From the sequence record NZ_CP072388.1: a stretch of 64,000 nucleotides of DNA. One strand, written 5' to 3'. Shown piece by piece: positions 1 to 64,000 of the stretch; the first letter of the stretch is position 1; each line of letters begins with the position of its first letter. The translations under genes and the position numbers were made by a program. The notes below the pieces were generated by a model. It saw only the letters and a program-made list of their open reading frames with translations. It did no database searches and was not told the DNA's origin. Origin of the DNA: a plasmid.

Positions 1-8
1 GCAGTGAC

Positions 9-806
9 GTGCAGAAAGACAGTGTGCACATCTCCAACACAAGCGCTCTTCTGTCACAGGGGGGCGACGACCACGGCTGGATCCGAACCTGGCGGGCTGC
101 GGTCTCCACCTACGAGACGGTGCGTCTTCCCGGTAGGCACTGGTACACGGCACGGTTTCTTCTCCGTGCGATCGGAGAGGCTGCACACAAGACCGGCAGC
201 AGGTACGTCGGATTCGGCTGCAGATCGCTCGCTGAAGCCTGCGGAGCCGACTACACGACGGTGTCAGTCTTACTGCACGAACTCCAGCGTGCTGGCTGGA
301 TCGACCTGATCGAGTCCGCGCGCGGCGAGACAGCAGACCTGTACGAGCTCACCCTCCCCCACGATCTCCGCGGCCGGTCGGACGAACTGCGCTGGCAGCG
401 TGGCAAGGTGTACTCGCTTCGGCCGGCCTTCCGCGAGCTCGGCCACGTCAGTGCTTTCGTCTTCGAGGCCGTTGAGCAGGGCAGGGCCTCCTCCATCACG
501 GAACTTGTCGCCATCACCGGGATCTCGCGACGAGCTGTTCACACCAGCATTGACCTGCTCACCGCCTGGGACCTCGTCGAACGCACAGACGAGGGCCTGC
601 GAGCCTTCCCGGAGCGCCTCGGGCGTGTCGCCGAGCACCTCGGCGCCTTCGAGGCGATCTACGAGCAGATGCGCCGTCACCGCGCACAGCGGGCCACCTG
701 GCGGGCCTGGCTCGCGCGGTTCGAGGGCCACTGGGATGAGGGCGAGCACTGGGACGAACTCCACTCCCCCGCGGCCGAGACCCTCTTCGCGACGGAGGTG
801 GCCTGA
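9..806 (+). CDS. Putative plasmid replication initiator or winged-helix DNA-binding protein, possibly 5'-partial at the window edge
   Basis: 265-aa ORF with two winged-helix-like segments (LHELQRAGWIDL, ITELVAITGISRRAVHTSIDLL). It lies immediately upstream of the iteron-like repeats and parA. Assigned from position and composition only. Confidence 0.4.
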   Translation: MQKDSVHISNTSALLSQGGDDHGWIRTWRAAVSTYETVRLPGRHWYTARFLLRAIGEAAHKTGSRYVGFGCRSLAEACGADYTTVSVLLHELQRAGWIDLIESARGETADLYELTLPHDLRGRSDELRWQRGKVYSLRPAFRELGHVSAFVFEAVEQGRASSITELVAITGISRRAVHTSIDLLTAWDLVERTDEGLRAFPERLGRVAEHLGAFEAIYEQMRRHRAQRATWRAWLARFEGHWDEGEHWDELHSPAAETLFATEVA

Positions 807-960
807 GATGAGGGCCGAGGCCCCAGCGATCTTCATTCATGAACACAGACATGAACCACGTCATGAACCGTGTTCGCCAGTCATGACTTCATGCATTCAT
901 GCAAACATGCACAACCAGGCGTCCGCCGGACACCCTGGACGACTTGAGAGAGGTACGCGA
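806..960. repeat. Upstream array of CATGAA/TTCATG hexamers (iteron or centromere-like) between the rep-like ORF and parA
   Basis: At least 6 copies of (T)CATGAA/TTCATG in about 100 bp (ttcattcatgaacacagacatgaaccacgtcatgaacc...tcatgacttcatgcattcatgcaaacatgcac). The array is AT-rich relative to the flanking DNA. Confidence 0.6.
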
Positions 961-1736
961 TGACGACGACGACCGCGCTCGGAAACCAGAAGGGCGGTGT
1001 CGGGAAGACCACGGTGTCGCTGTGTCTGCTGAGCGAGCTCGCTCGTCTCGGCAGGTCATGTCTGCTGATCGACCTCGATCAGCAGATGTCTGCGTCCTCG
1101 ACCGTGGGCGCGGAGGGCGACATCACGATCGAGGACGTCCTGCGCGCGAAGGCTCCCGCGCACCTGTCCGATGCGATCGAGAAGTCGCAGTGGGAGGGGA
1201 TCGACGTCGTTCCGGGCTCCGACACCATCCAGACCCTTGAACGTGACCCCGACGTCATGGCCGCCTTCCGTCTCCAGAAGGTCCTTCGAGACAACGCCGA
1301 CCTGCTCTCCAAGTACGACGACATCATCATCGACCTGCCACCGGATCTGGGGACCTGTACGGTCTCCGGCCTCCTCGCGGCCGACCAGGTCGTCGCCGTG
1401 ACGATCCCGGAGCCGTGGAGTTCCGAAGGCCTCGACCGATTCCTCACTACGCTCGAGGGGATCCGCCAGGGGCCTCACCCCTCGTTGACCCTGTTCGGCG
1501 TCATCGTGAACATGGTCCGCCGCACCAACGAGCACCGGTACCGCATCGCCGAGTTGAACGACTCCGTGGGCGGGCTCGTCATGAACCCGGTGATCCCGCA
1601 GCGCGTCGCCGCGGCGGAGGTCGCAAGCGAGCAGCTGCCGCTGCACGAGCTGAAGAACGAGGGCGCAAAGGTCCTATCAGACCTGTTCGCTGAGCACGCC
1701 AGGGCGCTGGCCGAGGGCCGGAAGGGGAAGAACTGA
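960..1736 (+). CDS. parA: ParA-family partition ATPase (small type Ib, 258 aa)
   Basis: Deviant Walker A motif GNQKGGVGKTTVS near the N-terminus. The size and D-rich motifs are typical of small ParA/ParF proteins. It overlaps the downstream RHH gene by ATGA. Confidence 0.9.
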   Translation: MTTTTALGNQKGGVGKTTVSLCLLSELARLGRSCLLIDLDQQMSASSTVGAEGDITIEDVLRAKAPAHLSDAIEKSQWEGIDVVPGSDTIQTLERDPDVMAAFRLQKVLRDNADLLSKYDDIIIDLPPDLGTCTVSGLLAADQVVAVTIPEPWSSEGLDRFLTTLEGIRQGPHPSLTLFGVIVNMVRRTNEHRYRIAELNDSVGGLVMNPVIPQRVAAAEVASEQLPLHELKNEGAKVLSDLFAEHARALAEGRKGKN

Positions 1737-2347
1737 TGCCGAAGCCGCGAATGTCGAAGAGAACAGCTCTCGACGTCGTCCTCGGTCAGCCGGCGCCTGT
1801 CGCGGCGCCGGAGTCCGGAAACGGGACGAGCACAACCACCGCTGTGGTCGAGCCTGAGCAGAGGGACGAAGGGCCAACGTCTGACGAGGCCGAAGGAACC
1901 GAACCCGAGCCCGCGCCCACAGCGGATGGCGCCCCGTCGGCAGAGAGCACAACGCTCGTTACGCCGGATCAGGACGAGACGGCGGAAGTTGAGGACGGCC
2001 AGCGCGAGACCAGCGAGACGGACGAGGCAGGCGAACCCGCTGAGTCGGCCGAGCCTGAACCGCTGCCCACCCCGGAGCCGGGGCCACGCCAGGCGGCGTC
2101 GAAGGCTCGACCTCGCAGGCATGCTCCGGCTGCCCCCTCTCTCGAGGAGTCTGACCCCCGATTTCAGCCGGTGCTCGGACGCAACGATGATGCTGCGCTC
2201 GTGCCGTTCTCGACCCGCCTTACCCCAGATCTACGTCGCCGGCTCAAGCTCTACTCCGCGGTGTCGGGCGAGTCCACGACCAGCCTGACCAACCGCGCGC
2301 TCGACTACATGCTCGAGGTGGCCGAACGCAAGGTCGGCATGCGCTGA
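1736..2347 (+). CDS. ParG-like centromere-binding protein (acidic disordered N-terminus with C-terminal ribbon-helix-helix)
   Basis: Translationally coupled to parA. The C-terminus (RRRLKLYSAVSGESTTSLTNRALDYMLE) has an RHH-like pattern. There is no ParB N-terminal nuclease domain. Confidence 0.65.
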   Translation: MPKPRMSKRTALDVVLGQPAPVAAPESGNGTSTTTAVVEPEQRDEGPTSDEAEGTEPEPAPTADGAPSAESTTLVTPDQDETAEVEDGQRETSETDEAGEPAESAEPEPLPTPEPGPRQAASKARPRRHAPAAPSLEESDPRFQPVLGRNDDAALVPFSTRLTPDLRRRLKLYSAVSGESTTSLTNRALDYMLEVAERKVGMR

Positions 2348-2399
2348 GTCATCCCGTCCATGTCTGAGGGCCCTGCGTCGATCGCGCGGGGCCCTCAGC

Positions 2400-2830
2400 C
2401 TTTGCGCAGGCGTGTGTGAAGTCATGAATGCATGAAGTCATGAGTACCGCGGTCCCAGCCGCGCCCAGCACCGTTCATGAAAGCATGCATGAATGCATAA
2501 ACTCGCGAGCCCATCGTTGGGCCGGCGTACATCCACCACCCGGACAGTTCATGCATGCCTTCATGAAAGCAGGAACGAATGAATGCATGATCCCGTGACC
2601 ACTTTGCGTGCGTCGGTGAAAGTATGAAGTAGTTCACGCATTCATGTACCACTTCATGCATGACTGCATGTGTTGATGAAGCAAGTCATGAAGCCATTCA
2701 TGTTTACATGCATTCATGCATGACGTCATGAACGCATGAATGCATGAACGGTTCTCCTGCGAGCTGTTGGTTCGGGCGACCATGCATGAATGCATGAATG
2801 CATGCATGCGTTCATGCAGTTCACACTGCC
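2400..2830. repeat. Large AT-rich array of CATGAA/TTCATG/ATGCATGA motifs downstream of the par operon (second centromere or iteron/oriV candidate)
   Basis: More than 25 hexamer copies in both orientations, including tandem tgcatgaatgcatgaatgcatgcatg. No coding capacity. The motif is the same as in the 806-960 array. Confidence 0.65.
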
Positions 2831-2948
2831 TCGCCTGCCTTGTCCTCGTTGGCGCAGTCGCGGGACAACCGAGATTAGAAGCTCCACGTGAGTGGGGCAC
2901 AGCTCGTATGTGCGCACCTAGGCTGACATCGATAGAGCGGGAGGTGCG

Positions 2949-3479
2949 ATGGTCGAGCGTGGATCCTGCCGCACGTGCGGCGTGGAAACTGTCCGCCTGA
3001 GGTGCTTCGACGGCACTGTGCGGACATTCCACGCGCGAGAAGCCGCCAATCCCGATCTCGACGAGTCTCAGCGCTGGTACTACACGGCCACGCGCGGAGC
3101 GATCAGCGGCGCCGACGCGTCCTCGCCACCCAACAGGCCGTACCTAACCCTTCACCAGTGCCTGCGCACACGCGCCGGCTTCGGCGAGTCCACCAGAAAC
3201 GAGGCCGGCACGATCCGTGCCGCCGACGCAGTCGCGCTCCGTACGGATGTCCCCACGGTCAACGACTCGGCGCTGAGCCTCACCGGCTACCGCTGGACGT
3301 ACCGATGGCCGTCCCACTGGGCGCACATCATCGCAGGCCGAGCACCCCAGGCGCTGTGCGGCGCCACCGTCCTGGTGCCCGAGGAGATGAGCGAGAGGGA
3401 ACGCGCGCGGATCTCGACGATGCACGTGTGCCCACGGTGCGTGCAGACGAACGCCCGCCACGAACGAACACGTCGCTAG
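2949..3479 (+). CDS. Hypothetical Cys-containing protein (possible zinc ribbon: CRTC...CPRC)
   Basis: The ORF has a good RBS (GGAGGTG) before the ATG. Four Cys residues are arranged as CxxC...CxxC. Confidence 0.45.
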   Translation: MVERGSCRTCGVETVRLRCFDGTVRTFHAREAANPDLDESQRWYYTATRGAISGADASSPPNRPYLTLHQCLRTRAGFGESTRNEAGTIRAADAVALRTDVPTVNDSALSLTGYRWTYRWPSHWAHIIAGRAPQALCGATVLVPEEMSERERARISTMHVCPRCVQTNARHERTRR

Positions 3480-3540
3480 GGGAGCACGCGCATCGACGCC
3501 GTGTGCGAAGATCTACAACGAATGCAAAGACTGCAAAGGA

Positions 3541-4680
3541 GTGCGAACGGTGGCGCGTAACCCGTTCAAGCCCACAGCGGGCGCCACACCGCCCCTGCTC
3601 GTCGGGCGTGATGACGACCTCGAGGAGTTCGCTGAATCCCTGGACGACGGACCAGGCGCGCCCGGACGACTGACGATCTTCACCGGCGCCCGCGGCGTCG
3701 GCAAGACCGTGATGCTCACCGAGGTCGCCGACACCGCGCTCCAGCGAGCCTGGGTGACGATCGCCGAGACCGCCACGCCCGGCCTCATCGACCGCCTCTC
3801 GGCAGCCACCTCGATGCTCTCGCGCGAGCACGATCCGACCAGCCACCGCGGCCGCAGCATCACCGGTGTCACCCTGCCGGTCGTAGGTGGAGGCCTCACC
3901 TTCAGCCAGGCACCTGCCGTCGTCACGGCGTGGCGCGACGAGCTCGGGGGAGTGCTCGACGCACTCGAGAACCACGGCACCGGACTGCTCGTCACGATCG
4001 ACGAGGTCCACCACGTCGCACGCGAAGACCTTCGCGCACTCGCCGCAACGTTCCAGCACCTGGTACGCGAAGACCGCAACGTCGCCCTCGCCTTCGCCGG
4101 TCTCCCGTCGTCGGTCTCCGACCTGCTCAACGACGACGTCCTGACCTTCCTGCGCCGCGCCACACCCGTCCACCTGGAAGACGTCGCCCTCGACGACGTC
4201 AAGACCGCCCTGCGCACCACCATCACCGACAGCGGACGCACCATCACCGACACCGCCCTCGACGCCGCCGCACAAGCCACCGGCGGCTACCCCTTCATGA
4301 TCCAGCTCGTCGGCTACCACGTATGGCGCAAAGCCAGCAGCGACACCATCGACGAAGCCGCCGTCGCACTCGGCATCCCAGCCGCCCGCAAGCGACTCGG
4401 CTCCACCGTCCACGCCACGGCCCTCGCCGACCTGTCCGACGTCGACCGCACCTATCTGCTCGCCATGGCACAAGACGACGGCCCCTCCCGCACCGGAGTC
4501 ATCGCGAAGCGACTACGCGTCAGCGACTCCTACGCCCAGGTCTACCGCGGCAGACTCCTCGACGCCGGCATGATCGAGACAACCAGACGCGGCTACGTCG
4601 ACTTCGCCATCCCCTACCTGCGCGAATACCTCCGCGAGCACGCCGCCCAGTACGAGATGGCAAACCGCCCCGAGAACTGA
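3541..4680 (+). CDS. AAA-family ATP-binding protein with C-terminal HTH-like region
   Basis: Walker A motif GARGVGKT, Walker B-like LLVTIDEVHH, and a C-terminal helix-rich region. An alternative GTG start at 3550 has an AAAGGAG RBS. Confidence 0.65.
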   Translation: MRTVARNPFKPTAGATPPLLVGRDDDLEEFAESLDDGPGAPGRLTIFTGARGVGKTVMLTEVADTALQRAWVTIAETATPGLIDRLSAATSMLSREHDPTSHRGRSITGVTLPVVGGGLTFSQAPAVVTAWRDELGGVLDALENHGTGLLVTIDEVHHVAREDLRALAATFQHLVREDRNVALAFAGLPSSVSDLLNDDVLTFLRRATPVHLEDVALDDVKTALRTTITDSGRTITDTALDAAAQATGGYPFMIQLVGYHVWRKASSDTIDEAAVALGIPAARKRLGSTVHATALADLSDVDRTYLLAMAQDDGPSRTGVIAKRLRVSDSYAQVYRGRLLDAGMIETTRRGYVDFAIPYLREYLREHAAQYEMANRPEN

Positions 4681-4748
4681 CCTGTACCCCGCCAGCGCGC
4701 CCTGTCGCCGCGCAGCGCGCGCTGCGGGCCACCACCCAAGGAGCAGAC

Positions 4749-4910
4749 ATGACCCTCGACGTCAACTACCCGCCTACTCACCACCCAGCCGTAGCCGTCC
4801 CTGAGCGCCAAGACGTCGAGCAGTCCCTGCTCGCCCACCTCCCTCAGCCCACAACGCCAGCCATCGGAGACCTGACCTGGCCAGGCCTCGAGGCACCCGA
4901 GAGCCTCTAG
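4749..4910 (+). CDS. Small hypothetical protein (53 aa)
   Basis: A strong RBS (AAGGAG) lies 5 nt before the ATG. There is no similarity-based call. Confidence 0.35.
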   Translation: MTLDVNYPPTHHPAVAVPERQDVEQSLLAHLPQPTTPAIGDLTWPGLEAPESL

Positions 4911-5079
4911 CCGAACGACTGATCGACGCCCTCGCGCTCACCCGAGCACGAGGGCATCGTCGTTCCCGGACGCGGCCGATGGCCGAATGGGGGAGCGCTG
5001 AGGTGAGGTAGTGCCCGTCTTCGACCTCGGCTGGGCGCACGGAGATCGAAAGCGTCCTAGCTCGCAAGGAAGCGCACGG

Positions 5080-5322
5080 TTACCCGCGGTGCTTCTCAAC
5101 GTTGCGATACAGGTCGAGCAGTTCCTGCACGTCGCGTTCCTCCGCGCGCCGACGAACGTCCGGACCAGACACCCGGAACGCACACCAAGCGATCACGGCG
5201 ACGTAGACGAACAAGCCCGCCACGAGCACGAGCCACTCACCGCTGTCACCGACGACCTCGTCCATGCGCTCGACCGTACCGCCCCCCTCACCCAGCTCAC
5301 CGACGACCCAGGGAAGAGACAA
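5080..5322 (-). CDS. Small membrane protein (80 aa, one TM helix)
   Basis: Hydrophobic stretch LVLVAGLFVYVAVIAWCAF. Low complexity otherwise. Confidence 0.3.
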   Translation of the reverse strand: MSLPWVVGELGEGGGTVERMDEVVGDSGEWLVLVAGLFVYVAVIAWCAFRVSGPDVRRRAEERDVQELLDLYRNVEKHRG

Positions 5323-5341
5323 GTCGGCGGCCGAGACTCGT

Positions 5342-5692
5342 GGTGGAGCTCGGCAGGGTGCGTGGTGCGCCGGCCGGTGGCCGGCCCGATCTGTGGCCGC
5401 TGCGCGGCCCGGTGCTTTCCCGCGCTGCGCGCGGGGAAGTCGTCCCCTCCTGGCTCTCCATCATCGCCCGCGCGACCCTGCGCGCAACCCGCTCGACTAC
5501 GTCGCCGGCCCGTCGCCGAAACTCGTCGCCCGGCGCTCCTTCGTCGCTTCATCCGGGCGACGAGCCCCGTCGTCGGACCGTACCGCGGGTTGCACTCCGG
5601 GCCGCTTATGCGGGCGTTGATTACGGAGCCAGGAGGGGGCGAAAAACGGTCGGGACCACCCGCCACCCGCCACCTGGCAGGAAGGAGCCCCC
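5342..5692 (+). promoter_or_regulatory. Copy A of a roughly 330-bp palindromic leader element upstream of the DUF4192 gene
   Basis: Shares long blocks with 6957-7308, 11040-11351 and (diverged) 16940-17267: tggccgctgcgcggcc, cccgcgctgcgcgcgggg, gtcgtcccctcctggctctccatcatcg, gcgcgaccctgcgcgcaacc, tgattacggagccaggagggggcgaaaaacggtcgggaccacc. It ends with ggaagg followed by the start codon. Confidence 0.7.
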
Positions 5693-6727
5693 GTGGCTCA
5701 CCAGCCCGCACTCCGCGCCCGCACCGTCGCCGACGTGCTCGCCTACATCCCCGCGTGCATCGGGTACACCCCGACCGAGAGCATGGTCGTCGTCGCCCGC
5801 CGGTCGAGCACCGGCACCGTCGGCCTGGTCGCTCGCGCGGACCTGTCCGACGTCACGCCCGAGACGGCCGACATGCTCGCCGTGCACGTCGCCAACGACC
5901 GCGCCGCGTCCGCGATCATCGCCCTGTACACCGAGGACCGCGAGCAGGCCGACCGCACCCTCGCGGGCATGACCGAGGCCCTGCACGGCCAGGCCGTCGA
6001 CGTGTACGACGCCGTGCAGGTCAGCGCCGACGGGTACGTCGACCTCCACGCGCCGCACCCGGTCGTGCGCCCGCTGTCGGACGTGACCTCGAGCGTGCTC
6101 GCCGCCGAACTGGTCGCCTCCGGCGTCGCCCCGGCGCGTGACCGCGCCGGGCTGCTGCCCGGCGCGGCCGACGAGGCCGCCCAGGACCTCGCCCGCAGTG
6201 CGGCCGCCAAGCACGCCGCCAAGACGCGCGACGAGCAGACCACCCACGCGCTCGCCACGTGGCGACTCGCGCTCAGCGGCCTGGTCGACGGCCCCGCGAT
6301 CTACGGCGAACTCGCGCAGATGCTCACGCACATCAAGGTCCGTGACGCCGCCCTGCTGACCGCCGTCCCCGACGTCGACCCGGACACCGTGACCCAGGTT
6401 GTCACCGGGCAGAACCCGGACGACGACGCCGTGGGCCGCGCGATCGCCGCGATGGTGGACCCGAAGGTCGGCGTCCAGCCCGGTGAGGCCGCCGACGCCG
6501 CGCGCGATCTGCTCGCGCAGATCATCGCGCACGTGCCCACCAGCGCCGCCGCGTGGACGCTGTGGGGCTTCCTCACGTGGTGGACCGGGCAGAACGGCAT
6601 CGCGGGCGACGCCATCGACCGCGCGCTCAGCGTCGACGACGGCTATCGCCTGGCCCTGATGCTGCGGGCCGTGCTTCGGGCGGGCCTGCCGCCCGCATGG
6701 GTCGTGCGCGAGCGCGACGCGCAGTGA
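5693..6727 (+). CDS. DUF4192-family protein
   Basis: The N-terminus (LRARTVADVLAYIPACIGYTPTESMVVVA) matches the DUF4192 signature common on actinobacterial plasmids and conjugative elements. GTG start with a GGAAGGAG RBS. Confidence 0.7.
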   Translation: MAHQPALRARTVADVLAYIPACIGYTPTESMVVVARRSSTGTVGLVARADLSDVTPETADMLAVHVANDRAASAIIALYTEDREQADRTLAGMTEALHGQAVDVYDAVQVSADGYVDLHAPHPVVRPLSDVTSSVLAAELVASGVAPARDRAGLLPGAADEAAQDLARSAAAKHAAKTRDEQTTHALATWRLALSGLVDGPAIYGELAQMLTHIKVRDAALLTAVPDVDPDTVTQVVTGQNPDDDAVGRAIAAMVDPKVGVQPGEAADAARDLLAQIIAHVPTSAAAWTLWGFLTWWTGQNGIAGDAIDRALSVDDGYRLALMLRAVLRAGLPPAWVVRERDAQ

Positions 6728-6860
6728 CACCCGGCGCGCGGCCCGTGGGACAGCCCCGCGGGCCGCGCGCCCTCCGCGCGGGGTGCTGCCCGTACCGGCC
6801 CATCGAGGGCCGGCACGAGCACCGGGGAGCTGCCGCCCCCCGGACCCCCGCCTCATCCCG
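6728..6860 (+). terminator. Conserved roughly 110-bp 3' element with GC hairpins (copy 1)
   Basis: The hairpins ggcccgtgggacagccccgcgggcc and ccggcccatcgagggccgg are near-identical to 8715-8835. Confidence 0.5.
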
Positions 6861-6956
6861 ACGCGCGTCCCAGCAGACCGCACCGAACCAGCCACCAGCG
6901 CCAGGCCGGGGAGCGGCCCGTGGCCGATGGGGGAGTGCCGGTAGCGGGTGCGCCTG

Positions 6957-7307
6957 GTGGAGCTCGGCCAGGTGCGTGGTGCGCCGGCCGGTGGCCGCCC
7001 CGATTCGGTGGCCGCTGCGCGGCCTGGTGTTCTCCCGCGCTGCGCGCGGGGGAGTCGTCCCCTCCTGGCTCTCCATCATCGACCGCGCGACCCTGCGCGC
7101 AACCGACCTCGCTGCGCGTCCCGGCCCGGCGAAACTCGGCGGCCTGCGGTCGCTGCGCTCCCTGAGCTCGGCCGGCGAGCCCCGCCGTTCCGGGACCGGT
7201 CGGTTGCGCTCTGGGCCGCTTGTGCGGTCGGTGATTACGGAGCCAGGAGGGGGCGAAAAAACGGTCGGGACCACCGGCCACCCACCTGCTGGCGGGAAGG
7301 GGCACCC
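6957..7307 (+). promoter_or_regulatory. Copy B of the roughly 330-bp palindromic leader element upstream of the parB-like gene
   Basis: Near-identical to copy C and about 85% identical to copy A. Ends ...accaccggccacccacctgctggcgggaaggggcaccc followed by ATG. Confidence 0.7.
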
Positions 7308-8714
7308 ATGACCACCGACACCACGGCCACTCAGGCCGAGACGACCACCACCGCCGACGGCGCGGAGTTCGCCCACGTCGACCCGCGCACCCTGGTTGTC
7401 GGCGTGAACGTGCGCGCCGACGCCGACCTCACGCCCGCGTTCGTCGGCTCGATCAAGCAGCACGGAGTCCTGCAGCCCGTGCGCGTGCGCCGCGACGACG
7501 ACGGCACGCTCGTCGTCCTGCACGGCCAGCGCCGCACCCTGGGCGCGATCGAGGCGGGCCAGGCGACGATCCCCGCGTACATCGTGACCAGCAGCGGCGA
7601 GGGCGCGCAGCGCATCGTGGAGCAGTTGGCCGAGAACGACCATCGCGAGGACATGCGCGACAGCCACCGCACCGCCGCCTACCGTCAGCTCTCGCTCGAG
7701 TTTGGGCTGAGCGCGGCGCAGATCGCCAAGCGCACCGGCACGAAGAAGGCCGTCGTCCAGGCCACGCTCACCGTGGCCGAGTCCCAGGTCGCCGCCGCCG
7801 TGCAGGCCAAGTACGACCTGCCGCTGGATGTGGCCGCCGCCCTGGCGGAGTTCGACGACGACACTGAGACCGTCAAGAACCTGACCGCCGTCGCGGTCAA
7901 GGAGCCTGGCCGCTTCGCCCACGAGGCTCAGCGCGCGCGTGACGAGCGCCAGCGCGCCGCCGAGGTCGCCGCCGCCCGCGAGACCCTGACCGCACAGAAC
8001 GTGACCGAGGTCGAGCGCCCCGACTACAACGACGCCAAGGTCCAGCACCTGGCTCGACTCAAGCCCACCAACGACGACCCGAACGGCACCGACCTGACCC
8101 CCGAGGCGCACGCCGAGTGCCCCGGTCACGCGGCGTACATCGCCGCGCAGTGGAACCGCGTCGAGATCGTCTACGTCTGCACGAACTGGCGCACCCACGG
8201 CCACGCCGACCGCTACGGCACCACCAGCACCCAGCGCACCGGACCGATGAGCGAGGCCGAGAAGGCCGAGCGCAAGCAGGTCATCGAGAACAACAAGGCG
8301 TGGAAGTCCGCCGAGACCGTGCGCCGGACCTGGCTCGCGGAGTTCGCCCAGCGCAAGACCGCCCCCAAGGGCGCCGCCGAGTACATCGCCCACGCGATCG
8401 CCACCGAAACCCACACCCTGCGACGCGCAGGAGAGCGCGGACACACACTGGCCAGCGAATGGCTCGGCATCAAGACCGAGACCAGCCCGTACCCGACCGG
8501 ACGCGGCCTGGCCGACCTCATCGCCAAGGCCACCCCCAGCCGCGCCCAGCACATCGCGCTCGTCCTCGCCCTCGCCGCACGCGAGGCCGAGACCGGCGTG
8601 CAGACCTGGCGCCGCGAAGGCGCCGAACAGACCTACCTCAGCGCACTCGAAACCTGGGGCTACACCCTCAGCGACGTCGAGCAGATCGCCCGAGGCCAGG
8701 CGCCCACCGAGTAG
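7308..8714 (+). CDS. ParB/Sulfiredoxin-like nuclease-domain protein (469 aa)
   Basis: The N-terminal block (GVLQPVRVRRDDDGTLVVLHGQRRTLGAIEAG) resembles the ParB N-terminal domain with its GxRR motif. The long C-terminal region is unique. Confidence 0.75.
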   Translation: MTTDTTATQAETTTTADGAEFAHVDPRTLVVGVNVRADADLTPAFVGSIKQHGVLQPVRVRRDDDGTLVVLHGQRRTLGAIEAGQATIPAYIVTSSGEGAQRIVEQLAENDHREDMRDSHRTAAYRQLSLEFGLSAAQIAKRTGTKKAVVQATLTVAESQVAAAVQAKYDLPLDVAAALAEFDDDTETVKNLTAVAVKEPGRFAHEAQRARDERQRAAEVAAARETLTAQNVTEVERPDYNDAKVQHLARLKPTNDDPNGTDLTPEAHAECPGHAAYIAAQWNRVEIVYVCTNWRTHGHADRYGTTSTQRTGPMSEAEKAERKQVIENNKAWKSAETVRRTWLAEFAQRKTAPKGAAEYIAHAIATETHTLRRAGERGHTLASEWLGIKTETSPYPTGRGLADLIAKATPSRAQHIALVLALAAREAETGVQTWRREGAEQTYLSALETWGYTLSDVEQIARGQAPTE

Positions 8715-8835
8715 CACCCAGCGCGGTCCGTGGGACAGACCCGCGGGCCGCGCACCCGGGTGCGCGCGCTGCCTGCGCCGGCCCATCGAGGGCCGGCGCA
8801 GACACCGGGGAGCTGCCGCCCCCCGAACCCCCGCC
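8715..8835 (+). terminator. Conserved roughly 110-bp 3' element with GC hairpins (copy 2)
   Basis: ggtccgtgggacagacccgcgggccgcgc...ccggcccatcgagggccggcgcagacaccggggagctgccgccccccgaacccccgcctc matches 6728-6860. Confidence 0.5.
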
Positions 8836-9004
8836 TCGGCATGAGTACCGGATCAGAAGAACGCCACCGTGGCCGACGGTCGAGATTTCAACGAGGAACT
8901 TCCGAGCCTACGTGCGGCTGCCGTGATGACCAGGTGCGATTGGCCTCGAGGTGGCCGGATTCCGCGCTTTCATCGTCTGGGTCGGTTGCATAGAACCCGA
9001 ACGC

Positions 9005-10354
9005 TCATGGCGACGAGAGGGTCGCGACTCGCCAGTTGAGGCTATTTGCGACTTCGTAGACGGAGGCTGCGAATCCGTACGGGCTGCATCCGCGGCCGTT
9101 CGGCTGCGCAGCAGGGACCCCGTTGCAGTTGTCCAGGACCCACTCCTCGTCTTCGAACCAGTAGATCCCCGAGATGACGCCCAGAGCGCGTGGTCGGAAG
9201 CCCGCGTCGACGGAAACCAAGTCGAACACGGGGCCACCGCTGTCTCCGCTGCCCCACAGCGGTTCGCCGAGTTGGTTGACGATACGAGCGACCTTTGCGC
9301 TGGTGATGTCGGTGTCCTCATACTCGACGAAATAGTCGGTTTCGACGACCTGCCCACCGCAGGTCATGCCGGAGTACGATCCCGAGCTGCAGACCTCTTG
9401 TCCGAGAAGATAGCCAGTGGAGACTGCCTCCACGCCGACGTACTGGGTGCTCGTGTACTCGCCGATGTACATGTAGGGGTTCGACCAGTCCTGCGTCAGG
9501 ACGGCGCCGTCGAGGCTTGTGAGCCGGTGCGTCATGTTGCCGTAGTGGTAGGCCATGAGGCCGCCTTCAGACATGGCGGTACGGACCCATTGGGAGTTGA
9601 TCGGACCGCAGTGGGCGGCGGTGACCATCCCGTAGTCGCCGGTGACCTTGTGTCGGGTGGCGAAAGCGGTGCTGCAGTTGCCACGGAGGTAGCCGTCCTG
9701 GAACCGGCTTATCCGGGCGCCGCCCAAGTGCAGGTTGTCGGACAGTCGGGCGGGGTTGTTCTGGACGTTCTCGTTGACGCGCACCGGCACGCCGGCGATC
9801 TCGCTCAGCTCGTTGGCTACTTCGTCGCGATCGGGGCTCGCGCTGCGGCGTGCACCGGTTGACGTGCTCTGGTCAAGGTCCACATAGACGCCAGAGGCGT
9901 CGGCGTTGACGCCCGCGCCGGCGACCTTTGCACCGCCCACCTCGGTGCCGGGAAGACTTGCCGCGGCCCGGCGGAGGTCTCCAGGGAGGTACGGGGCGGC
10001 AGTAACCGCCAAGTTCTCCGACGGCGTCAGGTCAGCTGGGACGTCCCCGTACCACGCGACAGACAGGTGGGACCGGTCGTCCGAGATGGCGAGCGTGCCG
10101 AGGCGGTCGTCGGAGCCGTAGCGCTTCCTGATCTCGTCGGCCTTGGCGGCCACAACCTCGGGAATGGCGGGCGTGTGAAGGTGCTGCGCCAGGTCAGACG
10201 GGTCGAGGACTGACCGTTGATCGACGGGGCCCTGTACATCGGGCTCAGGCGGCGGGACGGGCGAGTTCGTCGCGTGTGCAGCGATCCCCCCGCACAGAGA
10301 GAGCGAGACGGCGGCGACGAGCGCATAGCTGCCGCGTTGCAGCCTGGACTTCAT
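9005..10354 (-). CDS. Secreted trypsin/alpha-lytic-protease-like S1 serine protease with pro-region
   Basis: N-terminal signal peptide. Catalytic motifs TAAHCG and GDSGGP with disulfide Cys pairs. The C-terminal domain is typical of streptogrisin-like proteases. Confidence 0.85.
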   Translation of the reverse strand: MKSRLQRGSYALVAAVSLSLCGGIAAHATNSPVPPPEPDVQGPVDQRSVLDPSDLAQHLHTPAIPEVVAAKADEIRKRYGSDDRLGTLAISDDRSHLSVAWYGDVPADLTPSENLAVTAAPYLPGDLRRAAASLPGTEVGGAKVAGAGVNADASGVYVDLDQSTSTGARRSASPDRDEVANELSEIAGVPVRVNENVQNNPARLSDNLHLGGARISRFQDGYLRGNCSTAFATRHKVTGDYGMVTAAHCGPINSQWVRTAMSEGGLMAYHYGNMTHRLTSLDGAVLTQDWSNPYMYIGEYTSTQYVGVEAVSTGYLLGQEVCSSGSYSGMTCGGQVVETDYFVEYEDTDITSAKVARIVNQLGEPLWGSGDSGGPVFDLVSVDAGFRPRALGVISGIYWFEDEEWVLDNCNGVPAAQPNGRGCSPYGFAASVYEVANSLNWRVATLSSP

Positions 10355-10362
10355 GTTTCCCC

Positions 10363-10815
10363 CTACGTTGTCGTATGCGGTACCGCTTTGCCATTAACGA
10401 GAACCTCGACAGCGTCGTCGACGGAATTCTCGACCGGGATCTCCACAACGTGACTAAAAGGAACGCTATCCGCGGTGCAGCTCATGTTGTTGCTGCGCGC
10501 CATCTCGAGAGCGAGAGTTGTCGATCCTTGCCAAGCGATCCCCACCGGGATCGCTGGGCAGCTGGAACTACCCCAGGACGTGACCGTGAGCGTCGGCGGC
10601 TCGGCGGTCGGGTCGATGACTACATTCGACTGCCCCTCCGGCGGTGGCCTGAGCGTCGAGTCCTCGGTGGGAAACGAGTCGACAGCGATCGAGACAGCGG
10701 GCACGCCAGTCCTGGATGCGGGAGGCGGGTCACTAGAGGGCGCCGCACAGCCGGTGATGACGCCAACGACGAGCAACCCAGTGAAAAGCACCGGCACGTA
10801 GGCGGCTCGCCTCAT
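10363..10815 (-). CDS. Lipoprotein (150 aa) encoded just upstream of the protease on the same strand
   Basis: Signal peptide with lipobox LVVGVITGC. Four Cys residues. Separated from the protease gene by only 8 bp. Confidence 0.55.
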   Translation of the reverse strand: MRRAAYVPVLFTGLLVVGVITGCAAPSSDPPPASRTGVPAVSIAVDSFPTEDSTLRPPPEGQSNVVIDPTAEPPTLTVTSWGSSSCPAIPVGIAWQGSTTLALEMARSNNMSCTADSVPFSHVVEIPVENSVDDAVEVLVNGKAVPHTTT

Positions 10816-11039
10816 TGACTATCCCCCAAAGTCAAGGTGGTGGAAGGAGAGTGCCATAAGTTCGGATGGTCGACAAGGGTCGGGCGCGCGGTCCGTGCTC
10901 GGCCGCGAACGAGTAAGGGGCACGTTGAGCGTCTGAGCGTGGCGAGACTCAGCCGCGTCGCTCGCCGAAGATCAGGGTGCTCGAGGGCGCGTTCTTGCGC
11001 GGTGCAGGGGCACGGCAGATCCCTGCGCCTTGAGGCCCG

Positions 11040-11351
11040 CTGCGCGGGCTGTTCGTGCCGCTGCGCGGCCCGGTGTTGTCCCGCGCTGCGCGCGGGGGAG
11101 TCGTCCCCTCCTGGCTCTCCATCATCGACCGCGCGACCCTGCGCGCAACCGACCTCGCTGCGCGTCCCGGCCCGGCGAAACTCGGCGGCCTGCGGTCGCT
11201 GCGCTCCCTGAGCTCGGCCGGCGAGCCCCGCCGTTCCGGGACCGGTCGGTTGCGCTCTGGGCCGCTTGTGCGGTCGGTGATTACGGAGCCAGGAGGGGGC
11301 GAAAAACGGTCGGGACCACCGGCCACCCACCTGCTGGCGGGAAGGGTCACC
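11040..11351 (+). promoter_or_regulatory. Copy C of the roughly 330-bp palindromic leader element
   Basis: Near-identical to copy B. Internal long-range complementarity (cccctcctggctc pairs with gagccaggagggg; gcgcaaccgacc pairs with ggtcggttgcgc) predicts a long imperfect hairpin. Confidence 0.7.
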
Positions 11352-11741
11352 ATGACCACCAACTCCGCGCACGTCTTCGGTGAGCCGATCCACGTCTACA
11401 CCCGCGCCCGGGCCCTGGCCGACGGCGTCCTGGTCGACGCCGGGCCGCTGGCCGGTGAGGCAGGGTTCCGCTGGCCCGTCGCGCTCACCCAGGCGGCTCA
11501 CGCCGAGGCTGTCACCTGGAACCCCGAGCACGGCCCCGGGCAGGACGAGACCGGCCGACTGTGGGACGTGCTCTGGCTCGCCACCATCGCGGCCCGCGCG
11601 GGCCGCTCCCGGTTTACCGTGGCCCGCGTCCCCAATCTCCCGGGCCAGGACGAGGCCCAGGGCCTCGACCTCGTGCTCCACGTCGGCCCCGGCGACACGG
11701 GCGAACCGGTCGTGACGATCAGCCTCCCCGGCGAGGACTGA
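11352..11741 (+). CDS. Hypothetical small acidic protein (129 aa)
   Basis: First ORF after leader copy C. GGAAGG RBS. No recognised domain. Confidence 0.5.
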   Translation: MTTNSAHVFGEPIHVYTRARALADGVLVDAGPLAGEAGFRWPVALTQAAHAEAVTWNPEHGPGQDETGRLWDVLWLATIAARAGRSRFTVARVPNLPGQDEAQGLDLVLHVGPGDTGEPVVTISLPGED

Positions 11742-11816
11742 CCGCCACCGCGGCGGGCCAGCAGCGGCCCGCCGCGGCCCCACGCCCGACCGGCCCCGGC
11801 CCACGAAGGGACCACC

Positions 11817-12149
11817 ATGACCACCGAGCACCAGACCATGCGCCAGCGCGTGGCCGCCATCAACTCCCACCCCGCCGAGCTCGAGCCCGAGCAGCGCGCC
11901 GCGCTCGAGGAGCGCGTCCGTCGCCGCCTGCCCGGCTACCCCGACCAGTACGTCATCCAGTACGCGAACGGCGATGCCGATTTCGCGCTCTGGCTCGCCC
12001 TGGTCGACGTCCGGCTCATGCGCCGAATCTGGCTCACCCACCGCGCTATCGCGGACCGCCCCTGGCGCGAGGACTACGACGCGGGCCGCGACCCCATCGA
12101 CGCCGCCGACGAGGCGGCCGAGGAGGAAGCCGGCCACCACTTCGACTGA
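11817..12149 (+). CDS. Hypothetical protein with acidic C-terminus (110 aa)
   Basis: ATG follows a GAAGGGACCACC RBS region. Followed by a GC hairpin (gcgggccgggcgcaagaacgcccggcccgc). Confidence 0.5.
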   Translation: MTTEHQTMRQRVAAINSHPAELEPEQRAALEERVRRRLPGYPDQYVIQYANGDADFALWLALVDVRLMRRIWLTHRAIADRPWREDYDAGRDPIDAADEAAEEEAGHHFD

Positions 12150-12190
12150 ACCACCAGCGGGCCGGGCGCAAGAACGCCCGGCCCGCCCCT

Positions 12191-12235
12191 CACCTGAGGT
12201 ATACATACAGATGCGCTAGATGTATACTTGAGGTG
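12191..12235. promoter_or_regulatory. AT-rich imperfect palindrome (cacctgaggtatacat...atgtatacttgaggtg)
   Basis: 16-bp arms with 2 mismatches around a 13-bp spacer. An AT-rich island in GC-rich DNA just upstream of the 12300 ORF. Confidence 0.5.
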
Positions 12236-12299
12236 TTGGAAGGGCACGCAACGGCCGGAGACCACCGGCCACCCGGCACCAACGCAAAGGAGGGCCCTC

Positions 12300-12581
12300 G
12301 TGGCTCAGCACACCATCGCCGCCCAGGACGCGAGCCGCGCGTCGTTCGAGGCCAGCATCGAGGCCGCCAAGCGCCACGCGCGGGAGACCGGCGAGGACCT
12401 GTACGACGTGCTGGATCGGATGGACCGCAACGACGCGAGCGTCGTCCCGGCGATCCACCCCCTGATCAGCGCCGACAAGGCCCACCTGGCCCAGCGCATG
12501 CGCGGCGCCCTGTGGATCGATCCGACCGGACGCCGCACCTACACCCCGCCCGCGCGCACCCTGGGCGAGCTGCTCGCCTGA
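12300..12581 (+). CDS. Hypothetical protein (93 aa)
   Basis: GTG start preceded by AAAGGAGGG. The accaccggccaccc box lies upstream. Confidence 0.4.
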   Translation: MAQHTIAAQDASRASFEASIEAAKRHARETGEDLYDVLDRMDRNDASVVPAIHPLISADKAHLAQRMRGALWIDPTGRRTYTPPARTLGELLA

Positions 12582-12661
12582 CGTGCCCGGTGGGTCGGGA
12601 AGGAGACTTCCCGGCCCACCGGCTGGCCCACCCAGAACCGCACGCGAGCAGGAGAGCGCCC

Positions 12662-13603
12662 ATGCTGACCATCACCCACACCCGCGAGGCTGGAACCCTT
12701 ATCGACGGGACCGAGCGCGGCGACGGAACGAACGTCATCCTCAAGGCCAACGGCTGGCGGTTCAGCCGCAGCCTGGCCGGTTGGTTCATCCCGCAGTCGC
12801 GGGACCGCGCCGTCAAGGCGTGGAAGATCAACGCGACCGCGGCCGCGCTGCGCGAGGCCGGCCACACGGTCGAGGTCCACGTCGACGACACCGCCCGCCC
12901 GGCCGCCGTCGTCGAGGCCGACAAGATCGCCCGACAGGCCGACCGCACCGCGGCCCTGGCCGCCAAGGCTGACCGCAAGACCGCCGCCGCCGATGCCGCC
13001 TACGCCCGGCACGAGGCCGCCGTCGAGCGGCTGCCCGAGGGAGGGGAGCCGATCAAGATCGGCCACCACTCCGAGAAGCGCCACCGCCGCGACACCGAGC
13101 GCGCATGGTCCACGCTCGGCACCGCCGTCCACGCCCAGCGCGACGCCGAGGACGCCCAGGAGGCAGCGGCGACCGCCGCCGCGACGACCGGCGCCCGGTA
13201 CAACCCCGTCACCGTCGGGAACAGGATCGACCGGCTGGCCGCACAGATCCGCAAGTACGAGCGCGAGCTGGTCGCGCCGGTCTACGACCTCGACACCGGA
13301 TACCGGCCCGCGACCGAGCACGAGCAGGCCCGGCGCCGTCGACGCCTCGAGCCGGCCATCGCCGAGACCCGCGACAACCTCGCGCACTGGCAGGACGTGC
13401 GCGCCCAGCAGATCGCCGACGGCACCGTCACCGCATACGGGCCGCACAACGTCGCCAAGGGCGACGAGGTCAAGATCGGCCACTGGTGGCGACGCGTCGC
13501 CCGCGTCAACGCCAAGTCCGTGAGCGTCGAGACCGACTACTCCTGGACCGACCGCGCCCCGTGGCACGAGGTCACCGACCACCGCCCGGCCCAGGCCACG
13601 TGA
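12662..13603 (+). CDS. DUF3560-family protein
   Basis: The N-terminus MLTITHTREAGTLIDGTERGDGTNVILK matches the DUF3560 signature seen on actinobacterial plasmids. Followed by a hairpin (gggcgggccgcacccggcccgccc). Confidence 0.7.
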   Translation: MLTITHTREAGTLIDGTERGDGTNVILKANGWRFSRSLAGWFIPQSRDRAVKAWKINATAAALREAGHTVEVHVDDTARPAAVVEADKIARQADRTAALAAKADRKTAAADAAYARHEAAVERLPEGGEPIKIGHHSEKRHRRDTERAWSTLGTAVHAQRDAEDAQEAAATAAATTGARYNPVTVGNRIDRLAAQIRKYERELVAPVYDLDTGYRPATEHEQARRRRRLEPAIAETRDNLAHWQDVRAQQIADGTVTAYGPHNVAKGDEVKIGHWWRRVARVNAKSVSVETDYSWTDRAPWHEVTDHRPAQAT

Positions 13604-13671
13604 CCGACAGCCAGGGCGGGCCGCACCCGGCCCGCCCTGGCCCAGCCCGTACCGACACCAGGAGAACCGCC

Positions 13672-14535
13672 ATGACCACCGCCACCGCACCCCGAACCCG
13701 TAGGCTCACCCGTGCACGCCGCGCCGCCGTGGGGGACTTGCCGCCCCCCACACCCCCCGCCTCCGGCGCGGCTCACCACCGCCTGCAACCCCGAGGTGCC
13801 CTTCCCATGACCACCCGCCGCGTCGACGCGCTGCCCGACGAGCACGCCGGCCCGATCCTCGAGCTGCTCGAGCGCGTGCGCGCAGCCGCGACCGCGCCTG
13901 ACGGCGATGGGGGAGCGTGGGCCGCGGCCGAAGCGGGGCAAGCCCGGGTCCGCACCGGGTACAAGGCCGCCCGCCGCACCCTGTCCGCCGGGCAGTACGC
14001 CGCGCACACCCTGCGCCTGCTCGCCCTGACCCAGCCCGAGGCCGACCGCGAACCGTGGACCAACGCCCTGGCCCACGCCGGCGCACCGATCGGCTCTTGG
14101 GACTGGGACGAGCGCATGCAAGGCGCGCTCGACCTGCGCCGCACCTTCAAGGACCTGCCCGAGCCGCTGCCCGAGACCGTGCGCTCGGTCCGGCTCGTGT
14201 CCGCCTGGCTCACCCACGCCAGCGGCACCGGGCTCGTGCCTGTCACCGCCCGCCTCGCCGCCCACGTCCTCGAGCTCGAGCCCGACGGCGACGTCCTCGC
14301 CGCCGCCTGGTACGCCACCCACGGCACCCGGCTCCTGGCCGAGCTCACTGCCAACGGCACACCCACCAGCGGAGCGCCCGACCTCGACGAAGCCCACCAA
14401 CGCGCACTCCTGCGCACCGCCGTGCGCGGCCTCTATAGCGCGCAGCTGCTCACCAAGGTCGACCTCGCCGCCCGCGCCGGCGTCACACGGCGCACCCTCG
14501 ACGCTTGGACGGCCAGTGCAGAGGCTCAGACGTAG
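13672..14535 (+). CDS. Hypothetical protein with C-terminal HTH-like segment
   Basis: AGGAGAA RBS before the ATG. The C-terminus (LTKVDLAARAGVTRRTLDAWTA) is HTH-like. An alternative start lies at 13807. Confidence 0.45.
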   Translation: MTTATAPRTRRLTRARRAAVGDLPPPTPPASGAAHHRLQPRGALPMTTRRVDALPDEHAGPILELLERVRAAATAPDGDGGAWAAAEAGQARVRTGYKAARRTLSAGQYAAHTLRLLALTQPEADREPWTNALAHAGAPIGSWDWDERMQGALDLRRTFKDLPEPLPETVRSVRLVSAWLTHASGTGLVPVTARLAAHVLELEPDGDVLAAAWYATHGTRLLAELTANGTPTSGAPDLDEAHQRALLRTAVRGLYSAQLLTKVDLAARAGVTRRTLDAWTASAEAQT

Positions 14536-15584
14536 ATCGCGAGGGGAACCACGCGGAACGACTCGCCGCTGACCCGAGAACTGAACGTCAGGTCGACTTG
14601 GCTCGCGTCGAAAGATCCCTCGTTCGGTTCAAGGTTGTCGGCGGCGGTCGCGATGAACTTGGCCAACGCATCGACGCCGTCGGCCCCGATGCGGGACAGG
14701 AGCTTGTTGCGCCGAAGGATGGGCGCGTCGGCCTCCAGGCTGGACGTAACCTTGCCTAAGACGGTGAACTCGCCATCCAGGATGCGATCCTCATCATCGA
14801 CCGTGAAATGTCCGGTGTCACAGATGGTGACCGCAGTGACCGTCGCGTCGCCAGAGGCGATCGCGCCGTAGTACTCCCGTGTCGTCGTGCTGCGGAAGTC
14901 GGTCTTGACGGCCCGTGTGATCGCCCCGGCCAGTTCTCCTCGCGCCCCGGCCTCAAGGTCGATTCTGAGGGCCGCCTTCTGTACGTCCTCGTGGGTCCCG
15001 TAACCCTCGAACAGCTTCGCCTCGGACAGCTTGTGCTGGGTTCGTGTGATCGTCTCCACGAGCTCGGGCGTTACAACGTCCATGAGCGTCGTCACCTCGC
15101 TGGGGCGGAACCACGCTCGGTACTCAACGAAATCGCCCGCCTTGAGGTGTCGTGCATCGTCAAGGTTGGCGACCGTCCGCAGCACCTCAGCGTCGCGCAG
15201 TGCCTTGCGCACGAGGTTGAGGTAGTACGCCTGCGAGTAGACGAAGTTCTGCACCGCACGCGTACTCGTCGCACTTGCTCCCTCGTGGCCTCGCAGGTAG
15301 CTGTAGTCCGCTTGTGCCTTCACCTTGGCGATCAAGGGCGTATTGGCCTCACCGGCAACCTGAACCCCGGCATTGTGCTCGCTCTTCTGCCCTGTCGATG
15401 ACGTACCTTCGTTCTCGAACGTCTCGTCGACCACCAAGGGACGCTCGAAGAACTGCTGGACCACGCCGGCTACGTGCTCACCGTGCTGATAGATCGTCAC
15501 GGTAGGCGCAAGTACTTGGTCCTTGACCTGCTCTTCTGGGGACAGCGGCTCCGTCGTCATGAAGCATGACGATTCCATAAGCAC
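14526..15584 (-). CDS. Orphan protein of unknown function (352 aa) in a lower-GC patch
   Basis: Clean ORF in a roughly 60% GC segment versus about 70% in the flanks. No recognisable motifs. Opposite strand to its neighbours. Confidence 0.55.
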   Translation of the reverse strand: MLMESSCFMTTEPLSPEEQVKDQVLAPTVTIYQHGEHVAGVVQQFFERPLVVDETFENEGTSSTGQKSEHNAGVQVAGEANTPLIAKVKAQADYSYLRGHEGASATSTRAVQNFVYSQAYYLNLVRKALRDAEVLRTVANLDDARHLKAGDFVEYRAWFRPSEVTTLMDVVTPELVETITRTQHKLSEAKLFEGYGTHEDVQKAALRIDLEAGARGELAGAITRAVKTDFRSTTTREYYGAIASGDATVTAVTICDTGHFTVDDEDRILDGEFTVLGKVTSSLEADAPILRRNKLLSRIGADGVDALAKFIATAADNLEPNEGSFDASQVDLTFSSRVSGESFRVVPLAIYV

Positions 15585-15658
15585 GGCGGGGACTTGGCGT
15601 TTGTGGTCTCCGTGTCGCAGCCGGCCGTTGCGCCTGAATAGGCTCCGCGTCTCGTCAA

Positions 15659-15958
15659 TCAGAAGCTGCGCCGGGGGCGTCCTGGGCCACGCCGGCGGTC
15701 TTCAATCCCTTCGAGGCTTGCAGCAGTCCAGACTGGGCCGCCGTTGAGCTGGCCCTCAGCCTTGGGGAGCCAGTCTGCGCCGCGGTGGCGCGCTGAACGC
15801 AGGGACGCGTGGGCCATGCCGAGCCGTTGGGCCAGACGAGCCACGTCGTACAGCCCGCCCGGCCCGGGACCCGGATCGCGCGGGCCGTCCGGCCGAGATT
15901 CCTTGCTCACCCGGCCACGGTAACAGCACGCTCTCGTTCTGCTTCTGTTAAACTGCAA
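15659..15958 (-). CDS. Small excisionase/MerR-like HTH DNA-binding protein
   Basis: HTH-like segment LYDVARLAQRLGMAHASLRSARHRG. The true start is probably a GTG near 15910. Confidence 0.45.
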   Translation of the reverse strand: MQFNRSRTRACCYRGRVSKESRPDGPRDPGPGPGGLYDVARLAQRLGMAHASLRSARHRGADWLPKAEGQLNGGPVWTAASLEGIEDRRRGPGRPRRSF

Positions 15959-15975
15959 CGCGTCCGTTCTGATTG

Positions 15976-16938
15976 ATGGAGGTCGTCGTGTCCCACGTTG
16001 AGCCGGTGAACCGCGCTGCTGCTGGCCCCTCGGTCCGGATCCGCGACGCGGTCCGGCGCCGGTTCGATCGAGGCTCGGAGGAGGGTCAGGCTGAGCCGGG
16101 GGAGGGCTACGAGTCGTTCCCGCGCTGGCCGGTGGTTGCTCTCGCTGCAGGCGCGTTCGTCGCGATCTGGGGTGGGTGGGTCGACTTGGGCCGGATGGCC
16201 GGCTTCGGTCCGGTGAACCTGTTGCCCGGGATCATGGACCTGACGGTGAACCTCGCGATCACCCTGCCGCTGGGCATGGAGGTCTACGCTGCGTTCGCGC
16301 TCGGCGTGTGGCTCACGCACCGCAACGTCCGTCCGGCCGCGCGGACGTTCGCGGGATGGTCGGTCCTGGCCTCGCTGGTGATCGGCGCCGCGGGCCAGAT
16401 CACCTATCACCTGCTCCACGCCGCTGGCATCGAACGGGCGCCCTGGCAGGTCGTGGTCGGTGTCGCGTGCGTGCCGGTCGCCGTCATGGGTATGGGCGCC
16501 GCGCTGGCCCACCTGCTGGGCGTGCGCCGGCCCCGGCCGGCCCTGCCTGTGGTCGAGGAAACCGCGACGGCCGAGGCGAGCACGTCGACGCCCTCGACCG
16601 CTCCCGCGAGCATGACGGAGTCGGCGCCGATCGCGGAGCTGTCTCCGGTTCCGGCCGTCGTCGAGCCGGCCGTCGAGCCGGTCGTCGTCGTGGCGAGCCA
16701 GGTGCAGGACGAGCCTGGCCAGGAGCTGGACCCGGCCGCCATGACCACGGAGCAGCGCGACGCGTTCATCCTCGAGCTCGCGCGCGACGCTCGCTCCGAG
16801 CGTGACATCGCGGCGCGCGTGCCGTGGTCGCGGTCCACCGTGAACCGCGTCCTGCGCAAGCACGACGTCGTGCTGAACCCGCCGAACCAGGCTCGGCTGG
16901 AGTGGGCCACCGACCGTGGGGAGGCGGCTCTGGCGTGA
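15976..16938 (+). CDS. Integral membrane protein with C-terminal HTH (DUF2637-like, Spd-like)
   Basis: Four to five TM helices followed by an Ala/Pro-rich linker and a C-terminal HTH (RSTVNRVLRKH). The architecture is common on actinomycete conjugative elements. Confidence 0.5.
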   Translation: MEVVVSHVEPVNRAAAGPSVRIRDAVRRRFDRGSEEGQAEPGEGYESFPRWPVVALAAGAFVAIWGGWVDLGRMAGFGPVNLLPGIMDLTVNLAITLPLGMEVYAAFALGVWLTHRNVRPAARTFAGWSVLASLVIGAAGQITYHLLHAAGIERAPWQVVVGVACVPVAVMGMGAALAHLLGVRRPRPALPVVEETATAEASTSTPSTAPASMTESAPIAELSPVPAVVEPAVEPVVVVASQVQDEPGQELDPAAMTTEQRDAFILELARDARSERDIAARVPWSRSTVNRVLRKHDVVLNPPNQARLEWATDRGEAALA

Positions 16939-16939
16939 A

Positions 16940-17267
16940 CCGCGGGTGCGCCGCGACAGGTCGCCGCGCACAACACGTCGCGGCCCTGCGGGCCGCGGCT
17001 GGAGCATCATCTGTCTTCGGTCCGTCCCTGGCTGCGAGTGTGGCCGGCCGTCCCCGGGCGCAAGCCGGCTCCGCTGCGCTGCGGCCCGCCCATCCGCGAC
17101 GTTCTCGGCTGCGCTCCTTCGTCGCTGAGCCCGCCGAGAACGTCGCGCCCGCGCGGGCGTCCCGACTCGCTCGCGGTGCTCGCGCCCTGCGGGTGCGTCC
17201 GGGGACGGCTTCCAGCCAACGCTCTGGCTGCAGGGACGGTCCGAAAAACGACGTGGGGGAGGGCATC
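16940..17267 (+). promoter_or_regulatory. Diverged fourth copy of the roughly 330-bp leader element upstream of nrdH and the Toprim gene
   Basis: Shares gctccttcgtcgct, GC palindromes and the gaaaaacgacgtggggg...ATG tail with copies A-C. Similar length. Confidence 0.45.
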
Positions 17268-17519
17268 ATGACCAGCCAGGGGATCGAGGTCACCGTGTAC
17301 AGCAAGCCGGCGTGCGTGCAGTGCGACGCGACGTACCGCGCTCTGGACAAGAAGGGGATCGCGTACACCGTGGTGGACATCAGCGCCGACGCCCTCGCGC
17401 TCGAGCGGGTGCGTGCCCTGGGGCACCTCCAGGCCCCGGTCGTCGTCGCCGGTGACGTGTCGTGGTCCGGGTTTCGGCCCGACCAGGTCAATGCCCTCGC
17501 GGCCCGTCAGGAGGTCTGA
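17268..17519 (+). CDS. nrdH: NrdH-like glutaredoxin-fold redoxin
   Basis: 84 aa with a CVQC redox motif near the N-terminus (VTVYSKPACVQCDATY), the typical NrdH/glutaredoxin pattern. Confidence 0.7.
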   Translation: MTSQGIEVTVYSKPACVQCDATYRALDKKGIAYTVVDISADALALERVRALGHLQAPVVVAGDVSWSGFRPDQVNALAARQEV

Positions 17520-17520
17520 C

Positions 17521-18546
17521 ATGAGCGACGAGTTGACCCGTGAGCGCACGGTGCAGATCAACGCCGCGGCGTGGGAGTTCTGGCGCTTCCATGCGAACAG
17601 TGCTGACGACTGGACCCGGGCCTACCTCGCCGCACGCGGGCTGCGCGGCCTGCAGGCCGGGTACGCGCCCGAGGGGTGGGCTCGGCTGGTGGGCCGCATG
17701 CGCGGCCGCGGGTTCAGCGCGGACGAGATCGTGGCCGCCGGCCTCGCGTTCCGCACCGAATCCGGCTCGGTAGGGGACGTCTTCCGCGACCGCCTGGTGC
17801 TGGCGTACCGCGACGAGCACGGCGACATCGTCGGGTTCACCGCGCGTCGCAACCCCGCGCTCGACGACGACGGCGATGCGCCGGCGAAGTACCTCAACAC
17901 GACCGCCACGCCCGCGTTCGACAAGAGCCGGGACCTGTACGGCCTCGACCCCGCGGCCGCGCGGAACATCCGTGCCGGCGCGCGCGTCGCGGTCGTCGAG
18001 GGCGCCCTGGACGCCGAGGCCATCCGCCGCACCGGGACCGCCGTGGTCGCCGTGTCCGGGTGCGGCACCGCGGTCACCGCGACGCACCTCGAGCGGCTGC
18101 GCGCGATCCACCCGGACGCCGTCGCGCTGGCCGTGTTCGCGTTCGACGCCGACGCCGCTGGCCGCGGTGCCGCGTCGCGCGTGTGGGACCTGCTCAACGA
18201 CGTCGAGGCCGGCACCGCCGGCGCCCTGGTGCTGCCCGAAGGGACCGACCCCGCGCAACTCGTCCAGGACGGCCACGGGCACGCCCTCGCCGAGCGGCTC
18301 GCGCAGCCGACCAGCCTCGCGAGCGTCGTCGTCGACGCCGAGCTCGCACGCCACGACCTGACGATCCCCGAGGGTCGCGTCGCCGGACTGCGCGCCGCGG
18401 CCGCACGCGTCGCACGCATCCCACAGGCGCCCCTGGCACGCGTCGGCGCCCACCTGCACGCACGCCTGGCGCCGCACACCGACCTGGGCACGATCGCCGG
18501 CGAGCTCGCCGTCGCGCATGCAGGCGCGGCGCGCGGGGGCGCGTGA
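17521..18546 (+). CDS. Toprim-domain protein (DnaG-primase-like C-terminal fold)
   Basis: VVEGALDAEA and AFDADAAG acidic motifs characteristic of Toprim. Sits 2 bp after nrdH. Confidence 0.65.
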   Translation: MSDELTRERTVQINAAAWEFWRFHANSADDWTRAYLAARGLRGLQAGYAPEGWARLVGRMRGRGFSADEIVAAGLAFRTESGSVGDVFRDRLVLAYRDEHGDIVGFTARRNPALDDDGDAPAKYLNTTATPAFDKSRDLYGLDPAAARNIRAGARVAVVEGALDAEAIRRTGTAVVAVSGCGTAVTATHLERLRAIHPDAVALAVFAFDADAAGRGAASRVWDLLNDVEAGTAGALVLPEGTDPAQLVQDGHGHALAERLAQPTSLASVVVDAELARHDLTIPEGRVAGLRAAAARVARIPQAPLARVGAHLHARLAPHTDLGTIAGELAVAHAGAARGGA

Positions 18547-18599
18547 TGAGCGCGTGCGGCGCCGCTAGGTTGGCGTCGACACCGACAGGGGAGGGCCAC

Positions 18600-18791
18600 A
18601 TGTCGATCAGCGACGAAGAGCGCGCGCGACGAGCCGACGACGCCGCCAGGATCCGCCACAGCACCGAGCTCGAGGGCGGCCGCACCGACGACGCCGCACG
18701 GGCGATCCAAGACCAGTACGTGCGCGGCGAGATCGACAGCGAGGAGCTGGTCCGACGCACCAAGGCCTACCTGAACCTGCCGGAGCGCTGA
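18600..18791 (+). CDS. VbhA-family antitoxin of a Fic toxin
   Basis: 63 aa with the inhibitory motif STELEGG (S/T-xxx-E-G/N). Immediately precedes the Fic gene. Confidence 0.7.
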   Translation: MSISDEERARRADDAARIRHSTELEGGRTDDAARAIQDQYVRGEIDSEELVRRTKAYLNLPER

Positions 18792-18792
18792 C

Positions 18793-19575
18793 GTGGCGCA
18801 ACCGTGGGAGACGGGTGACGAGATCTCCCGCTGGCATGGGTACCTGCTCGACGACGGCAAGACGCTACGCAACCGCGTCGGCGCCACGACGCCGGACGAC
18901 CTACGCCGCGCAGAGGACCACCTCGTGGAGACCCGGGCGCTGTCGCTGCGCGAGCACGACCTGCCCGGCACCTACGACCTCGCCGGCCTGCAGGCCGTCC
19001 ACCGGCACATGTTCCAGGACGTCTATGACTGGGCGGGCGAGCTGCGGACGGTGTCGATCCGCAAGAGCGCGGACACGTGGTTCACGCCTGTGCCCGACAT
19101 CGAACCGTCCATGGAAGTGCTCGCTGGCCACCTGCGCGCGTCCGACAACCTGCGCGCGATCGATGCCCAGCACGTGCCGGGTGCGCTCGCCACCGTCTAC
19201 GACATCGTTAACCAGGCACACCCGTTCCGGGAGGGCAACGGCCGCGTCCAGCGCGAGTTCCTGAGCGCCCTTGCGAGCGAGAGCGGGCACCACATCGACT
19301 GGACGAAGGTGACGCTGTCCGTCGGCGATCGCGAGAACGAAAACGACCGCGTCAGCCGCCTCGCCCTCGCCGGTGACAACGGCCCGATGCGCGACATGTT
19401 CGCGCGCATCGTGACCCGCGCAGACCGCGACAGCTTCGACGTCGCCGCCTTCGAGGCGGTGCGCATCGCGCAGGCCGGTCGGGTGACCCGTCCGCGCTCA
19501 TCCGAGCACGGACCGAGGCCTGCCGCGCCACGTATCCCTGGCGCCTCGCAAGGACAAGAGATCGATCGGACGTAG
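18793..19575 (+). CDS. Fic/Doc-family protein (VbhT-like toxin)
   Basis: Canonical Fic motif HPFREGNGRVQR. Confidence 0.85.
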   Translation: MAQPWETGDEISRWHGYLLDDGKTLRNRVGATTPDDLRRAEDHLVETRALSLREHDLPGTYDLAGLQAVHRHMFQDVYDWAGELRTVSIRKSADTWFTPVPDIEPSMEVLAGHLRASDNLRAIDAQHVPGALATVYDIVNQAHPFREGNGRVQREFLSALASESGHHIDWTKVTLSVGDRENENDRVSRLALAGDNGPMRDMFARIVTRADRDSFDVAAFEAVRIAQAGRVTRPRSSEHGPRPAAPRIPGASQGQEIDRT

Positions 19576-19646
19576 CACCGCTCGGCGCGGTGCGCGGTGA
19601 GTACAACGAGGGGCCCCGCGCAGTGCGCGGGGCCCCTCACTTCGTC

Positions 19647-19958
19647 TCAGTTGGACTCGGACGCCACAGGCTCATCGGACCGAGCGGAGCGCGCCGTCGT
19701 GCTCGACCGACGTCGCGGCGTGCGCGCCTTGCGCTCGGGATCGGGCAAGCCAAGCTTGCGCAGCTCGTCGGCGGTCCACCCGTCGCTGAGCGCGGCCGCG
19801 TACGCCCGTGCATGCTCGCGCTCGGCGGTCTGTACCTGCGTGCGTAGATCCGCCTCGGCCTGGGCTGCGCGCACCAGTGCACGCACCGACCGGATCCGCT
19901 CGTCGAGGAGTTCGCGGGCCTTCGCCTCGGCAACCTCGGGGTCTAGTTCTCGCGCCAT
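19647..19958 (-). CDS. Hypothetical helical protein (103 aa)
   Basis: Clean ORF on the opposite strand between the fic gene and the oriT region. No motifs. Confidence 0.35.
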   Translation of the reverse strand: MARELDPEVAEAKARELLDERIRSVRALVRAAQAEADLRTQVQTAEREHARAYAAALSDGWTADELRKLGLPDPERKARTPRRRSSTTARSARSDEPVASESN

Positions 19959-19959
19959 G

Positions 19960-20196
19960 CCGCGATGCTACAAACCCCACGACGGCGCGCGCCAGCGCGA
20001 CGCATCTGGGCGCCGTCGCAGACACGACACCCGCGCCGAGGGAACGTTGAGCGCACAGGCCTCGGCGGAGCAAGCTATACACTTACGTGCCGTAAGTGGC
20101 TTGATGGCTCGACGCTGCGCGTCGGCGATGGCACACTGGGCGTGTGGTCCCCGCTGGAGCGGGGTCGCTGCGCTGGGCGAACAGGAGCAAGACGAC
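19960..20196 (+). other. Candidate oriT region upstream of the mobC and relaxase genes
   Basis: Non-coding 237 bp with a perfect inverted repeat cacttacg-tgc-cgtaagtg (20080-20098) and a second repeat gcgacgcatctgggcgccgtcgc. The position is typical of MobC/relaxase oriTs. Confidence 0.45.
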
Positions 20197-20595
20197 GTGA
20201 CCGAGCAGACGACGCGAGCACGCAGCCAGAAGCGGCAGCGGCGCGCGAACGTGCCCGGGGGACGACGCCACTACCACCGCGTCGGAGTGACGCCCGAGGA
20301 AGAGGCGATGCTGTTGCAGCGGGCCGCGGCCGCGAAGGTCACCGTGCCGCGCTTGCTCGTCGAGTCTGCGCTTGCGGAGCATGGTGAGACCGCGACCGAT
20401 CGCGCTGAGTTGCTGACGGAGCTGTTCCACGCGCGGAGGCTGCTCGCTGCCGTGTCGAACAATCTCAACCAGGTAGCGCGTGCGACGAATGCGACGGGCG
20501 AGATCCAGGCCGAGCTGACGGACACCCTGCGCAACGTGACGATCACCAGCGAGCGGGTCGGGCGGGCGCTTCGACGGTTCGAGGTCGGCGCATGA
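20197..20595 (+). CDS. mobC: MobC-family relaxosome accessory protein
   Basis: LNQVARATNATGE motif typical of MobC. ATGA overlap with the relaxase gene. GTG start with an AGGAG RBS. Confidence 0.7.
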   Translation: MTEQTTRARSQKRQRRANVPGGRRHYHRVGVTPEEEAMLLQRAAAAKVTVPRLLVESALAEHGETATDRAELLTELFHARRLLAAVSNNLNQVARATNATGEIQAELTDTLRNVTITSERVGRALRRFEVGA

Positions 20596-22136
20596 TGCCG
20601 AACATCACGCGCGGCGACAGGGTCGCCGGCGTGATGGTGTACCTCGCGGGGGAGGGGCGGCACAACGAGCACACGAACCCGCACGTCGTTGCCGGGCACG
20701 ACGTCATCGTGGACGTGGTCGGCGGGCGCGAGCTGAGCACCGACGACGCTCTCGACATCGCCAACGAGCTCGATCTGCCGCGGCGCGTGTTCGGCACGCG
20801 CGTGACCGTCCCGGTCAAGGAGTGGAGCGAGGAGCAGCAGCGCCAGGTCAAGGTCGGTGACCGGGACGCGCACGTTTGGCACTGCTCGCTGTCGCTGCGC
20901 GCCGCGGAGGGCACGCTGTCGGACGAGCAGTGGAACCGGATCGCGACCGACTTCGTAGAGGGCATGGGCTTCGGGGCCGCCAGTGACGACGGCGCCGGGT
21001 GCCGGTGGGTCGCGGTCCGGCACGGGCTGTCGTCGGCCGGCAACGACCACGTGCACATCGTGGTGAACCTCGTGCGCGAGGACGGCACGAAGGCGTCGGT
21101 GCACAACGACCAGCCGCGCGCGCAGCGCCTGACGAACGAGCTCGAGCACCGGCACGGGCTGCAGGTGCTCGAGTCGCGCGAGGTCGGACGCGGGGCACTT
21201 GCCGGCGCGAAGCCTGCCGAGCTCGGGCGCGCCGAGCGTGAGGGTGCCGCGCTCCCGGCGCGCGACGAGCTGCGCCGGCGCGTGCGCGCCGCGGCCGCGG
21301 AGGCGACGAGCGAGCGCGAGTTCCTGGACGCGCTGCGCGACGTGCGGGTGCTGGTCCGACCCCGGTACGCCGAGGGCGGGCGCGAGCGCGTCGTCGGGTA
21401 CTCGGTCGCCCTCCCGCCGTCGGTCGATGACGGGCGGCGCGCGGCACCGGTGTGGCACGGCGCGGGCCGCCTCGACAACTCCCTGGCGCTCGGCCAGCTG
21501 CGCGCCCGCTGGGGCGCCGACGTCGCCGGCGACCCGGCCCTGACGCCGGCATGGACCCAGCGGTGGACCACCCTTGACGTCGCGGACAAGGTGCGTGCGA
21601 GCGAGCCACCGCGCGACGCCGCACGCGCCCTGGTCGGGCTGTCCGGGACGCTCGGAGACGGCGGACAGCGCCTCGCGGCCGCCGACGCCGCGGGCGTGTT
21701 CGCGCGCGCATCGATCGCGCTCGAGAAGGACAAGCCAGGTCCGCTCGCCAAGCTCTCCGACGACCTCGCCCGCGCGGCCCAGCCCTCGGCCTACACCGCA
21801 GAGGACCGTGACCGGCAACGGCGCGAGAACGCCGCGCTTGGGGCCGCGTACGTCAGTCGGCTCATGGCCCGCGGCACGGGCAGCGACTCACGCACCGGAT
21901 GGATCGCCGTCATGCGGCAAGCCGAGCGCACCGCCCGCGCGATCGCGCACGCCCAGGCACTGCAGGGACGGGCGGTCGCGGCGGCGCAGACGAACCGTGC
22001 GCTCCTCGCCGCGGTCGCAGCGGTGCCGCAGATGGAAGGCCGCGCCGCGGCGCCGAACCTCGATCCGGGCGCCCACGCGATGCGCGACCGCCGAGGGGCT
22101 GCCGTGCGCGACGTCGACGTGGAACAAGGCCGCTGA
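20592..22136 (+). CDS. Relaxase/mobilisation nuclease (MobA/VirD2-like)
   Basis: Histidine triad NDHVHIVVNLV and relaxase motif I-like sequences in the N-terminus. 514 aa. Confidence 0.85.
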   Translation: MMPNITRGDRVAGVMVYLAGEGRHNEHTNPHVVAGHDVIVDVVGGRELSTDDALDIANELDLPRRVFGTRVTVPVKEWSEEQQRQVKVGDRDAHVWHCSLSLRAAEGTLSDEQWNRIATDFVEGMGFGAASDDGAGCRWVAVRHGLSSAGNDHVHIVVNLVREDGTKASVHNDQPRAQRLTNELEHRHGLQVLESREVGRGALAGAKPAELGRAEREGAALPARDELRRRVRAAAAEATSEREFLDALRDVRVLVRPRYAEGGRERVVGYSVALPPSVDDGRRAAPVWHGAGRLDNSLALGQLRARWGADVAGDPALTPAWTQRWTTLDVADKVRASEPPRDAARALVGLSGTLGDGGQRLAAADAAGVFARASIALEKDKPGPLAKLSDDLARAAQPSAYTAEDRDRQRRENAALGAAYVSRLMARGTGSDSRTGWIAVMRQAERTARAIAHAQALQGRAVAAAQTNRALLAAVAAVPQMEGRAAAPNLDPGAHAMRDRRGAAVRDVDVEQGR

Positions 22137-22294
22137 GGGCTCCTGGCGCCACGCGCCGTGCATGGACCCGGGCCCATCCCAAGGCGCGCCTTGTGCGAGG
22201 ACTTCTTGACCGGTAAGTCATGATCGAGACGTGCGTCTGGGCCAATAATCGCAGCGAAGACCAAGGCCCAGCCCTAGCCCAGCAGAGGAGTCCG

Positions 22295-23368
22295 ATGGCG
22301 GAGAAGTCTGTCGAGCAGCTCGTGCACGAGGCGCTTGACCTGTTCGACGATCCGTCACAGTCGGTCGCCAGTCATGTGCGGCGCGCAATCCGGATCGCGA
22401 CGAAGCGGCAGGACTACATCGCGTTGCTGCGTCTCTACCCGGAAACGTTCGACTTCACCCCTCAGACCAAGATCGACCATCCGGCGTTCGTCGATGCGGG
22501 CGCTAGCCTCGACGCGCTCGTGGGAGCCGAGGAAGGTGAGCGGCAGAAGATCCAGATCTTGATGCGCTTCATGCGCGACCGCACTCCGCGCGGCGGCAGC
22601 GAGAGGTTCCACGCCCTGAGCATCGGTCAGATCGAAGCGCAGTTGCAGCAGGTAAACGAGGTTATCGAGCACTACTCGAAGGTGCCGGAGAACCTCACAC
22701 CTATCGACACGTATCGAGTCGCGGAGCAGTACGACAGAGCGGGAGCCCAGGCCCTGCCTCTCAGGGCCGAGTACGAGTCGACGATCGAGCGCGTGAAGCA
22801 GGCAGTTCACGACATCCTGGTTGACACAGAGCGGCAGATCGAGTCGGGGCAGCGACGCCCAAGCATCTTCGAGCGGGGCCAGGCCTACATCGCCGGGGCA
22901 CTTGCTCGTCGCGCCCCCGACGCGCTTACGACGTTCGAGGCCGCGGAGGATGCCCTCCAGCGAGGGACGCCTGAGGACTTGAGTCACGCTCTCACCTCGT
23001 GCCGACGGATGATCAAGGCCCTGGCCGACGCGCTGTACCCAGCGACCGGAGAGAAGATCACGGGCGACGACGGACGCGAACGACCCATGACCGACGACGC
23101 CTACAACAACCGGCTCCTACAGTTCGCGGTCGAGCACATCGATGGGTCGACCCATCAAGACCTCGTGAACGAGACCCTGAAAGGGCTGGGGAACCGGCTC
23201 AAGCGGCTCAACGAGCTGTCCTCGAAGGGTGTACACGACGTTGTGAGCAGCGCGGAGGCAGAAACATGTCTCATGTGGACCTACCTCACCGTCGCGGACT
23301 TCCTACGCATCGCAGACGGGACCAGTTCACGTCTCCAGGGTGACCCCGCCACCGAGCTACCCGACTGA
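22295..23368 (+). CDS. Hypothetical alpha-helical protein (357 aa) in a lower-GC patch
   Basis: AGAGGAG RBS. Roughly 60% GC. No confident motif. RLNELSSKGVH is only loosely Rx(n)H-like. Confidence 0.5.
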   Translation: MAEKSVEQLVHEALDLFDDPSQSVASHVRRAIRIATKRQDYIALLRLYPETFDFTPQTKIDHPAFVDAGASLDALVGAEEGERQKIQILMRFMRDRTPRGGSERFHALSIGQIEAQLQQVNEVIEHYSKVPENLTPIDTYRVAEQYDRAGAQALPLRAEYESTIERVKQAVHDILVDTERQIESGQRRPSIFERGQAYIAGALARRAPDALTTFEAAEDALQRGTPEDLSHALTSCRRMIKALADALYPATGEKITGDDGRERPMTDDAYNNRLLQFAVEHIDGSTHQDLVNETLKGLGNRLKRLNELSSKGVHDVVSSAEAETCLMWTYLTVADFLRIADGTSSRLQGDPATELPD

Positions 23369-23377
23369 GAGAGAACG

Positions 23378-24139
23378 ATGGACACGCTTCCGATCCCCGA
23401 GGTGCTGGACGACCCGGCACTCTTCATCACGTATGGTCCGGAGCCCCTGAACGGGCAATGGGGCAGCCTCGCAGCCGAGTACGCCCGTCATCGTGAGTAC
23501 ACCGGCGTCGCACCCCGCTACTTCGCATTCGACGACCTGTGGCTGGAGTTCAGCGAGGCCGACGGGTCTTCTGCGCCTCTGCCCACCGGGTGGGCACGCG
23601 CCCTGCTTCTGGCGTCGGGCGGCGGCAACTACCAGCGCATGCTCCTCGAGAAGCTGGTGAAGGTCTGGACTCCCGCCACCCCGCCGCCGGGGGGCCGGTT
23701 CGGGGCGCTACTCACGGCGCTGTTGTTCGACGACGTCCACCCCGACGACGCCCAGGGGCTGCCGGCTCTGGCCCCGACCGCCCTCGCCGAGGAGCGCACC
23801 CGGCGCCTGCAGGCCCGGCGTCAGCTGCGCGCCGACGTCGCCGAGGCGGCCGGGGCGCTCGTCGAGCGGCAAGCCGCCGAGCGGCGACGCCAGCGTGAGG
23901 TGGACGCGGCGGCCAGCGCCGTGGTGCGCGAGCAGATGCGGGCGCTCGGGCTGTACGTGCGCCGGGTGCGCCACCCGAGCGAGACGCCGGCCAGCGTGCA
24001 CCGGTTCGACTGCGGCGCGGTCACCGGGGTGACCAAGAAGCGCACGATCGACCCCGCGCTGTACGAAGGTTTCGACGCCGTGCCGGAGGGTGCTCGCATG
24101 TGCCGCACCTGCCATCCGCGCCAGACGCAACCCGTCTGA
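23378..24139 (+). CDS. Hypothetical protein with C-terminal Cys/His cluster (253 aa)
   Basis: Starts 9 bp after the previous gene. The C-terminus contains HRFDCGAV...CRTCHPRQ. Confidence 0.45.
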   Translation: MDTLPIPEVLDDPALFITYGPEPLNGQWGSLAAEYARHREYTGVAPRYFAFDDLWLEFSEADGSSAPLPTGWARALLLASGGGNYQRMLLEKLVKVWTPATPPPGGRFGALLTALLFDDVHPDDAQGLPALAPTALAEERTRRLQARRQLRADVAEAAGALVERQAAERRRQREVDAAASAVVREQMRALGLYVRRVRHPSETPASVHRFDCGAVTGVTKKRTIDPALYEGFDAVPEGARMCRTCHPRQTQPV

Positions 24140-24307
24140 CCTCAGTGCGCACCAAGCATCGCTAGCCGTACAAGGTTGGCGGGTGCGAGCGGAGCGCGAA
24201 GTTGCGTCGCCTCTGCAAGGGCACCACGAATCGCGGGTACCGGTCAGCGGCCCGGAACGGCCGTGTCAGATCCTTGTGCTGGACTTCTGGCGAACGGAGG
24301 TGACGTC

Positions 24308-24436
24308 ATGGCGAAGTCGTCGAAGTCTGGGAAGCCCTCGAAGTCCGCTCTGTCCAAGGCGGGCAAGACGCTCGCGAGCGATTCCTCGAGCAAGCCGGCG
24401 AAGTCGAAGGCCGGTTCGACGCTCGGCAAGGGCTAA
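24308..24436 (+). CDS. Small Lys/Ser-rich basic protein (42 aa)
   Basis: GGAGGTG RBS 5 nt before the ATG. Repetitive sequence KSGKPSKS...KPAKSKAG. Confidence 0.35.
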   Translation: MAKSSKSGKPSKSALSKAGKTLASDSSSKPAKSKAGSTLGKG

Positions 24437-24529
24437 ACCGGTGCGCGGGCGGTCGCCGCCCGCGCACCGTCCGTCGCGTGACGCGATCGCCCGTAGCAGC
24501 ACTGCAGGTGGCGGAAACCGACCGTTTCT

Positions 24530-24562
24530 CGGACGTCGCACAACCAGGTTCTGCGACGTCCG
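24530..24562. terminator. Perfect 11-bp inverted repeat cggacgtcgca / tgcgacgtccg (terminator or operator)
   Basis: Directly read from the sequence. Lies in the intergenic region after the small ORF. Confidence 0.5.
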
Positions 24563-25015
24563 TGAAACGTGGGTTCTGCATCACGCGGCGTTGCTACGAG
24601 TCCCTCTTCGCGAGGTGGGCGTTGAGGGCGGTGCGATCGGCGTCGCCGTCGCGGTCGGCTTGGCGGCCTGGGCGGTGGACGGTGCGATTCGTCGTCCGCG
24701 GGTCCATTGGACGGCGACGACGATCGCGCGATCAGGTCGGGGGCTCGCCGGCTCCCCAGGCGATGGAGCTGCCGTCGGCTTGGTCGTCGAGCAAGGTGGT
24801 GGTGGCGGTGTATCCGATGGATGCCCACCAGTCGGCGGCGAGGATCTGCTGGTCGGCTATGACGGCGACGCCGAAGAACGCGTGGAACGCCATGGCGATG
24901 AGCAGGATGAGCGGGCGGATGGGGTAGGCGGCGCGGGTGGGGCCGGGGTCGATCCCGGGGACGACCCAGAAGAACAGGTACCCGCACCGGTGGTCCGCGG
25001 TCAGGGCGGCGCCGT

Positions 25016-26050
25016 CTACCGGGTGGTCTCGAGCGCAGGCACAGCAGGCTTCTCGCGCTCGGGCGTCGCGCGGGGGCGACGGTGCGCGCGCACCACCGTG
25101 ATGGCGACGGCGACCACGAACAGGACGAACCCCACCCAGACCATCACCTGGGTGACGTTGAGCCCCGCCCCGTCCGAGCCCGGCGTGCGCCCGCCGTCAC
25201 GGCCCGTCGCGGTGACGAGCAGGACGACGACGATCGTCGCCGAGACCGCGAGGCGACCGACCCAGCGTCCGGCCGTGTCCAGCGCGGACCGCCCGGGCGT
25301 GCGGGCCGGCGCGAGCAGCCGCACCAGGAGCAGCCCGGCGACGGGCAGCTGCAGCAGCCAGATCGTGGTGCGGAACGCCCCGTCGTACCAGACGTTCGTC
25401 CCGTACAGCAGGGTGTGCCACACGCTCAGCACGTACACGAGGATGATCGAGGCGTGTAGCGCCTGCCACACGCGCGGGCCCATCCACCGGCGCGCGTAGA
25501 ACGCCAGGCCGAGCGGGATCGACAGGTACAGCGCCAACAGCCCGATCAGGATCGCGATCTGCCCCGTGCCCGAGGAGTAGCCGCCCGGTACGAATACGTC
25601 CACGAACGCGCCCCACAGCAACGCCGGCGTCGAGAGTCCGTCCGCGTTCTCCCGGACCAGCTCGGCGAAGAACCAAAACGCGTGCGCGAACATCAGGCCG
25701 ATCGTCGTCAGGCTCGTCGTGCGGTGCCACCGCTCCAGACGTGCCGTCGACACCGGCATCCACGCCGGGCGCCGCGAAGACCGCACCAGCCCGAGCATCA
25801 CCGTGATCCACGCCCAGAACAGACCCGACCACCCGAACGCCTGGCACAGCCAGTACATCCAGTACAGCGGCGCGTCCGCGAGGAACGGCATCACCTCGAT
25901 CGTCGTCGACGTGCCCTGCGCGACCCGCCAGTACAACAGTGCGAAGATCGCGAGCGTCAGCACCAACGCGGCCGTCGCGTCCTTCCACGACGCCCGCAGG
26001 TCCTCGCGCAACGCCGCGCCATCGAACTGCGCACCCCTGCCAGTCGTCAT
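25016..26050 (-). CDS. Polytopic membrane protein, ferric-reductase-like TM domain (tentative)
   Basis: Six or more TM helices with conserved His residues inside helices (MFAHAFWFF, LHASIILVYVLSVWH). GAGGTG RBS before the ATG at 26050. Confidence 0.5.
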   Translation of the reverse strand: MTTGRGAQFDGAALREDLRASWKDATAALVLTLAIFALLYWRVAQGTSTTIEVMPFLADAPLYWMYWLCQAFGWSGLFWAWITVMLGLVRSSRRPAWMPVSTARLERWHRTTSLTTIGLMFAHAFWFFAELVRENADGLSTPALLWGAFVDVFVPGGYSSGTGQIAILIGLLALYLSIPLGLAFYARRWMGPRVWQALHASIILVYVLSVWHTLLYGTNVWYDGAFRTTIWLLQLPVAGLLLVRLLAPARTPGRSALDTAGRWVGRLAVSATIVVVLLVTATGRDGGRTPGSDGAGLNVTQVMVWVGFVLFVVAVAITVVRAHRRPRATPEREKPAVPALETTR

Positions 26051-26264
26051 CGACCACACCTCTGTCCAGGACGATGACCACGCCGTCACCGTCGACCGGC
26101 CTCGACCGTACTGGCACCTTTTGACGGCCGTCAAGCAAAAGTAGTGCGCCGCGAACGACTGGTGGCGTGGTGCGGCAGTCTTCGACCCGACTCGAAGACC
26201 ATGGTTTCGCGCGCGTCACACCGGCCGAGATTGACCCATCGCCGCTCAGCGATATTATCGCCAT

Positions 26265-26657
26265 ATGACGATGATGCCTGGGGTTGTGCCGCGACCGGTG
26301 GATCGGCAGATCGATGTCGTGGCCACGGCGGTGTACGCGGAGCTGTTCCATGCGCTGTCCGAGCCGACGCGGTTGGCGATCGTGCAGCACCTGGCGATCG
26401 GTGAGCACCGGGTGCGGGATCTGGTGGAGCACATGGGGTTGGCGCAGTCGACGGTGAGTGGGCACCTGGGGTGCCTGCGTGAGTGCGGGCTGGTCACGGT
26501 GCGCGTAGAGGGACGGTCGTCGTGGTTCTCTTTGTCCGAGCCCGAGCTGTTGGCGGGCCTGTTGGTGGGTGCCGAGCGGTTGCTGGGCGCGACGGGTGAG
26601 AAGGTGCGGCTGTGCACTCACCTGGTGCATCCGGAGACGTCGGGGGAGGGGGCCTGA
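26265..26657 (+). CDS. ArsR/SmtB-family metalloregulator
   Basis: HTH LSEPTRLAIVQHLAIGEHRVRDL with Cys residues (GCLRECG). Overlaps the CDF gene start (TGATG). Confidence 0.85.
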   Translation: MTMMPGVVPRPVDRQIDVVATAVYAELFHALSEPTRLAIVQHLAIGEHRVRDLVEHMGLAQSTVSGHLGCLRECGLVTVRVEGRSSWFSLSEPELLAGLLVGAERLLGATGEKVRLCTHLVHPETSGEGA

Positions 26658-27598
26658 TGGGCGCGGGGCACAGTCACGGTCCGGCCGATGCGACCGGTGG
26701 GGCGGCTCCGGACCTTCGTCGCCGGCTCGCGATCGTGTTCGGGCTGACGTCGACGGTCGTGGTGGCGCAGGCGATCGGGTCGTGGGTCACGGGAAGCCTG
26801 GCGCTGTTGACCGACACGGCGCACGCGTTGACGGACGCCACGGGTTTGCTGGTCGCGTTGATCGCCGCCACGTTGATGCTCAGGCCGGCGAACAAGCACC
26901 GCACGTGGGGATTCCGGCGGATCGAGGTGATCGCCGCGCTCGCGCAGGCGACGTTGTTGATTGTGGTCGGGGTGTACGCAGCGGTCGAGGGGGTGCGGCG
27001 CCTGGTGGAGCCGCCCGAGGTGCAGTCGTCCGAGCTGCTGGTGTTCGGCATCGTGGGCCTGGTCGCGAACATCACGGGGATCGTGATCCTGTCCTCCAGC
27101 CGGGGCGCGAACTTCAACATGCGGGCCGCGTTCTTGGAGGTCCTCAACGACGCGCTCGGCTCGCTGGGCGTGATCGTGGCGGCGATCGTAATTACGACCA
27201 CGGGGTTCCAGCGGGCGGACGCGATCGCGGGCCTGTTCATCGCGGCGCTGATCGTGCCGCGCGCGGTGACGATCCTGCGAGAGACGACGAGCGTGCTGAT
27301 GGAGTTCACGCCGAAGGGTCTGGACCTGGACCAGGTCCGGGCGCACATCCTCGGTCTGGCGCACGTGCGTGACGTCCACGATCTGCACGCCTCGACCGTG
27401 GCGACGGGGCTGCCGACGATCTCCGCGCACGTGGTCGTCGACGACGAGTGCTTCACCGACGGGCACGCCCCGACGATCCTGCATGACATCCGCGAATGCG
27501 TCGCAGAGCACTTCCCGGTCTCGCTGGAGCACTCGACGTTCCAGCTCGAGACCGAGCGCCTGCGCGAGCACGAGCCCGCTGATACCCGGCACGCCTGA
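26657..27598 (+). CDS. Cation diffusion facilitator (CzcD-like Zn/Co/Cd exporter)
   Basis: Six TM helices with HxxxD motifs (HALTDATG), a His-rich N-terminus (GHSHG) and a C-terminal cytoplasmic domain. Confidence 0.85.
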   Translation: MGAGHSHGPADATGGAAPDLRRRLAIVFGLTSTVVVAQAIGSWVTGSLALLTDTAHALTDATGLLVALIAATLMLRPANKHRTWGFRRIEVIAALAQATLLIVVGVYAAVEGVRRLVEPPEVQSSELLVFGIVGLVANITGIVILSSSRGANFNMRAAFLEVLNDALGSLGVIVAAIVITTTGFQRADAIAGLFIAALIVPRAVTILRETTSVLMEFTPKGLDLDQVRAHILGLAHVRDVHDLHASTVATGLPTISAHVVVDDECFTDGHAPTILHDIRECVAEHFPVSLEHSTFQLETERLREHEPADTRHA

Positions 27599-27625
27599 GT
27601 AGCCGCGGCAAGGTCGGGGCGGGGT

Positions 27626-28606
27626 TCAAGTATTGCCGTCGCCGAGTCGGCGCAGGTAGTCGTTGTAGGCGTCGAGCTCGGGGTCGCCGTACTGGTCGAT
27701 GCGACGGTCGGCCGCCCGGGTGCGGCGGGTCTCGTCCTTGTTCCAGCGCACGAAGATGATCAGCAGCATGATCAGCGAGGGCAGCTCGCCATAGGACCAG
27801 GCCAGCGCCCCGGCGACGCCCTGGTCGGCGAGCACGTCCACTCCCCAGGTCGCGGGTGGGTGGGTGAATGCGGAGACCAGGGGGGCGCTAGCCATCATGA
27901 CGATGACGCCGAAGAACGCGTGGGTGGGCATCTCGATGAACATGTCCGCCGCCCGCCCGAGGTGTCCCTGGGGTCGGGGTAGCGGGTCGCGGGAAAGCAC
28001 GGGGATGGTGAACAGGATCCCCGCCAGCAGGAACAGCAGCTCGAGGGAGAGGTGTCCGGTCCATGTGCCCAGGAGGTTGCCGGCGAGCGGGCTGAGGTAC
28101 AGGGCGTAGAAGCACAGCAGGAACAGCGGGATCATCAGGGCTGGGTGCAGCACGACCTGACCGGCCCCTGATCGCAGGCCCCACCGGGCGGCGATGAGCA
28201 CGGGCCGCCCCATCCGGGTATGAGGGGTGGCGCGCAGAAGCAGCGTGCCGGGGCGGCCCAGGACCAGCAGCGGCGGGACGGCCATCATGAGGGTGAGCTG
28301 CTGGAACATGAACACCGAGTACATCTCCAGGCCGTAGCCCTCCACGCCGGCGCCCATCACCACGACCAGGACGGCGCACCCGGTGAGGAAGGACAGCGTC
28401 GCCCACGGCGACCAGCGCCGCCCGCTGGCCCAGACGCGGATCGCGCCGGCCAGGTACGCCGCGGCGGCGAGGAGCCCGAGCACGGGGATGACCGGGATGG
28501 GCTGCAGCGTCGGGGCGAGGAACGTCTCCCATGACGGGGGCTCGGTCGGCAGCCACACGGGGCCGTCGAACTGCGTTGGGAGCAGAGGGCCCATGCGCAC
28601 CTGCAC
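27626..28606 (-). CDS. Cytochrome c oxidase caa3 assembly factor CtaG-like membrane protein
   Basis: Polytopic protein of the size and TM pattern of the CtaG_Cox15 family. Common in actinobacterial copper islands. Confidence 0.65.
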   Translation of the reverse strand: MQVRMGPLLPTQFDGPVWLPTEPPSWETFLAPTLQPIPVIPVLGLLAAAAYLAGAIRVWASGRRWSPWATLSFLTGCAVLVVVMGAGVEGYGLEMYSVFMFQQLTLMMAVPPLLVLGRPGTLLLRATPHTRMGRPVLIAARWGLRSGAGQVVLHPALMIPLFLLCFYALYLSPLAGNLLGTWTGHLSLELLFLLAGILFTIPVLSRDPLPRPQGHLGRAADMFIEMPTHAFFGVIVMMASAPLVSAFTHPPATWGVDVLADQGVAGALAWSYGELPSLIMLLIIFVRWNKDETRRTRAADRRIDQYGDPELDAYNDYLRRLGDGNT

Positions 28607-28704
28607 CTCCGTTCCTGCCGCCGGGACGGGTCCGGACGCTAGCAGACCTGGCCGGGAGCGCCCTCGGCTCGGGTTCAGGTCGTACCTCTATCATCACCCT
28701 CGTC

Positions 28705-29103
28705 ATGGGCACCTCGACTCGACCTCGCGTGGGCGCGGCCGCAACGCGGCTCGTGCTCGTCTTCGCGCTGCTCGCGTTGACCGGACTGTTCGCCCTCACC
28801 ACCGTCGACTCGACCGCGCCGGCCGCCGCCGGTGTGGTGGCTGCCGAGCACGTCACCCAGGACCCGTCCGCCGAAGAGGCTGCTGCGCAGCTCGGTGGCA
28901 GCGAGGTGCCGCACGGTGAGGTGCTGACTTTGCTGTGCCTGTGCGCGCTGCTGATCGCCGGTGTCGTCATCGCAGCCCGGGGCGCGATGCTGCACCGCTC
29001 CACGAGACGCCTGCCCGGTCTTCGTACCCTCGTGGGTGTCTTGCGAGCCGCACGGAGACCCGTTGTCGCCGATCCATGGGTCTGGGGGGTCAGCCGGACG
29101 TAG
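28705..29103 (+). CDS. Hypothetical membrane or secreted protein
   Basis: N-terminal TM/signal helix and a second hydrophobic helix. Confidence 0.4.
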   Translation: MGTSTRPRVGAAATRLVLVFALLALTGLFALTTVDSTAPAAAGVVAAEHVTQDPSAEEAAAQLGGSEVPHGEVLTLLCLCALLIAGVVIAARGAMLHRSTRRLPGLRTLVGVLRAARRPVVADPWVWGVSRT

Positions 29104-29306
29104 TCGTCCGGCCGCCACGACGCGCCAGCACCGCCTGGCCTGCGGTCGCTGACCGCCTCGCTCACCTCCCCCCGCACCACCACGCTGGGCCCTCGTCGAC
29201 GCTTCGCCCCCGGATGTTCGACACGAGTTGAGCGCACCCTTGTTCCTGTGCACCCTTGCTGCGCATTCTTGGCGCGGCATGGGCCGTCTTCGGAGGAGAC
29301 CCGACG

Positions 29307-30224
29307 ATGGAGATCTCTGCTTTGAGCGTGCTGCTCGTGTGGTCCAGCGCCACCGCCCTGGTCATCGCCTTGATCGCGTTCGCGGTCGACCTCGCTCAAC
29401 GTGCCGACCCGCGCGGCGGCCAGCGCGTGAACCCAGCGGCGACGGCGGTCACCATGCCGCGTCGCGCGGCCGGGATCGCGATGGCCACCACCTGGCTCGC
29501 CACGGGGCTGCTCGTCGTTGCGATCGTGCTGCGTGGCATGGCGGCAGGGCGCACCCCGTGGGCGAACATGTACGAGTTCACCCTGGTGGGTACGTGCGCG
29601 GCCCTGCTCGCGTTCCTCGTGCTGAATGCACGCCGGGACCTGCGGTTCGCCGGCACGTTCGTCACCGGCGTCGCTGCGCTGTTCCTGGTCCTGGCGCTGA
29701 ACGCGTTCTACACCCCGGCCACGGGCTTGTTCCCCGCGCTGCAGTCGTACTGGCTCGTGATCCACGTCGGCGTCGCGATCGGCGCAACCGGGATCTTCAC
29801 CGTCAGCGCGATCCTGTCCGCGCTGCAGCTGCTGCGTGACCACCGCGACGAGGGCGGGGTCGTGCTGGGGCGGCGCTGGTGGCGGTGGCTGGACGTGATG
29901 CCGGAGCCGGCCGCGCTCGAGTCGACGTCTTTCCGGCTCAACGCGGTGGGGTTCGTCGCCTGGACCTTCACGCTGATCGGTGGGGCGATCTGGGCCGAGA
30001 GCGCGTGGGGTCGCTACTGGGGATGGGACCCGAAGGAGGTGTGGACGTTCATCATCTGGATCGTCTACGCCGCCTACCTGCACGCGCGCACCACACGCGG
30101 CTGGACAGGTCGCCGCGCCGCCTACCTCGTCCTGGTCGGATATAGCTGCGTGCTGTTCAACTTCACGGTGGTGAACCTGCTCATCAACGGCAAGCACTCC
30201 TACTCCGGGCTGACCGCCGGATGA
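29307..30224 (+). CDS. Cytochrome c biogenesis protein CcsB/ResC (CcsA family)
   Basis: Trp-rich WGRYWGWDPKEVW motif and conserved His residues. GGAGGAG RBS. Confidence 0.75.
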   Translation: MEISALSVLLVWSSATALVIALIAFAVDLAQRADPRGGQRVNPAATAVTMPRRAAGIAMATTWLATGLLVVAIVLRGMAAGRTPWANMYEFTLVGTCAALLAFLVLNARRDLRFAGTFVTGVAALFLVLALNAFYTPATGLFPALQSYWLVIHVGVAIGATGIFTVSAILSALQLLRDHRDEGGVVLGRRWWRWLDVMPEPAALESTSFRLNAVGFVAWTFTLIGGAIWAESAWGRYWGWDPKEVWTFIIWIVYAAYLHARTTRGWTGRRAAYLVLVGYSCVLFNFTVVNLLINGKHSYSGLTAG

Positions 30225-31321
30225 ACGGCGCGACACGGCACGACGTCCTGGTCGTCGGAGGTGGCCAGGCGGGGCTCGTCACCGCGGCCCTGCTCGCCCG
30301 CGCCGGCGTGGACTACGTCGTGCTCGACGCGGGCGAACGCCCCGGAGCCAGCTGGGCCCGGCGCTGGGACTCGCTGCGGCTGGTCACTCCGGGCCGCTAC
30401 ACGGCCTTGCCCGACTTCCCCAACCCGTGGCCCGGCGCCTACTACCCGACGAAGGACGAGGTCGCGGCCTACCTCGCCGACTATGCGCGCCACCACGACC
30501 TGATCGTGCGTCACGGCGTGCGTGTCGACCAGCTCAGCGTCGACAACGCCGGGGTGTTCGTCGCCTCGGGGACGCACGGGGCGACCACGGCGCGGCGCGT
30601 GGTCGTGGCGACCGGCGCGTTCCACACGCCGTTCGTTCCCGACCTCGCCCACGGGACCGCCGAGCACATCGTGCAGCTGCACTCGCACGACTACCGCGGT
30701 CCGCAGGCGACACCGGGGAGACGGGTCCTGGTCGTGGGTGGCGGCAACTCCGGCGCACAGATCGCGCTCGAGCTCGCCCGCGACGACCGCGAGGTCCACC
30801 TCGCCTGTGCGGGCAGGCTGCGCAGCGTGCGGCAGGCGTTCGCTGCCGGGCCCGCGCTGTGGTGGATGACGCGCACCGCCACCCTGCGCGCCTCTGGCGG
30901 CGTTCTCGGTCGTCGGCTGCGGATGACCGACCCCGTGATCGGGATCTCCGACGCCGACCTGTGGGCGCTGGGCGTGCGCGTTCGCGAGCGGGTGCGGCAG
31001 GTGACCGGCCCGGACGCGGTGCTCGCGGATGACACGACCTGCCGGCCGGACACGATCGTGTGGGCGACCGGGTACCGCCACGACGACTCCTGGATCGCCG
31101 TTTCCCGGGCGCTGAACCCGCACGGCGCCCTAGTCCACGACGACCACCGCACCCGGATCGCGGGCCTGCACGTCATCGGGCGGCCGTGGCAGCGCACCCG
31201 CGGTTCAGCACTGCTCGGCTTCGTCGGCGATGACGCACGCCGCATGGTCGGCAGCATCCTCAACGATCGTCCCGCGACCGATCACCGCAACCCCGTCGCC
31301 CTGGAAGAGGACCACCCGTGA
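30221..31321 (+). CDS. FAD/NAD(P)-binding oxidoreductase (flavin monooxygenase-like, CzcO-type)
   Basis: Two Rossmann GxGxxG motifs (VVGGGQAG and VVGGGNSG). Confidence 0.75.
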   Translation: MNGATRHDVLVVGGGQAGLVTAALLARAGVDYVVLDAGERPGASWARRWDSLRLVTPGRYTALPDFPNPWPGAYYPTKDEVAAYLADYARHHDLIVRHGVRVDQLSVDNAGVFVASGTHGATTARRVVVATGAFHTPFVPDLAHGTAEHIVQLHSHDYRGPQATPGRRVLVVGGGNSGAQIALELARDDREVHLACAGRLRSVRQAFAAGPALWWMTRTATLRASGGVLGRRLRMTDPVIGISDADLWALGVRVRERVRQVTGPDAVLADDTTCRPDTIVWATGYRHDDSWIAVSRALNPHGALVHDDHRTRIAGLHVIGRPWQRTRGSALLGFVGDDARRMVGSILNDRPATDHRNPVALEEDHP

Positions 31322-31614
31322 CCATCCCGTGGACCGCCATCATCGCGGGGGTCGTGCCCTCCATCGGCGTCGGACTGCTGTTCTGGCTCGCGATGCGCGC
31401 GATCATTCACGCCGACCGCAACGAACGCAACGCCCTCGCCGAGCTCGAGCGCCAGCAGGCCGCGGCCGACGGCACCCGGCACCCCGACCCCGCTACGGCG
31501 ACTTCATCTGAAGGCAACGGCATCGACCGTGCCGAGCCTGCTCCGGGGGCACCCGACGACCCGAGCGGCGCCGCCGTCTCGCAACCCACTACCCAACCGC
31601 CGAGGAACCCATGA
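31318..31614 (+). CDS. Small membrane protein (98 aa)
   Basis: One TM helix followed by a Pro/Ala-rich tail. Start and stop overlap the neighbouring genes. Confidence 0.4.
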   Translation: MTIPWTAIIAGVVPSIGVGLLFWLAMRAIIHADRNERNALAELERQQAAADGTRHPDPATATSSEGNGIDRAEPAPGAPDDPSGAAVSQPTTQPPRNP

Positions 31615-32264
31615 CGACCCGACGAGTCCTGCAGTCCCTTCTCCTGGTTGGCGTGATCGGACTGGTCGCCATCCTGGTCTGGTTCATCTTGTCCTCGGGG
31701 ACCGATGACGGCGCAGCCGCGCCTAGCGGTGACCCTCAGGTCGTGCGAGACAACAGCCACGTCCTAAACCAGGCACCCGAGGAGAAGGCCGTTCTGGTCG
31801 AGTTCCTCGACTTCGAGTGCGAGGTCTGCCGCGCCTACTACCCGACCGTCGAGCAGCTGCGCGAGCGCAATGCCGACGAGCTCACCCTGGTGATCCGCTA
31901 CTTCCCGATCCCCTCGCACGCCAACGCGAACAACGCCGCGATCGCGGTCGAGGCCGCCGCCCGCCAGGACCAGATCGAGGCGATGTACCAGCAGATGTAC
32001 GCCACGCAGGCCGAGTGGGGCGAGGCACGCGAGTCCAAGGCCGAAGTGTTCCGCGGCTTCGCCCAGGACATCGGCCTGGACATTGAGCAGTATGACGCCG
32101 ACGTGGCCGACCCCGACGTCGCAGCCCGCGTCCAGTCCGACTTCGACGAAGGCGTACGCCTGGGAGTGCAAGGCACCCCCACGTTCTTCCTCGACGGCGA
32201 GAAGCTGACCGTGCAGACGCCCGAAGACCTGATTCGGGCCGTCGAGGGCGCGCTCGGCCAGTGA
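31611..32264 (+). CDS. DsbA-like thiol:disulfide oxidoreductase
   Basis: N-terminal TM anchor and a thioredoxin-fold CxxC motif (FECEVCRAYYP). Confidence 0.8.
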   Translation: MTTRRVLQSLLLVGVIGLVAILVWFILSSGTDDGAAAPSGDPQVVRDNSHVLNQAPEEKAVLVEFLDFECEVCRAYYPTVEQLRERNADELTLVIRYFPIPSHANANNAAIAVEAAARQDQIEAMYQQMYATQAEWGEARESKAEVFRGFAQDIGLDIEQYDADVADPDVAARVQSDFDEGVRLGVQGTPTFFLDGEKLTVQTPEDLIRAVEGALGQ

Positions 32265-32989
32265 GTGTCACCGAGACCGTCTTCTCCGGCGGCCTGCTCC
32301 TGGCCCTCCCACTCGCCATGGTCGCCGGGCTGGTCTCGTTCGCCTCGCCGTGCATCCTGCCGCTCGTGCCGGGCTACCTGGGGTACGTGGGCGGGATGGG
32401 GCGCGAGGTCTCGCGGCGGCGCCTCATGCTCGGGGTCGGGCTGTTCATTGCCGGGTTCACCGTCGTGTTCGTCGCCTACGGCGCCCTGTTCGGCGCGCTC
32501 GGGTCCTGGCTCGTGCAGCGCCAGGACCTCATGATCCGCGTCTTCGGGGTCCTGGTGGTCCTCATGGGCCTGGTGTTCGTCGGGCAGGTCGGGCCGCTGC
32601 AGCGCGTGGTGCGCCCGTCCTGGACGCCGCGGGTCGGGACCGTCGGAGCCCCGGTCTTGGGGGTGGTGTTCGGTCTCGGCTGGACCCCGTGCCTGGGCCC
32701 GACGCTCGTGGCCATCTCCGCGCTCAGCGTGGACGCCGGTACGGCCGGACGCGGGGCGCTACTCGCTCTCGCGTACTGCTTCGGCCTGGGAGTCCCGTTT
32801 GGCCTGGTCGCGTGGGGCTTCGGGTGGGCGAAGCGTTCCACCACGTTCCTCCGCGAACACCTGCGCGCAATCAACATCGCCGGCGGCGCCGTGCTCGTCC
32901 TCATCGGCCTGGCCATGGTCACCGGACTGTGGACCGTCCTGATGACGACGATGCAGGGTTGGGTCGGTGGTTTCGTCACGCCGATCTAG
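32261..32989 (+). CDS. ccdA: Cytochrome c biogenesis protein CcdA (DsbD-family membrane electron carrier)
   Basis: SFASPCILPLVPGYL and GWTPCLGP motifs with conserved Cys in TM1 and TM4. Confidence 0.85.
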   Translation: MSVTETVFSGGLLLALPLAMVAGLVSFASPCILPLVPGYLGYVGGMGREVSRRRLMLGVGLFIAGFTVVFVAYGALFGALGSWLVQRQDLMIRVFGVLVVLMGLVFVGQVGPLQRVVRPSWTPRVGTVGAPVLGVVFGLGWTPCLGPTLVAISALSVDAGTAGRGALLALAYCFGLGVPFGLVAWGFGWAKRSTTFLREHLRAINIAGGAVLVLIGLAMVTGLWTVLMTTMQGWVGGFVTPI

Positions 32990-33520
32990 TCGGCAACAAG
33001 CACCATCGCCCGATCCCAATGGCGCGACCAGACCGGGGGTGGTGCGTGGCGGGACGAAAGCCACATGGACCCACGACGGCGCACGCCACCACGCAGGCTG
33101 TCGCCCAGAGGAACAGGAACCCGACAGCAGCCGCGGCGATGGCAAGGCCGATATCGATCGCCAACCACACCTTGCGCCCTGGCGGCCAGTGCTGGCGTCG
33201 GATTCACAGGAGAAAGACGACCGTCGCCGGGATGGAGACCACGACACCGGTGACCGCACCCAGCGACTACTCGCCGAGGCGTTCCAGGTCGTCAGATGGA
33301 AGAGCATGTTCATGCCGAGCTGCCACTGGAACGCGGTGTTGCCACCACCCAGCCGTTGCTAGGCCTCGCACGCGGCCTACCGCGCCACTTCCGCCTGTCA
33401 GGTGTGCACCGAGGAGAGCGGCAGCACGATCGCGGCTCGCGCGAGATCCGCGGCAACGTCCGGAGGTGGGCTGAAGCTGCATCGCGCGATGCCTATCCGG
33501 GCACCTGGTCGTCTCGACGC

Positions 33521-34774
33521 TCATCCCACGATCGTCAGGGTCAGCAGGGTGATGTTGAGCACGACGATGACCGCAGCGATGGCGCACGCCGATAGGTGCA
33601 GCAGGGCGCCGTTGCGCCGCGCACCCATCATCCCCGCGTCGCGGGTAACCAATACCAAGGGAATCAGTGCGAACGGGATACCGAAACTGAGTACGACCTG
33701 GCTGATGACGAGCATGCTCGTCGGCGGAACGTCGGTAGCAAGCAGTAGGAGCGCCGGGGTGAGCGTGACCAAGCGTCGGACTAGAAGAGGGATGCGTGTC
33801 CGCAGAAGGCCGCGCATGATCTCCGCCCCGGCGTACGCCCCGACTGAGGTCGAAGCGAGTCCTGACGCGAGCAGACCGACGGCAAAGAGCACCGCGATTG
33901 TGGGTCCGAGTGCTGCTGCGATTGCTGTGTGGGCCCCGCTGATCGTGTCGGTTCCGTCCCGCCCAGCAAGGTTGGTCGCCGCCAGAAGGAGCATCGCAAT
34001 GTTCACCCCACCGGCGATTGCCAGCGCGATGACGACGTCCCAGCGTGTCGCACGCAGAAGATGCGCAGTCTCCAGGTCCGTACGCGATCGGCCGTGCCGA
34101 TCGCGCGCGAGGGAGGAGTGCAGGTAGATCACGTGGGGCATGACGGTCGCGCCGAGCATTGACGCCGCGAGCAGGACGGACTGCGGGCCATCGAAGCGAG
34201 GAACGAGCCCGGCCGCGGCCTGTGCCCACGGCGGTGGGGTGACAAAAAGGCCAGCCGTGAAGCCGACGGTGAGCACGACAAGCAGACCGGTGATGACGAA
34301 CTCGAAATGACGCTGGCGCCGTCGGTGCTGAAGCACGAGAAGCGCCAGGGAGACCACGCCCGTGATCACGCCGCCCAGCACGAGCGGCAGATCGAATAGG
34401 AGGTTCAGGGCGATGGCCCCGCCGATCACCTCAGCAAGATCAGTGGCCGCCGCGACGAGCTCGGCCTGGCCCCAATAGGCGAGACGGGCGGGCCGAGTAA
34501 ACCGCTGCCCTAGCACCTCAGGAAGTGAGCGACCCGTGACGATCCCCAGCTTCGCGGACAGATACTGCACCACCACGGCCATCGCATTCGCCCCGACCAG
34601 AACCCACACGAGCAGGAACCCGAACTGCGCCCCGGCGGAGACGTTCGCCGCGACATTGCCCGGGTCGACGTAAGCGACCGACGCGACGAACGCGGGCCCC
34701 AGAAGGCGAAGCAAACCGAGCCGCTCGGTCCGCGGCGCCGCCCGCCTCGAGTCCTGCCCGACTGCAAGATCCAT
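33521..34774 (-). CDS. mntH: Nramp-family divalent metal (Mn2+/Fe2+) transporter
   Basis: Consensus VAYVDPGNVAAN and the typical 11-TM Nramp layout. Confidence 0.9.
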   Translation of the reverse strand: MDLAVGQDSRRAAPRTERLGLLRLLGPAFVASVAYVDPGNVAANVSAGAQFGFLLVWVLVGANAMAVVVQYLSAKLGIVTGRSLPEVLGQRFTRPARLAYWGQAELVAAATDLAEVIGGAIALNLLFDLPLVLGGVITGVVSLALLVLQHRRRQRHFEFVITGLLVVLTVGFTAGLFVTPPPWAQAAAGLVPRFDGPQSVLLAASMLGATVMPHVIYLHSSLARDRHGRSRTDLETAHLLRATRWDVVIALAIAGGVNIAMLLLAATNLAGRDGTDTISGAHTAIAAALGPTIAVLFAVGLLASGLASTSVGAYAGAEIMRGLLRTRIPLLVRRLVTLTPALLLLATDVPPTSMLVISQVVLSFGIPFALIPLVLVTRDAGMMGARRNGALLHLSACAIAAVIVVLNITLLTLTIVG

Positions 34775-34835
34775 GTAGCCGAACTATACTCTTCGTGTTC
34801 CCGAACTCTCTGTCGGCCTCGTTGCGTTCCTTCCT

Positions 34836-36887
34836 CTAGATCGTGGAAGTCGGTGTCGGCGCGGGTCGTGTCGGTGCAGGCACCGTCGGCAGCGCGGTAA
34901 GGGTGGCGGTCCCGCGTGCGGCGCGGACGCCGTTGAGGATGACGACGACCTCGGCGATCTCGTGGACGAGCACGACGCCGGCCAGGCCCAGCACGCCGAA
35001 CAGCGCGAGCGGGAACAGCACGATGATGATCGCCAGGGCGAGCACGATGTTGCCGGTCATGATGCGCCGCCCGCGTCGGGCGTGGGCCAGGCCCTGGGGG
35101 ACCAGGCGCAGGTCGTTGCCCGTGAACGCGACGTCGGCGGACTCGATCGCGGCGGCCGACCCACCGACGCCCATCGCGATCCCGACGTTCGCCGCGGCGA
35201 GGGCGGGGGCGTCGTTCACGCCGTCGCCGATCATCGCGGTGGGCACGTGTTCGGCCGAGGCGCGCACGGCCTGCTCCTTGTCCTGGGGCATCTGGGCGGC
35301 ACGGACCTCGCTGATGCCGGCCTGGGCGGCCAGCGCGCGGGCGGTGCGCTCGTTGTCCCCGGTGAGCATGGTGACCGTGACACCGTCCAGGGCGAGCTGG
35401 CGCACGGCGTGGGCGGCCTCGGGGCGCAGCTCGTCGCGGATCCCGACGAGCGCGACCGGCTCGTCGCCGGCGGCGACCACGACGACGGTCATGCCCTGCC
35501 CCTCCAGGGTCGCCGCGTCGGGCTCGAGCGGACCGGGATCGATCCACCGGGTCGTGCCGACGCGGACCTGCACGCCGTCGACGGTGCCGTGCAGCCCGCG
35601 ACCGGGCAGCTCCTGGACGTCGCCCGCCGGGCGCACCGGCGCGGATGCGGCGGCGAGGATCGCCGCGGCCAGGGGGTGGGTGCTGCGCGCCTCGAGCGCG
35701 CCGGCCCAGGCCAGAGCCTGCTCGCGGGTGGTGCCGGGGCGGGTCCTCACCTGCACGACCTCGGGCCGGTTGCGGGTCAGGGTGCCGGTCTTGTCGATCG
35801 CGACGGCGCGCACGGTGCCGAGCTCTTCGAACGCCGCCCCGGACTTGACGATCATCCCGAACCGGCTCGCGGCGCCGATCGCGGAGATGACGGTGACGGG
35901 CACGGCGATCGCCAGCGCGCACGGAGACGCGGCGACGAGCACGACCAGGGCCCGCTCGGTCCACAAGCCCGGGTCGCCGACGACGAAGCCCCACACCACG
36001 ACCAGCGCCGCGGCGACGAGCACGATCGGCACGAGCGGCTTCGCGATCCGGTCCGCCAGGCGCGCTCGCTCGCCCTTGCGCGCCTGGGCCTGCTCGACGA
36101 GGTGCACGATCGTGGTCAGGGAGTTGTCGCGCCCGTCCGCGCTCGCCTCGACCAGCAGGGCCCCGCCGCCGTTGATCGCGCCGGCGGGCACGGCGTCGCC
36201 CGGGCCGACCTCGACCGGGATGGACTCCCCGGTGATGGCGGAGGTGTCCAGCGAGCTGCGCCCGGACGTCACGACGCCGTCGGTCGCCAGGCGTTCCCCG
36301 GCCCGCACGACCAGCAGGTCGAGCTCGCGCACGTCCGCGGCGGGGATCTCCACGTCCCCGGACAGGCGCGAGACCCGTGCCGTGGTGGGCATGAGGTCGA
36401 GCAGGGCGCGCAGGCCGTGCTTGGCCCGGTCCATCGCACGGTCCTCGAGGGCCTCGGCGATGGAGAACAAGAACGCCAGCGCCGCGGCCTCCCCGACGTG
36501 GCCGAGCGCGACGGCCCCGACCGCGGCGATCGTCATGAGCAGCCCGACCCCGAGCTTGCCGCGCGCCAGGCGCCGCACCGCACCGGGCACGAACGTCCAC
36601 GCGCCGGCCAGCAGGCTCGCGCTCTGCACCACCAGCGCGGGCGTGGCCAGGTCCGACCACTCCAGGGCGTACCCGACGGCGAGCAGCACACCCGAGAGCG
36701 CGGGCAGCAGCAGCGCACGATCACGCCACCACGGCGCGAGCTCCTCGTCCTCGCCGTCGTGCTCGTCGTGGCTGTCGGCGGGCGCGCCGTCGGGCGTGCG
36801 CGGCGAAGCAGGCGTCAGGCCCAAGCCGGTCACCAGCGCGGGACGGTCCTCGAGCTCGTCGTCGCCCCCGCAGCACTCGCGGCTCAC
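34836..36887 (-). CDS. Heavy-metal P1B-type ATPase (SPC motif)
   Basis: Motifs DKTGTLT, GDGVNDAPAL and ASPCALAIAVP in TM6. His/Asp-rich N-terminus. GTG start overlaps the stop of the upstream ArsR gene (GTGA). Confidence 0.9.
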   Translation of the reverse strand: MSRECCGGDDELEDRPALVTGLGLTPASPRTPDGAPADSHDEHDGEDEELAPWWRDRALLLPALSGVLLAVGYALEWSDLATPALVVQSASLLAGAWTFVPGAVRRLARGKLGVGLLMTIAAVGAVALGHVGEAAALAFLFSIAEALEDRAMDRAKHGLRALLDLMPTTARVSRLSGDVEIPAADVRELDLLVVRAGERLATDGVVTSGRSSLDTSAITGESIPVEVGPGDAVPAGAINGGGALLVEASADGRDNSLTTIVHLVEQAQARKGERARLADRIAKPLVPIVLVAAALVVVWGFVVGDPGLWTERALVVLVAASPCALAIAVPVTVISAIGAASRFGMIVKSGAAFEELGTVRAVAIDKTGTLTRNRPEVVQVRTRPGTTREQALAWAGALEARSTHPLAAAILAAASAPVRPAGDVQELPGRGLHGTVDGVQVRVGTTRWIDPGPLEPDAATLEGQGMTVVVVAAGDEPVALVGIRDELRPEAAHAVRQLALDGVTVTMLTGDNERTARALAAQAGISEVRAAQMPQDKEQAVRASAEHVPTAMIGDGVNDAPALAAANVGIAMGVGGSAAAIESADVAFTGNDLRLVPQGLAHARRGRRIMTGNIVLALAIIIVLFPLALFGVLGLAGVVLVHEIAEVVVILNGVRAARGTATLTALPTVPAPTRPAPTPTSTI

Positions 36888-37243
36888 TGCTCGTCCTCGC
36901 ACGCGGTGCAGCCCGGGACGTCGCACACCGGGTTCGAGCACTCGCGGCCTTCGCGGACGTCCAGGACCACGCGCATCAGCTCGTCCAGCGCCGCGGACAG
37001 GTGCGGGTCCGCGATCGTGTACTGGGTGCGGCGCCCGTCGGGCTCCGCAAGCACCAAACCGCACCCACGCAGACACGCCAGATGGTTGGACACGTTCTGC
37101 CGGCTCAACCCCAGGGCGTCGGCGAGGTCGGCCGGGTACGCCGGGCCGACGAGGAGACGTTCGAGGATGCGCGCGCGCGTCGGGTCACTCATCGCCCTCC
37201 CCAGGCGACCCATGACTTCTACACGATCACCAGTGTTCAGCAT
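36884..37243 (-). CDS. ArsR/CadC-family metalloregulator
   Basis: HTH MSDPTRARILERLLVGPAYPADL. Cys-rich C-terminus (CSNPVCDVPGCTAC). The start is placed at the ATG that sits in the centre of an operator palindrome. Confidence 0.75.
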   Translation of the reverse strand: MLNTGDRVEVMGRLGRAMSDPTRARILERLLVGPAYPADLADALGLSRQNVSNHLACLRGCGLVLAEPDGRRTQYTIADPHLSAALDELMRVVLDVREGRECSNPVCDVPGCTACEDEQ

Positions 37244-37252
37244 GTGCTGAAC
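37235..37252. promoter_or_regulatory. Operator-like palindrome gttcagca-tg-tgctgaac between divergent arsR-family genes
   Basis: 8-bp perfect arms. Resembles the TGAA...TTCA cores of ArsR/SmtB operators. Confidence 0.5.
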
Positions 37253-37314
37253 TATACAGTGCAGCGTGAACCTGCGATCCGATCCCATCGACAAGTGTCA
37301 GTTATTATCGGTCT

Positions 37315-37686
37315 GTGTCGATCATAGATACCGAAGTATGTGTGGCGAGTACGGCGGACGTCGAGCCGGCGGTCGCGTTGTTCCGGTCGCTGGGAGATCC
37401 CGCGCGACTGGCGATCGTGCGCCGACTGGCTGTGGGTGAGGCGCGGGTCGCGGAGCTGACGCGCGACCTCGGCTTGGCACAGTCGACAGTGTCCTCGCAC
37501 GTGGCCTGTCTCAAGGACTGCGGTCTGGTCTCCGGCCGCATGGAGGGTCGACGGGTCTTCTACTCCCTGGCCCGCCCCGAGCTGCTGGACCTGCTGGGAG
37601 CGGCCGAGACGCTGCTCGCCGCCACCGGTAGCGCCGTCGCCCTGTGCCCGACCTACGGCGTGGACGGGCAGGACTCGGCATGCTGA
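37315..37686 (+). CDS. ArsR/CmtR-family metalloregulator
   Basis: HTH LGDPARLAIVRRLAVGEARVAEL with Cys residues (HVACLKDCG and a C-terminal C). GTG start. Confidence 0.8.
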   Translation: MSIIDTEVCVASTADVEPAVALFRSLGDPARLAIVRRLAVGEARVAELTRDLGLAQSTVSSHVACLKDCGLVSGRMEGRRVFYSLARPELLDLLGAAETLLAATGSAVALCPTYGVDGQDSAC

Positions 37687-38288
37687 GCACGATCGCGGCC
37701 GCGGCCGGGCTGTTCGTCGCGACCAACATCGACGACATCGTGGTCCTGACCGTCCTGTTCGCCGTCGCCGCACGCGGGACCTCACGACTGCGCGGCTGGC
37801 AGATAGTCGCCGGGCAGTACCTCGGGCTCATCACCCTGATCGCGGTCAGCTTCCTCGCCGCCCTCGGCCTGACGATCGTCCCGGACGAGTGGGTGGGCCT
37901 GCTCGGCCTGATCCCGCTCGCGATCGGCGTCCTGGCACTGGTGCGCACCCTGCGCGGCAAGGACGACGACGAGGCAGAGTCCGCGCTCAAGGCCGTCGGG
38001 CTCCTCGGCGTCGCCGGCATCACGATCGCCAACGGCGGCGACAACATCGCGATCTACACCCCGGTGTTCCGCACCATCTCGACCACCGACACCCTAGTCA
38101 CGATCACCGTGTTCCTCGTGCTCCTCGCCCTCTGGTGCCTGCTCGCACGCGCGATCGGCACCAACGAGAAGGTCACCGAAGCGCTCGAGAAGGTCGAGCA
38201 CTGGCTCGTGCCCGTCGTGTTCATCGGCCTCGGCATCTTCATCCTGATCGAGTCCGGCACCCTCGCCCACATTGCCAGCCTGACATGA
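37680..38288 (+). CDS. cadD: CadD-family cadmium resistance transporter
   Basis: About 200 aa with five TM helices and the conserved GGDNIAIY motif. Start overlaps the arsR stop. Confidence 0.8.
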   Translation: MLSTIAAAAGLFVATNIDDIVVLTVLFAVAARGTSRLRGWQIVAGQYLGLITLIAVSFLAALGLTIVPDEWVGLLGLIPLAIGVLALVRTLRGKDDDEAESALKAVGLLGVAGITIANGGDNIAIYTPVFRTISTTDTLVTITVFLVLLALWCLLARAIGTNEKVTEALEKVEHWLVPVVFIGLGIFILIESGTLAHIASLT

Positions 38289-38944
38289 CCACTCAGCCTC
38301 GCCGTCGCCGCGCTGCCGCCGTGTCCGCGTGGGTGGAACAGGGAACCACCGAGACGCCACGCACCCTCGTGGATTCCCCGGCGCAACTGCGGCGGTTCCT
38401 GCTCGCATTCGCCGTCGCAGCCAGCGCCGTGCTGATCGACCAGGGGACCAAAACCCTCGCCCTCACATACCTCAGCGAGCACGAGCGCATCCCGCTGCTT
38501 GGCGACGCGCTCGGCCTTCAGCTCGCGTTCAACCCCGGCACTGTCATGTCATTCGGAGCCGACGCAACCTGGGTGCTTACCGTCGTCGCCACCGCCGCAT
38601 CCGTCGCTCTACTCGTCGCTGCAAGCCGTGCCCACACGGTCGGATGGGCGGTAGCGATCGGACTCCTGTGGGGAGGCGCGGTCGGAAATCTGCTGGACCG
38701 CCTCCTGGCCCCGCCCGGCTTTGGGCGAGGCCATGTCACCGACTTCCTCGCCTACGGGAACCTCTTCATCGGCAACCTCGCTGACGTCGTCCTCGGCGCC
38801 GGGGTTGCCCTGAGCCTCCTACTCTCCCTTTCAAACCGTCAGGTCCCGCGTTCGTCCTCCCAGCGCGAGACCGCCGCCGGTCGGTGGACTGGCGACGCGC
38901 ACGGCGTCGCGGCAAGTGAGCGAGGGCAGGCACATGAAGGTTGA
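38285..38944 (+). CDS. lspA: Lipoprotein signal peptidase II
   Basis: Conserved LspA blocks (IDQGTK, FNPG, GNLLDR, DFL) with a C-terminal extension. Confidence 0.75.
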   Translation: MTTQPRRRRAAAVSAWVEQGTTETPRTLVDSPAQLRRFLLAFAVAASAVLIDQGTKTLALTYLSEHERIPLLGDALGLQLAFNPGTVMSFGADATWVLTVVATAASVALLVAASRAHTVGWAVAIGLLWGGAVGNLLDRLLAPPGFGRGHVTDFLAYGNLFIGNLADVVLGAGVALSLLLSLSNRQVPRSSSQRETAAGRWTGDAHGVAASERGQAHEG

Positions 38945-39245
38945 GCTCCTAGTCATCGACGAGTGCCCGAACGAAGTTCCCGCCCTGGAAGCACTGCGCC
39001 GGGTCCTGGACAAGACCGGGATCGACGCGGCGATCGCCACCGTGGTCATCACCGACGACGACCAGGCCCAGGCCCATGGCTTCCACGGATCGCCCTCGTT
39101 CCACGTCGACGGACGCGACCTGTTCCCTGTGCCCACGGTGCGCCCTGGCGTTGCGTGCCGCGTCTACCCCACGACAGCGGGACTGCGCGGCGTGCCCGAC
39201 GACCACTCTCTGACCGCCGCCCTCATGGACCGCGTCGGGCGCTGA
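38934..39245 (+). CDS. Hypothetical small protein (possible thioredoxin-like fold, single Cys)
   Basis: MKVELLVIDECPN N-terminus. No confident family. Confidence 0.35.
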   Translation: MKVELLVIDECPNEVPALEALRRVLDKTGIDAAIATVVITDDDQAQAHGFHGSPSFHVDGRDLFPVPTVRPGVACRVYPTTAGLRGVPDDHSLTAALMDRVGR

Positions 39246-39269
39246 CCCGCGCTCGTCCACCGCCGCGAC

Positions 39270-39788
39270 CTACGGCGCCGGCCCCCGCGCCTGTGCCGGG
39301 CGACGCGGTCGGTGCCGGTGGACCGCCCAGCCCGTGAGCGGTGCCCCGACCACCGTCGGCAGGACCCAGAACGACCAGTCCGGCAGCCGTTCCCAGATCG
39401 GCAGGTGCGGGCCGTTGTCGACGTAGAACGCGGTCAGCATCGCGATGTACGCCAGACCCATCCACGCGATGTGCGCCCCGTCGCTCTCACCGCGGCGCCG
39501 GTTGCGCCACCCGAGGAGCACGGCGGCCAACGCGATCCCCCCGAGCGCGGCCAGGTGGACGGTTGCCGGCCAACGGATCACCACCATGACGACCATCGAC
39601 CCGAAGAGAGCGGCGATCCCACCGAGGAACACGCGACCAGCCCCGACGTGCCACCGACCGCCCTTGCGCGCGAGCATCGCGACCAGCCCCGCGAGCACCG
39701 CCGTGACGCCCGCGGCGATGTGCACCAGCAGAGCGAGGTCGAACACCGGACCCGCGTCCGGCTCCGGCAACCCCGGGATGTCGATCAT
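39270..39788 (-). CDS. Integral membrane protein (four TM helices)
   Basis: Hydropathy pattern only. Trp/His-rich loops. Confidence 0.45.
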   Translation of the reverse strand: MIDIPGLPEPDAGPVFDLALLVHIAAGVTAVLAGLVAMLARKGGRWHVGAGRVFLGGIAALFGSMVVMVVIRWPATVHLAALGGIALAAVLLGWRNRRRGESDGAHIAWMGLAYIAMLTAFYVDNGPHLPIWERLPDWSFWVLPTVVGAPLTGWAVHRHRPRRPAQARGPAP

Positions 39789-40098
39789 GGTCGCCTCCGA
39801 CGCCCGAGCATCCGATCTCAGCGTCTCACCGACCGGCCCGCCGCACCCCCGCCGCTTCTCGCACGAACTTGGCGACTTCCTACAAGGTTGTCAGACACCG
39901 CAAAACTGACCGTTTTCCGTACGGCGCGGACGCCGTCGCGACACGCCGATAGAACTGTGGCTTTCGCCTCTATATGGCGGTGTTCTGGTGGCACTCTGTG
40001 GCGGCCGCGTCGGGTGGTGATGACGATGATGACGGTGCGCTATGACGTTGTTGGTGATGGTGCGAAACTGGTCTACAAGACTGGTTTCGGCCCGGAGA

Positions 40099-42063
40099 TT
40101 AGACAGATACCGAGGTTCGGGCGCGTCGGGTCTCGCCGCGGCCGGGGCGGAGCATGCGCAGGCCGTTGAGGATGATCAGCGCCGCGCTGCCCTCGTTGAG
40201 GAGCAGGCCGGTGGTCAGGGACATCCAGCCGGCGAGGGCGGCGACGATCAGGACGGCCACGACGGTCAGGCTCAGGACGATGTTGATCTTGATGTTGTTC
40301 CGAGCGCGGCGCGAGAGTCGGATGGCGGCCGGGAGCCGGTCGAGCTCGTCGGCCATGAGGGCGACATCGGCGGTCTCTAGGGCGACGTCGGTGCTGGCGG
40401 CACCCATGGCGATGGCGAGGTCGGCGTTGGCCAGGGCGGGGGCGTCGTTGACGCCGTCGCCGACCATCGCGATCACGCCGTGTTTCTCGCGCAGCTCACG
40501 GATTGCGGCGGATTTGTCCTCGGGGAGCAACTCGGCGCGGTAGTCGTCTAGCCCCAGGGCCTGCGCGGTGGATCTGGCGACGGTGGCGTTGTCGCCGGTG
40601 AGCATCAGGACCCGCTCGACTCCGAGGTCGCGCAGCTCGGTAAGGGTGCTTTCGGCGTCGGGGCGCAGCTGGTCGGCCACCGCCACGACGGCCAAGGGTC
40701 GGGTGTCGTCGCGAAGAACCACGGCCGTGCATCCTTCCGCCTCGGCGTGCGCCAGCGCCGGGCCTGCGGTGCCGTCAGTCCGGTCCTCGTCGGTGGGCCG
40801 GCCGATGTGCAGGGTGCGACCGTCGAGGGTGGCTTCCATGCCGGCTCCTGGCAGGGCGCGTGCATCCTGGACGGCCGGGATGGTCAACCCGCGGTCGCGG
40901 GCACCGGCCACGATCGCGGTCGCGATGGGGTGCTCGCTACCGGTCTCGACCGCCGCCGCAAGGGTCAGAGCCTCGTCCTCGCTGATCCCGTCGAGGGGCG
41001 TCACTTGAGCGAGAGTGGGCCGGCCGCGGGTGAGCGTCCCGGTCTTGTCGAAGGCGACGACCTTGATGTCCGCGAGGCGCTCGAGGTAGATCCCGCCCTT
41101 GATCAGGATGCCGTCCTTGGCGCCGCGGGCGATGGCGGTGACCACGCTGACGGGCACGGAGATGACCAGGGCGCACGAGCACGAGACCACGAGGATGACC
41201 AGCGCCCGGTAGATCGCTTCGCGCCACTCGAAGCCGAGCAGCGGCATGACCAGGGCTACGACGATGGCCAGGGCGAACATCGCCGGGGTGTAGATGGCAC
41301 TGAACTTGTCCGCGAACCGCTCGGCGCCGCTGCGGTTGGCCTGTGCCTCTTCGACCTGCCCGATCACCCGGGCCAGGACGGTGTCGTAATACTCCTTGGT
41401 GACCTTCACCCGGAGCACCCCGTTGCCGTTCAGGCTGCCGCCGAAGACCTCGGTGCCCGCGGCGGCCTCGACCGGTACCGACTCCCCGGTCACCGGGCTG
41501 GCGTCCACCCACGAGGCACCGTCAACCACAATCCCGTCGGTGGGCAGACGCTCACCGGGGCGCACCATGACGACGTCACCGGGGTGGAGCTCCTCCACCG
41601 CCACGGTCTGCGTCTGGTCACCGGGCAGGAGGCGGGTGGCGGTCGGGGGCGTGAGCTCCATCAGGGCGCTGATGGACCCTCGGGCCTTGTCGGTGGCGTA
41701 TGCCTCCATGGCCTCAACGAGGCTGAAGATGACGACGAGCGCTGCCGCCTCCTCGATCACCCCGAGCGCGATGGCGCCGATAGCCGCCACCACGAGCAGC
41801 ACGGTGATGGTCAGCCGTTTGTGGCGCACCGCCCGGATCGCGCTGCGCAATGGGTAGACGCCGCCGATGAGGATCGCGCCCCAGAATAGGGCCAGGGCCA
41901 CCGGCTCGGAGTGGATGGTCCACTCCACCACCAGCCCGGCCACCAGCAGCACCGCGGCGACGGCCAGGGTGACCATCTCGGGGTTCTGCCACCACCGGCG
42001 CCGGGCCGCCCGCACCACGACCGGAGCTGCTACCTGTGGCGACGTCGTCGCTCTAGCACTCAT
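40099..42063 (-). CDS. P1B-type ATPase with non-canonical TM6 motif (VSCSCAL, no Pro) and no N-terminal HMA domain
   Basis: Motifs DKTGTLT, GDGVNDAPAL and TGES present. The protein starts directly with TM helices. TM6 reads ILVVSCSCALVISVP. Confidence 0.85.
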   Translation of the reverse strand: MSARATTSPQVAAPVVVRAARRRWWQNPEMVTLAVAAVLLVAGLVVEWTIHSEPVALALFWGAILIGGVYPLRSAIRAVRHKRLTITVLLVVAAIGAIALGVIEEAAALVVIFSLVEAMEAYATDKARGSISALMELTPPTATRLLPGDQTQTVAVEELHPGDVVMVRPGERLPTDGIVVDGASWVDASPVTGESVPVEAAAGTEVFGGSLNGNGVLRVKVTKEYYDTVLARVIGQVEEAQANRSGAERFADKFSAIYTPAMFALAIVVALVMPLLGFEWREAIYRALVILVVSCSCALVISVPVSVVTAIARGAKDGILIKGGIYLERLADIKVVAFDKTGTLTRGRPTLAQVTPLDGISEDEALTLAAAVETGSEHPIATAIVAGARDRGLTIPAVQDARALPGAGMEATLDGRTLHIGRPTDEDRTDGTAGPALAHAEAEGCTAVVLRDDTRPLAVVAVADQLRPDAESTLTELRDLGVERVLMLTGDNATVARSTAQALGLDDYRAELLPEDKSAAIRELREKHGVIAMVGDGVNDAPALANADLAIAMGAASTDVALETADVALMADELDRLPAAIRLSRRARNNIKINIVLSLTVVAVLIVAALAGWMSLTTGLLLNEGSAALIILNGLRMLRPGRGETRRARTSVSV

Positions 42064-42112
42064 CTTGTTCTTACCTTCTCTTCATCGGTTTGCTGGGTGC
42101 AGTGGTGGAGCG

Positions 42113-42358
42113 TCAGACGCGTACCGGGCGGGCGGGGCCGGCAGGGGCGAGCGGCAGCCCGACCTTCTGGGCCGCCTGGACCACGGCGTCATCGCTCACG
42201 GTGCCGTCGTGGGTCACGAGGACCAGACCGGAGGCCAGGGCGTCCACCTCTTTGACCCCGGGCAGGGCCTCGAGGGTCGCAAGGTCCCCGGAGCAGGACA
42301 CGCAACCGCCCTCGATGGCGCGGTACTTCGAACGGAAGAACTGGGCGGGAACGGTCAT
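42113..42358 (-). CDS. HMA-like metallochaperone (GGCVSC variant of the metal-binding loop)
   Basis: 82 aa. A ferredoxin-like pattern with CxxC in the first loop. Directly downstream of the ATPase. Confidence 0.5.
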   Translation of the reverse strand: MTVPAQFFRSKYRAIEGGCVSCSGDLATLEALPGVKEVDALASGLVLVTHDGTVSDDAVVQAAQKVGLPLAPAGPARPVRV

Positions 42359-42387
42359 CGGTACATCTCCTGGTCGGGAAGCCTCCA

Positions 42388-42409
42388 GACTTCGACTGTC
42401 ATCGAAGTC
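42388..42409. promoter_or_regulatory. Perfect palindrome gacttcga-ctgtca-tcgaagtc, plus a nearby ACATGT-rich repeat, upstream of the arsR-family gene
   Basis: 8-bp arms read directly from the sequence. Sits in the divergent intergenic region between the HMA/ATPase operon and arsR. Confidence 0.55.
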
Positions 42410-42457
42410 TTCAGCGACAATATTGCCACAGACTTCGATACATGTCAACATGTACGC

Positions 42458-42832
42458 ATGTCGATGTCCTTGCTGCCCACCCGGAACGCGGCCCTGAGGT
42501 ACTGCACGCCGCTAGCGCGCGAGCCGATCAGCCCCGAGCAGGCCGAGGGCGTCTCCCGCATGCTCAAGGCGCTCGCCGACCCGGTTCGGCTGAGGCTGAT
42601 GTCGATGATCCTGTCCCACGAGGGCGGCGAGGCGTGCGCGATGTGCGACCTGACCGAGGGCTTCGACCTGGCCCCGTCGACCCTCAGCCACCACCTGAAG
42701 GTTTTGCACGACGCAGGCCTGGTCGACCGGGATAAGCGCGGCGTGTGGGTCTACTACAAGGCCCGCTCGGAAGCAATGGGCGCCCTGCGCACCCTGTTCA
42801 GCGGCGACCTCGCTGCTCCTCAGTCGGCGTGA
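42458..42832 (+). CDS. ArsR-family metalloregulator
   Basis: HTH LADPVRLRLMSMILSHEGGEACAMCDL with the Cys pair typical of metal-sensing ArsR proteins. Confidence 0.8.
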   Translation: MSMSLLPTRNAALRYCTPLAREPISPEQAEGVSRMLKALADPVRLRLMSMILSHEGGEACAMCDLTEGFDLAPSTLSHHLKVLHDAGLVDRDKRGVWVYYKARSEAMGALRTLFSGDLAAPQSA

Positions 42833-43023
42833 CCGGACCTAACGCGCAGCCCCCGCCTTGATACGTGGAGCCACCGACCGTGCTCCTCGCCCTTGTTCAT
42901 ACTGGCGCGATGGCCGCGGTCAGTCTCACCGGAACCCTGCTCGGGCTGGTTCTGGTTGGCAATTGATCGGCCCCACCCGCGACATTCACGGCTTGCCTGG
43001 TTGGGTCCAGGCCCGCAAGGCGA

Positions 43024-43599
43024 TTAGTTCAGAAGGGAAGCCGTAATCGCCCCGGCGGTGATAGCCCCAGCAAGGAGCAGCAGTGGGTGTACCCGGCGGG
43101 CGGCAAGCCCTACGAACAAGGAACCGACAAGAAGGCCCGGGTTGATGTCGGCGACAGGGCGGGCGAGTGACGTCAGCGTGACGACGAGCAGACCGATCGC
43201 GCCCGCACCCGCATAGCGCCCGAAGGCAGGCAGCCACCACGTCTGCGACAACCGATTCACTGCGCTGGCAGCACCGATCGCCGCGAGCACCGGGAGAGCG
43301 AACACGGCAGCGGTGGCGACCGCCGCACCGCCCACCCCAGCGGTCACGTATCCGACGAAGGCAGCGATGATCAGCACCGGACCGGGAGTTGCGTAGGAAA
43401 GCCCGACCGCTGTCGCGAACTCACCCGGGCTCAGCCAACCGTGCACCCCGACCGTGAGCCGCTCCACCAGTGGCAGCGCAGCCTGGCCACCGCCGAAGGC
43501 CAGCGCACCGATCAGAAGGAACGTGGCGACCAGGTCAACCACGGTGGCCGCCCCGGTATCGGCGCACCCGGTCGACGATGACCCCGACCAGCCCGGCAA
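43024..43599 (-). CDS. chrA: Short-chain chromate transporter ChrA (C-terminal-type half)
   Basis: GALAFGGGQAALPL motif and about 190 aa with five to six TM helices. The real start is probably an internal GTG, since the listed ORF overlaps the upstream half. Confidence 0.7.
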   Translation of the reverse strand: MPGWSGSSSTGCADTGAATVVDLVATFLLIGALAFGGGQAALPLVERLTVGVHGWLSPGEFATAVGLSYATPGPVLIIAAFVGYVTAGVGGAAVATAAVFALPVLAAIGAASAVNRLSQTWWLPAFGRYAGAGAIGLLVVTLTSLARPVADINPGLLVGSLFVGLAARRVHPLLLLAGAITAGAITASLLN

Positions 43600-44116
43600 G
43601 CACCACGACGATGGCAGGGTTGACGAAGAACCCCCCGGCGGCCGCCGCCACCGCGACCGCGGCGAGGGCGAGCGTGCGCGCCTCTTTGGTCAACAACCCA
43701 ACCATCGAATGCCCGAGCAGACCGACAACGGCGACCTGCATACCCAGCAGCGCTCCGTCGACCCAAGCCGCGTCAGGCAGTGCCGCGGCGCCGGCCGCTG
43801 CGAGCGTCATCAGAACTGCGGCAGGCAGGAGGAACCCGAAGGTAGCGACTAGTGCCCCCATCACCCCACCGAGCCGCCAGCCAAGGAAGGTGACAATCTG
43901 CACGACAGTGGAGCCGGGAAGCGCCTTGGTGTAGGTGAGTGCGTCCCGCACATCGGTCGACGTCAACCACCCCCGTCTAGCGACCAATGAGCGATCGAGC
44001 AAGGCCAGCGTCGGGCCAAGCCCGCCGAACGCGACGGCACCAAGGCGCAACATCGCCCACCACAGAGTCAACATTGGTACGCGGGAACGATGGGTAGTTG
44101 CGTCTGTGCCGCTCAC
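43535..44116 (-). CDS. chrA: Short-chain chromate transporter ChrA (N-terminal-type half)
   Basis: GAVAFGGLGPTLALL motif. Paired with the downstream half as in bipartite CHR transporters. Confidence 0.7.
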   Translation of the reverse strand: MSGTDATTHRSRVPMLTLWWAMLRLGAVAFGGLGPTLALLDRSLVARRGWLTSTDVRDALTYTKALPGSTVVQIVTFLGWRLGGVMGALVATFGFLLPAAVLMTLAAAGAAALPDAAWVDGALLGMQVAVVGLLGHSMVGLLTKEARTLALAAVAVAAAAGGFFVNPAIVVVLAGLVGVIVDRVRRYRGGHRG

Positions 44117-44249
44117 ATCCCTGCACTCCCTACCTGCGGTCGACGGTTCTTACCTGCGACCGGATGGTCAAAGCTGTGACTTTCGCCGGTGTAGGGCGGG
44201 CTGAGTGGCGGGCACGGTCAGGTGACGCCGATGACCAGGAGCGCCCTTC

Positions 44250-44864
44250 CTAGGTCTCGAGCAGGGCCAACGCATCCATCGGTGCAGCGAGCCGCGCGTC
44301 GGCGGGTTCCTCCGCCCGGTACAGGTGGCCCCAGGTCGCCGCTGCGCCGCGTGCGCCGGCGGATCGGGCTGTCCGCAAGTCGGTCGGCGCGTCACCGATG
44401 TACACGATGTCGGCTACATCAACTCCTAGCCGGGACGCTGCGGCCAGGATGCCGTCCGGGGCGGGCTTCGGCCACGCCACGTGGTCCCCACCGATGAGGA
44501 TGTCGTACTCGATGCTGGCCGAGGCGAGCAGCATGCGCGCCGCACGGCTGCTGGCGACCGTGAAGATGACCGTCCGCAGATCCCGCGCACGCAGCGCCGC
44601 GAGGGTCTCGAGCACACCGGCATAGGCCGTAACGGTGCTGGCGTGCAGTCGGTCGTAGTAAGCGTCGACCTCGCCGTTCTTGAGTGGCCGACCGACTAGG
44701 TGCTCGAGCATCACCTCCGGCACGCCGAGGGAGTAGGCCGCAACGACCTTTTCCCGGTCGACGTCGGCAACCCCCAGCTCTTGCACCGTCGCGACGAACG
44801 CGTCAGGCACCACCGACGTGGTGTCGAGCAGTGTGCCGTCCATGTCCCAGACCAGGTGCGTCAT
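44250..44864 (-). CDS. HAD-superfamily hydrolase or phosphatase
   Basis: Motif I DMDGTLLDT near the N-terminus and the motif IV region GDAPTD. Confidence 0.7.
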   Translation of the reverse strand: MTHLVWDMDGTLLDTTSVVPDAFVATVQELGVADVDREKVVAAYSLGVPEVMLEHLVGRPLKNGEVDAYYDRLHASTVTAYAGVLETLAALRARDLRTVIFTVASSRAARMLLASASIEYDILIGGDHVAWPKPAPDGILAAASRLGVDVADIVYIGDAPTDLRTARSAGARGAAATWGHLYRAEEPADARLAAPMDALALLET

Positions 44865-45132
44865 GCGAAGCAGCCTAGGTCCGGTTCTGACGACCATGAC
44901 GGACGGAAGAGCGATTCACTCGGGGGGCGTCCGGCCCGACTCGCCGAGCGACGGGGCGCGCGCCTTCAAACCCGCGATCGGCAGCGCTCCGCGTTCCAAG
45001 GAGCCGCGGTAGAGGTCCAGGACGTGGGCCCCAGGGCCCGGTCGCGGCGCGTTAGCGGCGTATCTCAAACGAACGATTCCGCTACACGCGCCGGAGGGCC
45101 GGGCGGCGCGCGTCGTCGACGAGGCGCCTGAT

Positions 45133-45200
45133 GTAGCGGAACTGCGTGCCGAAAACTACGGCGCGATACTTCCCGTGTCGGACGGGTTTCGCTACGGTCG
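45133..45200. promoter_or_regulatory. res-like hairpin site 1 upstream of the resolvase gene
   Basis: gtagcggaac...ccgaaaac...gggtttcgctacggtc. Shares the GGTTTCGCTAC(C/G)GT tail with 48101-48158 and 52482-52527. Confidence 0.45.
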
Positions 45201-45204
45201 ACGC

Positions 45205-45804
45205 GTGGGGCATCTCCTGGGGTACGCGCGCGTGTCGACAACCGATCAGGACGCGTCGCTGCAGGTCGATGCGCTGACCAAGGCCGGGTGCTACCGGGTG
45301 TTCGTCGACACCGGCTCCGGGTCGCTGCAGCACCGGCCGGAGCTGGACAAGCTGCTGGACCAGCTGCGCCCGGGGGACACCCTGGTGGTGTGGCGGCTGG
45401 ACCGGCTCGGCCGGTCGATCCGCCACCTGATCGACCAGCTGCAGGTCCTGGCCGACCGCGGCGTGGGGTTCCGGTCGTTGCAGGAGACCATCGACACCAC
45501 CTCCCCAGGCGGACGGTTGGTGTTTCACGTCTTCGCGGCACTGGCCGAGTTCGAGCGCGACCTGATCCGAGAGCGCACCAACGCCGGCCTGGCGGCCGCT
45601 CGTGCTCGGGGCCGCAGCGGTGGGCGGCCGTCGGCGTTGTCCGCGGACCAGGTCCGGGCGGCCCGACGGATGTATGAGCAGAAGGACATGACCGTCGCCC
45701 AGATCGGGCAGGTGCTCGGCGTCTCCCGCACCACCATCTACCGGGCCCTGAACCGCGCGCCCGCCGCAGCGGCCCCGTCACGACGAGCCACGAGCGCCGT
45801 GTAG
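45205..45804 (+). CDS. Serine recombinase/resolvase (TniR/TnpR-like)
   Basis: N-terminus GYARVSTTDQ with catalytic Ser. A C-terminal HTH (VAQIGQVLGVSRTTIYRAL). Confidence 0.85.
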   Translation: MGHLLGYARVSTTDQDASLQVDALTKAGCYRVFVDTGSGSLQHRPELDKLLDQLRPGDTLVVWRLDRLGRSIRHLIDQLQVLADRGVGFRSLQETIDTTSPGGRLVFHVFAALAEFERDLIRERTNAGLAAARARGRSGGRPSALSADQVRAARRMYEQKDMTVAQIGQVLGVSRTTIYRALNRAPAAAAPSRRATSAV

Positions 45805-45811
45805 GCCGGCC

Positions 45812-47215
45812 GTGGACGCGGACGGGCGGTGGCGGATCCTGCGGCTGCATGTCGAGGACCAGGTCCCGCTCGCCGCGCTGGCCCGTCACCACGGCCTGGG
45901 AGTGCGCACGCTGGAACGCTGGCATGCCCGCTACCGCGCCGGCGGCCTGTCGGCCCTGGGCCGAGTGCCGCGGGCGGACGCGGGCGGGCATCACCTGCCG
46001 GCGGACCTCATCGCGCTAATCGAAGGGCTCGGGCTGACCCGGCCCCGCCCACCGATCGCCGCGATCCACCGGACGGTGGTGAAGGTCTGCGCCGGCACCG
46101 CGTGGCCGGTCCCGTCCTACGGCGTCGTCCGGTCGATCATCACCGCCCTGGACCCCGGCATGGTCACCCTCGCCCTCGAGGGAGCAGGCTCCTACCGGGA
46201 CAAGTACGAGCTCGCGTTGCGGCGGACGGCCGACCGCCCCAACGCGATGTGGCAGGCCGACCACACCTTGCTGGACATCGTGCTCGTCGGCACGGACGGC
46301 AAGCCGGCCCGGCCGTGGCTGACCGTCGTGATGGACGACTGCTCCCGCGCGATCTGCGGCTACACGGTCTTCTTCGGTGCGCCGTCAACGATGCACACCG
46401 CCCTGGCGCTACGGCAGGCGATCTGGCCCAAGGCCGACCCCCGGTGGCCGATGTGCGGCATCCCCGACCTGTTGTACGTCGACCACGGGTCGGACTTCAC
46501 CAGCGACCACCTGGCCCGCACCGCCGTCGACCTGCACATCCGCCTGATCCACTCCGCCGTCGCGCGACCCCAAGGGCGAGGCAAGGTCGAGCGCTTCTTC
46601 GGCACGGTCAACACCGAGCTGCTCACCACCCTGCCCGGACACCTCCACAGCGGCGCGGAGCGCTGGCCCGCGCCAGCCCTGTCCTTGGCTGACCTCGACG
46701 CCGCCGTCGGGGCGTTCGTCCTGGACTACAACGACCGCGCCCACGGCGAGCTCGGCGTCTCGCCGCGGTCGGCGTGGATCGCCGACGGCTGGCTGCCACG
46801 CCTTCCCGACAGCCTCCAGGCGCTGGACGGGCTGCTGCTGACCGTGGCCCGATCCAGGACGGTGCGCCGCGACGGCATCCACTTCCAAGGCATGCGCTAC
46901 GTCTCACCGACCCTCGCCGGCTTCGTCGGCCGCCCCGTGGTCATCCGCTACGACCCCAGAGACATCACCGAGATCCGCGTCTTCGACCACGACCAGTTCC
47001 TGTGCACCGCCGTCGATCAGGAACACCACGCCAAGCAGATCAGCCTCAAGGACGTCCAGGCCGCCCGCAACGCCCGTCGCCGCGCCCTGCGCCGAGGCAT
47101 CAACGAGCGGATCGCCGTCGTCGCCGCCCACACCCCCGACGCCCCTGCCAGGCCCGTGCCGCCGCGCGTGCCGACCGTGGCGCGGCTCAAGGTCTACAAG
47201 GAGGACCTCAGGTGA
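45812..47215 (+). CDS. tniA: TniA-like DDE transposase (Mu/Tn402/Tn7 TnsB family)
   Basis: N-terminal HTH (LAALARHHGLGVRTLERW). A DDE region follows, with WQADHT, LYVDHGSDF and a downstream E. Confidence 0.8.
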   Translation: MDADGRWRILRLHVEDQVPLAALARHHGLGVRTLERWHARYRAGGLSALGRVPRADAGGHHLPADLIALIEGLGLTRPRPPIAAIHRTVVKVCAGTAWPVPSYGVVRSIITALDPGMVTLALEGAGSYRDKYELALRRTADRPNAMWQADHTLLDIVLVGTDGKPARPWLTVVMDDCSRAICGYTVFFGAPSTMHTALALRQAIWPKADPRWPMCGIPDLLYVDHGSDFTSDHLARTAVDLHIRLIHSAVARPQGRGKVERFFGTVNTELLTTLPGHLHSGAERWPAPALSLADLDAAVGAFVLDYNDRAHGELGVSPRSAWIADGWLPRLPDSLQALDGLLLTVARSRTVRRDGIHFQGMRYVSPTLAGFVGRPVVIRYDPRDITEIRVFDHDQFLCTAVDQEHHAKQISLKDVQAARNARRRALRRGINERIAVVAAHTPDAPARPVPPRVPTVARLKVYKEDLR

Positions 47216-48030
47216 GCGAACGCTTCATCGTCACCAAGGAGCACCGCCGCTTCACCGAGTTCGCCGACTCCGTCCGGCGCGGGCGCACCATCGGGCTGTG
47301 CTTCGGGCCGGCCGGGGTCGGCAAGACCGTCTCCGCACGCCGCTACGCCCACTGGGACCAAGCCCACGAGCTGCTCACCGACTGGGGCCCGCGCTGCGAT
47401 GACGACGCCAAGATCTACGCCGCGCTGGCCAAGAACCGCACCGCCCTGTACACCCCCGGGGTCCTGACCACCCCGCGGCTGCTGCGCGAGGACCTGGACC
47501 GGATCATCACGCGCACCAGCATCTGCATCCAGCAGCACGTCGAAGCCCCCGACCGCATCCCCTTGGACCGGTGGGGCACCCGGCGCACCACCAACTACGT
47601 CCAGCTCGTCATCGTCGACGAGTCCGAACGCCTGAGCCCCACCGCGCTCGAGCTCCTACGGGACCGCTACGACCGCGACCAGATCGCCCTGATCCTCATC
47701 GGCATGCCCGGGCTGGAGAAGCAGTTCAGCCACTACCCCCAGTTCTACAGCCGCGTCGGCTTCGCCCACCAGTACCGGCCCCTGAGCACCGACGAGATGC
47801 TCTTCGTCCTCCAACGCCACTGGCGCTCCCTGGGCAAGACCCTCAACCCCGACGACTTCACCGACGCCCAGACCATCGCCGCGATCAGCCGCATCACCCG
47901 CGGCAACTTCCGCCTCCTGGAGCGACTCTTCCCCCAGATCGAACGCGTCCTGAAGATCAACGAGCTGCAGACCATCACCAACGACGTCGTCGAAGCCGCC
48001 GCCAGCACCCTCGTCATCGGAGTCAACTAA
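47212..48030 (+). CDS. tniB: TniB-like AAA+ transposition ATPase
   Basis: Walker A GPAGVGKT and Walker B LVIVDE. Typical size and position after tniA. Confidence 0.85.
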   Translation: MSERFIVTKEHRRFTEFADSVRRGRTIGLCFGPAGVGKTVSARRYAHWDQAHELLTDWGPRCDDDAKIYAALAKNRTALYTPGVLTTPRLLREDLDRIITRTSICIQQHVEAPDRIPLDRWGTRRTTNYVQLVIVDESERLSPTALELLRDRYDRDQIALILIGMPGLEKQFSHYPQFYSRVGFAHQYRPLSTDEMLFVLQRHWRSLGKTLNPDDFTDAQTIAAISRITRGNFRLLERLFPQIERVLKINELQTITNDVVEAAASTLVIGVN

Positions 48031-48100
48031 CCGTGCCCCTGAGCGGCTGAAGACCGCCGCCACTCACCGGAGAAAGTCACAGATAGAACATGTCGCAGAA

Positions 48101-48158
48101 CTAGTGTCCGAAAACCCCCGGCGTCGCAGAACGCGACCCGGGGGTTTTCGCTACCGTC
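48101..48158. promoter_or_regulatory. res-like hairpin site 2 (cgaaaacccccgg / ccgggggttttcg) with GTCGCAGAAC direct repeats
   Basis: A perfect 13-bp inverted repeat (48109-48121 and 48138-48150), followed by ctaccgtc. Sits between tniB and the second resolvase gene. Confidence 0.5.
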
Positions 48159-48164
48159 ACCGCC

Positions 48165-48735
48165 ATGGCACACACCTACGGGTACGCCCGGGTCTCCACC
48201 ACGGCGCAGAACCTCACCGCCCAGGTCGACGCGCTCACCGGCTCCGGCGGCGTCGACGAGCGGGACGTCGTCGTGGAAAAGGCCTCCGGGCCCCGCGAGG
48301 ACCGGCCCGAGCTCGCGCGGGTCCTCGCGGAGCTGCGGGAGGGGGACACCCTCGTCGTGACGAAGCTCGACCGGCTCGGCCGGTCGGCGGCGCACGTCGC
48401 GCGCCTGGTGCGCGACGTGCGCCGAGCGCGGCGTCACGCTGCGATCACTGACGGAGACCCTGGACACCTCGAGCGCGGCGGGGCGGCTCATGGTGCACGT
48501 GCTGGCCGCCGTCGCGCAGATGGAGGCCGACCTCGCACGAGAGCGCACGCTCGACGGCCTCGCGGCCGCGCGCGCCCGAGGCCGCGTAGGCGGCCGCCCG
48601 AGCGTCATGACGCCGGACCGCGTCGCGGCCGCGCGCGTCGCGCTCGCCGGTGGACAGTCCCGTGCCGCCGTCGCCCGCGCGCTCGGCGTCTCCCGAGACA
48701 CCCTCTACCGGCACCTGGCTTCGCTCGACGTATGA
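48165..48735 (+). pseudogene. Second serine resolvase gene with a +1 frameshift near position 48420
   Basis: The N-terminal frame reads MAHTYGYARVSTTAQ...VARLVRDV. The C-terminal frame (from about 48421) reads ERGVTLRSLTETLDTSSAAGRLMVHVLAAVAQMEADLARERT...HTH. One extra C in gacgtgCgccgag would restore the frame. Confidence 0.65.
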
Positions 48736-48759
48736 GTTCTTGCCCCGGGGCCGCTGACG

Positions 48760-49071
48760 TCAGGCGGGAGCCAGCAGCGCCCATGCGAGGGGCGCGGCCG
48801 CGAGCAGGGTGAGGACGATCGCCTGTCCTCGTGAGCCGGACGAGCGTGCGAGTGCGACGAGCGCGACGGCGAGTGCTGTTGCTCCGGCGGGGAGAATCAC
48901 GGCGGCAAAGTTGTCCCGGTCGCTTGTGTACACGACCACAGCGAGCAGCAGGACCACGACGTCGAGGATGAACGACGCCATCCGCCAGCGACCTCCCCGT
49001 GACCACCTCGTGGGCCCGGTTTCAGGCAGGGCGTCGCGGGTGGGAAGCGGTACCGGGTTGATCGGCATCAT
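48760..49071 (-). CDS. Hypothetical small membrane protein
   Basis: Two TM helices (ILDVVVLLLAVVVY and LAVALVALA). The start is uncertain. Confidence 0.35.
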   Translation of the reverse strand: MMPINPVPLPTRDALPETGPTRWSRGGRWRMASFILDVVVLLLAVVVYTSDRDNFAAVILPAGATALAVALVALARSSGSRGQAIVLTLLAAAPLAWALLAPA

Positions 49072-49240
49072 CGGGGGACCCCCAGAGGTCGTGTCTCGCC
49101 AGGCTACTGCCGGCACTATGTCCTCGCCTGGCGCTGAGCAACCTGCGGTGAGCGCCGCCGAGGGCTCCGATTGCGCCGGGCAACCGTGCATGTTTGCCTG
49201 AGGACGCAATCTCCAACCGAACCCATCGATTCACAAGGAC

Positions 49241-49864
49241 GTGATGAGCTTGAGCAAGTGGAGAGCAATCCCGGTCGGGTTGGCTGCGGCAGCGGTCATC
49301 ATTGGGGGACCGGTCGCGGTAGCGGGTGCCGACGTCGGCCCCGAGATCCCTGAGGAACCTGTCGAGCTCGAAGTCTCAGAACTGGAGTTCTACGACACAC
49401 CGGTGGGCGTCTCGATCGCCGCCGAGGGGCAGGCGGAGGCCGACGCCCAGGTATCCCACCTGGTGCAGAATCTCGACCCCGCGGAGGTGGACCTGCTGTC
49501 CTCAGGCGCCCCGCTCTACATCGAGGTCGACTTCAACACGCTCACCTACACCTCGGTGCAGGAGCGTCAGCCCGCGATCACCCCGTACGCCCTGACGGTC
49601 GGTGGACACTGCAACTCCGGTGGTGCGGCGAAGTCCTGCCTGTGGGGGCCACCGCCGTGGGCCCCGTACAACGGCATCGCGGTCACCGGCCACGGTGAGA
49701 CATCGAACTTCTGGGCCGGGTGGGACGCGATCGGCATGGAGGGGACCACCACGGTGAACGCGACCGTGTGCGCCGCGTACGGTCTGGGCTGCGTCCCGGT
49801 CCCGAAGAACACCTACGCCGACTTCCGCGGCACCGTCCACGTCAACAAGGTCTACCACGACTGA
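49241..49864 (+). CDS. Secreted hypothetical protein with signal peptide and four Cys
   Basis: Signal peptide MMSLSKWRAIPVGLAAAAVIIGGPVAVAGA and a Gly/Trp-rich mature part. Confidence 0.5.
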   Translation: MMSLSKWRAIPVGLAAAAVIIGGPVAVAGADVGPEIPEEPVELEVSELEFYDTPVGVSIAAEGQAEADAQVSHLVQNLDPAEVDLLSSGAPLYIEVDFNTLTYTSVQERQPAITPYALTVGGHCNSGGAAKSCLWGPPPWAPYNGIAVTGHGETSNFWAGWDAIGMEGTTTVNATVCAAYGLGCVPVPKNTYADFRGTVHVNKVYHD

Positions 49865-50023
49865 CTACTCAGCCTGACGGGGAAACCCGGCGGTCACATG
49901 GGGCGGCAGGGGCACAGAATCGGCCCTTGCCGCCCTTCGCGCGCCACGCACTTGGCTGAGCACGGCCGCCGAGTTGGAGGACCGTGGCAGAGTCGGGGCG
50001 ACGCCAAGTGAGCCGGGGGGACG

Positions 50024-50734
50024 ATGCGGTACGGGTACGTGCAGGACGAACAGGACGTGCGGTTCGTCCTCGAGGCGGCCGAGCGGGCGATCGTCGGCTA
50101 CGACGCCGATCACGCTGAACGAGCGACGGCGCGGGCGCAGGAGCGCCTCGACGCGCTGTTCGAGGGGCACGGGCCAGCGCCAGCCGCGGGCGCGATCATC
50201 GCCGCCACCGACGACACCCAGAGCGAGCTCTACGGCGCCATCGTGCTCGACACGCCGTACTACGCCGCGATCGCGGCCGCGGATCCGCACACCGCGCGCC
50301 TGTTCGCGAGCGCGCACCGCATCGTGTCGGGCCTCTTCGTCGTCGACGGCTGCCGAGGAATGGGCGTGGGAACCGGACTGCTGCGCGAGTTCGCGGCGAT
50401 GCACGCGCTCGAGGTCGGTGCTCGGTACCTGGACGGGTTCGTCGACGACCGCAACGGCAGCGCCGACTTCTACCGCCGGGCCGGGCTGACCGTGATGCCC
50501 CACAACACCGGGCTGCCGGCGCGGCGGCCGACCAACTCTCCGCTCCTGCACGTGAAGCAGGTGAACGGCCATTGGTTCTACCTGGACCTCTGGGCGCACT
50601 ACGCCGAGCGGACCCTCTGCAAGGAGTGCCGGGGAGCATTCACGTTCGTCCCCGAGGACGGGGGACAGCTCGTGTGCCCGCGGGTGCGCGTCGACGACGA
50701 CGGCCGGCGCACGCACGAGCCCGGCCCGAGCTGA
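50024..50734 (+). CDS. GNAT-family acetyltransferase-fold protein with C-terminal Cys-containing extension
   Basis: Acetyl-CoA-binding-like motif VVDGCRGMGVGTGLL. The C-terminus contains CKECRG...CP. Confidence 0.55.
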   Translation: MRYGYVQDEQDVRFVLEAAERAIVGYDADHAERATARAQERLDALFEGHGPAPAAGAIIAATDDTQSELYGAIVLDTPYYAAIAAADPHTARLFASAHRIVSGLFVVDGCRGMGVGTGLLREFAAMHALEVGARYLDGFVDDRNGSADFYRRAGLTVMPHNTGLPARRPTNSPLLHVKQVNGHWFYLDLWAHYAERTLCKECRGAFTFVPEDGGQLVCPRVRVDDDGRRTHEPGPS

Positions 50735-50846
50735 GCGAGGCCGCGAGCCCGCCGCCTCGCAGCCGGGAGTGTTCAAGGTAGGCAGCCAACCAAGTCCCAC
50801 GATTGCGTACTACACAAATGGTCAGTTCCGTAGTACGATATTCCGT

Positions 50847-51125
50847 ATGGCGATCAGGTGGACGGGCAGTGCGGACAAGCACGGGATCGCCCGTGAGGAC
50901 GCGTTGCACGCGATGTTGAACCACTACCTGGTCGTGGAGGAGTTCGACGAGCCTCGCGTCGAGGGCGCGTCTCGCCCGGACCTGTACATCGGGCCGCCGA
51001 GGCGGCTCGGGGGCGATCTGCTCGAGGTGATGGCCGAGCGGGTGCCGCCGCGGGACGTGGTGATCTTCCACGTGATGATCGCGCGGCCAAAGTTCCTGGC
51101 TCTGCTGGACAACGAAGGGGAGTGA
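50847..51125 (+). CDS. BrnT-like (DUF497-type) RelE-fold toxin
   Basis: IRWTGSADKHGIAREDALHAM resembles the BrnT N-terminal signature. ATGA overlap with the downstream RHH gene. Confidence 0.5.
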   Translation: MAIRWTGSADKHGIAREDALHAMLNHYLVVEEFDEPRVEGASRPDLYIGPPRRLGGDLLEVMAERVPPRDVVIFHVMIARPKFLALLDNEGE

Positions 51126-51472
51126 TGACGATGACCGAGAAGAAGTACGACGACCTCGCCGCGTGGGCAGAGTCCGACGCGCCGACGATCCGCCCGGGCG
51201 CCGTGGTGCGCCGGGGCACGACAGCGAGCCGCGATGCGGTGCGCGCCCTGCTCGACGACGCCGCGGAGGGCGCGCGCGACGTTGCGCTCGTGGAGCGCTC
51301 GGCCGGGCGCCCGTCGCTGGACGCGACGCCCGGCGAGTCGCCCATGTGGAAGGTCCGCGCACCGAAGCAGCTCGACGACCAGGTGCGCGCCGTCGCGGCC
51401 GCGGAGGGCCGCTCGGTCTCCGAGGTGCTGCGCGCCGCCGCCAGCGAGTACCTGAACCGCCACGCGAGCTGA
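51122..51472 (+). CDS. BrnA-like antitoxin with C-terminal ribbon-helix-helix
   Basis: C-terminus KVRAPKQLDDQVRAVAAAEGRSVSEVLRAAASEYL matches a CopG/RHH pattern. Translationally coupled to the toxin gene. Confidence 0.5.
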   Translation: MMTMTEKKYDDLAAWAESDAPTIRPGAVVRRGTTASRDAVRALLDDAAEGARDVALVERSAGRPSLDATPGESPMWKVRAPKQLDDQVRAVAAAEGRSVSEVLRAAASEYLNRHAS

Positions 51473-51482
51473 GGAGCAGCCC

Positions 51483-52022
51483 ATGACGAACGAGCCGACG
51501 AAGGCGCTCGTGTGGCCGAGCGTGGTGGCCACGGAGTTCGTGGCCGCGCGCCTGGCCGACGCGGTCGACCCGGCAGACCTCGCGGCCGCGCTGCGCGTGA
51601 TGCGCGCGGCGGCCGCGACGGACCTGCGCGACCTCGAGCGGAAGATGACGACGGACGGGCTGGGGAACCCGATCATGGCCACCGAAGAGCAGCGGCACGC
51701 GCAGGCGACCTGGTCGCAGGCAAACGACCTCATCGACCGCGCCGGTGGGTGGCGAGACCTGCTCGACCTCGCGGACTCGATCCAGCAGGTCGACGTCGTC
51801 GACGCGGAGCGGGCTCCGGTCGTCAAGGGCTTCGTGCCCGGCACCCGGGTGCGCCGGACGGACAACGGGCGCACGGGCACCGTCGACCCGGGCGCCGTCG
51901 CGGCCGACGTGCGCGCCGAGCACCCGGACATGGTCCCCGTGCAGTACGACCACGACGACGCCTGCCTCACGAGCCCGCACGTGCTCGTCGAGCTGCGCGC
52001 CGAGACGAGCGAGCGGCCGTGA
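51483..52022 (+). CDS. Hypothetical protein (179 aa)
   Basis: ORF with an RBS. No motifs. Confidence 0.4.
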   Translation: MTNEPTKALVWPSVVATEFVAARLADAVDPADLAAALRVMRAAAATDLRDLERKMTTDGLGNPIMATEEQRHAQATWSQANDLIDRAGGWRDLLDLADSIQQVDVVDAERAPVVKGFVPGTRVRRTDNGRTGTVDPGAVAADVRAEHPDMVPVQYDHDDACLTSPHVLVELRAETSERP

Positions 52023-52219
52023 TCGTCCACGGGGCCTACCAGGCCGTGCCCGAGCCGGGGGAGCCGGCCGACGGTCCCGTGCGCGAGGTCGCGGTCGAGG
52101 CCGCGACGTACGAGGGTGCGCGCGCCATGCTCTACGAGCAGGTGCGCGACGGAGAGCGACTGACCGGTATTCGAGTCGAGGGCCGTGCCGAGGAGCACGG
52201 GCAGGGGAGGACAGCATGA
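52019..52219 (+). CDS. Small hypothetical protein (66 aa)
   Basis: Overlaps the previous stop (GTGA). Followed by a 24-aa hydrophobic mini-ORF (52216-52290). Confidence 0.3.
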   Translation: MIVHGAYQAVPEPGEPADGPVREVAVEAATYEGARAMLYEQVRDGERLTGIRVEGRAEEHGQGRTA

Positions 52220-52481
52220 GCACGAACGTGACGAGCGGCGCCCTGGTCGTAGGGCTCGGGATCTTCGTCGCGGGCGTCGTCCTGTTGTAGATCGACCACA
52301 ACGCCCTTCGCGCGCGATCGCGCGCCCAGCGCGTTGACCTGCATCGACGTGTCGGCGCCGCGGCGCCGGCGGAGGTCTACGCGTTGCCGGATCGCACAAC
52401 GACCCGAGGCCGGTCCGCCCCCTGTGGTGCGGGCCGGCTTCGTCGTGTGGGTGGGGCCGGCCGGGTACGCTCACCCGCAAC

Positions 52482-52527
52482 GAACCCCGATCGCCTGCCC
52501 CCTGCGCGATCGGGGTTCGCTACGTTC
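52482..52527. terminator. Hairpin site 3 (gaaccccgatcgc / gcgatcggggttc) with a GCTACGTTCG tail, related to the res-like sites
   Basis: A perfect 13-bp inverted repeat (52482-52494 and 52506-52518). Upstream lies the 16-bp palindrome gcgcgcgatcgcgcgc at about 52305-52325. Confidence 0.5.
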
Positions 52528-52541
52528 GCGGGCCCAGCTGC

Positions 52542-52856
52542 TCACCGCCGCTCGACGGCGTCAGCCCAGAGCCAGGCCCACCCCTCGCGTCCCGCCGGGG
52601 ACACGTAGCGCACGTGGACCTGACGGCCCGCCCACGCGACGGCCTCGCCGTCGACGCGCGCCTCGCCGCTCTGGCGCTGCGTGACCCACGCCCGCACCGG
52701 GATGCCCTCGGCCGGGCGCACGATCGCCACGCCGCGCCGCGCCAGCTCGGGCGCTTCCTCGGCGTGGTCACGCATCGGGACCGTCTCGATGCCGGACGGC
52801 CAGCCGCCCGGAGGCGGACGTCGACGAGTACCCACGACACAATCGTATTCGAACAC
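52542..52856 (-). CDS. Hypothetical protein (104 aa)
   Basis: GTG start with an AAGGGA RBS. Trp/Arg-rich. No motifs. Confidence 0.35.
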   Translation of the reverse strand: MFEYDCVVGTRRRPPPGGWPSGIETVPMRDHAEEAPELARRGVAIVRPAEGIPVRAWVTQRQSGEARVDGEAVAWAGRQVHVRYVSPAGREGWAWLWADAVERR

Positions 52857-53143
52857 CAGTTCCCTTGAGCAAGTCTCGGATTCCGTTGGTACGCCGTCCC
52901 TGCCGCGTAGTTGACACTGTCCACGACGCGGAAGGGTCGGGAGCCGCCTTGCGCGCTCGGCAGCGAACAGTCGGCGCCTCCTGCTTGCCGCATGCTTCCG
53001 CGCGTCGATCGGAGGAAGGCCCGTTGTCAACATCGGTCGCGGCTTGGGCGCAGAGACATGTGCCCTCATCGAGACATCCGGTCGCGAACGACCGCACGAG
53101 TCCGCTACCTTTGCGGTGTCCGCACCTGACCTAGGGGGTTTCA

Positions 53144-54349
53144 TTGCTAGCCAATCGCCGACGAACAGCCGCAGCAATGTCTGTCTTCCTATTCAGCGTC
53201 CCTATGGGAACAGTCGGGGTCGCGACCGCTCAGACCCCTCCGGCGTCGAGCGCCGAGGCGGGCGAGCGGCTCACCATCTCCCTCCCGCACCCTGTGAGCT
53301 TGAGTGACGCGGACGAGCTCGTCAACACTCTGGGCGTCGACCCAGCCTCCTTCCGGTTCCAGCAGGCAGGGATCGAAGGCGAGTACTTCCCGTCCGCCGA
53401 GTACCCGCGCGACGCGTTTCTCAATGACTTCGCGCTTGACTTCGAAACGACGCCGCAGATCGTCTCACTTGAAGTAACCGAGCCGCCCGTCGCGAATGCA
53501 CGACAGGCCGCAGGTGACACTCTTGACCGGGCGTTAGCGATCGCAGAGAGCCTACCTGAGCACCATGCCGAGGCTCCCAGAAATCCACGAGCCGACGCTG
53601 CGTTCAAGCGCGGCGCCCTCAGGGCTCAGGAGAAAGCCGCAATTCAACCTTTCGCGAGCGGAACGCCGACTTGGGGTCCCGGCTACACCGAGATCGCTGC
53701 GATGACGGACATTAATGGCCGAGCAGTTGTCTATACCTACAACACCTGGGCGAATGGGCGCAGTCCTGGTCAACTCCACTGGGATTGGGGCATCGAAATA
53801 GATGTCTCCCAGTTTAACTACAACTACTCTGGGACAAGGCCGAGCTGCCCCTCTGGGTTCCAGAACGGATTCTTCGCCACACAAACATACCCGTCGTCGA
53901 GCGGGGTCCATTCGTGGGCCGTCTACGAAGGGTCAGATGCAAGCACGACGACGCAGATCTCGCCGTACTACGACTCCAATGCGGATCTTGACCCTTGCAA
54001 CCGGCAGTCCATGGCGATTGGCCTCGGTTCTCCTCAGGAGATTCGCATGCAGAACGGGGTCGGTTCGCTGCAGACGATCATCCGGACAAACCGTGGGAAC
54101 GTCTCCGGGAGCCCGATGTCCGCGACGGCTCAAGCGCTTTCGAATGACTGCAATGACCTCGGAATGATCGCGCAGAGCGATTGCATGGGCATCAACGTGA
54201 ACCGGCCGTTCCCTGGCCCAGGGTCTCAATCGATGCCGATCGTCGGGGCGCACCGGAACATTCGGGTGCCTACGTGCACCTTTACAACACAACCCAGCAC
54301 AGTTGTTGAGTGGAAGGAAGGAATCTCGACTGGGTGCGTGCAGCTCTAG
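53144..54349 (+). CDS. Secreted hypothetical protein (401 aa) in a lower-GC patch
   Basis: Signal peptide MSVFLFSVPMGTVGVATAQ. Nine or more Cys residues. Asn/Ser/Thr/Gln-rich, atypical for this replicon. Confidence 0.5.
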   Translation: MLANRRRTAAAMSVFLFSVPMGTVGVATAQTPPASSAEAGERLTISLPHPVSLSDADELVNTLGVDPASFRFQQAGIEGEYFPSAEYPRDAFLNDFALDFETTPQIVSLEVTEPPVANARQAAGDTLDRALAIAESLPEHHAEAPRNPRADAAFKRGALRAQEKAAIQPFASGTPTWGPGYTEIAAMTDINGRAVVYTYNTWANGRSPGQLHWDWGIEIDVSQFNYNYSGTRPSCPSGFQNGFFATQTYPSSSGVHSWAVYEGSDASTTTQISPYYDSNADLDPCNRQSMAIGLGSPQEIRMQNGVGSLQTIIRTNRGNVSGSPMSATAQALSNDCNDLGMIAQSDCMGINVNRPFPGPGSQSMPIVGAHRNIRVPTCTFTTQPSTVVEWKEGISTGCVQL

Positions 54350-54735
54350 TCGACGACTGAAGAGCAATTGCGGCCTGTCGCCGATCCGGCGACAGGCCGC
54401 ATCTTCTTGCCTGCATATAATGCGACGACCACCGCACCGCCAATTGCCGCAACCGACAGGCACGCTAGCGTAACCTGCCGCGCAGGTGCCGCGAGAACAA
54501 AGATCTGGCTCACGTCACCCTCGACACCCGGCCATTCACAACGCAACGTCGCGTCACGCCAACTCACTTCGGCTCTGATCGGCAGGTCCTGTATTGCCCC
54601 GGCAGTGCTTTGTGAATGTCGGTCGAGGCACGCGCCTTCAACACCGTCTCCCGCCCGAAGTGCCGCGTATGTTGGGAATAGTAGGGCAACCAGGGATGCG
54701 AGCGACACCAATGTGAGCACAATGGCGATCGACAT
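54346..54735 (-). CDS. Hypothetical membrane protein
   Basis: Two TM helices. Lower-GC context. Confidence 0.35.
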   Translation of the reverse strand: MSIAIVLTLVSLASLVALLFPTYAALRAGDGVEGACLDRHSQSTAGAIQDLPIRAEVSWRDATLRCEWPGVEGDVSQIFVLAAPARQVTLACLSVAAIGGAVVVALYAGKKMRPVAGSATGRNCSSVVD

Positions 54736-54905
54736 CCTCGCGCTTATCTCGTTCAAGAACGCTCCCCTCGCGCGGACGGGCAGACGGATGGACGGACTGT
54801 CGTCATACACATCCTAGGTCTACGACGGGGACCGTCATTCGATCAGCCTCTGTCTACGGGCCTTGCCGGAGCTGACTCCCGTGGTGATGGTCCAGAGCAT
54901 GCGCC

Positions 54906-55319
54906 TCACCCCCCGGGGGTGAGGTCACCGACACGTGAGGCGGTGCACTGTGCGGCGCGAAGTTCACCGTGCAAGCTCGCGATCTGGAGGCGCAGGTCGC
55001 GGTTCTGTCGTGTCAGCTCGGTGATCCGGACGTGGGCGAGTTCGAGTCGGCGACGCATGGACTCGGCCGTGGCTGGGGTGATGGTGGTACCCATGCGTGG
55101 TCGGGCCCTTCCGTCACGGGCCGCGTGGATCGCGTCCAGCAGGTCGGGTTGGGTGTAGACCCAGGATCGAGTGACCTGGGCAGTGCGGGCGAGGAGAGAG
55201 ACGTTCGGGGGCCGATCGCTGGCCTGCAGCACTCGGAGGGCTTCGTCGGCGCGGGCACGGGTGTCGCGGGCTCGGCGCTGGGCTGCGGCGCGTAGGTGGT
55301 GGGTGTTGTCAGCCCTCAT
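54906..55319 (-). CDS. tnpC: Tn554-family TnpC-like small protein (DUF6262-like)
   Basis: 137-aa coiled-coil protein immediately downstream of two tyrosine recombinase genes, as in Tn554-type units. ATGA overlap with tnpB. Confidence 0.55.
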   Translation of the reverse strand: MRADNTHHLRAAAQRRARDTRARADEALRVLQASDRPPNVSLLARTAQVTRSWVYTQPDLLDAIHAARDGRARPRMGTTITPATAESMRRRLELAHVRITELTRQNRDLRLQIASLHGELRAAQCTASRVGDLTPGG

Positions 55320-57243
55320 CCGGGGACTCCTCTGTTTCGAGTGCGGTGATGATCGTGGTGAGGTTGTCGACGACCTGCTGGTTCGTCTGGGCGAGGCGGG
55401 TCTGGCCGGCCTCGGTGGCGCGGTCGACGAGCGCGACGGTCAGGGCGAGTTGCTTGCGGTGCTCGGGTAGGAACTGCGGGGTTGTCAGGAACAGGGGGCA
55501 GGTCAGGCACGCGTTGGCGTGCGGGCACGTGCGTTGGGCGGGCATCCCGCAGTACCCGTTGGGCAGGGTCATCGCTGCGCGTTCGACGTGGTGCCGGGTC
55601 CAGCGGGCATCGGCGAGTGGGCTGTCGGCCTCGAGGGCGACGGTGTTGCCGTGGATGTCGACCTTTCGGGCGCGTTCCCAGTGACGGCGCACGGTGGTGT
55701 CGTGCAGGCGTGCGTAGTGCGCGGTCATCTCGGTGCTGGAGTGGTCCAGGATGCGGCGCACGACTTCTTGGGGGACGTCGTTGTTGATCAGGCGCGTGCC
55801 CAGGGTGTGGCGGAACTGGTGCGCGGTGACCTTCGCGAGTTCGCCGGAGTCGTCGCGGATGTCGCAGCGCCGGATCCAGTTCGCGAGCTCGGCCCTTGCC
55901 GCGCCCACGCTCAGCGGGCGGGTACCGGCGGCGTTGTCGCGCGTGCGGGGGAACAGCACGGCGGCGGGTGAGTGTGACGCTCGTGCCCGGGCGGCTTGAG
56001 CGTGGATCAACTGCGCGAGCTCGGCGCTGATCGGGACGAGGGCCTCGCGCAGCATCTTGTGGTTGGTGTAGCGCAGGTACGGCGCCCCAGCGGCGTCAGT
56101 GGTGACGCAGTCAGTAGGGAGCTTCAGCGCGTCGTTCAGGCGCAGACCGGTCTGCATGAGCAGCGGAAACAGCAACCTCATGCGCGGGTCGGTGAGCTGG
56201 TCCAGGTTCGCCTCGTCCTCGAGCTGGGCCATCACCTGTTCGGTAAGAGCCCGCGGGGCCAACGCCCGGTGCCGCGGGGCGTCCTCGGGGTGGATGAGAC
56301 TGTCGGCCGGGATCCCGGGTGCCCATCCGTGACGCCGGACCGTGGTCAGGAACACCCGTGCTGAACTCAGTGCCAGGCGCCTGCCGTTGGGTGACAGGCC
56401 GTCCTCGATGAGCAGGGTGAAGAAGCGTCCCAGCACGGCTCGGGTGAGATCCCTCGGTCGAGCTGACGGGCCGGCTGCTTGGGTGAGTGCTCGACTTAGG
56501 CGCGTAATGGTCAGCAGGTCGCGGTGCATCCCGGACGGGGAGTACTCGCTCGTGCGTCGCGACCGCAGGAACGCTCGTGCTGCGTCTCGCAGCCACGGTT
56601 GGACGATTGGTCGAAAGTCGAAGAGCCAGTTCCGCGCGTGCCCGGTCACGTCGAGTCGTCGCAGCCTCCAGACCTCGCGCCGGTACTCGTGCTCGTGCGT
56701 GGCGGTGCCGTAGAGGGTCTCGAGCTCGTCGATCGCGAAGACGAGGAAGGGGTCACGCAGCTTGGCCCCCCGCTCCTCCTGGTTGTAGAGCGTCCGCGCA
56801 TTAATGGGCCACGCGGTCTCGTCAGCGTCGAGCAACGATGCCTGGTCCCACAGGCGCAGCGCCCTGAGGTGATGGACCAGGGTCCGTTCGCGCACTCGAG
56901 GCGACTCGTCGACCTCCTGCGCCCGGGCGATCGCGTAGGCGACCTCCCACCGCAACGGCAGCGCCAGGGCCGACAGGTCCAGCCTCAACGCGTCGACCGT
57001 GGGACCGCGATCCCACTCTCCGACCGGCCGCCCCGCGGCGATCCAGCGCTGCAGATGCACCGAGCACAGGTCTCTGGTCGAGATGGAGCGGGCACACCCT
57101 GGTGCAGTGCAGGGGGCCCCGCCTCCGACCCGATCGCCTGGGCGTAGCGTGATGGTGTCCGAGGACACGTGCGTCCGCGCCCACGCTGCCAGCCGGGCCG
57201 GGACGTTGGCACTCTGGCCGTCCGGGAGCGCGACAACGCTCAT
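55309..57243 (-). CDS. tnpB: Tyrosine recombinase (Tn554 TnpB-like, 644 aa)
   Basis: Catalytic motif HQFRHTLGTRLINNDVPQEVVRRILDHSSTEMTAHYARL (HxxR...H...Y). Confidence 0.85.
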   Translation of the reverse strand: MSVVALPDGQSANVPARLAAWARTHVSSDTITLRPGDRVGGGAPCTAPGCARSISTRDLCSVHLQRWIAAGRPVGEWDRGPTVDALRLDLSALALPLRWEVAYAIARAQEVDESPRVRERTLVHHLRALRLWDQASLLDADETAWPINARTLYNQEERGAKLRDPFLVFAIDELETLYGTATHEHEYRREVWRLRRLDVTGHARNWLFDFRPIVQPWLRDAARAFLRSRRTSEYSPSGMHRDLLTITRLSRALTQAAGPSARPRDLTRAVLGRFFTLLIEDGLSPNGRRLALSSARVFLTTVRRHGWAPGIPADSLIHPEDAPRHRALAPRALTEQVMAQLEDEANLDQLTDPRMRLLFPLLMQTGLRLNDALKLPTDCVTTDAAGAPYLRYTNHKMLREALVPISAELAQLIHAQAARARASHSPAAVLFPRTRDNAAGTRPLSVGAARAELANWIRRCDIRDDSGELAKVTAHQFRHTLGTRLINNDVPQEVVRRILDHSSTEMTAHYARLHDTTVRRHWERARKVDIHGNTVALEADSPLADARWTRHHVERAAMTLPNGYCGMPAQRTCPHANACLTCPLFLTTPQFLPEHRKQLALTVALVDRATEAGQTRLAQTNQQVVDNLTTIITALETEESPDEG

Positions 57244-57674
57244 CGCGCACCCACCCCCGCCGAGACAGCATCCGCGCCCGGTAGCCAGCCGGCACGTTCG
57301 AGGCTGCGACGGACCTCATCGACGTTCAAATGGGCGTAGGTCTCGGTCGTGGTGGTGATCGACGCGTGGCCCAAGAGCTTCTGGACTACCTCGGCCGGCA
57401 CGTCACGGGTCAGCAGCTGCGTCGCGTAGGTGTGGCGCAGCATGTGCACCGTGAACTGCACTCCCGAGCGGCGTCGCAACCGTGCGACGAGGTCGGTGAC
57501 ATTCCAGTACCTCCAGGGCCGTCCTCGCTCGCCCGACCACAGGTTCACGAACACGTGGTCCGCATCCAGCGCCCCGTACTCGTCGAACATGTACTGCGCG
57601 TAGGAGCGCACGAGCCGTGGATGCACCGGAATCGTCCGCTCGCCCGACTTCACCCGAGCACCGTTGGCGTTCAT
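57240..57674 (-). pseudogene. tnpA: 5'-truncated tyrosine recombinase (TnpA-like catalytic domain only)
   Basis: The C-terminal 145 aa (RTIPVHPRL...HMLRHTYATQLL...HASITTTTETYAHL) are intact. Upstream of about 57690 the frame degenerates into Arg/Gly/Pro-rich nonsense and a plus-strand gene occupies the space. Confidence 0.6.
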
Positions 57675-57707
57675 CCGCAGCGGTGGTGGTTCGCCAAGGC
57701 CGAGGAC

Positions 57708-58433
57708 ATGCCGTGGTTGGTGAACCCGGATGCGTGGGGCGAGCGGCCCCGGTGGGCGGACCGCGATGAGCGGCAGTGGGGTGCCATCGCGCCGGTCGTC
57801 GACGGGCTGGCCCGCGCGCTGAGCGCGGGGGAGTACGACGTCGAGCGCGGTGCCGCGGTCCTGCACGCCGAGCTCTCCGGGCTCGAGGAGACCGATCGCA
57901 AGATCGTGCGTTCGTGGTTCCAGCCCTGGCAGGCACCGTCGGCTGACTCGTGGTCGACGACGATGTCGGACGGGCGGCACCGCTCTTGGAACTCGTGGCG
58001 CGCTGCGCCTGGTGCGCTGCTCCCGCTCAGCTCCGCGCTGCTCGAGCGCGCCGACCGCGTAGGCGAGATGTCGACCGAGTCGTTGCGGTACTACCGCGAG
58101 GACGCGGCCGCGGGTCTGGCGACGATGCCCGAGGAGATCGCGCGCCGGGCCCCGGGGTACGTCCGCGAGCTCCAGCGCGCGGCCACCGCTGGCCCCGCTG
58201 CACGCCCCGAGCCGGCGGTCTCGATCGACCGCGCCCCGGACCGAGTCGTGTCCCCGTCGACGTCGCGCGGGTATGAGCGGGGGACCCTCTCCGCACGGAT
58301 AGACGACCTGGTCGCCCGGACGACGCGCGACCCCATCGGGCCCCGGCCCGCTCCTGGCGGCCTGCCTCCTGCCGGTCACCTGGGCTGGGACCGAGACTTC
58401 CCCGGCCGGGAGGCGACGTGCCGACGCCTCTAG
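57708..58433 (+). CDS. Hypothetical protein (241 aa) occupying the position of the missing tnpA 5' half
   Basis: Well-composed ORF with a GAGGA RBS. No motifs. Confidence 0.45.
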   Translation: MPWLVNPDAWGERPRWADRDERQWGAIAPVVDGLARALSAGEYDVERGAAVLHAELSGLEETDRKIVRSWFQPWQAPSADSWSTTMSDGRHRSWNSWRAAPGALLPLSSALLERADRVGEMSTESLRYYREDAAAGLATMPEEIARRAPGYVRELQRAATAGPAARPEPAVSIDRAPDRVVSPSTSRGYERGTLSARIDDLVARTTRDPIGPRPAPGGLPPAGHLGWDRDFPGREATCRRL

Positions 58434-58557
58434 ACCTGTTGAGGACTCCCCGTTTGGGTGTTGAGCACTACCCGTTCGGGTGATGCCGCGACGGACGTCG
58501 CCCGGAACACTGGGGTGCGTCAGACCAAAGCGCCAGCCGGCACCGGGGGAGCAGCCA

Positions 58558-58950
58558 GTGACTACCGAGAACGCGACGTCCGTCGACGCGGCCCGCTGCG
58601 AGCGGTGCGACGCAGCCCCGTTGGGGTGCCGCCACACCGCGCCCCCGACCTCGGTCGGGGACCGCATCCACCACGCCATGCCGGTCGGGGCATGGTCACG
58701 GGCGCTGGACCTTCGCTCGAACTCCCGCGTGCGGGACCGAAACGGCGAGGCATGGGTCAGGACCCGCCACCAGCACAACGCCTGGGAGAACGTCGCTGAC
58801 GGCACGATCTGGCCGCTGTGGCAGATCGTCGACGAGCGCCAGGGCTTCGGGCCGTTGGCTGTCGAGCATGTTGCTGGGGCGTCCGCGGCCGCCGCGCGCG
58901 CGGCGCAGGCGTCGCCCGCGCTCGATCGCGCCGCGGTCGGCCAGTCGTAG
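58558..58950 (+). CDS. Hypothetical Cys-containing protein
   Basis: CERCDAAPLGC cluster and Trp-rich middle. The start is uncertain. Confidence 0.3.
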   Translation: MTTENATSVDAARCERCDAAPLGCRHTAPPTSVGDRIHHAMPVGAWSRALDLRSNSRVRDRNGEAWVRTRHQHNAWENVADGTIWPLWQIVDERQGFGPLAVEHVAGASAAAARAAQASPALDRAAVGQS

Positions 58951-59040
58951 GGTCACGGGGAAGCACACCGCCCCGCGCCCGCACCCGGAGGCGCGGCACG
59001 GGGCGGGTGAGGTGGTGCGGTCCTCACGAACCGGCATCCT

Positions 59041-59657
59041 CAGCGCCTCCAGATGTGCACGTGCTCGGTCGCCAGCAGCGGGGCGCCGTCCGGGCCCTTG
59101 ATGTAGGACGAGATCCAGGTCGGGCGGCGCAGTTCTCGATTCGGGCCGTAGGGCTAGTTCTTCCAGTGCCCGCGCACGACCCAGCGATGCTGGTAGACAC
59201 GGCCGGTGGCCGTGGGGTCTCGCTCGTCGTGGTGGGTGCGCAGCGGTCGCAGGTCGATGAGCGACACCGACGGCGCTTCGCGGCCGGCACGGCGTGCGGT
59301 GCGTGCCGCCTTGCCGTTGGGGATAATCTCGCGCGCCGAGGAGATCATGGGCTGACCCATGAGCGCCCACGTCGCGCCGAGGAAGGCGAGCAGGCCGCCG
59401 AACTCGATCTGGCCGGGGATCACGAAGGCGGCCGCCGGTTGCGGCTTGAGCGTCAGCACCGGCCACTGCCCGGCTGCGGCGACGTCGTCGATGGGCTCGG
59501 AGCCCAGGGCGCGGATCGCGTCAGCGATCCGGTGGGTGCGCGACAGGACCCACATCCGGACCTGTCCGCCGGCCTGGGACCACGCGACCGCGTCGACCGC
59601 GATCGGGGCAGGCACTCGGGCGCCGAGCGGCCCGACAGGCCACTCCTCGGGAGCCAT
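59041..59657 (-). pseudogene. Hypothetical gene interrupted by an in-frame TAG (about 59154-59156), with a sensible ORF continuing to 59041
   Basis: ...VYQHRWVVRGHWKN(TAG)PYGPNRELRRPTWISSYIKGPDGAPLLATEHVHIWRR(stop). Both parts are in the same frame with normal composition. Confidence 0.35.
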
Positions 59658-59670
59658 CAGCCCCCCGCAC

Positions 59671-59729
59671 GACAATAGGTGTTTACACGCCGCCCGGGGA
59701 GCTATACCGTGGCGTAAACACCTATTGTC
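59671..59729. promoter_or_regulatory. 16-bp perfect inverted repeat gacaataggtgtttac / gtaaacacctattgtc with a 27-bp spacer in a divergent intergenic region
   Basis: Read directly from the sequence. Lies between the minus gene ending at 59657 and the plus gene starting at 59747. Confidence 0.6.
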
Positions 59730-59746
59730 AACGAGGGGGATGTGCG

Positions 59747-60253
59747 ATGACAGAACGCCTGCCGGCACCCGTTGCCGTCACCGGAGGGCCGCGGCCCGAC
59801 TTCGATGCACTGTGGCGTGCGGCCGACTTGCCAGACGTCGACCGCGATGCGTGGCGCGAGGTGCTGGGCTATCGGACCAGGGTCCCCGACGACGCGGTGC
59901 GGCTCGCGTCGCACGGCTGGACGCCGGAGGACGTGGTCAAGGCTCGGACGGAGCCCCGCACCTACTGGCCGGAGCTGGGCGAGCCCAGGCCCACACATTC
60001 CGCAGAGGCGGTGGCATCGCTCGCGGTGCTGGCCGACGAGACCGCGCGCTTCCACGATGCCAGCGCCTCGCTCGCGCGTTCGGTCCGCGCCGACTACGTT
60101 CGAGTGCTCGCCGAACGGGAGAGCTGGCCGAACCCACGGATCGCAGACCTGCTCGAGATCACCCGCCAGCGAGTGCGGATGATCCTCAGGGTACAAGATG
60201 GTCAAGTGGATCAAGTCCATCGAGTGGATCACCGACTACGCCGCGTACGGTGA
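59747..60253 (+). CDS. Hypothetical protein with HTH-like C-terminal segment
   Basis: IADLLEITRQRVRMIL resembles a sigma-region-4/LuxR-like HTH. The last 20 aa are of poor composition, and an overlapping 37-aa ORF (60197-60310) exists in another frame. Confidence 0.4.
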   Translation: MTERLPAPVAVTGGPRPDFDALWRAADLPDVDRDAWREVLGYRTRVPDDAVRLASHGWTPEDVVKARTEPRTYWPELGEPRPTHSAEAVASLAVLADETARFHDASASLARSVRADYVRVLAERESWPNPRIADLLEITRQRVRMILRVQDGQVDQVHRVDHRLRRVR

Positions 60254-60323
60254 CGGTCGTGGCGGCACCCGTGAGGACGCCGCGATGCAGGCGTTCAACG
60301 GCCGGATCTGACAGGAGCAGGGC

Positions 60324-60545
60324 ATGATCAGCACTATCTACACCGTCGCCGGCATGACCACAGCCGAGGATGCGCGGGCCATCAAGGACAGGCTCTATCT
60401 CGTGGCAGGTATCGGTGCCGTCGCCACCGAGATCATTCCCGACGGCGAAGCGCGCATCATCCTCAAGCACAAGGACGACGTCGAGCTGAACCGCTCGGCC
60501 ATCGAGGCAGCCGTGCAGGAGGCGGGCGAATACACGCTCGCCTGA
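60324..60545 (+). CDS. HMA-fold-like small protein lacking the CxxC metal site
   Basis: MISTIYTVAGMTTAEDARAIKDRL... follows the beta-alpha-beta-beta-alpha-beta HMA pattern, but MTTAED replaces MTCxxC. Confidence 0.4.
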   Translation: MISTIYTVAGMTTAEDARAIKDRLYLVAGIGAVATEIIPDGEARIILKHKDDVELNRSAIEAAVQEAGEYTLA

Positions 60546-60624
60546 CCATTACGGCTACCAATAATGAGACGAAGCACGTGCTTATTCGTCTCGGCGCATC
60601 TAGCATCACTTTCAGGAGGCAATC

Positions 60625-61446
60625 GTGAGCAGCGAACCCGGCTCCGCCGCATCGCACGGTGCATCCTCCCCGGTCAATTCGGCTACCGGCGCACCTGGCC
60701 GACGACGAGTCCCGCTGCGCTCAACCTGCGCCCAGCCCCATCACTGTCCATTGCCGGTACGCATGAAGGTTCTCGGCCAGGTGCCGCTCTTCGCCGGTCT
60801 GTCCCACGAGGATCTTGTCGGTATCGACCACCGCATGGTCTCGCTGTCCTGGGCTGAGGACGACCCGCTCTACACAGCCGGCGACGTGGCCGAACATCTC
60901 TACGTCATGGCAGCCGGGCGCGCCAAGGTCTCCCGCCCGACCCCGAACGGCCAGGACGTCGTCGTCGATCTCCTGGCCCCTGGCGACCTCTTCGGAGGCA
61001 TGCACACCCTGGGCCAGCCCACCTACCCCGAAACCGTTCGCGCCCTGACCACCACCTGCGCGTTACGCATCGACACACGCGCTTTCCGCGATGTCATGAC
61101 GCAACACCCCGAGGTCGCCCTACGGGTGGTGGACGACGTCACCGCGCTGCTAGCGCAAGCGCGTGCGGACGTCACCGCGCAATCCACCGCCACCGTCGCC
61201 CAGCGGGTAGCGACCACGCTGTTGCGCCTAGCCGAGAAGTTCGGCCAGGACAGCTCCTCCGGTGCCACATTGATCCAGTTGCCGCTGTCTCGCACTGACC
61301 TGGCCGGCATGACCGGCTCGACACCGGAGTCCGTCTCCCGGGTAATGAGCCAGCTCCGCAAGGACGGCATCATCGACTCCGGCCGCAGATGGACCGCCAT
61401 CCTGGACGGCGACCGTCTGCTCGCCACCGTGGCCGCCAGTGCCTGA
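60625..61446 (+). CDS. Crp/Fnr-family transcriptional regulator
   Basis: Cyclic-nucleotide-binding-like beta-roll (PLFAGLSHEDL...GDLFGG) and a C-terminal HTH (RTDLAGMTGSTPESVSRVMSQL). The probable start is the ATG at 60763. Confidence 0.8.
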   Translation: MSSEPGSAASHGASSPVNSATGAPGRRRVPLRSTCAQPHHCPLPVRMKVLGQVPLFAGLSHEDLVGIDHRMVSLSWAEDDPLYTAGDVAEHLYVMAAGRAKVSRPTPNGQDVVVDLLAPGDLFGGMHTLGQPTYPETVRALTTTCALRIDTRAFRDVMTQHPEVALRVVDDVTALLAQARADVTAQSTATVAQRVATTLLRLAEKFGQDSSSGATLIQLPLSRTDLAGMTGSTPESVSRVMSQLRKDGIIDSGRRWTAILDGDRLLATVAASA

Positions 61447-61576
61447 GGGGCGAGGACTCTCTCACGTCTGCTGCGGTTGATTGATGCACGTCATGGTTCG
61501 GTTCCTGGCCCGCTCGTAACGTCGTAGTCAGCACCCAAGAAGGGTGAGACCTCGTCAGAGAAGGAAGGAACACACC

Positions 61577-61816
61577 ATGAGCACCACCGCTCCCACCACC
61601 ACCCACACGACCCTGCGCGCCGAAGGCTTCTCCTGCCCCTCCTGCGTGGCGAAGATCGAGAAGCGTGTCGGACGCCTGGACGGCGTCAGCGCCGTGAAGG
61701 TCCAGTTCGCCTCGGCACGCATCGAGGTCGACCACGACCCGGCCAAGGCCAGCGTCGAGGACCTGATCGCCGCTGTGGGCAAGGCCGGGTACGTCGCCAA
61801 GCCTGCCGCGTTCTGA
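61577..61816 (+). CDS. copZ: CopZ-like heavy-metal-associated (HMA) metallochaperone
   Basis: Metal-binding loop GFSCPSC and the ferredoxin-like HMA pattern. Confidence 0.8.
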   Translation: MSTTAPTTTHTTLRAEGFSCPSCVAKIEKRVGRLDGVSAVKVQFASARIEVDHDPAKASVEDLIAAVGKAGYVAKPAAF

Positions 61817-61842
61817 CGCCCGCCGCGCCAAGGAGAAGGACA

Positions 61843-62084
61843 GTGAGCGTCATGGCACAGGCGGCGCACCTGCAGCTGCGCCTGGGCGAGTTTTTCTGCC
61901 CCTCGTGCGCCACCGACATCAACCGGCACCTGAAGCGTCTTCCGGGGTGCAGGCCGTGCACATCGATCTGCACTCGCACCGGGTTGACGTCGACTACGAC
62001 CCCCGACGCTTGGACGTCGAGGACATCCTGGTGACCGTCGGCGGTGCCGGCGTTACCGCAAGCGTTATCTCGGAGGACAGCTAG
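61843..62084 (+). pseudogene. Second HMA-domain gene with a -1 frameshift in a G-run (61944-61947)
   Basis: The N-terminus has FFCPSCATDINRHLKRLPG. After the G-run the HMA continuation (VQAVHIDLHSHRVDVDYDPRRLDVEDILVTVGGAG) is in the +1 frame. Confidence 0.5.
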
Positions 62085-62285
62085 GACCCGCCTCCACTAG
62101 GGCGACCAGGGACGTCGACCGGTGCCCAGACCAAGCGCGAGCGCACTGCCCGGGCGTCATCCCGCCACCCATCAGAGCCGCACCGGGCCGCCGGGCCCGT
62201 CAATGATCAGCGGAAGCCTGCCCGCTGCATTCTCACGTGTGAACCGCTGGTAGACCCACGTCCCAAGAACTCAGGAGAGATTGCT

Positions 62286-62705
62286 ATGAGCGTCAAGCTT
62301 CACCATGTCCCGCCGCGCCTGGCGAGCGGGGCCTTCATATTGAACACCGGAATCACTAAGCGGTCATTGGACGTCGACGGGGCAACGGGGCTGCGGGACC
62401 AGGCCGCCAACGCGTTCCCGTTCTTGAAGAAGATGGACCCGGTCCGCTTCGGGAAGGCGTTGTCGACCTTCGAGATCGCTCTGGGCACGGCGCTACTAGC
62501 CCCGATGGTACCCACCCGGGTGGCCGCGGCCGGCCTAAGTGGATTCTCGGCCGCATTGATGGCCGGGTACCTCAAGACGCCAGGGTTCACCCGTGATGAC
62601 GGAATCCGTCCAGCGCCGGCTGGCATGGGGATCGCTCGGGACGTCTTCATGCTCGGTAGCGGTCTGGGCCTGATGGTGGAGGAACTGGCAACCAGGCGAA
62701 CCTGA
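62286..62705 (+). CDS. Hypothetical membrane protein (139 aa)
   Basis: Three predicted TM helices. AGGAGAG RBS. Confidence 0.45.
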   Translation: MSVKLHHVPPRLASGAFILNTGITKRSLDVDGATGLRDQAANAFPFLKKMDPVRFGKALSTFEIALGTALLAPMVPTRVAAAGLSGFSAALMAGYLKTPGFTRDDGIRPAPAGMGIARDVFMLGSGLGLMVEELATRRT

Positions 62706-63020
62706 CGGGGCCGTCCCGCCATGCGCGTGACACCCGGCCCCACGGGCCCCGCGGACTGGGGTGTGGTCATGGGCGCCCGCGGGCCGAGGCTACGTGGCTC
62801 GTCCGGTCGCATTCTGAGCCGGACCAGCTAAGCGTCACCGCCGATCAACTCGGCGGTGACGCTCTTCATTGCGCCAGCACGCTAGAGCAGCCCCGGCGGC
62901 GGTGCACGGATGGGTGTGCGGTTGATTGACGCCGGTCATGGTTGCCCGGTGCCGATCTTCATAACGTCGTTGTCAGCACCCCGAACTGGCGTTGGACAGC
63001 TACAGGAAGGTCGAACAGCT

Positions 63021-64000
63021 ATGAACAAGCTGCAGCAGTGGTGGTACGGCAGGTGGGCGATCCCAGTGGTCTCCGGGGCGCTGATCCTCATCTCGTTCTT
63101 CGTGGCCCGCGGCCTCGGTTCCGATGCGTGGAGCAACGCCTTCATGGTGGCCGCCGCCGTGGTCGCGGGTACCCCGATCGTGACCAAGGCAGCCCGGGCG
63201 CTCATGGCCCGGGTCATCGGCATCGACCTGCTGGTCTCGGTGGCCGCGATCGGCGCGGTGATCATCGGGGAGTACTGGGAGGCCGCCGCGGTGACCTTCC
63301 TCTTCGCCATCGGGCACGCCCTGGAGTCCGCAACGCTGAACAAGACCCGCTCGGCACTGGCCGAGCTGGTGGCCGTGGCCCCAGACGTGGCCGTGGTCAT
63401 GCGCGACGGCGTGCAGGTGGAGGTGCCCGCTGCGAGCGTGGCCATGGGCGAGATCGTCCTGGTCAAGAACGGCGCTAAGGTCCCGGTGGACGGCGAGGTC
63501 GTGGCCGGCACCGGCGCCCTGGACGAGGCCTCCATCACCGGGGAGTCCATCCCCGTGGAGAAGTCCAAGGGCGACCACGTCTTCGCCGGAACCGTCGCCA
63601 AGGGTGGGTTCCTCCAGGTGCTCGCCACCGGCATCGGCGCCGACACCACGCTGGCCCGCATCATCCACCGCGTGGAGGACGCCCAGGACGCCAAGGCCAA
63701 GACCGCCCAGTTCATGGACCGGTTCTCCGCCTGGTACACCCCGGCCATCATGGTCCTGGCCCTCGTGGTGGGCCTGCTCACCGGTGACGTCGTGCTCGGG
63801 CTGACCCTGCTGGTCATCGGCTGCCCCGGCGCGCTGGTCATCTCCATCCCGGTCTCCATCGTCGCCGGCATCGGCCGGGCCGCCAAGGACGGCATCCTCA
63901 TCAAGGGTGGGGAGTACCTGGAGACCTCCGGCAAGATCACCGCCGTCGCGGTGGACAAGACCGGCACCCTGACCAAGGGCCGCCCGCACCTGACCGACGT
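63021..64000 (+). CDS. P1B-type heavy-metal ATPase, 3'-partial (CPG TM6 motif)
   Basis: TGES, IGCPGALVISIPV and DKTGTLT motifs. Runs off the end of the window. Not in the ORF track because it has no stop. Confidence 0.85.
   Translation, partial: MNKLQQWWYGRWAIPVVSGALILISFFVARGLGSDAWSNAFMVAAAVVAGTPIVTKAARALMARVIGIDLLVSVAAIGAVIIGEYWEAAAVTFLFAIGHALESATLNKTRSALAELVAVAPDVAVVMRDGVQVEVPAASVAMGEIVLVKNGAKVPVDGEVVAGTGALDEASITGESIPVEKSKGDHVFAGTVAKGGFLQVLATGIGADTTLARIIHRVEDAQDAKAKTAQFMDRFSAWYTPAIMVLALVVGLLTGDVVLGLTLLVIGCPGALVISIPVSIVAGIGRAAKDGILIKGGEYLETSGKITAVAVDKTGTLTKGRPHLTD

Follow-up and report, generated by a model that had tools for sequence, protein, structure and literature searches.

What do two arrays of the same short repeat do on either side of a small plasmid operon, and would they serve segregation, replication or gene regulation, or nothing at all? 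The question is raised by a locus at the left end of the window, as we call the whole 64-kb stretch of plasmid DNA analysed here. Judged by its sequence, this locus is a Cellulosimicrobium plasmid segregation cassette, consisting of a ParA ATPase gene and a gene for a putative ribbon-helix-helix (RHH) DNA-binding protein, with arrays of probable binding boxes on either side. We consider it likely that the region represents a type-Ib plasmid partition cassette in which the RHH protein would coat both arrays, the upstream one acting as operator and the downstream one as main centromere. The two-array layout itself is not new, having been described for a few other plasmids. What was established directly are the genes and their domain layout, the statistics and lattice of the boxes, and the fact that relatives repeat the layout.

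The operon and its gene products

The first gene, parA (960..1736, + strand), encodes a partition ATPase of the Walker type, 258 aa long and carrying KGGVGKT at residues 11-17; a Shine-Dalgarno-like GAGAGAGG (946..953, + strand), invariant in five loci, lies 6 nt before its ATG. The protein matches AAA_31 (2.8e-32) and CbiA (3.1e-21) in Pfam, with no HTH match, and scores 72.9 bits against the NCBIfam model ParA_partition, which is under that model's cutoff. Among the matches listed, it is 35-42% identical to plasmid ParA proteins of Arthrobacter, Herbiconiux, Hoyosella and Prescottella. Type-Ib ParA proteins measure about 190-310 aa (PMC3235114), and the window's ParA combines such a size with a deviant Walker A motif and the absence of an N-terminal HTH domain. 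The type-Ib assignment made in the initial annotation is borne out by these features, together with a partner that is translationally coupled to ParA and RHH-like.

The gene for this partner, a putative centromere-binding protein of 203 aa (1736..2347, + strand), adjoins parA in one operon, its start overlapping the parA stop as TGATG at 1734-1738, an arrangement that recurs in all relatives. With 203 aa (191-211 aa in homologues), the protein lies outside the 46-131 aa of type-Ib partner proteins (PMC3235114) because it includes an acidic disordered linker of ~118 aa; the small size of the partner is descriptive of the class, not mechanistic. Searches of 5.8 billion proteins returned 16 homologues, those named being from Cellulosimicrobium or Isoptericola, and the family has only five cluster representatives among 1.84 billion proteins. 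There is no Pfam model for it, and the partner gave no match to Pfam ParG. P0002 shares 99% identity with the window's protein across 82% of the latter. The public gene model of the partner starts too late, leaving out a conserved N-terminal peptide.

This basic peptide, MPKPRMSKRTALDVVLGQPA (1736..1795, + strand), has M6 and K8-G17 invariant in the 16 sequences of alignment A1 and is modelled at a pLDDT of about 70, residues 11-15 forming a short helix. ParG and omega have flexible N-terminal tails that activate their ATPases (PMC3074162), and by analogy with these tails (PMC3074162, PMC3130281) the peptide may be a ParA-contacting, ATPase-stimulating tail. It is followed by the Pro/Ala/Thr-rich acidic disordered linker of about 118 aa (1796..2149, + strand; net charge -22; pLDDT below 50), which is present in all homologues with a length of 107-127 aa, a net charge of -11 to -22 and an unconserved sequence. 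Across the related loci, linker identity falls to about 50%, while the RHH domain stays constant.

The putative C-terminal RHH domain (2150..2344, + strand), nearly invariant in alignment A1, has the predicted strand LVPFSTRL and helices at residues 164-177 and 181-200. We describe it as RHH-like on the agreement of several weak signals from sequence and model, each under the usual thresholds. The match to Pfam RHH_10 is weak and below threshold (E 0.008), and a family profile search of the PDB gave ParG (1p94, E 0.0048) as its best match, followed by weak matches to CopG-family, omega and PutA RHH proteins, while a PDB search with the single RHH-domain sequence gave none. The AF2 model shows two helices at a pLDDT of about 90 with an extended segment before them; the beta-strand is not seen in this monomer model, and Foldseek with the full-length model returned weak matches only (E 2.5 or worse), to RHH domains.

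The ORF at the left edge (3..806, + strand), which is cut by the window edge, carries two winged-helix domains and matches MarR_2, HVO_A0114 and HTH_IclR in Pfam. The initial annotation had called it Rep-like, and it corresponds to the last 267 aa of a Rep-like protein of 624 aa, being 83% identical to residues 358-624 of the 624-aa protein of locus L001, in which a weak N-terminal match to LigD_Prim-Pol (E 1.7e-4) is found. Full-length Rep-like relatives have 606-643 aa and a weak primase-polymerase match at the N-terminus. The Rep-like ORF is the context of the cassette and not a part of it.

One palindromic box in both arrays

Both arrays are made of one palindromic box, TKCATGMA, such that an operon encoding an RHH-type protein is flanked on both sides by the identical box. 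All 15 perfect matches in the 64-kb window fall within the two arrays, against an expectation of 1.29 (sd 1.16, maximum 5; 100 shuffles). CATG density reaches 46-69 per kb in the arrays versus 3.2 per kb elsewhere, and across the 64 kb no group of at least four CATG within 60 bp occurs outside them. The operon had been described as bracketed by two CATGAA/TTCATG arrays, with coordinates and content that prove correct: exact hexamers number six in 806-960, in agreement with the claim of at least six upstream repeats, 19 in 2400-2830 and 12 in the remaining ~63.4 kb. The further claim of more than 25 downstream repeats stands if every CATG-core box is counted (28) but falls for exact hexamers (19), and the tandem 8-bp units are indeed present, as TGCATGAA TGCATGAA TGCATGCA at 2783-2806. 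Across six loci, 244 of the 249 CATG pairs at most 24 bp apart are spaced at multiples of 4 bp; 8 or 12 bp is the usual spacing on this lattice, and both orientations occur. Tetranucleotide slippage alone could give rise to a 4-bp lattice.

The upstream array comprises seven CATG-core boxes (836-911), ends 49 bp before the parA start and represents a further type-Ib feature, that of short repeats upstream of the operon. Its first cluster (836..867) contains three directly oriented CATGAA boxes 12 bp apart, beginning with the full palindrome TTCATGAA; boxes 1 and 2 are invariant in five loci, and box 3 is missing in L007. The second cluster (880..911) contains four CATG boxes at 8-bp spacing (GTCATGAC TTCATGCA TTCATGCA AACATGCA) and is partly conserved, one box being CATA in three of the five loci and the last box occurring in the window only. 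Cluster 2 is probably the operator, and its overlap with the parA promoter is a conjecture, because no promoter was detected; consensus scans of 700-3000 for promoters (sigma-70) and terminators found nothing, a result that is uninformative because such scans suit high-GC actinobacteria poorly. The upstream intergenic alignment was weighed as a footprint of selection and then down-weighted because the loci are too closely related, with ParA 95% identical between the window and L001.

Directly 3' of the operon lies a GC-rich hairpin with a 15-bp stem (2364..2398, + strand; -35.1 kcal/mol, z = -3.8), which is probably a transcription terminator between operon and downstream array. Equally strong hairpins of different sequence occupy the same position in four of four relatives tested. 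The hairpin lacks a T-tract and was not called by the terminator scan, a method that performs poorly on high-GC actinobacteria.

Beyond the hairpin, the downstream array (2421..2818) holds 28 CATG-core boxes in seven clusters (2421-2444, 2474-2493, 2548-2567, 2584-2591, 2641-2672, 2685-2748 and 2779-2818) between which the spacers are GC-richer; 12 of the boxes match TKCATGMA perfectly. The array is, as had been noted, the most AT-rich DNA of the window, the lowest 300-bp GC being 0.477 at 2526 versus 0.695 overall, and 13 of the 13 lowest-GC windows fall in 2351-2975; this AT-richness derives from the boxes themselves. We infer that the downstream array is the main centromere. Its internal ORFs, which span 56-132 aa and abound in MHE/CMH, were rejected as artefacts of the ATG/CAT boxes, and the next gene in the window starts at 2949.

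Recurrence in relatives and covariation of box and strand

Five related Cellulosimicrobium-type loci (L001, L003, L006, L007 and L017) repeat the layout. Each has 4-6 upstream and 19-29 downstream boxes, and the remaining ~7-8 kb covered around each operon contain 0-1 perfect boxes. This common layout is weak evidence of selection because the loci are close relatives, the window and L001 being 95% identical in ParA and 83% in the Rep C-terminus. Relatives with 83-95% identity in their flanking proteins have unalignable arrays: in the downstream arrays, position-by-position alignment is impossible and box content is kept. In the relatives, a conserved 53-aa ORF begins about 60-110 bp past the last box cluster. 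The order rep-parA-parB is common to L011, L012 and every close relative.

Megablast of window positions 1-5000 and tblastn with the RHH protein as query gave no match in PLSDB, so no complete plasmid record was used for the RHH-protein family. A related-locus search with alignment A1 returned one locus only from the genome collection, on the contig of L003, and none from the metagenome collection. Rfam at gathering thresholds gave no match in the window, and chance-level matches only in 2300-5800.

Among more distant relatives of ParA, both the RHH beta-strand and the box core differ, the latter being CTAG in part of them. Strands VPFSTRL, IPFATRL and VPFSTRI pair with CATG or ATGAA-type boxes, strands VQLANRI, VQFANRI, VQLNVRV and VQFGTRI with CTAG boxes, and strand EPFSSKI with GACGTA-type 8-bp units. 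L013 stands out as a precedent for large clustered arrays: upstream of its parA, 80 CTAG boxes follow one another every 9 bp along 1.6 kb. The other cases have only 2-4 boxes each. The Rep-like protein likewise differs between most of these systems, and two of them (L014 and L015) have no Rep-like neighbour. These pairings point to a possible specificity switch, in which a Pro-to-Gln change in the strand accompanies the change of box from CATG to CTAG.

Rival readings of the downstream array

Either the downstream array or both arrays could instead be a replication origin, with the boxes as iterons for the upstream-encoded Rep-like protein and the AT-richer DNA as the part that melts. This alternative, raised in the initial annotation, agrees with the array being the most AT-rich DNA of the window, with a Rep-like gene less than 2 kb away, with the position of the small array directly between rep and parA, and with the rep-parA-parB synteny of all close relatives, L011 and L012. 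Iteron-type origins carry direct repeats that are about 17-22 bp long and roughly one helical turn apart. Here, however, the units are 8-bp and palindrome-like, lie in both orientations on a 4-bp lattice and form irregular clusters, with no DnaA-box-like sites nearby (no TTRTCCACA-like site with at most one mismatch before position 17342) and no distinct AT-rich unwinding element, the AT-richness being that of the boxes. L011 and L012, despite a related Rep (49% identical in L011), have just 3-4 boxes and no downstream array, while the 18-nt repeats of L011 (39-bp spacing) and the longer inverted repeats of L012, upstream of the rep module, make a more iteron-like candidate origin. CATG/CTAG boxes are also found beside ParA/RHH pairs without a Rep-like neighbour (L014 and L015). 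Overall, we regard an origin in the arrays as very unlikely. GC skew, with no switch seen near the arrays, is uninformative on this point.

It is also unlikely, if less so, that the downstream array chiefly serves regulation, as a bank of operators for an omega-like global repressor that would silence the genes behind it, with any centromere function residing upstream. Genes on the + strand follow the array in every locus, RHH centromere-binding proteins are known to repress as well, and the omega sites of pSM19035 are dispersed (PMC5016525, PMC3235114); the idea is moreover compatible with a dual role. Yet 28 boxes over 400 bp far exceed what repression of one promoter needs, and TP228 uses its larger, distal set as main centromere and its promoter-proximal one as operator (PMC3130281). 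Past the array, the window and its relatives carry different genes, while the array stays with the par operon, and no promoter was found in or after the array by a scan poorly suited to high-GC actinobacteria. We see hardly any chance that the array is a non-functional by-product, namely (ATGC/ATGA)n-type slippage DNA seeded by operator-like boxes and drifting in size. The strict 4-bp lattice, runs such as CATGCATG or (GCATGCATGAAC)x4 in L003, and the lack of positional conservation between close relatives would fit such an origin of the repeats, but, turnover notwithstanding, six of six loci hold 19-29 boxes within about 450-500 bp, and unrelated GC-rich spacers part the clusters, unlike one expanding tract. 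Furthermore, the boxes are identical to the promoter-proximal ones, and relatives have clustered arrays of other cores with a 9-bp period, which is not that of a simple microsatellite.

A proposed mechanism for partition

In the partition reading, ParA (960-1736) would be the nucleoid-bound ATPase, and the 203-aa partner would dimerise via its C-terminal RHH domain, one dimer occupying each palindrome-like 8-bp box TKCATGMA with CATG at its centre. Neighbouring dimers, at distances of 8 or 12 bp, would cooperate in binding and cover a box cluster. The seven upstream boxes (836-911) would be the operator through which the partner represses parA-parB, and possibly also an auxiliary centromere, and the 28 downstream boxes (2421-2818), past the hairpin, would assemble the main partition complex. 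Basic N-terminal peptides, carried on flexible acidic linkers of about 118 aa, would then stimulate ParA-ATP, whereby the plasmid would be positioned. Binding of the boxes by the protein, repression of the operon, the centromere role and the stimulation of ParA are what we infer.

An extension of this mechanism to which we give little credence is that the downstream clusters and the long acidic linker, conserved in composition, build a large multivalent complex, an RHH counterpart of the spreading or condensing ParB-parS complexes, that could also silence adjacent genes. If true, it could couple partition to the control of neighbouring plasmid functions, and L013, with its 80 boxes along 1.6 kb, would show this design at its extreme. 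The cassette leaves the present view of type-Ib partition unchanged; it adds a defined and easily testable, putative pair of centromere and centromere-binding protein from poorly studied actinobacterial plasmids. Its box is simple, palindromic and set on a strict lattice, the possible Pro-to-Gln and CATG-to-CTAG switch is open to mutagenesis, and the long acidic linker with the multi-cluster arrays could reveal how RHH-type partition complexes scale up.

Comparison with known partition systems

The two-centromere layout proposed in the initial annotation finds support in pB171 par2 and pMF1, which are arranged alike, partition activity being predicted here from the sequence. The arrays of pB171 par2 reportedly, in work by Ebersbach & Gerdes 2001 and Ringgaard et al. 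2007, comprise 17 and 18 hexamer repeats. As in our locus, the type-Ib operon of pB171 lies between upstream and downstream arrays of ParB sites, parC1-parA-parB-parC2 (PMC4270457), but the arrays of the window are very unequal (7 versus 28 boxes), and host phylum and box sequence differ. In parCAB of pMF1 (Myxococcus fulvus), ItA lies upstream and ItB downstream of a type-Ib operon; its ParB binds ItA and ItB in gel shifts, with more sites dispersed on the plasmid (PMC3235114), whereas a third gene, parC, is present there and the proteins and repeats are unrelated to ours.

The parFG system of TP228 is similar in having a small ParA-type ATPase (ParF) followed by an RHH protein (ParG; a putative RHH protein in our locus) with a flexible N-terminal tail. 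One ParG dimer binds each ACTC tetramer box, with 4-bp spacers and in either orientation (PMC3130281), so that both systems present tetramer cores on an 8-bp register, direct and inverted, and both have a smaller promoter-proximal set (OF, 8 boxes, in TP228) and a larger one (parH, 12 boxes) (PMC3130281). Both sets of TP228 are upstream and nearly contiguous, whereas here the larger set is downstream, past the hairpin, in seven clusters over 400 bp; the core is ACTC there and the palindrome CATG here, and ParG has 76 aa versus 203 aa for the partner with its linker of about 118 aa.

With delta/omega of pSM19035, the locus shares an RHH repressor acting, presumptively here, on short-unit arrays (7-bp in pSM19035) in either orientation, and omega is among the weak profile matches of the partner family. 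On pSM19035, arrays in several places double as operators and centromeres (PMC5016525, PMC9499535). Omega has 71 aa, however, its sites lie in the promoters of three operons, and unit length and sequence differ.

Another actinobacterial type-Ib system is that of pCXC100 from Leifsonia xyli subsp. cynodontis (Actinomycetota), whose ParB has a disordered N-terminal region and a C-terminal RHH domain unrecognisable by sequence (PMC3074162); it was not among the PDB matches of our single-sequence and profile searches. The N-terminal region is about 64 aa there and about 138 aa here, and the nine repeats of pCXC100 are direct, non-palindromic and upstream only. Its centromere consists of contiguous 9-bp repeats bound cooperatively by successive dimers (PMC3074162), and the 9-bp register is found again in L013.

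Layout of the cassette and its repeats

The window has a GC content of 69.5% and carries plasmid and mobile-element genes, among them a MobA/VirD2-type relaxase (20409-22136), heavy-metal-type P-type ATPases, a Mu-like transposase, and an integrase. Its left end encodes the C-terminal 267 aa of a Rep-like protein (3-806), followed by a 153-bp intergenic region (807-959), parA (960-1736), and the gene for a 203-aa partner protein (1736-2347), which overlaps the parA stop by one base. A strong hairpin (2364-2398) and an AT-richer non-coding stretch (about 2421-2818) come after the partner gene, and the next gene, on the + strand, begins at 2949. The sequence evidence gives good support for reading this cassette, in function and layout, as a type-Ib partition system flanked by two arrays.

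As the initial annotation had claimed, arrays of exact CATGAA/TTCATG hexamers lie on both sides of the operon, with 6 copies in 806-960 and 19 in 2400-2830, against 12 in the other ~63.4 kb, and GC content along the window confirms that the downstream array is its most AT-rich DNA. The earlier count of more than 25 downstream repeats is true of CATG-core boxes only, because there are 28 such cores and 19 exact hexamers. Aligning all oriented sites of the window and four related loci revealed that the repeat unit is larger than the hexamer, being a palindrome-like 8-mer, TKCATGMA, centered on CATG. The array repeats are real and highly non-random: the 8-mer has 15 matches, 3 upstream and 12 downstream, with none outside both arrays in the 64-kb window, while dinucleotide-preserving shuffles give an expectation of 1.29 ± 1.16 and a maximum of 5.

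The upstream region holds seven CATG-core boxes in two clusters, one of three boxes spaced 12 bp apart (836-867) and one of four spaced 8 bp apart (880-911), and the 28 downstream boxes form seven clusters between 2421 and 2818; beyond the two arrays, no site in the 64 kb has four CATG within 60 bp. Boxes occur in both orientations, some in tandem of the TTCATGAA type, and a repeat search reduced the array to an 8-bp unit, finding no longer phased repeat. Within clusters, the step from box to box is almost exclusively 4, 8, or 12 bp, and across six loci the spacing is a multiple of 4 bp in 244 of the 249 box pairs that lie within 24 bp of each other.

ParA and its partner

ParA (258 aa) matches AAA_31 and CbiA, and its nearest PLSDB relatives, on Arthrobacter, Herbiconiux, Hoyosella, and Prescottella plasmids, show 35-42% identity among the matches listed. 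The partner shares 99% identity with a hypothetical protein from a 146-kb contig of Cellulosimicrobium cellulans. It consists of three modules: a basic N-terminal peptide, MPKPRM(S/Q)KRTALDVVLGQPAP, in which K8-G17 do not vary among 16 homologues; a linker (107-127 aa, net charge -11 to -22) that is predicted to be disordered and keeps its length and its Glu-, Pro-, Ala-, and Thr-rich composition while its sequence diverges; and a nearly invariant C-terminal domain, DPRF.PVLG..DDAALVPFSTRL.PDLRRRLKLYSAVSGESTTSLTNRALDYMLEV.

Several weak but concordant signals identify the C-terminal domain as ribbon-helix-helix (RHH). It matches Pfam RHH_10 (E 0.008), and a profile built from it together with nine domains from the partners of more distant ParA proteins matches ParG (1p94, E 0.0048), then the CopG-family, omega, and PutA RHH domains. 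AF2 predicts helices at 164-177 and 181-200 (pLDDT about 90) preceded by an extended segment, and RHH domains are among the Foldseek matches, all of which are weak. At the sequence level the family is very small, with 16 cluster representatives in 5.8 billion proteins and just 5 representatives in 1.84 billion in an exhaustive search with the domain alone; it has no Pfam model and no PLSDB match.

In ParG and omega, flexible N-terminal tails contact and activate the partner ATPase (PMC3074162), and by analogy we infer the same role for the conserved N-terminal peptide. That peptide lies within the first 36 codons (1736-1843) missing from a public protein model, P0002 (167 aa; 99% identity over 82% of the query), which uses an internal start; the start codon of this model is probably misannotated, as the missing codons include the peptide that is invariant among homologues. 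Two distant relatives of the RHH domain, P0042 (252 aa) and P0043 (224 aa), carry two tandem RHH-like copies per chain preceded by an acidic Pro-rich region, and P0043 also has an N-terminal peptide like that of the window protein (RIRRSALQIAMG).

Close and distant relatives

Five close loci (L001, L003, L006, L007, and L017), from Cellulosimicrobium assemblies and one metagenome bin, encode partners ~50% identical overall. They share a common order of a ~460-aa gene, a 155-206-aa gene, a 624-aa Rep-like gene, a 153-bp intergenic region, parA (258 aa), the partner gene, a hairpin, and a ~450-500-bp array. Each has 4-6 CATG boxes upstream and 19-29 downstream, and the remaining ~7-8 kb retrieved around each operon contain 0-1 perfect TKCATGMA boxes. 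These loci are closely akin (between the window and L001, ParA is 95% and the Rep C-terminus 83% identical), and the shared layout alone therefore says little about selection. Their upstream regions are 91% identical in alignment, with three boxes invariant and others degraded in some loci. The downstream arrays are the informative part: they could not be aligned position by position despite otherwise similar backbones, yet they keep the same boxes in similar numbers. As judged from these sequences, the downstream arrays turn over while their box content is maintained. A strong hairpin lies 3' of the partner gene in every locus tested, its sequence differing each time.

In more distant ParA relatives (45-62% identical), the RHH beta-strand of the partner differs, and the boxes beside parA differ with it. 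Upstream of the operon, strand VQLANRI (L011) is found with four GCTAGC-type boxes 16 and 12 bp apart, VQFANRI (L012) with TCTAGA inside two 17-bp repeats, VQFGTRI (L015) with TTCTAGAA-type boxes, and IPFATRL (L014) with two AACATGTT; with VPFSTRI (L010, Hoyosella pAS9A-1), TGAATGAAT/ATTCA-type elements flank the operon at either end. L013, with strand VQLNVRV, has 80 CTAG spaced strictly 9 bp apart, grouped in clusters of at most 5 that extend over 1.6 kb upstream of parA. Separately, Herbiconiux and Arthrobacter plasmids (L008 and L009) combine the strand EPFSSKI with upstream 8-bp GACGTA-type units. The box core thus appears to track the strand, a Pro at its second position going with CATG and a Gln with CTAG; this evidence is suggestive, not statistical, because the small systems, L013 being the exception, have 2-4 boxes each. 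In L011 and L012 there is no space for an array downstream of the operon, and the large downstream array therefore characterizes the Cellulosimicrobium group rather than the wider family.

The L013 array (2383-3937 of metagenome contig ERZ27247441 k141_371182) lies between a small HTH_36 gene and the parA/RHH pair; at ~80 boxes, its size as a centromere-like array would be exceptional among RHH-type systems.

Partition sites or replication origin

The initial annotation had also proposed that the downstream array could be oriV iterons for the protein at the left edge. In full-length relatives of this protein, two winged-helix domains accompany a weak match to primase-polymerase at the N-terminus (motif DLD.K...PTGG.HIY), so that Rep-like is a reasonable label. 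However, an 8-bp unit in mixed orientations on a 4-bp lattice is unlike plasmid iterons, and no DnaA-box-like sites occur within 17 kb. Boxes accompany ParA/RHH pairs with or without this Rep: the phage-like contigs L014 and L015 have, respectively, an upstream neighbor unrelated to it and no neighbor of comparable size. Only four boxes are present in L011, which encodes a 49%-identical Rep, and only 2-3 in L012, and both loci carry longer repeats upstream of their small-ORF/Rep-like modules that are better iteron candidates, namely an 18-nt repeat in three copies at 39-bp spacing in L011 (1248-1343) and inverted repeats of 18-24 nt in L012 (892-1052). These are candidate iterons or origins for this Rep family. 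The 1.3 kb available in L001 showed no comparable repeats. We therefore regard an origin function of the arrays as very improbable, and place it no lower because GC skew is uninformative on origin position and the window begins inside rep, leaving the region upstream of rep outside it.

Type-Ib partition has precedents for arrays on both sides of the operon in pB171 par2 and pMF1, and TP228 is the closest system in box geometry, having the same lattice. Its ACTC tetramer boxes, separated by 4-bp spacers and flexible in orientation, each bind one ParG dimer, and both its promoter-proximal OF (8 boxes) and distal parH (12 boxes) are centromere-active (PMC3130281). The window cassette differs from these systems in its partner, which belongs to the family lacking a Pfam model and PLSDB matches, and whose length is 203 aa compared with the 46-131 aa quoted for the type-Ib class (PMC3235114), in the long acidic linker, in the palindromic box core, and in arrays of unequal size, the larger one built of clusters.

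From TP228, pCXC100, pSM19035, pB171 par2, and pMF1 (PMC3130281, PMC3074162, PMC5016525, PMC4270457, PMC3235114), we infer box binding, repression, centromere activity, and ATPase stimulation as follows. One RHH dimer would occupy each CATG-centered box; dimers 8 or 12 bp apart would touch each other and coat the cluster, while boxes 4 bp apart, as in CATGCATG, would serve as alternative registers without simultaneous occupancy. The promoter-proximal clusters would mediate autoregulation, the partition complex would form on the downstream multi-cluster array, and the N-terminal peptides, carried on their long acidic linkers, would stimulate ParA. The downstream array is also compatible with silencing of the following genes, as by omega.

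Neighborhood downstream of the array

Two genes on the + strand (2949-4680), absent from this place in relatives, separate the array from a conserved 53-aa ORF, and look like an insertion beside the array. They encode a Cys-rich 176-aa protein with a weak zf-HC3 match and a 379-aa AAA_16 ATPase with weak C-terminal winged-helix and ArsR-like matches. The 53-aa ORF (4749-4910, +), MT[LI]D...GDL[TI]WP, has a good Shine-Dalgarno sequence and no Pfam match; in relatives, it starts ~60-110 bp past the CATG array (L001 5195, L003 5152, L007 5139, L017 4401).

Further on lies a conserved GC-rich non-coding element (window 5390-5670, +; L001 5440-5800; L007 5390-5750; L006 ~5250-5640), which folds as a single long imperfect hairpin of ~300 nt (DNA fold -123.9 kcal/mol, z = -5.8) and has no Rfam match. 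It is always just 5' of the next + strand gene, the identity of which varies by locus: DUF4192 in the window, a ParB_N-like protein of 470 aa in L001 and L007, and a glutaredoxin in L006. Candidate identities for it are a single-strand element, for example a leading-region ssDNA promoter or an initiation site, and an RNA leader. The type-Ib cassette is followed, after a few kb, by a second and unrelated ParB-like gene (ParB_N and HTH_ParB, 470-589 aa; window 6945-8714, +; L001 5802-7214; L007 5750-7165); no partner ATPase was seen adjoining it, and its product may be a KorB-like or nuclease-like accessory protein.

Follow-up and report, generated by a model that had tools for sequence, protein, structure and literature searches.

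The sso of rolling-circle plasmids and ICEs is an imperfect palindrome on one strand only; it serves host RNA polymerase as a single-strand promoter from which a primer is made. Known single-stranded DNA promoters belong to three unrelated classes and occur as sets of hairpins ahead of a number of leading operons (PMC12672017). In class 1 of the Frpo/ssi elements (Frpo1 and Frpo2 of F, ssi1-3 of ColIb-P9/pESBL), several near-identical copies of about 300 nt lie directly 5' of co-oriented leading-region operons facing oriT, and the proposed logic is expression on in single-stranded and off in double-stranded DNA (PMC9849209). The stem of another such promoter, ssp2, blocks complementary-strand synthesis and thereby prolongs early expression (PMC12672017, PMC13478746, 10.64898/2026.01.09.698686). 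The d(GNA) triloop closed by a C-G pair is an exceptionally stable DNA motif found in primase origins, RSF1010 ssiA and the N4 single-strand promoters (PMC13037366, PMC3201870). Primase-dependent signals (G4/St-1/alpha3, RSF1010 ssiA/ssiB) carry C-G-closed GNA/GNNA mini-hairpins on the template strand, bind SSB poorly and go with a plasmid-encoded primase (PMC13037366). Finally, the Reg576 operators of p576 and the CUP repeats of pKM101 are conserved repeats before several establishment operons that are transiently expressed after transfer (PMC6294495).

The window studied here is the whole 64,000-nt stretch of plasmid DNA that was analysed, about 75% GC, from a host of the phylum Actinomycetota. 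Four copies of a folded module of about 350 bases, A to D, were found where a preliminary description had placed them, each ending at the RBS and start codon of a different gene, as also claimed there. The features are as follows.

5341-5692, minus strand: element A, type 1, whole module 5' of DUF4192
5395-5409, minus: A mini-hairpin GGCCGC-TGC-GCGGCC, C(GCA)G when read on the minus strand
5419-5435, minus: A mini-hairpin CCCGCGC-TGC-GCGCGGG, C(GCA)G on the minus strand
5439-5647, minus: A long imperfect hairpin, from 5' arm start to A-run
5460-5465, minus: A -10-like box GATGAT (ATCATC on plus)
5482-5487, minus: A -35-like box TTGCGC (GCGCAA on plus)
5648-5692, plus: A conserved leader with SD GGAAGG (5680-5685), up to GTG at 5693
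6955-7307, minus: element B, type 1, whole module 5' of the ParB_N gene
7010-7024, minus: B mini-hairpin, C(GCA)G on the minus strand
7034-7050, minus: B second mini-hairpin, C(GCA)G on the minus strand
7054-7262, minus: B long imperfect hairpin, DNA fold -81 kcal/mol (minus) and -84 (plus)
7075-7080, minus: B -10-like box GATGAT, -11 A in a 1x1 mismatch, then a GGA internal loop
7097-7102, minus: B -35-like box TTGCGC, paired throughout
7148-7159, minus: B apex motif GGTCGCTGCGCT (minus-strand GCGCAGC mini-hairpin), common to oriT block 2
7263-7307, plus: B conserved leader with SD GGAAGG (7295-7300), up to ATG at 7308
11035-11351, minus: element C, type 1, 5' of DUF6573, 5' flank unlike A and B
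11100-11307, minus: C long hairpin, -10-like box 11121-11126, -35-like box 11143-11148, apex motif 11194-11205
16946-17267, minus: element D, type 2, 5' of nrdH-primase
16980-16996, minus: D mini-hairpin GCGGCCC-TGC-GGGCCGC
17019-17249, minus: D long hairpin, with TTGCGC (17058-17063)-N15-CACACT (17037-17042) on the minus strand
5693-6727, plus: DUF4192 gene, behind A
7308-8714, plus: ParB_N/HTH_ParB gene, behind B
11352-11741, plus: DUF6573 gene, behind C
17268-18546, plus: NrdH-type glutaredoxin gene nrdH (17268-17519) and DnaG-like primase gene (17521-18546), behind D

Several details of the preliminary description needed correction. Copies A to C had been called more than 85% identical; over its coordinates B and C share 94% (99% across a 250-nt core), and the figure is slightly too high for copy A (A-B 84%, A-C 82%). 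Copy D is about 60% identical to each of the others. The copies end 7 nt ahead of the start codon, after GGAAGG in A to C and after GGGGGAGGG in D. The palindrome cccgcgctgcgcgcggg, said to lie between the hairpin arms, sits just 5' of the 5' arm (e.g. 7034-7050), and it is other small hairpins that lie between the arms.

In all, 32 non-redundant copies were found, on plasmids and plasmid-sized contigs of 10-68 kb, most of them from Micrococcales. All 32 adjoin the start of a co-oriented ORF (8 DUF4192, 7 ParB-like, 7 DUF6573, 5 NrdH and 5 small ORFs), although the counts given here and below overstate independent events because the copies share phylogeny and are homogenised within each plasmid. 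Among the copies found, none lies outside plasmid-sized contigs or in reverse orientation. Modules of the same logic, unrelated or distantly related in sequence, occur on Cellulomonas and Nocardia plasmids.

Each copy folds into a single long imperfect hairpin, and the complementarity of its 5' and 3' arms was borne out; the span is about 210 nt in A to C and about 230 nt in D, somewhat shorter than the 250 nt first proposed. The fold is stable both as single-stranded DNA (Z-scores -5.4 to -6.7) and as RNA (-4.5 to -8.0), and no shuffled sequence folded as well. When minus-strand DNA was folded in sliding 250-nt windows over the whole stretch, the elements ranked 2nd, 3rd, 5th and 6th of 1276 after GC correction, which chance does not come near to explaining. 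Compensatory changes were found at 22 of 40 hairpin pairs (10.5 +/- 1.6 in shuffles); the share of paired cells is 95.8%, where shuffles give 85.0 +/- 0.6 and slid partners 40-57%. The hairpin is under selection and is maintained through compensatory change. As DNA, the two strands fold nearly equally well (copy B, -81 vs -84 kcal/mol). The folding advantage of the minus strand exceeds the effect of composition (7.3 vs 4.3 kcal/mol; 29 of 31 copies), although its bulk is compositional, and RNAalifold gives -63 for the minus and -46 for the plus strand. Wobble counts vary with the strand used for deriving the structure and are thus not decisive.

The minus strand of type 1 carries a promoter-like motif, TTGCGC-N15/16-GAnnAT, replaced in D by one ending in CACACT. 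Both strands of the hairpins were scanned for TTGNNN-N15-19-NANNNT, and the sole match lies in the 3' arm of the minus strand; it faces the downstream gene only once the hairpin forms, and points away in double-stranded DNA. The A at -11 is without a Watson-Crick partner in all 27 type-1 copies (read on the plus strand, T.G in 22 and T.T in 5). The GCAA/TTGC block is likewise invariant in 27 of 27 while adjacent pairs covary freely, and columns -12, -11, -8 and -7 never change, unlike -10 and -9. Matching geometry was seen in Cellulosimicrobium, Paraoerskovia and Xylanimonas and in type-2 copies, and in a distant Nocardia relative the motif reads TTGCGC-N16-CAAAAT, its -11 base being unpaired. 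A canonical -10 is absent, with G at -12; the -35 fits at 3 of 6 positions, and in the CACACT of type 2 it is the base at -10, not -11, that is unpaired. A strict sigma-70 scan found no match in the elements, and none in the validated Frpo2 of F either.

Small triloop hairpins show a strand preference. Of 180 in the elements, 84 are C(GNA)G on the minus strand and none on the plus strand, while the rest of the window is balanced (9 vs 10). The same bias appears in a Cellulomonas repeat family that is not detectably similar to the elements (10 vs 0) and in the Nocardia modules (5 vs 0). These strand-specific mini-hairpins favour a template strand acting as DNA. Together, the triloops, the promoter-like motif, and the order and orientation of the genes point to the template (minus) strand as single-stranded DNA.

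The genes run from parA through the elements to Fic, a divergent small gene, an oriT-like region, mobC and the relaxase. The copies, as first described, all lie on one strand and are directed towards the candidate oriT, where the following were found.

20066-20098: oriT candidate block 1, CGGAGCAAGCTATA and CACTTA-N7-TAAGTG, conserved in four plasmids
20149-20178: oriT candidate block 2, CCCCGC-N4-GCGGGG-TCGCTGCGCTGGGC, 12-mer identical to the element apex
20197-22136, plus: mobC-like gene (20197-20595) and MobA/VirD2-type relaxase gene (20592-22136), in the same orientation as the four elements

The candidate oriT region holds two conserved inverted repeats with conserved flanks, and the order and orientation of the elements relative to it, mobC and the relaxase mirror the F leading region. 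The corresponding block of relatives includes ArdC and SSB. T4SS genes are absent from the window itself and were seen in relatives only. The genes behind the elements are probably the first that this conjugative plasmid delivers to a new host. By analogy, the minus strand would be the one transferred; the inverted repeat of block 2, however, lies on the plus strand, which would make the plus strand the transferred one.

Compared with Frpo/ssi class 1, the elements share the several near-identical copies, the position directly 5' of co-oriented operons facing oriT, and the long imperfect hairpin with a similar distance from base to start codon (48 nt in F Frpo2, 45 nt in A to C, 18 nt in D). 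Among the genes in the operons served are a ParB-like one and, in a relative, SSB, and the proposed logic of single-stranded on and double-stranded off is alike. Sequence similarity to Frpo/ssi was not detectable. Class 1 has near-consensus boxes, unlike the TTGCGC/GAnnAT of the elements; the host here belongs to the Actinomycetota and the DNA is GC-rich, the function is a predicted one, and the elements are flanked and capped by C(GNA)G mini-hairpins, whereas the F leading region is unbiased (3 vs 3). That unrelated hairpin sequences are able to do one job is shown by the known single-stranded promoters including ssp2, which is GC-rich (68.6%) like the elements; the likeness is one of description. 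Ssp2 and its fellows come from Enterobacterales and have mapped transcription starts. With their very stable stems and mini-hairpins, the elements may plausibly block complementary-strand synthesis as ssp2 does. The sso, again likened by description, shares the imperfect palindrome and the proposed role of a single-strand promoter for host RNA polymerase, but it is single-copy, not placed before genes and tied to rolling-circle replication.

A structured element on the transferred single strand, either a Frpo-like promoter or an ssi site, is the best-supported explanation, and we lean towards regarding the elements as a new class of Frpo-like single-strand promoter and priming modules, active while the plasmid is single-stranded in its new host. 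The minus strand, template for all genes from parA to the relaxase, would enter the recipient with its 5' end leading, from an oriT just upstream of mobC. On entry, the minus strand of each module would fold into its 210-230-nt hairpin, whose 3' arm would present, towards the gene, the paired TTGCGC, 15-16 nt, G-A-n-n-A-T, the GGA internal loop, a GC stem of 10-13 bp and an A/T run, with the -11 A kept unpaired. Host RNA polymerase could take this folded arm as a mimic of a pre-opened promoter and transcribe the opposite arm. From this putative start site, transcription would run on through the conserved leader and SD (about 45 nt, or 18 nt in type 2) and reach DUF4192, the ParB-like gene, DUF6573 or nrdH-primase. 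Once the complementary strand is synthesised, the hairpin would be gone, the boxes would face away from the gene and expression would be off. The C(GNA)G mini-hairpins beside and atop the big hairpin are DNA-specific, very stable, nuclease-resistant and poor in SSB binding; most likely, they keep the fold open against SSB, delay the incoming complementary-strand polymerase, or act as priming sites for the plasmid DnaG-like primase. If the elements are Frpo-like, the leading genes would be switched on, and copying possibly primed, on arrival, by a mechanism previously shown only in E. coli-type plasmids. The Frpo-like/ssi reading of the preliminary description stands in part: the covarying hairpin, the F-like layout and the minus-strand mini-hairpins speak for it, but it has no sequence relationship to Frpo/ssi, the boxes are non-canonical, the nicked and transferred strand is assigned by analogy, and details were off.

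It is unlikely that the elements are priming signals only, of ssi/sso type, in which the folded minus strand recruits the plasmid DnaG-like primase, or RNA polymerase as primase, for synthesis of the complementary strand, and downstream expression is not its job. The G4/St-1/alpha3 primase origins and RSF1010 ssiA are typified by C(GNA)G mini-hairpins (PMC13037366), which in the elements are strongly strand-specific, and a DnaG-like primase is encoded behind element D. Across whole relatives, the apex 10-mer TCGCTGCGCT is nearly confined to element apexes and the oriT region, on one and the same strand throughout, and if the minus strand is transferred, the oriT-region site would lie near its 3' end and could prime almost the whole strand. 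Frpo transcripts prime too (10.64898/2026.01.09.698686). However, priming needs neither a conserved leader and SD set at constant spacing from the start codon, in one orientation, in all 32 copies, nor a gene-facing -35/-10-like pair. The known primase-dependent signals are 40-140 nt long, unfused to genes and without promoter boxes, and recognition of the elements by primase is putative. Priming and expression are not exclusive, so this explanation covers part of the main one more than it competes with it.

Quite unlikely, too, is a plus-strand RNA element, a long structured leader or an intercistronic hairpin of a polycistronic mRNA, acting as terminator, stabiliser, RNase III processing site or translational switch. 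The RNA fold is good, U.G pairs are conserved at four positions in the plus-derived consensus, CCUCC in the 5' arm and GGAGG in the 3' arm adjoin the real SD, and the 3' arm can pair alternatively with CCUGGC directly 5' of the SD. Yet no Rfam family matched, even at E <= 5; the consensus fold of the minus strand is at least as good; the position that is never Watson-Crick is sometimes U.U, which is no wobble tolerance; and the invariant TTG/CAA within a covarying helix is without RNA rationale. Loop selection is on the minus strand, favoured loop types making up 0 of 180 triloops on the plus strand. We know of no RNA stability for C(UNC)G, and the cUNCGg register, read directly in the sequence, does not fit most triloops. 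A near-perfect duplex of about 100 bp is unusual for a bacterial leader, and a strict sigma-70 scan found no upstream promoter. On the plus strand of many relatives, the big hairpin comes after a GC hairpin and TTTTCTT, as this explanation would have it; these two may be no more than an RNA terminator.

A conventional double-stranded promoter/operator cassette repeated before each establishment operon, shut off by a plasmid repressor and released by zygotic induction as in the Reg576 or pKM101 CUP/ArdK type, with the palindromes as its operators, we consider improbable. Such a mode of action is known for conserved upstream repeats of p576 and proposed for those of pKM101 (PMC6294495), the element has several perfect palindromes and a sequence-conserved apex, and RHH, ParB-like and HTH proteins are encoded on the plasmid. 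Nevertheless, Reg576 and CUP regions function in double-stranded form together with a repressor and require no long covarying hairpin, whereas the elements have conserved structure and strand-specific loops. The small-palindrome stems covary, yet the asymmetric centres all point the same way (TNC on plus, 84 vs 0), opposite to what symmetric operators predict; an operator does not need about 100 bp of compensatory stem changes, and the double-stranded form is without a rightward promoter-like motif, its only match pointing away unless the hairpin forms.

A selfish palindromic repeat (MITE/REP-like) spread through intergenic regions with no plasmid function would fit a multi-copy imperfect palindrome of 200-350 nt whose same-plasmid copies are closer to each other than orthologous copies across plasmids, but is most improbable given the lack of an associated transposase, the confinement of the copies found to plasmid-sized contigs in one direction, their fixed position and orientation, RBS included, ahead of one set of gene families in different genera, and the like homogenisation of Frpo1 and Frpo2 in F (PMC9849209).

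The window has a GC content of about 70%, and its first 22 kb consist of co-oriented plus-strand genes, among which four repeated hairpin elements (A to D) are positioned directly before start codons. The features are as follows:

960-1736, plus strand, ParA
1736-2347, plus strand, RHH protein
2400-2820, CATGAATG repeat array flanked by the RHH and AAA ATPase genes
3' of the repeat array and 5' of element A, plus strand, AAA ATPase gene
5341-5692, element A (long imperfect hairpin 5439-5647), followed by the DUF4192 gene
6955-7307, element B (long imperfect hairpin 7054-7262), followed by the ParB_N/HTH_ParB gene
11035-11351, element C (long imperfect hairpin 11100-11307), followed by the DUF6573 gene
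16946-17267, element D (long imperfect hairpin 17019-17249), followed by the NrdH, DnaG-like primase (17521-18546) and Fic genes
19647-19958, minus strand, small divergent gene
20066-20098, oriT-like block 1, CGGAGCAAGCTATA-CACTTAG-N5-CTAAGTG
20149-20178, oriT-like block 2, CCCCGC-N4-GCGGGG-TCGCTGCGCTGGGC
20197-20595, plus strand, mobC-like gene
20592-22136, plus strand, MobA/VirD2-type relaxase gene
34836-37076, 40099-42063, 45812-47215 and 55309-58805, cargo of the right half

The four copies recognized in the preliminary description are real. Its estimate of more than 85% identity among A, B and C holds for B and C (94%), but A is 84% identical to B and 82% to C, and element D shares about 60% identity with each of the three. 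From 5' to 3', the module is composed of two or three small GC hairpins, a long imperfect hairpin, an A-run, a leader (about 45 nt and conserved in A-C, 18 nt in D), an SD sequence and the start codon. The palindrome cccgcgctgcgcgcggg, earlier placed between the hairpin arms, is in fact located 5' of the 5' arm. At the other end of the module, GCCAGG in the 3' end of the hairpin arm is complementary to CCTGGC just 5' of the SD, and the intervening sequence contains a nested GGTCGG/CCGGCC hairpin (5625-5685, 7239-7300 and 11285-11345). This alternative leader hairpin appears in about 17 of 26 single-sequence folds and is not recovered by RNAalifold on the MAFFT alignment; as modelled, it would be able to form only in a transcript starting inside the element.

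With moderate confidence, we read the elements as a new class of Frpo-like single-strand promoter modules, which probably also prime or delay complementary-strand synthesis. The long hairpin predicted earlier is borne out by folding as both RNA and DNA, in which A-D are far more stable than shuffled sequences; the DNA folds reach -81 to -90 kcal/mol for 236-258 nt (z -5.4 to -6.8). In a homology-free sliding DNA fold of the whole window, the four elements rank 2nd, 3rd, 5th and 6th among 1276 windows, and a long stable stem-loop that stands out from its replicon is what characterizes ssDNA promoters of any class. The hairpin is also under selection. In the 27-sequence alignment of type-1 copies (those resembling A-C), the basal 40 pairs are formed in 95.8% of cells, a value that falls to 85.0 +/- 0.6% after shuffling and to 40-57% after sliding the partners, and both sides have changed in 22 of the 40 pairs (10.5 +/- 1.6 in shuffles). 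The apical third has a modular make-up and varies between copies, and its apex versions are common to copies from different plasmids.

Which strand carries the conserved structure is indicated by the small hairpins. Among 180 perfect-stem triloop hairpins in 32 copies of the element, C(GNA)G occurs 84 times on the minus strand, the template strand of the served genes, and never on the plus strand; the minus-strand loops are GCA (63), GAA (10), GTA (10) and GGA (1). The 437 triloop hairpins in the rest of the window include 10 C(GNA)G on the minus strand and 9 on the plus strand, and base composition would account for a bias of at most 1.5-fold. The middle loop base and the stems vary but the first and third loop bases are conserved, which, judged from sequence, is the pattern expected of the sheared G.A mini-hairpin d(C-GNA-G). 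This mini-hairpin has exceptional DNA stability, nuclease resistance and poor SSB binding, and occurs in the primase origins of G4, St-1 and alpha3, in RSF1010 ssiA and in the N4 single-strand promoters (PMC13037366; PMC3201870). GNA/GNNA mini-hairpins with C-G closure, as found in primase-type ssi signals, are therefore present on the template strand of the elements. Together with the DnaG-like primase gene on the plasmid, they would also suit elements that are priming signals only, a reading that we regard as unlikely.

An RNA element on the plus strand is a poorer prospect still. There the loops read C(UNC)G, most of them misfit the cUNCGg register, and C(GNA)G is found in 0 of 180. We know of no advantage of C(UNC)G in RNA. 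At the gathering score, Rfam gave no match in the whole window, and at E <= 5 a search of 5000-18000 gave a single chance match of 27 nt outside the elements. The consensus fold is also better on the minus strand (-63 kcal/mol, 48 pairs) than on the plus strand (-46 kcal/mol, 38 pairs). Calculated for the hairpin alone with DNA parameters, the minus strand is better by 7.3 kcal/mol (29 of 31 copies) compared with 4.3 in shuffles, and this residual of about 3 kcal/mol gives weak support to the minus strand. The choice of strand by RNA-parameter minimum free energy was set aside as mostly an effect of composition, the minus strand being better by 8.0 kcal/mol compared with 5.3 in shuffles. The ratio of G.T to A.C pairs was rejected as circular, since its result depends on the strand from which the structure is derived (98 to 10 on the plus-derived and 84 to 12 on the minus-derived structure).

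The minus-strand hairpin also holds a promoter-like motif. Its 3' arm runs from apex to base, which in this model would be the direction that a polymerase must take to copy the opposite arm and proceed into the gene. In every type-1 copy, this arm has a fully paired TTG(C/T)(G/A)N, followed after 15-16 nt by G-A-n-n-A-T; then come a 3x4 internal loop with GGA, a stem of 10-13 GC pairs and an A/T run. Invariant GCAA/TTGC pairs stand among adjoining pairs that covary; columns -12, -11, -8 and -7 are invariant, and -10 and -9 are variable. The base opposite -11 is non-Watson-Crick in 27 of 27 type-1 copies (on the minus-strand reading, C in 22 and A in 5). In type 2, the D-like copies, the motif is TTGCGC-N15-CACACT, and the unpaired base lies one position further on. 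A relaxed search of both strands of the hairpins for TTGNNN-N15-19-NANNNT found exactly one site, on the 3' arm of the minus strand. The motif TTGCGC-N15/16-GAnnAT or CACACT is conserved on the correct arm and strand, scoring 6-7 of 12 and failing a strict sigma-70 scan. That scan is uninformative here because it is also negative on the experimentally validated Frpo2 of F, whose relaxed-search score is below that of the element motif; the geometry of the F Frpo boxes was taken from the descriptions in the papers, the F boxes not being located from sequence alone. An alternative promoter on the 5' arm of the minus strand, reading toward the apex, was rejected, as this arm has neither TTG nor NANNNT.

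In double-stranded form, the motif points away from the served gene. A cassette of double-stranded operators is a known kind of repeated upstream region, represented by the Reg576 operators and the CUP repeats, which act as dsDNA (PMC6294495). That type predicts neither the covarying stem nor the loop asymmetry found here, and no rightward promoter-like motif is present in the elements. Moreover, the small palindromes vary in their stems but keep an asymmetric centre in one orientation, which argues against symmetric double-stranded operators, and we consider an operator cassette very doubtful.

The nearest functional parallel is provided by F and pESBL, where six leading operons have hairpin promoters of three unrelated classes in front of them. 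The transcripts of these promoters can act as primers for DNA synthesis, and one GC-rich hairpin, ssp2, extends the period of early expression by stalling synthesis of the complementary strand (PMC9849209; PMC12672017; PMC13478746; 10.64898/2026.01.09.698686). The elements resemble these ssDNA promoters in position, number, size, orientation and cargo, but they are not homologous to them and have the mini-hairpins in addition. The element HMM had no match in the leading region of F at E <= 10, and blastn of F Frpo1/2 against the window gave only chance matches of 16-18 nt, that is, none of the sequence similarity that defines class 1 of Frpo/ssi. A literature search found no paper joining ssDNA promoters with Actinobacteria, and a large survey of leading regions is without mention of the Actinobacterial phylum.

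The closest record to the window is pTL2A, a Cellulosimicrobium cellulans plasmid of conjugative type, in which the shared element block adjoins T4SS genes and the relaxase is a MobF instead of the MobA/VirD2-type; no T4SS genes lie within the window. By blastn and nhmmer, there are four copies on pTL2A, four on a Paraoerskovia plasmid and two on a Xylanimonas plasmid, where a third copy, 5' of a glutaredoxin gene, is recognized by motifs only. When one genome per species was scanned with a pattern, further copies came from Cellulosimicrobium, Isoptericola, Puerhibacterium, Actinotalea, Aeromicrobium and a single MAG with the label Mycobacterium, in each case on a contig of 10-65 kb. The family thus comprises 32 non-redundant copies in two subtypes, type 2 having nrdH downstream in every case. 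All 32 abut an ORF start in one orientation (8 DUF4192, 7 ParB-like, 7 DUF6573, 5 NrdH and 5 small ORFs), and the contigs that bear them are all plasmid-like and of 10-68 kb; with such placement at five recurring gene sets, a selfish MITE/REP-like repeat is scarcely credible. Chromosomal contexts, which the preliminary description took as telling against a role in conjugation, were not seen in the searched genomes and metagenomes. The metagenome scan gave about 13 more full copies, which add little diversity because 12 of 13 share at least 93% identity with some other copy, and the phage collection gave no match to the element.

In four complete or near-complete replicons, the elements are co-oriented with the relaxase gene and separated from the oriT region by about 3-17 kb, on the side opposite the relaxase. 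The two blocks 5' of mobC are conserved in four plasmids. The elements are placed and oriented with respect to mobC, the relaxase and the oriT-like region as in F, and there are two candidate nic regions on opposite strands. A nic 3' of the block-1 inverted repeat on the minus strand would cause this strand to be transferred with the element block entering first; mob genes entering last is the usual arrangement. A nic 3' of the block-2 repeat on the plus strand would give the opposite polarity. The leading genes, oriT and tra genes are co-oriented in F, the window has the same gene order, and relatives carry ArdC and SSB in the element block. On these grounds the first option is favoured, in which the minus strand would be the transferred strand and the elements would lead.

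The apex of the element and the oriT region also share a sequence. The apex 10-mer TCGCTGCGCT corresponds to the GCGCAGC mini-hairpin on the minus strand. As a 10-12-mer, (GG)TCGCTGCGCT is found at 7148-7159, 11194-11205 and 20163-20174 in the window, at 11741 in the relative plasmid L002, at 27336 and 16628 in the relative L003 and at 17054 in the Cellulomonas sp. C5510 plasmid. Within whole relatives (32-68 kb), TCGCTGCGCT is almost confined to element apexes and oriT block 2, with the same strand in every case. A common single-strand ligand, for example the primase or a relaxosome protein, would explain this sharing, which suggests that TCGCTGCGCT is a shared single-strand recognition site.

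Comparable modules have been found on other plasmids. The Cellulomonas sp. C5510 plasmid (p110066) has gaps of 400-700 nt 5' of ParB, a hypothetical gene, ArdC, DUF6573 and nrdH (3494-4003, 5604-6105, 6929-7325, 8224-8639 and 9378-10099). Most of them are filled by another repeat family, which has no nhmmer similarity to the element and precedes ParB, a hypothetical gene, ArdC and DUF6573. This family forms long hairpins with 10 C(GNA)G on the template strand against 0; no TTG...-10 motif was seen in it. The nrdH gap folds too and has template-strand mini-hairpins. On the Nocardia sp. NBC_01388 plasmid, repeats of about 320 nt, distantly related to the element, lie 5' of DUF4192 and of a hypothetical gene (4555-4947 and 6396-6836), with the architecture of the element, C(GNA)G loops of 5 against 0 and an apex in which 19 nt are identical to copies B and C. 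Their motif, TTGCGC-N16-CAAAAT, is more canonical, with an unpaired -11 and the GGA loop. A nearby ssb gene on this plasmid is preceded by another gap of 406 nt. A 300-kb Rhodococcus plasmid carrying DUF6573 has no such module and no loop bias, which shows that DUF6573 can be present without the feature.

A wider reading is possible, and is put forward tentatively as a whole. Relaxase- and T4SS-bearing plasmids of Actinomycetota would carry composite 'entry modules' on the transferred strand, of at least two sequence-unrelated families, each made up of a promoter hairpin whose -11 base is flipped in advance, together with sequence-specific C(GNA)G mini-hairpins. Among the mini-hairpins would be the GCGCAGC-containing apex motif (AGCGCAGCGACC on the minus strand), which recurs in the oriT region, near the presumed 3' end of the transferred strand, and may be recognized by the plasmid DnaG-like primase or a relaxosome protein. 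Early transcription, priming and delayed complementary-strand synthesis would then be coupled in one element.

To our knowledge, zygotic induction from single-stranded promoters is documented only for enterobacterial plasmids of the IncF/IncI type, where it decides the survival of the plasmid against host defences in the first minutes after entry. If the wider reading is true, the Cellulosimicrobium type, with its distant Nocardia relative, and the Cellulomonas C5510 type would be the first single-strand promoter and ssi systems outside Proteobacteria. If the modules work as proposed, the ssDNA-promoter strategy would either be ancient or have evolved convergently in hosts whose transcription machineries differ greatly. 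DUF4192, DUF6573 and ParB-like proteins would become candidates for early establishment or anti-defence functions in Actinomycetota. The signature, strand-specific C(GNA)G mini-hairpins with a long hairpin abutting a start codon, could reveal the transferred strand and leading region of uncharacterised high-GC plasmids, and the modules could serve as compact parts for transient expression from conjugatively delivered DNA.

Several other features of the window were observed. The array at 2400-2820 contains dense CATGAATG/CATGCATGA repeats, direct and inverted, has the top fold stability in the window after GC correction, and is probably a centromere or iterons. Rank 4 in the fold-stability scan is taken by 24308-24569, where a small Lys/Ser-rich ORF (24308-24438) is followed by a GC hairpin and by an almost perfect palindrome of 23+23 nt (24523-24569). 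A second repeat, 74% identical over 116 nt, lies 3' of the DUF4192 and ParB-like genes (6766-6881 and 8749-8864); it holds the hairpin CCGGCCCATCGAGGGCCGG, also present 5' of a Puerhibacterium element copy, and may be a terminator or another strand-specific structure. The minus-strand gene at 19647-19958, divergent from mobC and adjoining the oriT region, encodes a product of 103 aa without a Pfam match, and its position is equivalent to that of the opposite-strand SLT gene beside oriT in F; a GC hairpin (19611-19637) separates it from Fic. The cargo of the right half includes two P-type ATPase paralogues (repeat D5), a Mu-type transposase and two tyrosine recombinases. By tblastn against the plasmid collection, DUF6573 is found on 257 plasmids (129 Xanthomonas, 29 Streptomyces, also Rhodococcus, Nocardia, Burkholderia and others), 142 of them typed conjugative, which marks the window gene (11352-11741) as a putative widespread plasmid establishment-type gene.

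Follow-up and report, generated by a model that had tools for sequence, protein, structure and literature searches.

The plasmid recorded as NZ_CP072388.1 carries, in the stretch of 64,000 nucleotides that was analysed (hereafter the window), three copies of a non-coding 5' module of about 350 nt, which stand before genes for a DUF4192 protein, a ParB-like protein and a DUF6573 protein. Judged from sequence, these modules are probably single-stranded DNA (ssDNA) promoters similar to Frpo of the E. coli F plasmid, and their activity would be confined to the single-stranded state that directly follows conjugation. For the Actinobacteria, no report of such an element was found in the literature.

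An initial annotation had described two cassettes in which common 5' and 3' non-coding modules surround unrelated genes. Both modules are present at the positions that it gave, they are indeed non-coding, and their boundaries coincide with the ends of the coding sequences (Table 1). The 5' module had been regarded as a pair; copies 1 and 2 were recovered, while the third copy, before the DUF6573 gene, had been missed. Copies 1 and 2 are 86.7% identical, where unrelated GC-rich sequence aligned by the same procedure gives 63-67%, and copy 3, which is truncated at the 5' end and lacks approximately the first 48 model positions, is 98% identical to copy 2. The nhmmer E-values of the 5' module range from 1e-76 to 1e-98. 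The same layout, with about 80% identity, is found in the Cellulosimicrobium plasmid pTL2A. Related plasmids and contigs, from Micrococcales and some further actinobacteria, again contain both the 5' and the 3' module, with two to three copies of the 5' module per element. Wherever a downstream gene was called (62 instances), a conserved UTR with a ribosome-binding site lies directly before the start codon. No Rfam family is matched by the module, and the pattern is absent from viral contigs.

Table 1. Coordinates of the cassette and transfer features in the window (strand of the candidate functional element for the 5' modules).
Feature	Position	Strand	Details
5' module copy 1	5341-5692	- (putative functional fold)	nhmmer 280 bits, alignments; small sense-strand hairpins ~5366-5440; main hairpin ~5441-5641; tail and 5' UTR with GGAAGG ribosome-binding site up to 5692; abuts DUF4192 GTG at 5693
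Motif in copy 1	5458-5487	-	TTGCGC 5487-5482, 16-nt spacer, GATGAT 5465-5460, then GG
DUF4192 gene, 344 aa	5693-6727	+	cargo of cassette 1; Pfam PF13830, 2e-32
3' module copy 1	6728-6860	+	hairpin 1 ~6732-6770, sense-RNA type, terminator-like; hairpin 2 ~6784-6819 and hairpin 3 ~6821-6843, wobble pairs of both favour minus strand; conserved tail ACCCCCGCCT
5' module copy 2	6955-7307	-	before ParB-like ATG at 7308; main hairpin ~7056-7256
Motif in copy 2	7073-7102	-	TTGCGC 7102-7097, 16-nt spacer, GATGAT 7080-7075, then GG
ParB N-terminal domain/HTH gene, 468 aa	7308-8714	+	cargo of cassette 2; Pfam ParB_N 5e-7; TIGR00180 1.4e-18
3' module copy 2	8715-8845	+	hairpins 1 ~8721-8754, 2 ~8773-8801, 3 ~8805-8825
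5' module copy 3	11050-11351	-	before DUF6573 ATG at 11352; main hairpin ~11102-11302
Motif in copy 3	11148-11119	-
DUF6573 gene, 129 aa	11352-11741	+	cargo of third cassette; Pfam PF20213, 1.1e-20
DnaG-like primase gene	17413-18546		cassette region
Candidate oriT	20066-20110	-	inverted repeat CACTTACG-TGC-CGTAAGTG at 20080-20098
Invariant flank of candidate oriT	20066-20079		CGGAGCAAGCTATA, 3' of the repeat on the minus strand
MobC/NikA-like accessory gene	20197-20595	+	downstream of cassettes, same strand
MobA/VirD2-type relaxase gene	20592-22136	+	downstream of cassettes, same strand

The strand complementary to the genes carries a promoter-like motif, TTGnnn and GAnnAT separated by 15 or 16 nt, which all 45 unique hairpins that were correctly extracted contain. 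No other TTG...nAnnnT arrangement is conserved in the module, whichever strand is read (34 of 35 copies have this one), and the motif's only three matches in the 64-kb window all fall within the 5' modules. On the plus strand, TAnnnT occurs in none of 35 copies, and no conserved promoter was found within or ahead of the 5' module. Positions -12, -11 and -7 are invariant, TTG (44 of 45 hairpins) and position -8 are nearly so, and positions -10 and -9 covary with their own pairing partners; as read from these alignments, the conservation profile is promoter-like. The invariant A at -11 is always mismatched. In the minus-strand fold of copy 2 it lies opposite a C, the -35 element is fully paired, and positions -6 to -4 are in an internal loop that faces a 4-nt loop of the template arm. 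Only in the minus-strand hairpin is the arm with the motif, the distal one, the non-template strand, so that transcription would enter the downstream gene; every copy has the motif oriented to fire into its own downstream gene. The motif matches the E. coli consensus at 8 of 12 positions, has G at -12 and is weak by this measure; a strict promoter scan did not report it.

The core of the 5' module is an imperfect hairpin of about 200 nt with strong covariation. Among 35 copies, standard pairs are present in 97.4% of cells versus 84.1 +/- 0.6% in shuffles, and slid controls are 39-50% paired. Compensatory changes are seen at 19 of 34 pairs (126 cells versus 33.8 expected). Because the copies share a phylogeny, counts over them, here and below, overstate the number of independent events. 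As DNA, the minus strand folds with -83.1 kcal/mol in copy 1 (z = -6.6) and -81 kcal/mol in copy 2 (z = -5.4; RNA fold z = -7.6). The RNA of the plus strand makes the same long hairpin (z = -5 to -7.6), and Watson-Crick covariation is silent on which strand folds.

The strand was addressed with a strand-neutral, arm-versus-arm count of wobble-type mismatches. In the main hairpin, this count is 262 for the minus strand versus 97 for the plus strand, with the minus strand ahead in 39 copies and behind in 6. Hairpins nearby have the opposite sign, namely 19:3 for the plus strand in hairpin 1 of the 3' module and 39:7 for the plus strand in the small 5' hairpins, so a uniform compositional bias does not explain the minus-strand preference. 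In Frpo1 and Frpo2 of F, which are validated ssDNA promoters, the same count has the same sign and ratio (10-12 versus 3-4). Validated in this way, the count is a simple test for the functional strand of a conserved hairpin. The comparison of minimum free energies between strands is confounded, as windows from coding regions show a minus-strand advantage as well (5.6 +/- 5.1 kcal/mol); for copies 2 and 3 in the window, the plus strand folds slightly better with DNA parameters.

These observations also bear on the possibility that the hairpin acts in the sense mRNA, as a long structured 5' UTR that controls establishment genes through RNA processing, translation or processive antitermination. 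This is considered unlikely. It would resemble EGeRS1 and EGeRS2 of the pLS20 family, with the 3' modules as terminators that are overridden. The shared plus-strand fold and the strand-blind covariation are compatible with such a leader, as are two conserved G-U pairs on the plus strand (G-T wobbles at columns 140:299 and 148:291) and the AGGAGG/CCUCCU pair on the hairpin arms, which is reminiscent of the sequestration of a ribosome-binding site. In addition, plasmids of Firmicutes have repeated structured sequences of ~325 nt before the ribosome-binding sites of establishment operons, and these are not ssDNA promoters (PMC8708921). However, no conserved plus-strand promoter for a sense leader was found in or before the module, terminator-like sense hairpins lie immediately upstream, and such a leader runs counter to the wobble counts of the main hairpin, for which the plus-strand sign of the flanking hairpins serves as contrast. 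It also leaves the invariant minus-strand TTG...GAnnAT, its promoter-like profile and its constant spacing unexplained.

The EGeRS elements of pLS20-family Bacillus plasmids are like the 5' module in being repeated, structured sequences of at least ~325 nt before ribosome-binding sites, and a single conjugative plasmid has them before several operons for establishment or anti-defence (PMC8708921, PMC6294495). For pLS20, the idea of an ssDNA promoter was rejected because it is the non-template strand that is transferred and because no promoter is found in the fold, and the authors describing EGeRS1 had no evidence on whether it acts via ssDNA or RNA (PMC8708921). The 5' module differs from these elements in the promoter-like motif that is conserved in its stem and in the wobble signal for the template strand.

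The surroundings of the cassettes point to conjugative transfer. The cassettes are located 9-15 kb from a candidate oriT, the flank of which is kept in the window and in plasmids of Paraoerskovia and Xylanimonas. In these three elements (3/3), all copies of the module have the same orientation as the MobC-relaxase operon downstream, and the operon behind one of the Xylanimonas copies includes ArdC-like and SSB genes. Type IV secretion genes are seen only in relatives, with none in the window. The plasmid has iterons and ParA, and these plasmids also bear metal-resistance cargo. Since the genes point toward the candidate oriT and the MobC-relaxase operon, the cassette region is probably the leading region; relaxases are typically in the lagging region (PMC11541004). 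Three indirect lines, the co-orientation with the relaxase, the side of the oriT flank and the wobble asymmetry, agree in suggesting that the minus strand is the transferred strand. An analogous inference failed in pLS20, because there the non-template strand is transferred (PMC8708921).

The 3' module of about 125 nt occurs twice in the window and begins 1-3 nt past the stop codon. The two copies (6728-6860 and 8715-8845) are 85.7% identical and have gtgggacagNcccgcgggccgcgc and ccggcccatcgagggccgg in common, the two strings that the earlier description quotes. Hairpin 1 looks like a sense-RNA terminator, and hairpins 2 and 3 have invariant loops. The 3' module after the ParB-like gene has no 5' module behind it, either in the window or in pTL2A, and elements of Paraoerskovia, Xylanimonas, Actinotalea and Kribbella have 5' modules without any 3' module. 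Because the two occur apart from each other, they are separable, as had been proposed, rather than parts of one long repeat. The proposed fixed expression frame also holds in outline, with what look like a promoter-like hairpin and 5' UTR in front of the gene and a terminator-like RNA hairpin behind it.

Single-strand origins of the ssoA type are folded ssDNA hairpins that RNA polymerase recognizes via promoter-like sequences, resulting in a short primer RNA, and they are found on small rolling-circle plasmids. The present case differs from these origins in that there are three copies, all joined to a UTR with a ribosome-binding site, and in that the plasmid carries iterons and ParA. The 5' module could be an element of the transferred strand that is not a gene promoter, either a priming site for the complementary strand, used by host RNA polymerase or by the plasmid's DnaG-like primase, or a replication roadblock, its position before genes being secondary; we hold this to be rather improbable. 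It would suit the preference for the minus strand that is seen in the main hairpin as well as in hairpins 2 and 3 behind the gene (3' module), and also the presence of the DnaG-like primase gene in the same region. As cited in PMC9849209, Masai and Arai (1997) report that Frpo RNA also primes DNA synthesis, and complementary-strand synthesis meets a roadblock at ssp2, a promoter of F (bioRxiv 10.64898/2026.01.09.698686). The conserved UTR and ribosome-binding site before the start codon in 62 of 62 instances, and a motif that fires into the gene in every copy, argue against such a role, which moreover overlaps with the ssDNA promoter instead of excluding it.

In double-stranded DNA, the conserved minus-strand TTGCGC-16-GATGAT faces leftward, and an ordinary duplex promoter for a leftward antisense or divergent small RNA, with the inverted repeat as an operator or cruciform site, is an explanation to which we give little credence. 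It would not account for the ~70 bp of covarying stem, which includes the gene-proximal arm, nor for the invariant mismatch opposite -11; neither a terminator nor a conserved product is found to the left, and the motif is weak for use in a duplex.

The genes behind the modules are few in kind. Among 62 instances, the first gene 3' of the 5' module encodes DUF4192 in 18, DUF6573 in 17 and a ParB-like protein in 16; the remainder are a 283-aa family of unknown function (5), an 84-aa family (2) and singletons (4). These gene-module associations extend over at least nine genera. The order DUF4192, ParB, DUF6573 is shared by the window and pTL2A, and in Paraoerskovia ParB is ahead of DUF4192. Within an element, copies of the 5' module are 83% identical. 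Between elements, identity is 67% for copies in orthologous positions and 66% for all others; the apical variant of the copy preceding ParB also differs between the window and pTL2A. This higher similarity within an element than between orthologous positions indicates concerted evolution by gene conversion. Integron attC sites are likewise imperfect hairpins that fold as ssDNA and flank unrelated genes. However, attC lies 3' in its cassette and the cargo of integrons is variable, whereas here the large hairpin is 5' of a gene with its ribosome-binding site and the repertoire is fixed, with the association kept across genera. Neither an IntI gene nor an attI site was found, and no integrase is near the cassettes. 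The earlier suggestions of integron-like shuffling of cargo, for which other cargo genes were looked for in the 62 instances, and of recent duplication followed by gene replacement find no support in the near-constant families and the spread over genera, respectively. Mobile gene cassettes, integron-like or otherwise, and such a duplication, although they would fit unrelated genes between identical flanking modules and the attC-like folding of ssDNA, are highly improbable given this confined cargo, the gene order conserved in the window and pTL2A, the nearest tyrosine recombinases being at 55-59 kb, and gene conversion as the explanation for the similarity within an element.

The closest parallel to the 5' module is the Frpo/ssi group (Frpo1/ssp1a, Frpo2/ssp1b, the ssi repeats of ColIb-P9 and ssp2). 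On F, two Frpo copies that are 92% identical lie ~5 kb apart before different leading genes, one of which belongs to the ParB family (PMC9849209). Similar to the 5' modules, the Frpo/ssi elements are imperfect hairpins of ~330 nt (PMC9849209, PMC11541004, PMC13478746) that occur in several near-identical copies a few kb apart, on one strand, before different genes of the leading region, and that point toward oriT and the relaxase/tra genes. Also, -35 and -10 elements are rebuilt in the stem, a ParB-family gene is among the genes controlled, and the better-folding strand is the template of the genes, with a wobble asymmetry of the same kind, except that copies 2 and 3 of the 5' module deviate by DNA folding. 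There is no similarity in sequence: a search of the F leading region with the module HMM (nhmmer) gave no match at E <= 10, and blastn with Frpo1 and Frpo2 as queries found nothing in the window at E <= 1. The two groups also differ in hosts (Enterobacteria versus high-GC Actinomycetota), in the -10 element, which is GAnnAT with G at -12 after a 15-16-nt spacer in the 5' module, and in the genes, which are ssb, psiB and ardA for Frpo/ssi and DUF4192, DUF6573 and actinobacterial ParB-like genes here, where the function is a prediction.

As an ssDNA promoter, the 5' module is proposed to work as follows. On this actinobacterial plasmid, transferred by its relaxase, the cassettes would lie in the probable leading region and be among the first DNA into the recipient, and the transferred strand would be the minus strand, the template of the genes. 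Upon entry of this strand, the ~200-nt inverted repeat may fold into the imperfect hairpin, in which the gene-distal arm would serve as non-template strand with the -35 TTGCGC, the 15-16-nt spacer and the -10 GAnnAT followed by GG. The A at -11 would already be unpaired, and positions -6 to -4 would be within the internal loop. Host sigma-A RNA polymerase is predicted to recognize this structure, to initiate near the base of the hairpin and to read the contiguous template via a 5' UTR of ~70 nt into the DUF4192, ParB-like or DUF6573 gene. Synthesis of the complementary strand would then abolish the hairpin and leave the motif pointing away from the gene in the duplex, and for this reason the genes are expected to be expressed early and only transiently. 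The sense-RNA hairpins, small ones at the 5' edge of the 5' module and hairpin 1 in the 3' module, probably serve to terminate or stabilise transcripts and to insulate the units from each other.

A more tentative and rather doubtful extension is that every cassette forms a complete unit for gene expression in the ssDNA state, of a type not yet described. Such a unit would combine three signals, namely the hairpin promoter on the transferred strand, hairpin 1 behind the gene as a terminator in the sense RNA, and a second element specific to the transferred strand, for which hairpins 2 and 3 in the same 3' module may provide a priming site for the DnaG-like primase or a roadblock to complementary-strand synthesis. 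Together these signals would set the duration of the single-stranded state and of expression for each early gene, and DUF4192, DUF6573 and ParB-like proteins would form the core set of early proteins, for establishment or anti-defence, in relaxase-type plasmids of actinobacteria.

Until now, ssDNA promoters have been shown experimentally only on the enterobacterial plasmids F and ColIb-P9. Large surveys have added more by similarity to the F and ColIb-P9 sequences, and analogous repeats in Firmicutes proved not to be promoters of this type. If the proposed reading is true, a family that is unrelated in sequence to Frpo and supported by covariation would exist in the high-GC Actinomycetota, and expression from incoming ssDNA would have arisen independently or be far more widespread than homology searches show. 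The defined motif and fold could then be used as a query for GC-rich genomes, and the uncharacterised DUF4192, DUF6573 and ParB-like genes would become candidates for the earliest-expressed establishment or anti-defence genes of these plasmids.

The initial annotation had placed two non-coding modules around the DUF4192 and ParB-like genes, and both are confirmed. Copies 1 and 2 of the 5' module (~350 nt) are 86.7% identical, where GC-rich unrelated sequence in the same alignment reaches 63-67%. The two copies of the hairpin-rich 3' module (~125 nt) are 85.7% identical and contain the strings quoted in that annotation. A third 5' module, before the DUF6573 gene, had been overlooked and is 98% identical to copy 2. 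A stretch of ~2.2 kb (8846-11049) with two minus-strand ORFs, neither of which has a Pfam match, takes away approximately the first 48 positions of copy 3. The Cellulosimicrobium plasmid pTL2A has nothing but a 231-bp ORF at the equivalent place, and the stretch has the appearance of DNA inserted into the array of cassettes. Rfam, searched at the gathering threshold over the whole window and permissively over 5000-11500, returned nothing relevant and no family match to the modules.

Features of the window (gene map from Pfam and NCBIfam scans)
Feature	Coordinates	Strand	Remark
ParA	960-1736
Iteron-like array	2403-2821
AAA ATPase	3541-4680
Three cassettes	5341-11741	plus (genes)
5' module copy 1	5341-5692		ends at DUF4192 GTG (5693)
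5' module copy 2	6955-7307		ends at ParB-like ATG (7308)
5' module copy 3	11050-11351		upstream of DUF6573 gene; 5' end truncated
3' module copies	6728-6860; 8715-8845		begin 1-3 nt past stop codons
3' module hairpins 2 and 3	6784-6853; 8769-8835
ORFs in 2.2-kb stretch	9005-10354; 10363-10815	minus	449 and 150 aa
Sigma-70-type promoter match	12200-12228		TATACA-17-TATACT; in AT-rich palindrome (region 12195-12300)
DUF3560	12662-13603	plus
DnaG-like primase	17413-18546	plus
Fic	18793-19575	plus
Candidate oriT region	20066-20160		inverted repeat 20080-20098
MobC/NikA-like gene	20197-20595	plus
MobA/VirD2-type relaxase	20592-22136	plus
Metal-resistance and transposon cargo	beyond 22 kb
Two P-type ATPase genes	within 34836-42063		common 154-nt repeat at 35098-35251 and 40331-40484
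Mu-type transposase	45812-47215
Two adjacent tyrosine-recombinase genes	55309-58805	minus

The core of the 5' module is an imperfect hairpin of ~200 nt with fold z-scores from -5 to -7.6. Among 35 aligned copies, standard pairs are present in 97.4% of cells, compared with 84.1 +/- 0.6% in shuffles and 39-50% with slid partners, and compensatory changes are observed in 19 of the 34 hairpin pairs. Two or three small GC hairpins lie upstream of this core. Downstream, an A-run and a small hairpin lead to a GGAAGG ribosome-binding site and then to the start codon.

The 5' modules of relatives were collected by a pattern scan followed by nhmmer. They are found in plasmids and contigs of Cellulosimicrobium, Isoptericola, Paraoerskovia, Xylanimonas, Oerskovia, Actinotalea, Cellulomonas, Puerhibacterium and Kribbella, in one MAG labelled Mycobacterium and in ~30 metagenome contigs, mostly with two or three copies per element; viral contigs gave no match to the pattern. 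The 3' module has a narrower range, covering Cellulosimicrobium-like elements and Oerskovia, with partial copies in Isoptericola. Many elements carry 5' modules without any 3' module, and neither the window nor pTL2A has a 5' module behind the ParB-side 3' module. The modules are thus separable, and the homologues do not present them as one long repeat, the outcome that the initial annotation had set against its proposal. Many metagenome contigs (L040, L057, L063, L064 and others) start or stop inside a 5' or 3' module, and two 3' modules overlap in inverted orientation in L040; these repeats evidently break or confuse assemblies.

Two origins had been proposed for this arrangement of shared modules around unrelated genes, namely cargo shuffling and recent duplication followed by gene replacement. 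Within one element, 5' modules are on average 83% identical, with some pairs at 99-100%. Across elements, identity is 67% at the same gene and 66% for non-orthologous pairs, and the window and pTL2A differ in which of two apical variants the ParB-side module has. The copies are a repeated signal under concerted evolution, which accounts for the likeness within elements, and neither cassette exchange nor duplication with replacement is borne out. Integron-like shuffling of cargo is not supported, given the few recurrent families among 62 instances of the first gene after a 5' module: DUF4192 (18), DUF6573 (17) and ParB-like (16), followed by a 283-aa family of unknown function (5), an 84-aa family (2) and singletons (4), these minor families having no Pfam match. 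Four features led to the rejection of integron and MITE-like mobile-element readings: the orientation is fixed, the ribosome-binding site is fused to the module, the cargo is restricted and there is no integrase.

A plain folding-energy comparison favours the minus strand, the template of the cassette genes, in 29 of 30 copies. This comparison was down-weighted because coding windows also favour that strand (by 5.6 +/- 5.1 kcal/mol); in dinucleotide shuffles the bias is 2-5 kcal/mol. The strand call rests instead on a strand-neutral, arm-against-arm wobble count with internal controls. Among wobble-type mismatches between the arms, 262 fit the minus strand and 97 the plus strand, and per copy the minus strand is ahead in 39 and behind in 6. 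Adjoining hairpins have the opposite sign, with 19:3 for the plus strand in hairpin 1 of the 3' module and 39:7 in the small 5' hairpins, indicating that the wobble bias is not uniform. In Frpo1 and Frpo2, validated single-stranded DNA (ssDNA) promoters of the F plasmid, 10-12 versus 3-4 wobbles fit the transferred strand, which also folds better by 7-10 kcal/mol. A count on RNAalifold consensus pairs (47 G-T versus 7 A-C on the plus strand) was set aside as biased, since the plus strand had served for predicting the structure and two columns dominate.

Read on the minus strand, the gene-distal arm contains TTGnnn, a 15-16-nt spacer, GAnnAT and then GG in 45 of 45 correctly extracted unique hairpins. 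The TTGnnn-15/16-GAnnAT motif has exactly three matches in the whole window, all within 5' modules, and neither strand of the module has any other conserved arrangement resembling a -35 and -10; TAnnnT occurs on the plus strand in none of the copies. TTG is present in 44 of the 45 hairpins, positions -12, -11 and -7 are invariant and -8 is nearly so, while -10 and -9 covary with their pairing partners, which is the conservation profile of a promoter. When the minus strand is folded, every base of the -35 is predicted to be paired, the -11 A is always opposite C or A, and -6 to -4 lie in an internal loop facing a 4-nt loop of the template arm, followed by a 13-bp stem. In copy 2, the TTG is at 7102-7100 and the -11 A is the complement of T7079. 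The gene-proximal arm is contiguous with the template strand of the gene, so that RNA polymerase on the hairpin would read toward the gene and into it, with a predicted start near 7240-7246 in copy 2. The motif is directed away from the gene in duplex DNA; the putative promoter makes sense only in the folded single strand.

A strict sigma-70 scan of 4900-12700 did not report the module motif. Its sole strong match is an unrelated promoter within an AT-rich palindrome, upstream of a gene starting at 12300. The GACCACCGGCCACCC hairpin motif from the tail of the 5' module recurs in the 5' UTR of this gene, indicating that an ordinary promoter, too, is combined with the module's UTR part.

In the 3' module, hairpin 1 has a 17-bp GC stem that directly follows the stop codon; it is rich in sense-strand G-U pairs, has no U-tract and is best read as terminating or stabilising the transcript. 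Hairpins 2 and 3 have wobbles of 13:2 for the minus strand, and their loops, ATCGA and AGCTGCCG, are invariant in ten copies; on the transferred strand, they could provide a site for priming or act as a roadblock. As hairpin 1 favours the plus strand and its neighbours the minus strand, the 3' module seems to combine a signal at the RNA level with one at the ssDNA level.

DUF4192, the relaxase and all listed genes between them are encoded on the plus strand, with a few minus-strand ORFs interspersed (9005-10815, 14526-15584 and ~19640-19960). Between Fic and mobC lies a candidate oriT, whose inverted repeat shows covariation at its inner bases. An invariant flank of the repeat, CGGAGCAAGCTATA, is common to the window, Paraoerskovia and Xylanimonas and is located on the 3' side in the minus-strand reading. 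Relaxases are usually found in the lagging region (PMC11541004). Together, the relaxase position and the side of the flank suggest that the minus strand would be transferred and that the cassettes would be part of the leading region; an analogous deduction failed in pLS20 (PMC8708921). In the proposed model, the relaxase would nick the minus strand 3' of CGTAAGTG-TATAGCTTG in the candidate oriT. The invariant left flank of this region spans 22 nt, a second conserved block after the repeat (GGCACACTGGnCGTGTG...CCCCGC...GCGGGG) is possibly a mobC operator or promoter, and the small ORF at ~19640-19960 adjoins the candidate oriT in relatives as well.

Among ~40 ORFs scanned in the window, no type IV secretion genes were found. 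The closest annotated relatives, pTL2A and the Paraoerskovia and Xylanimonas plasmids, hold SCO6880-family, VirB4-like and coupling-protein genes, and the Xylanimonas plasmid is typed MOBP/MPF_T. Both pTL2A (NZ_CP101476) and the Paraoerskovia plasmid (NZ_AP027730) are typed as non-mobilizable by PLSDB/MOB-suite. Nevertheless, the annotation of the latter lists MobC, relaxase, coupling-protein and SCO6880-family genes, and pTL2A has an SCO6880-family gene within the stretch examined; these calls look like a gap in how conjugation systems of actinobacteria are typed. The array between the ParA and AAA-ATPase genes comprises 11 or more short repeats (CATGAATGCATGAA-like) that are AT-richer, with intervals of 8 nt inside clusters and ~36-74 nt between clusters, and these are probably plasmid iterons, a centromere or a replication origin. 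The tyrosine-recombinase, Mu-type transposase and P-type ATPase genes, the last with a common repeat that is 71% identical, are cargo without relation to the modules.

The nearest Gram-positive analogues of the 5' module are the EGeRS sequences, structured repeats of pLS20-family Bacillus plasmids, which were judged by the pLS20 authors not to be ssDNA promoters (PMC8708921). With the Frpo/ssi elements, the 5' module shares its size (~330 nt), its recurrence as several near-identical copies spaced by a few kb, and a position upstream of different leading genes (here probable ones), pointed toward oriT (here a candidate) (PMC9849209). In addition, a ParB-family gene is under Frpo2 in F (PMC9849209), as a ParB-like gene lies behind the 5' module. 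The Frpo2-controlled operon includes yfjB (7539-9497 in the F sequence L035), encoding a 652-aa ParB/RepB/Spo0J-family protein, and the ParB-like protein of the window matches YfjB only over 52 residues of the ParB domain (E = 1e-4). The module has no sequence similarity to Frpo, and the searched literature does not mention such elements in Actinobacteria. On balance, and with moderate confidence, the 5' modules are regarded as a putative actinobacterial family of Frpo-like ssDNA promoters, accompanied by a module that would act as an RNA terminator.
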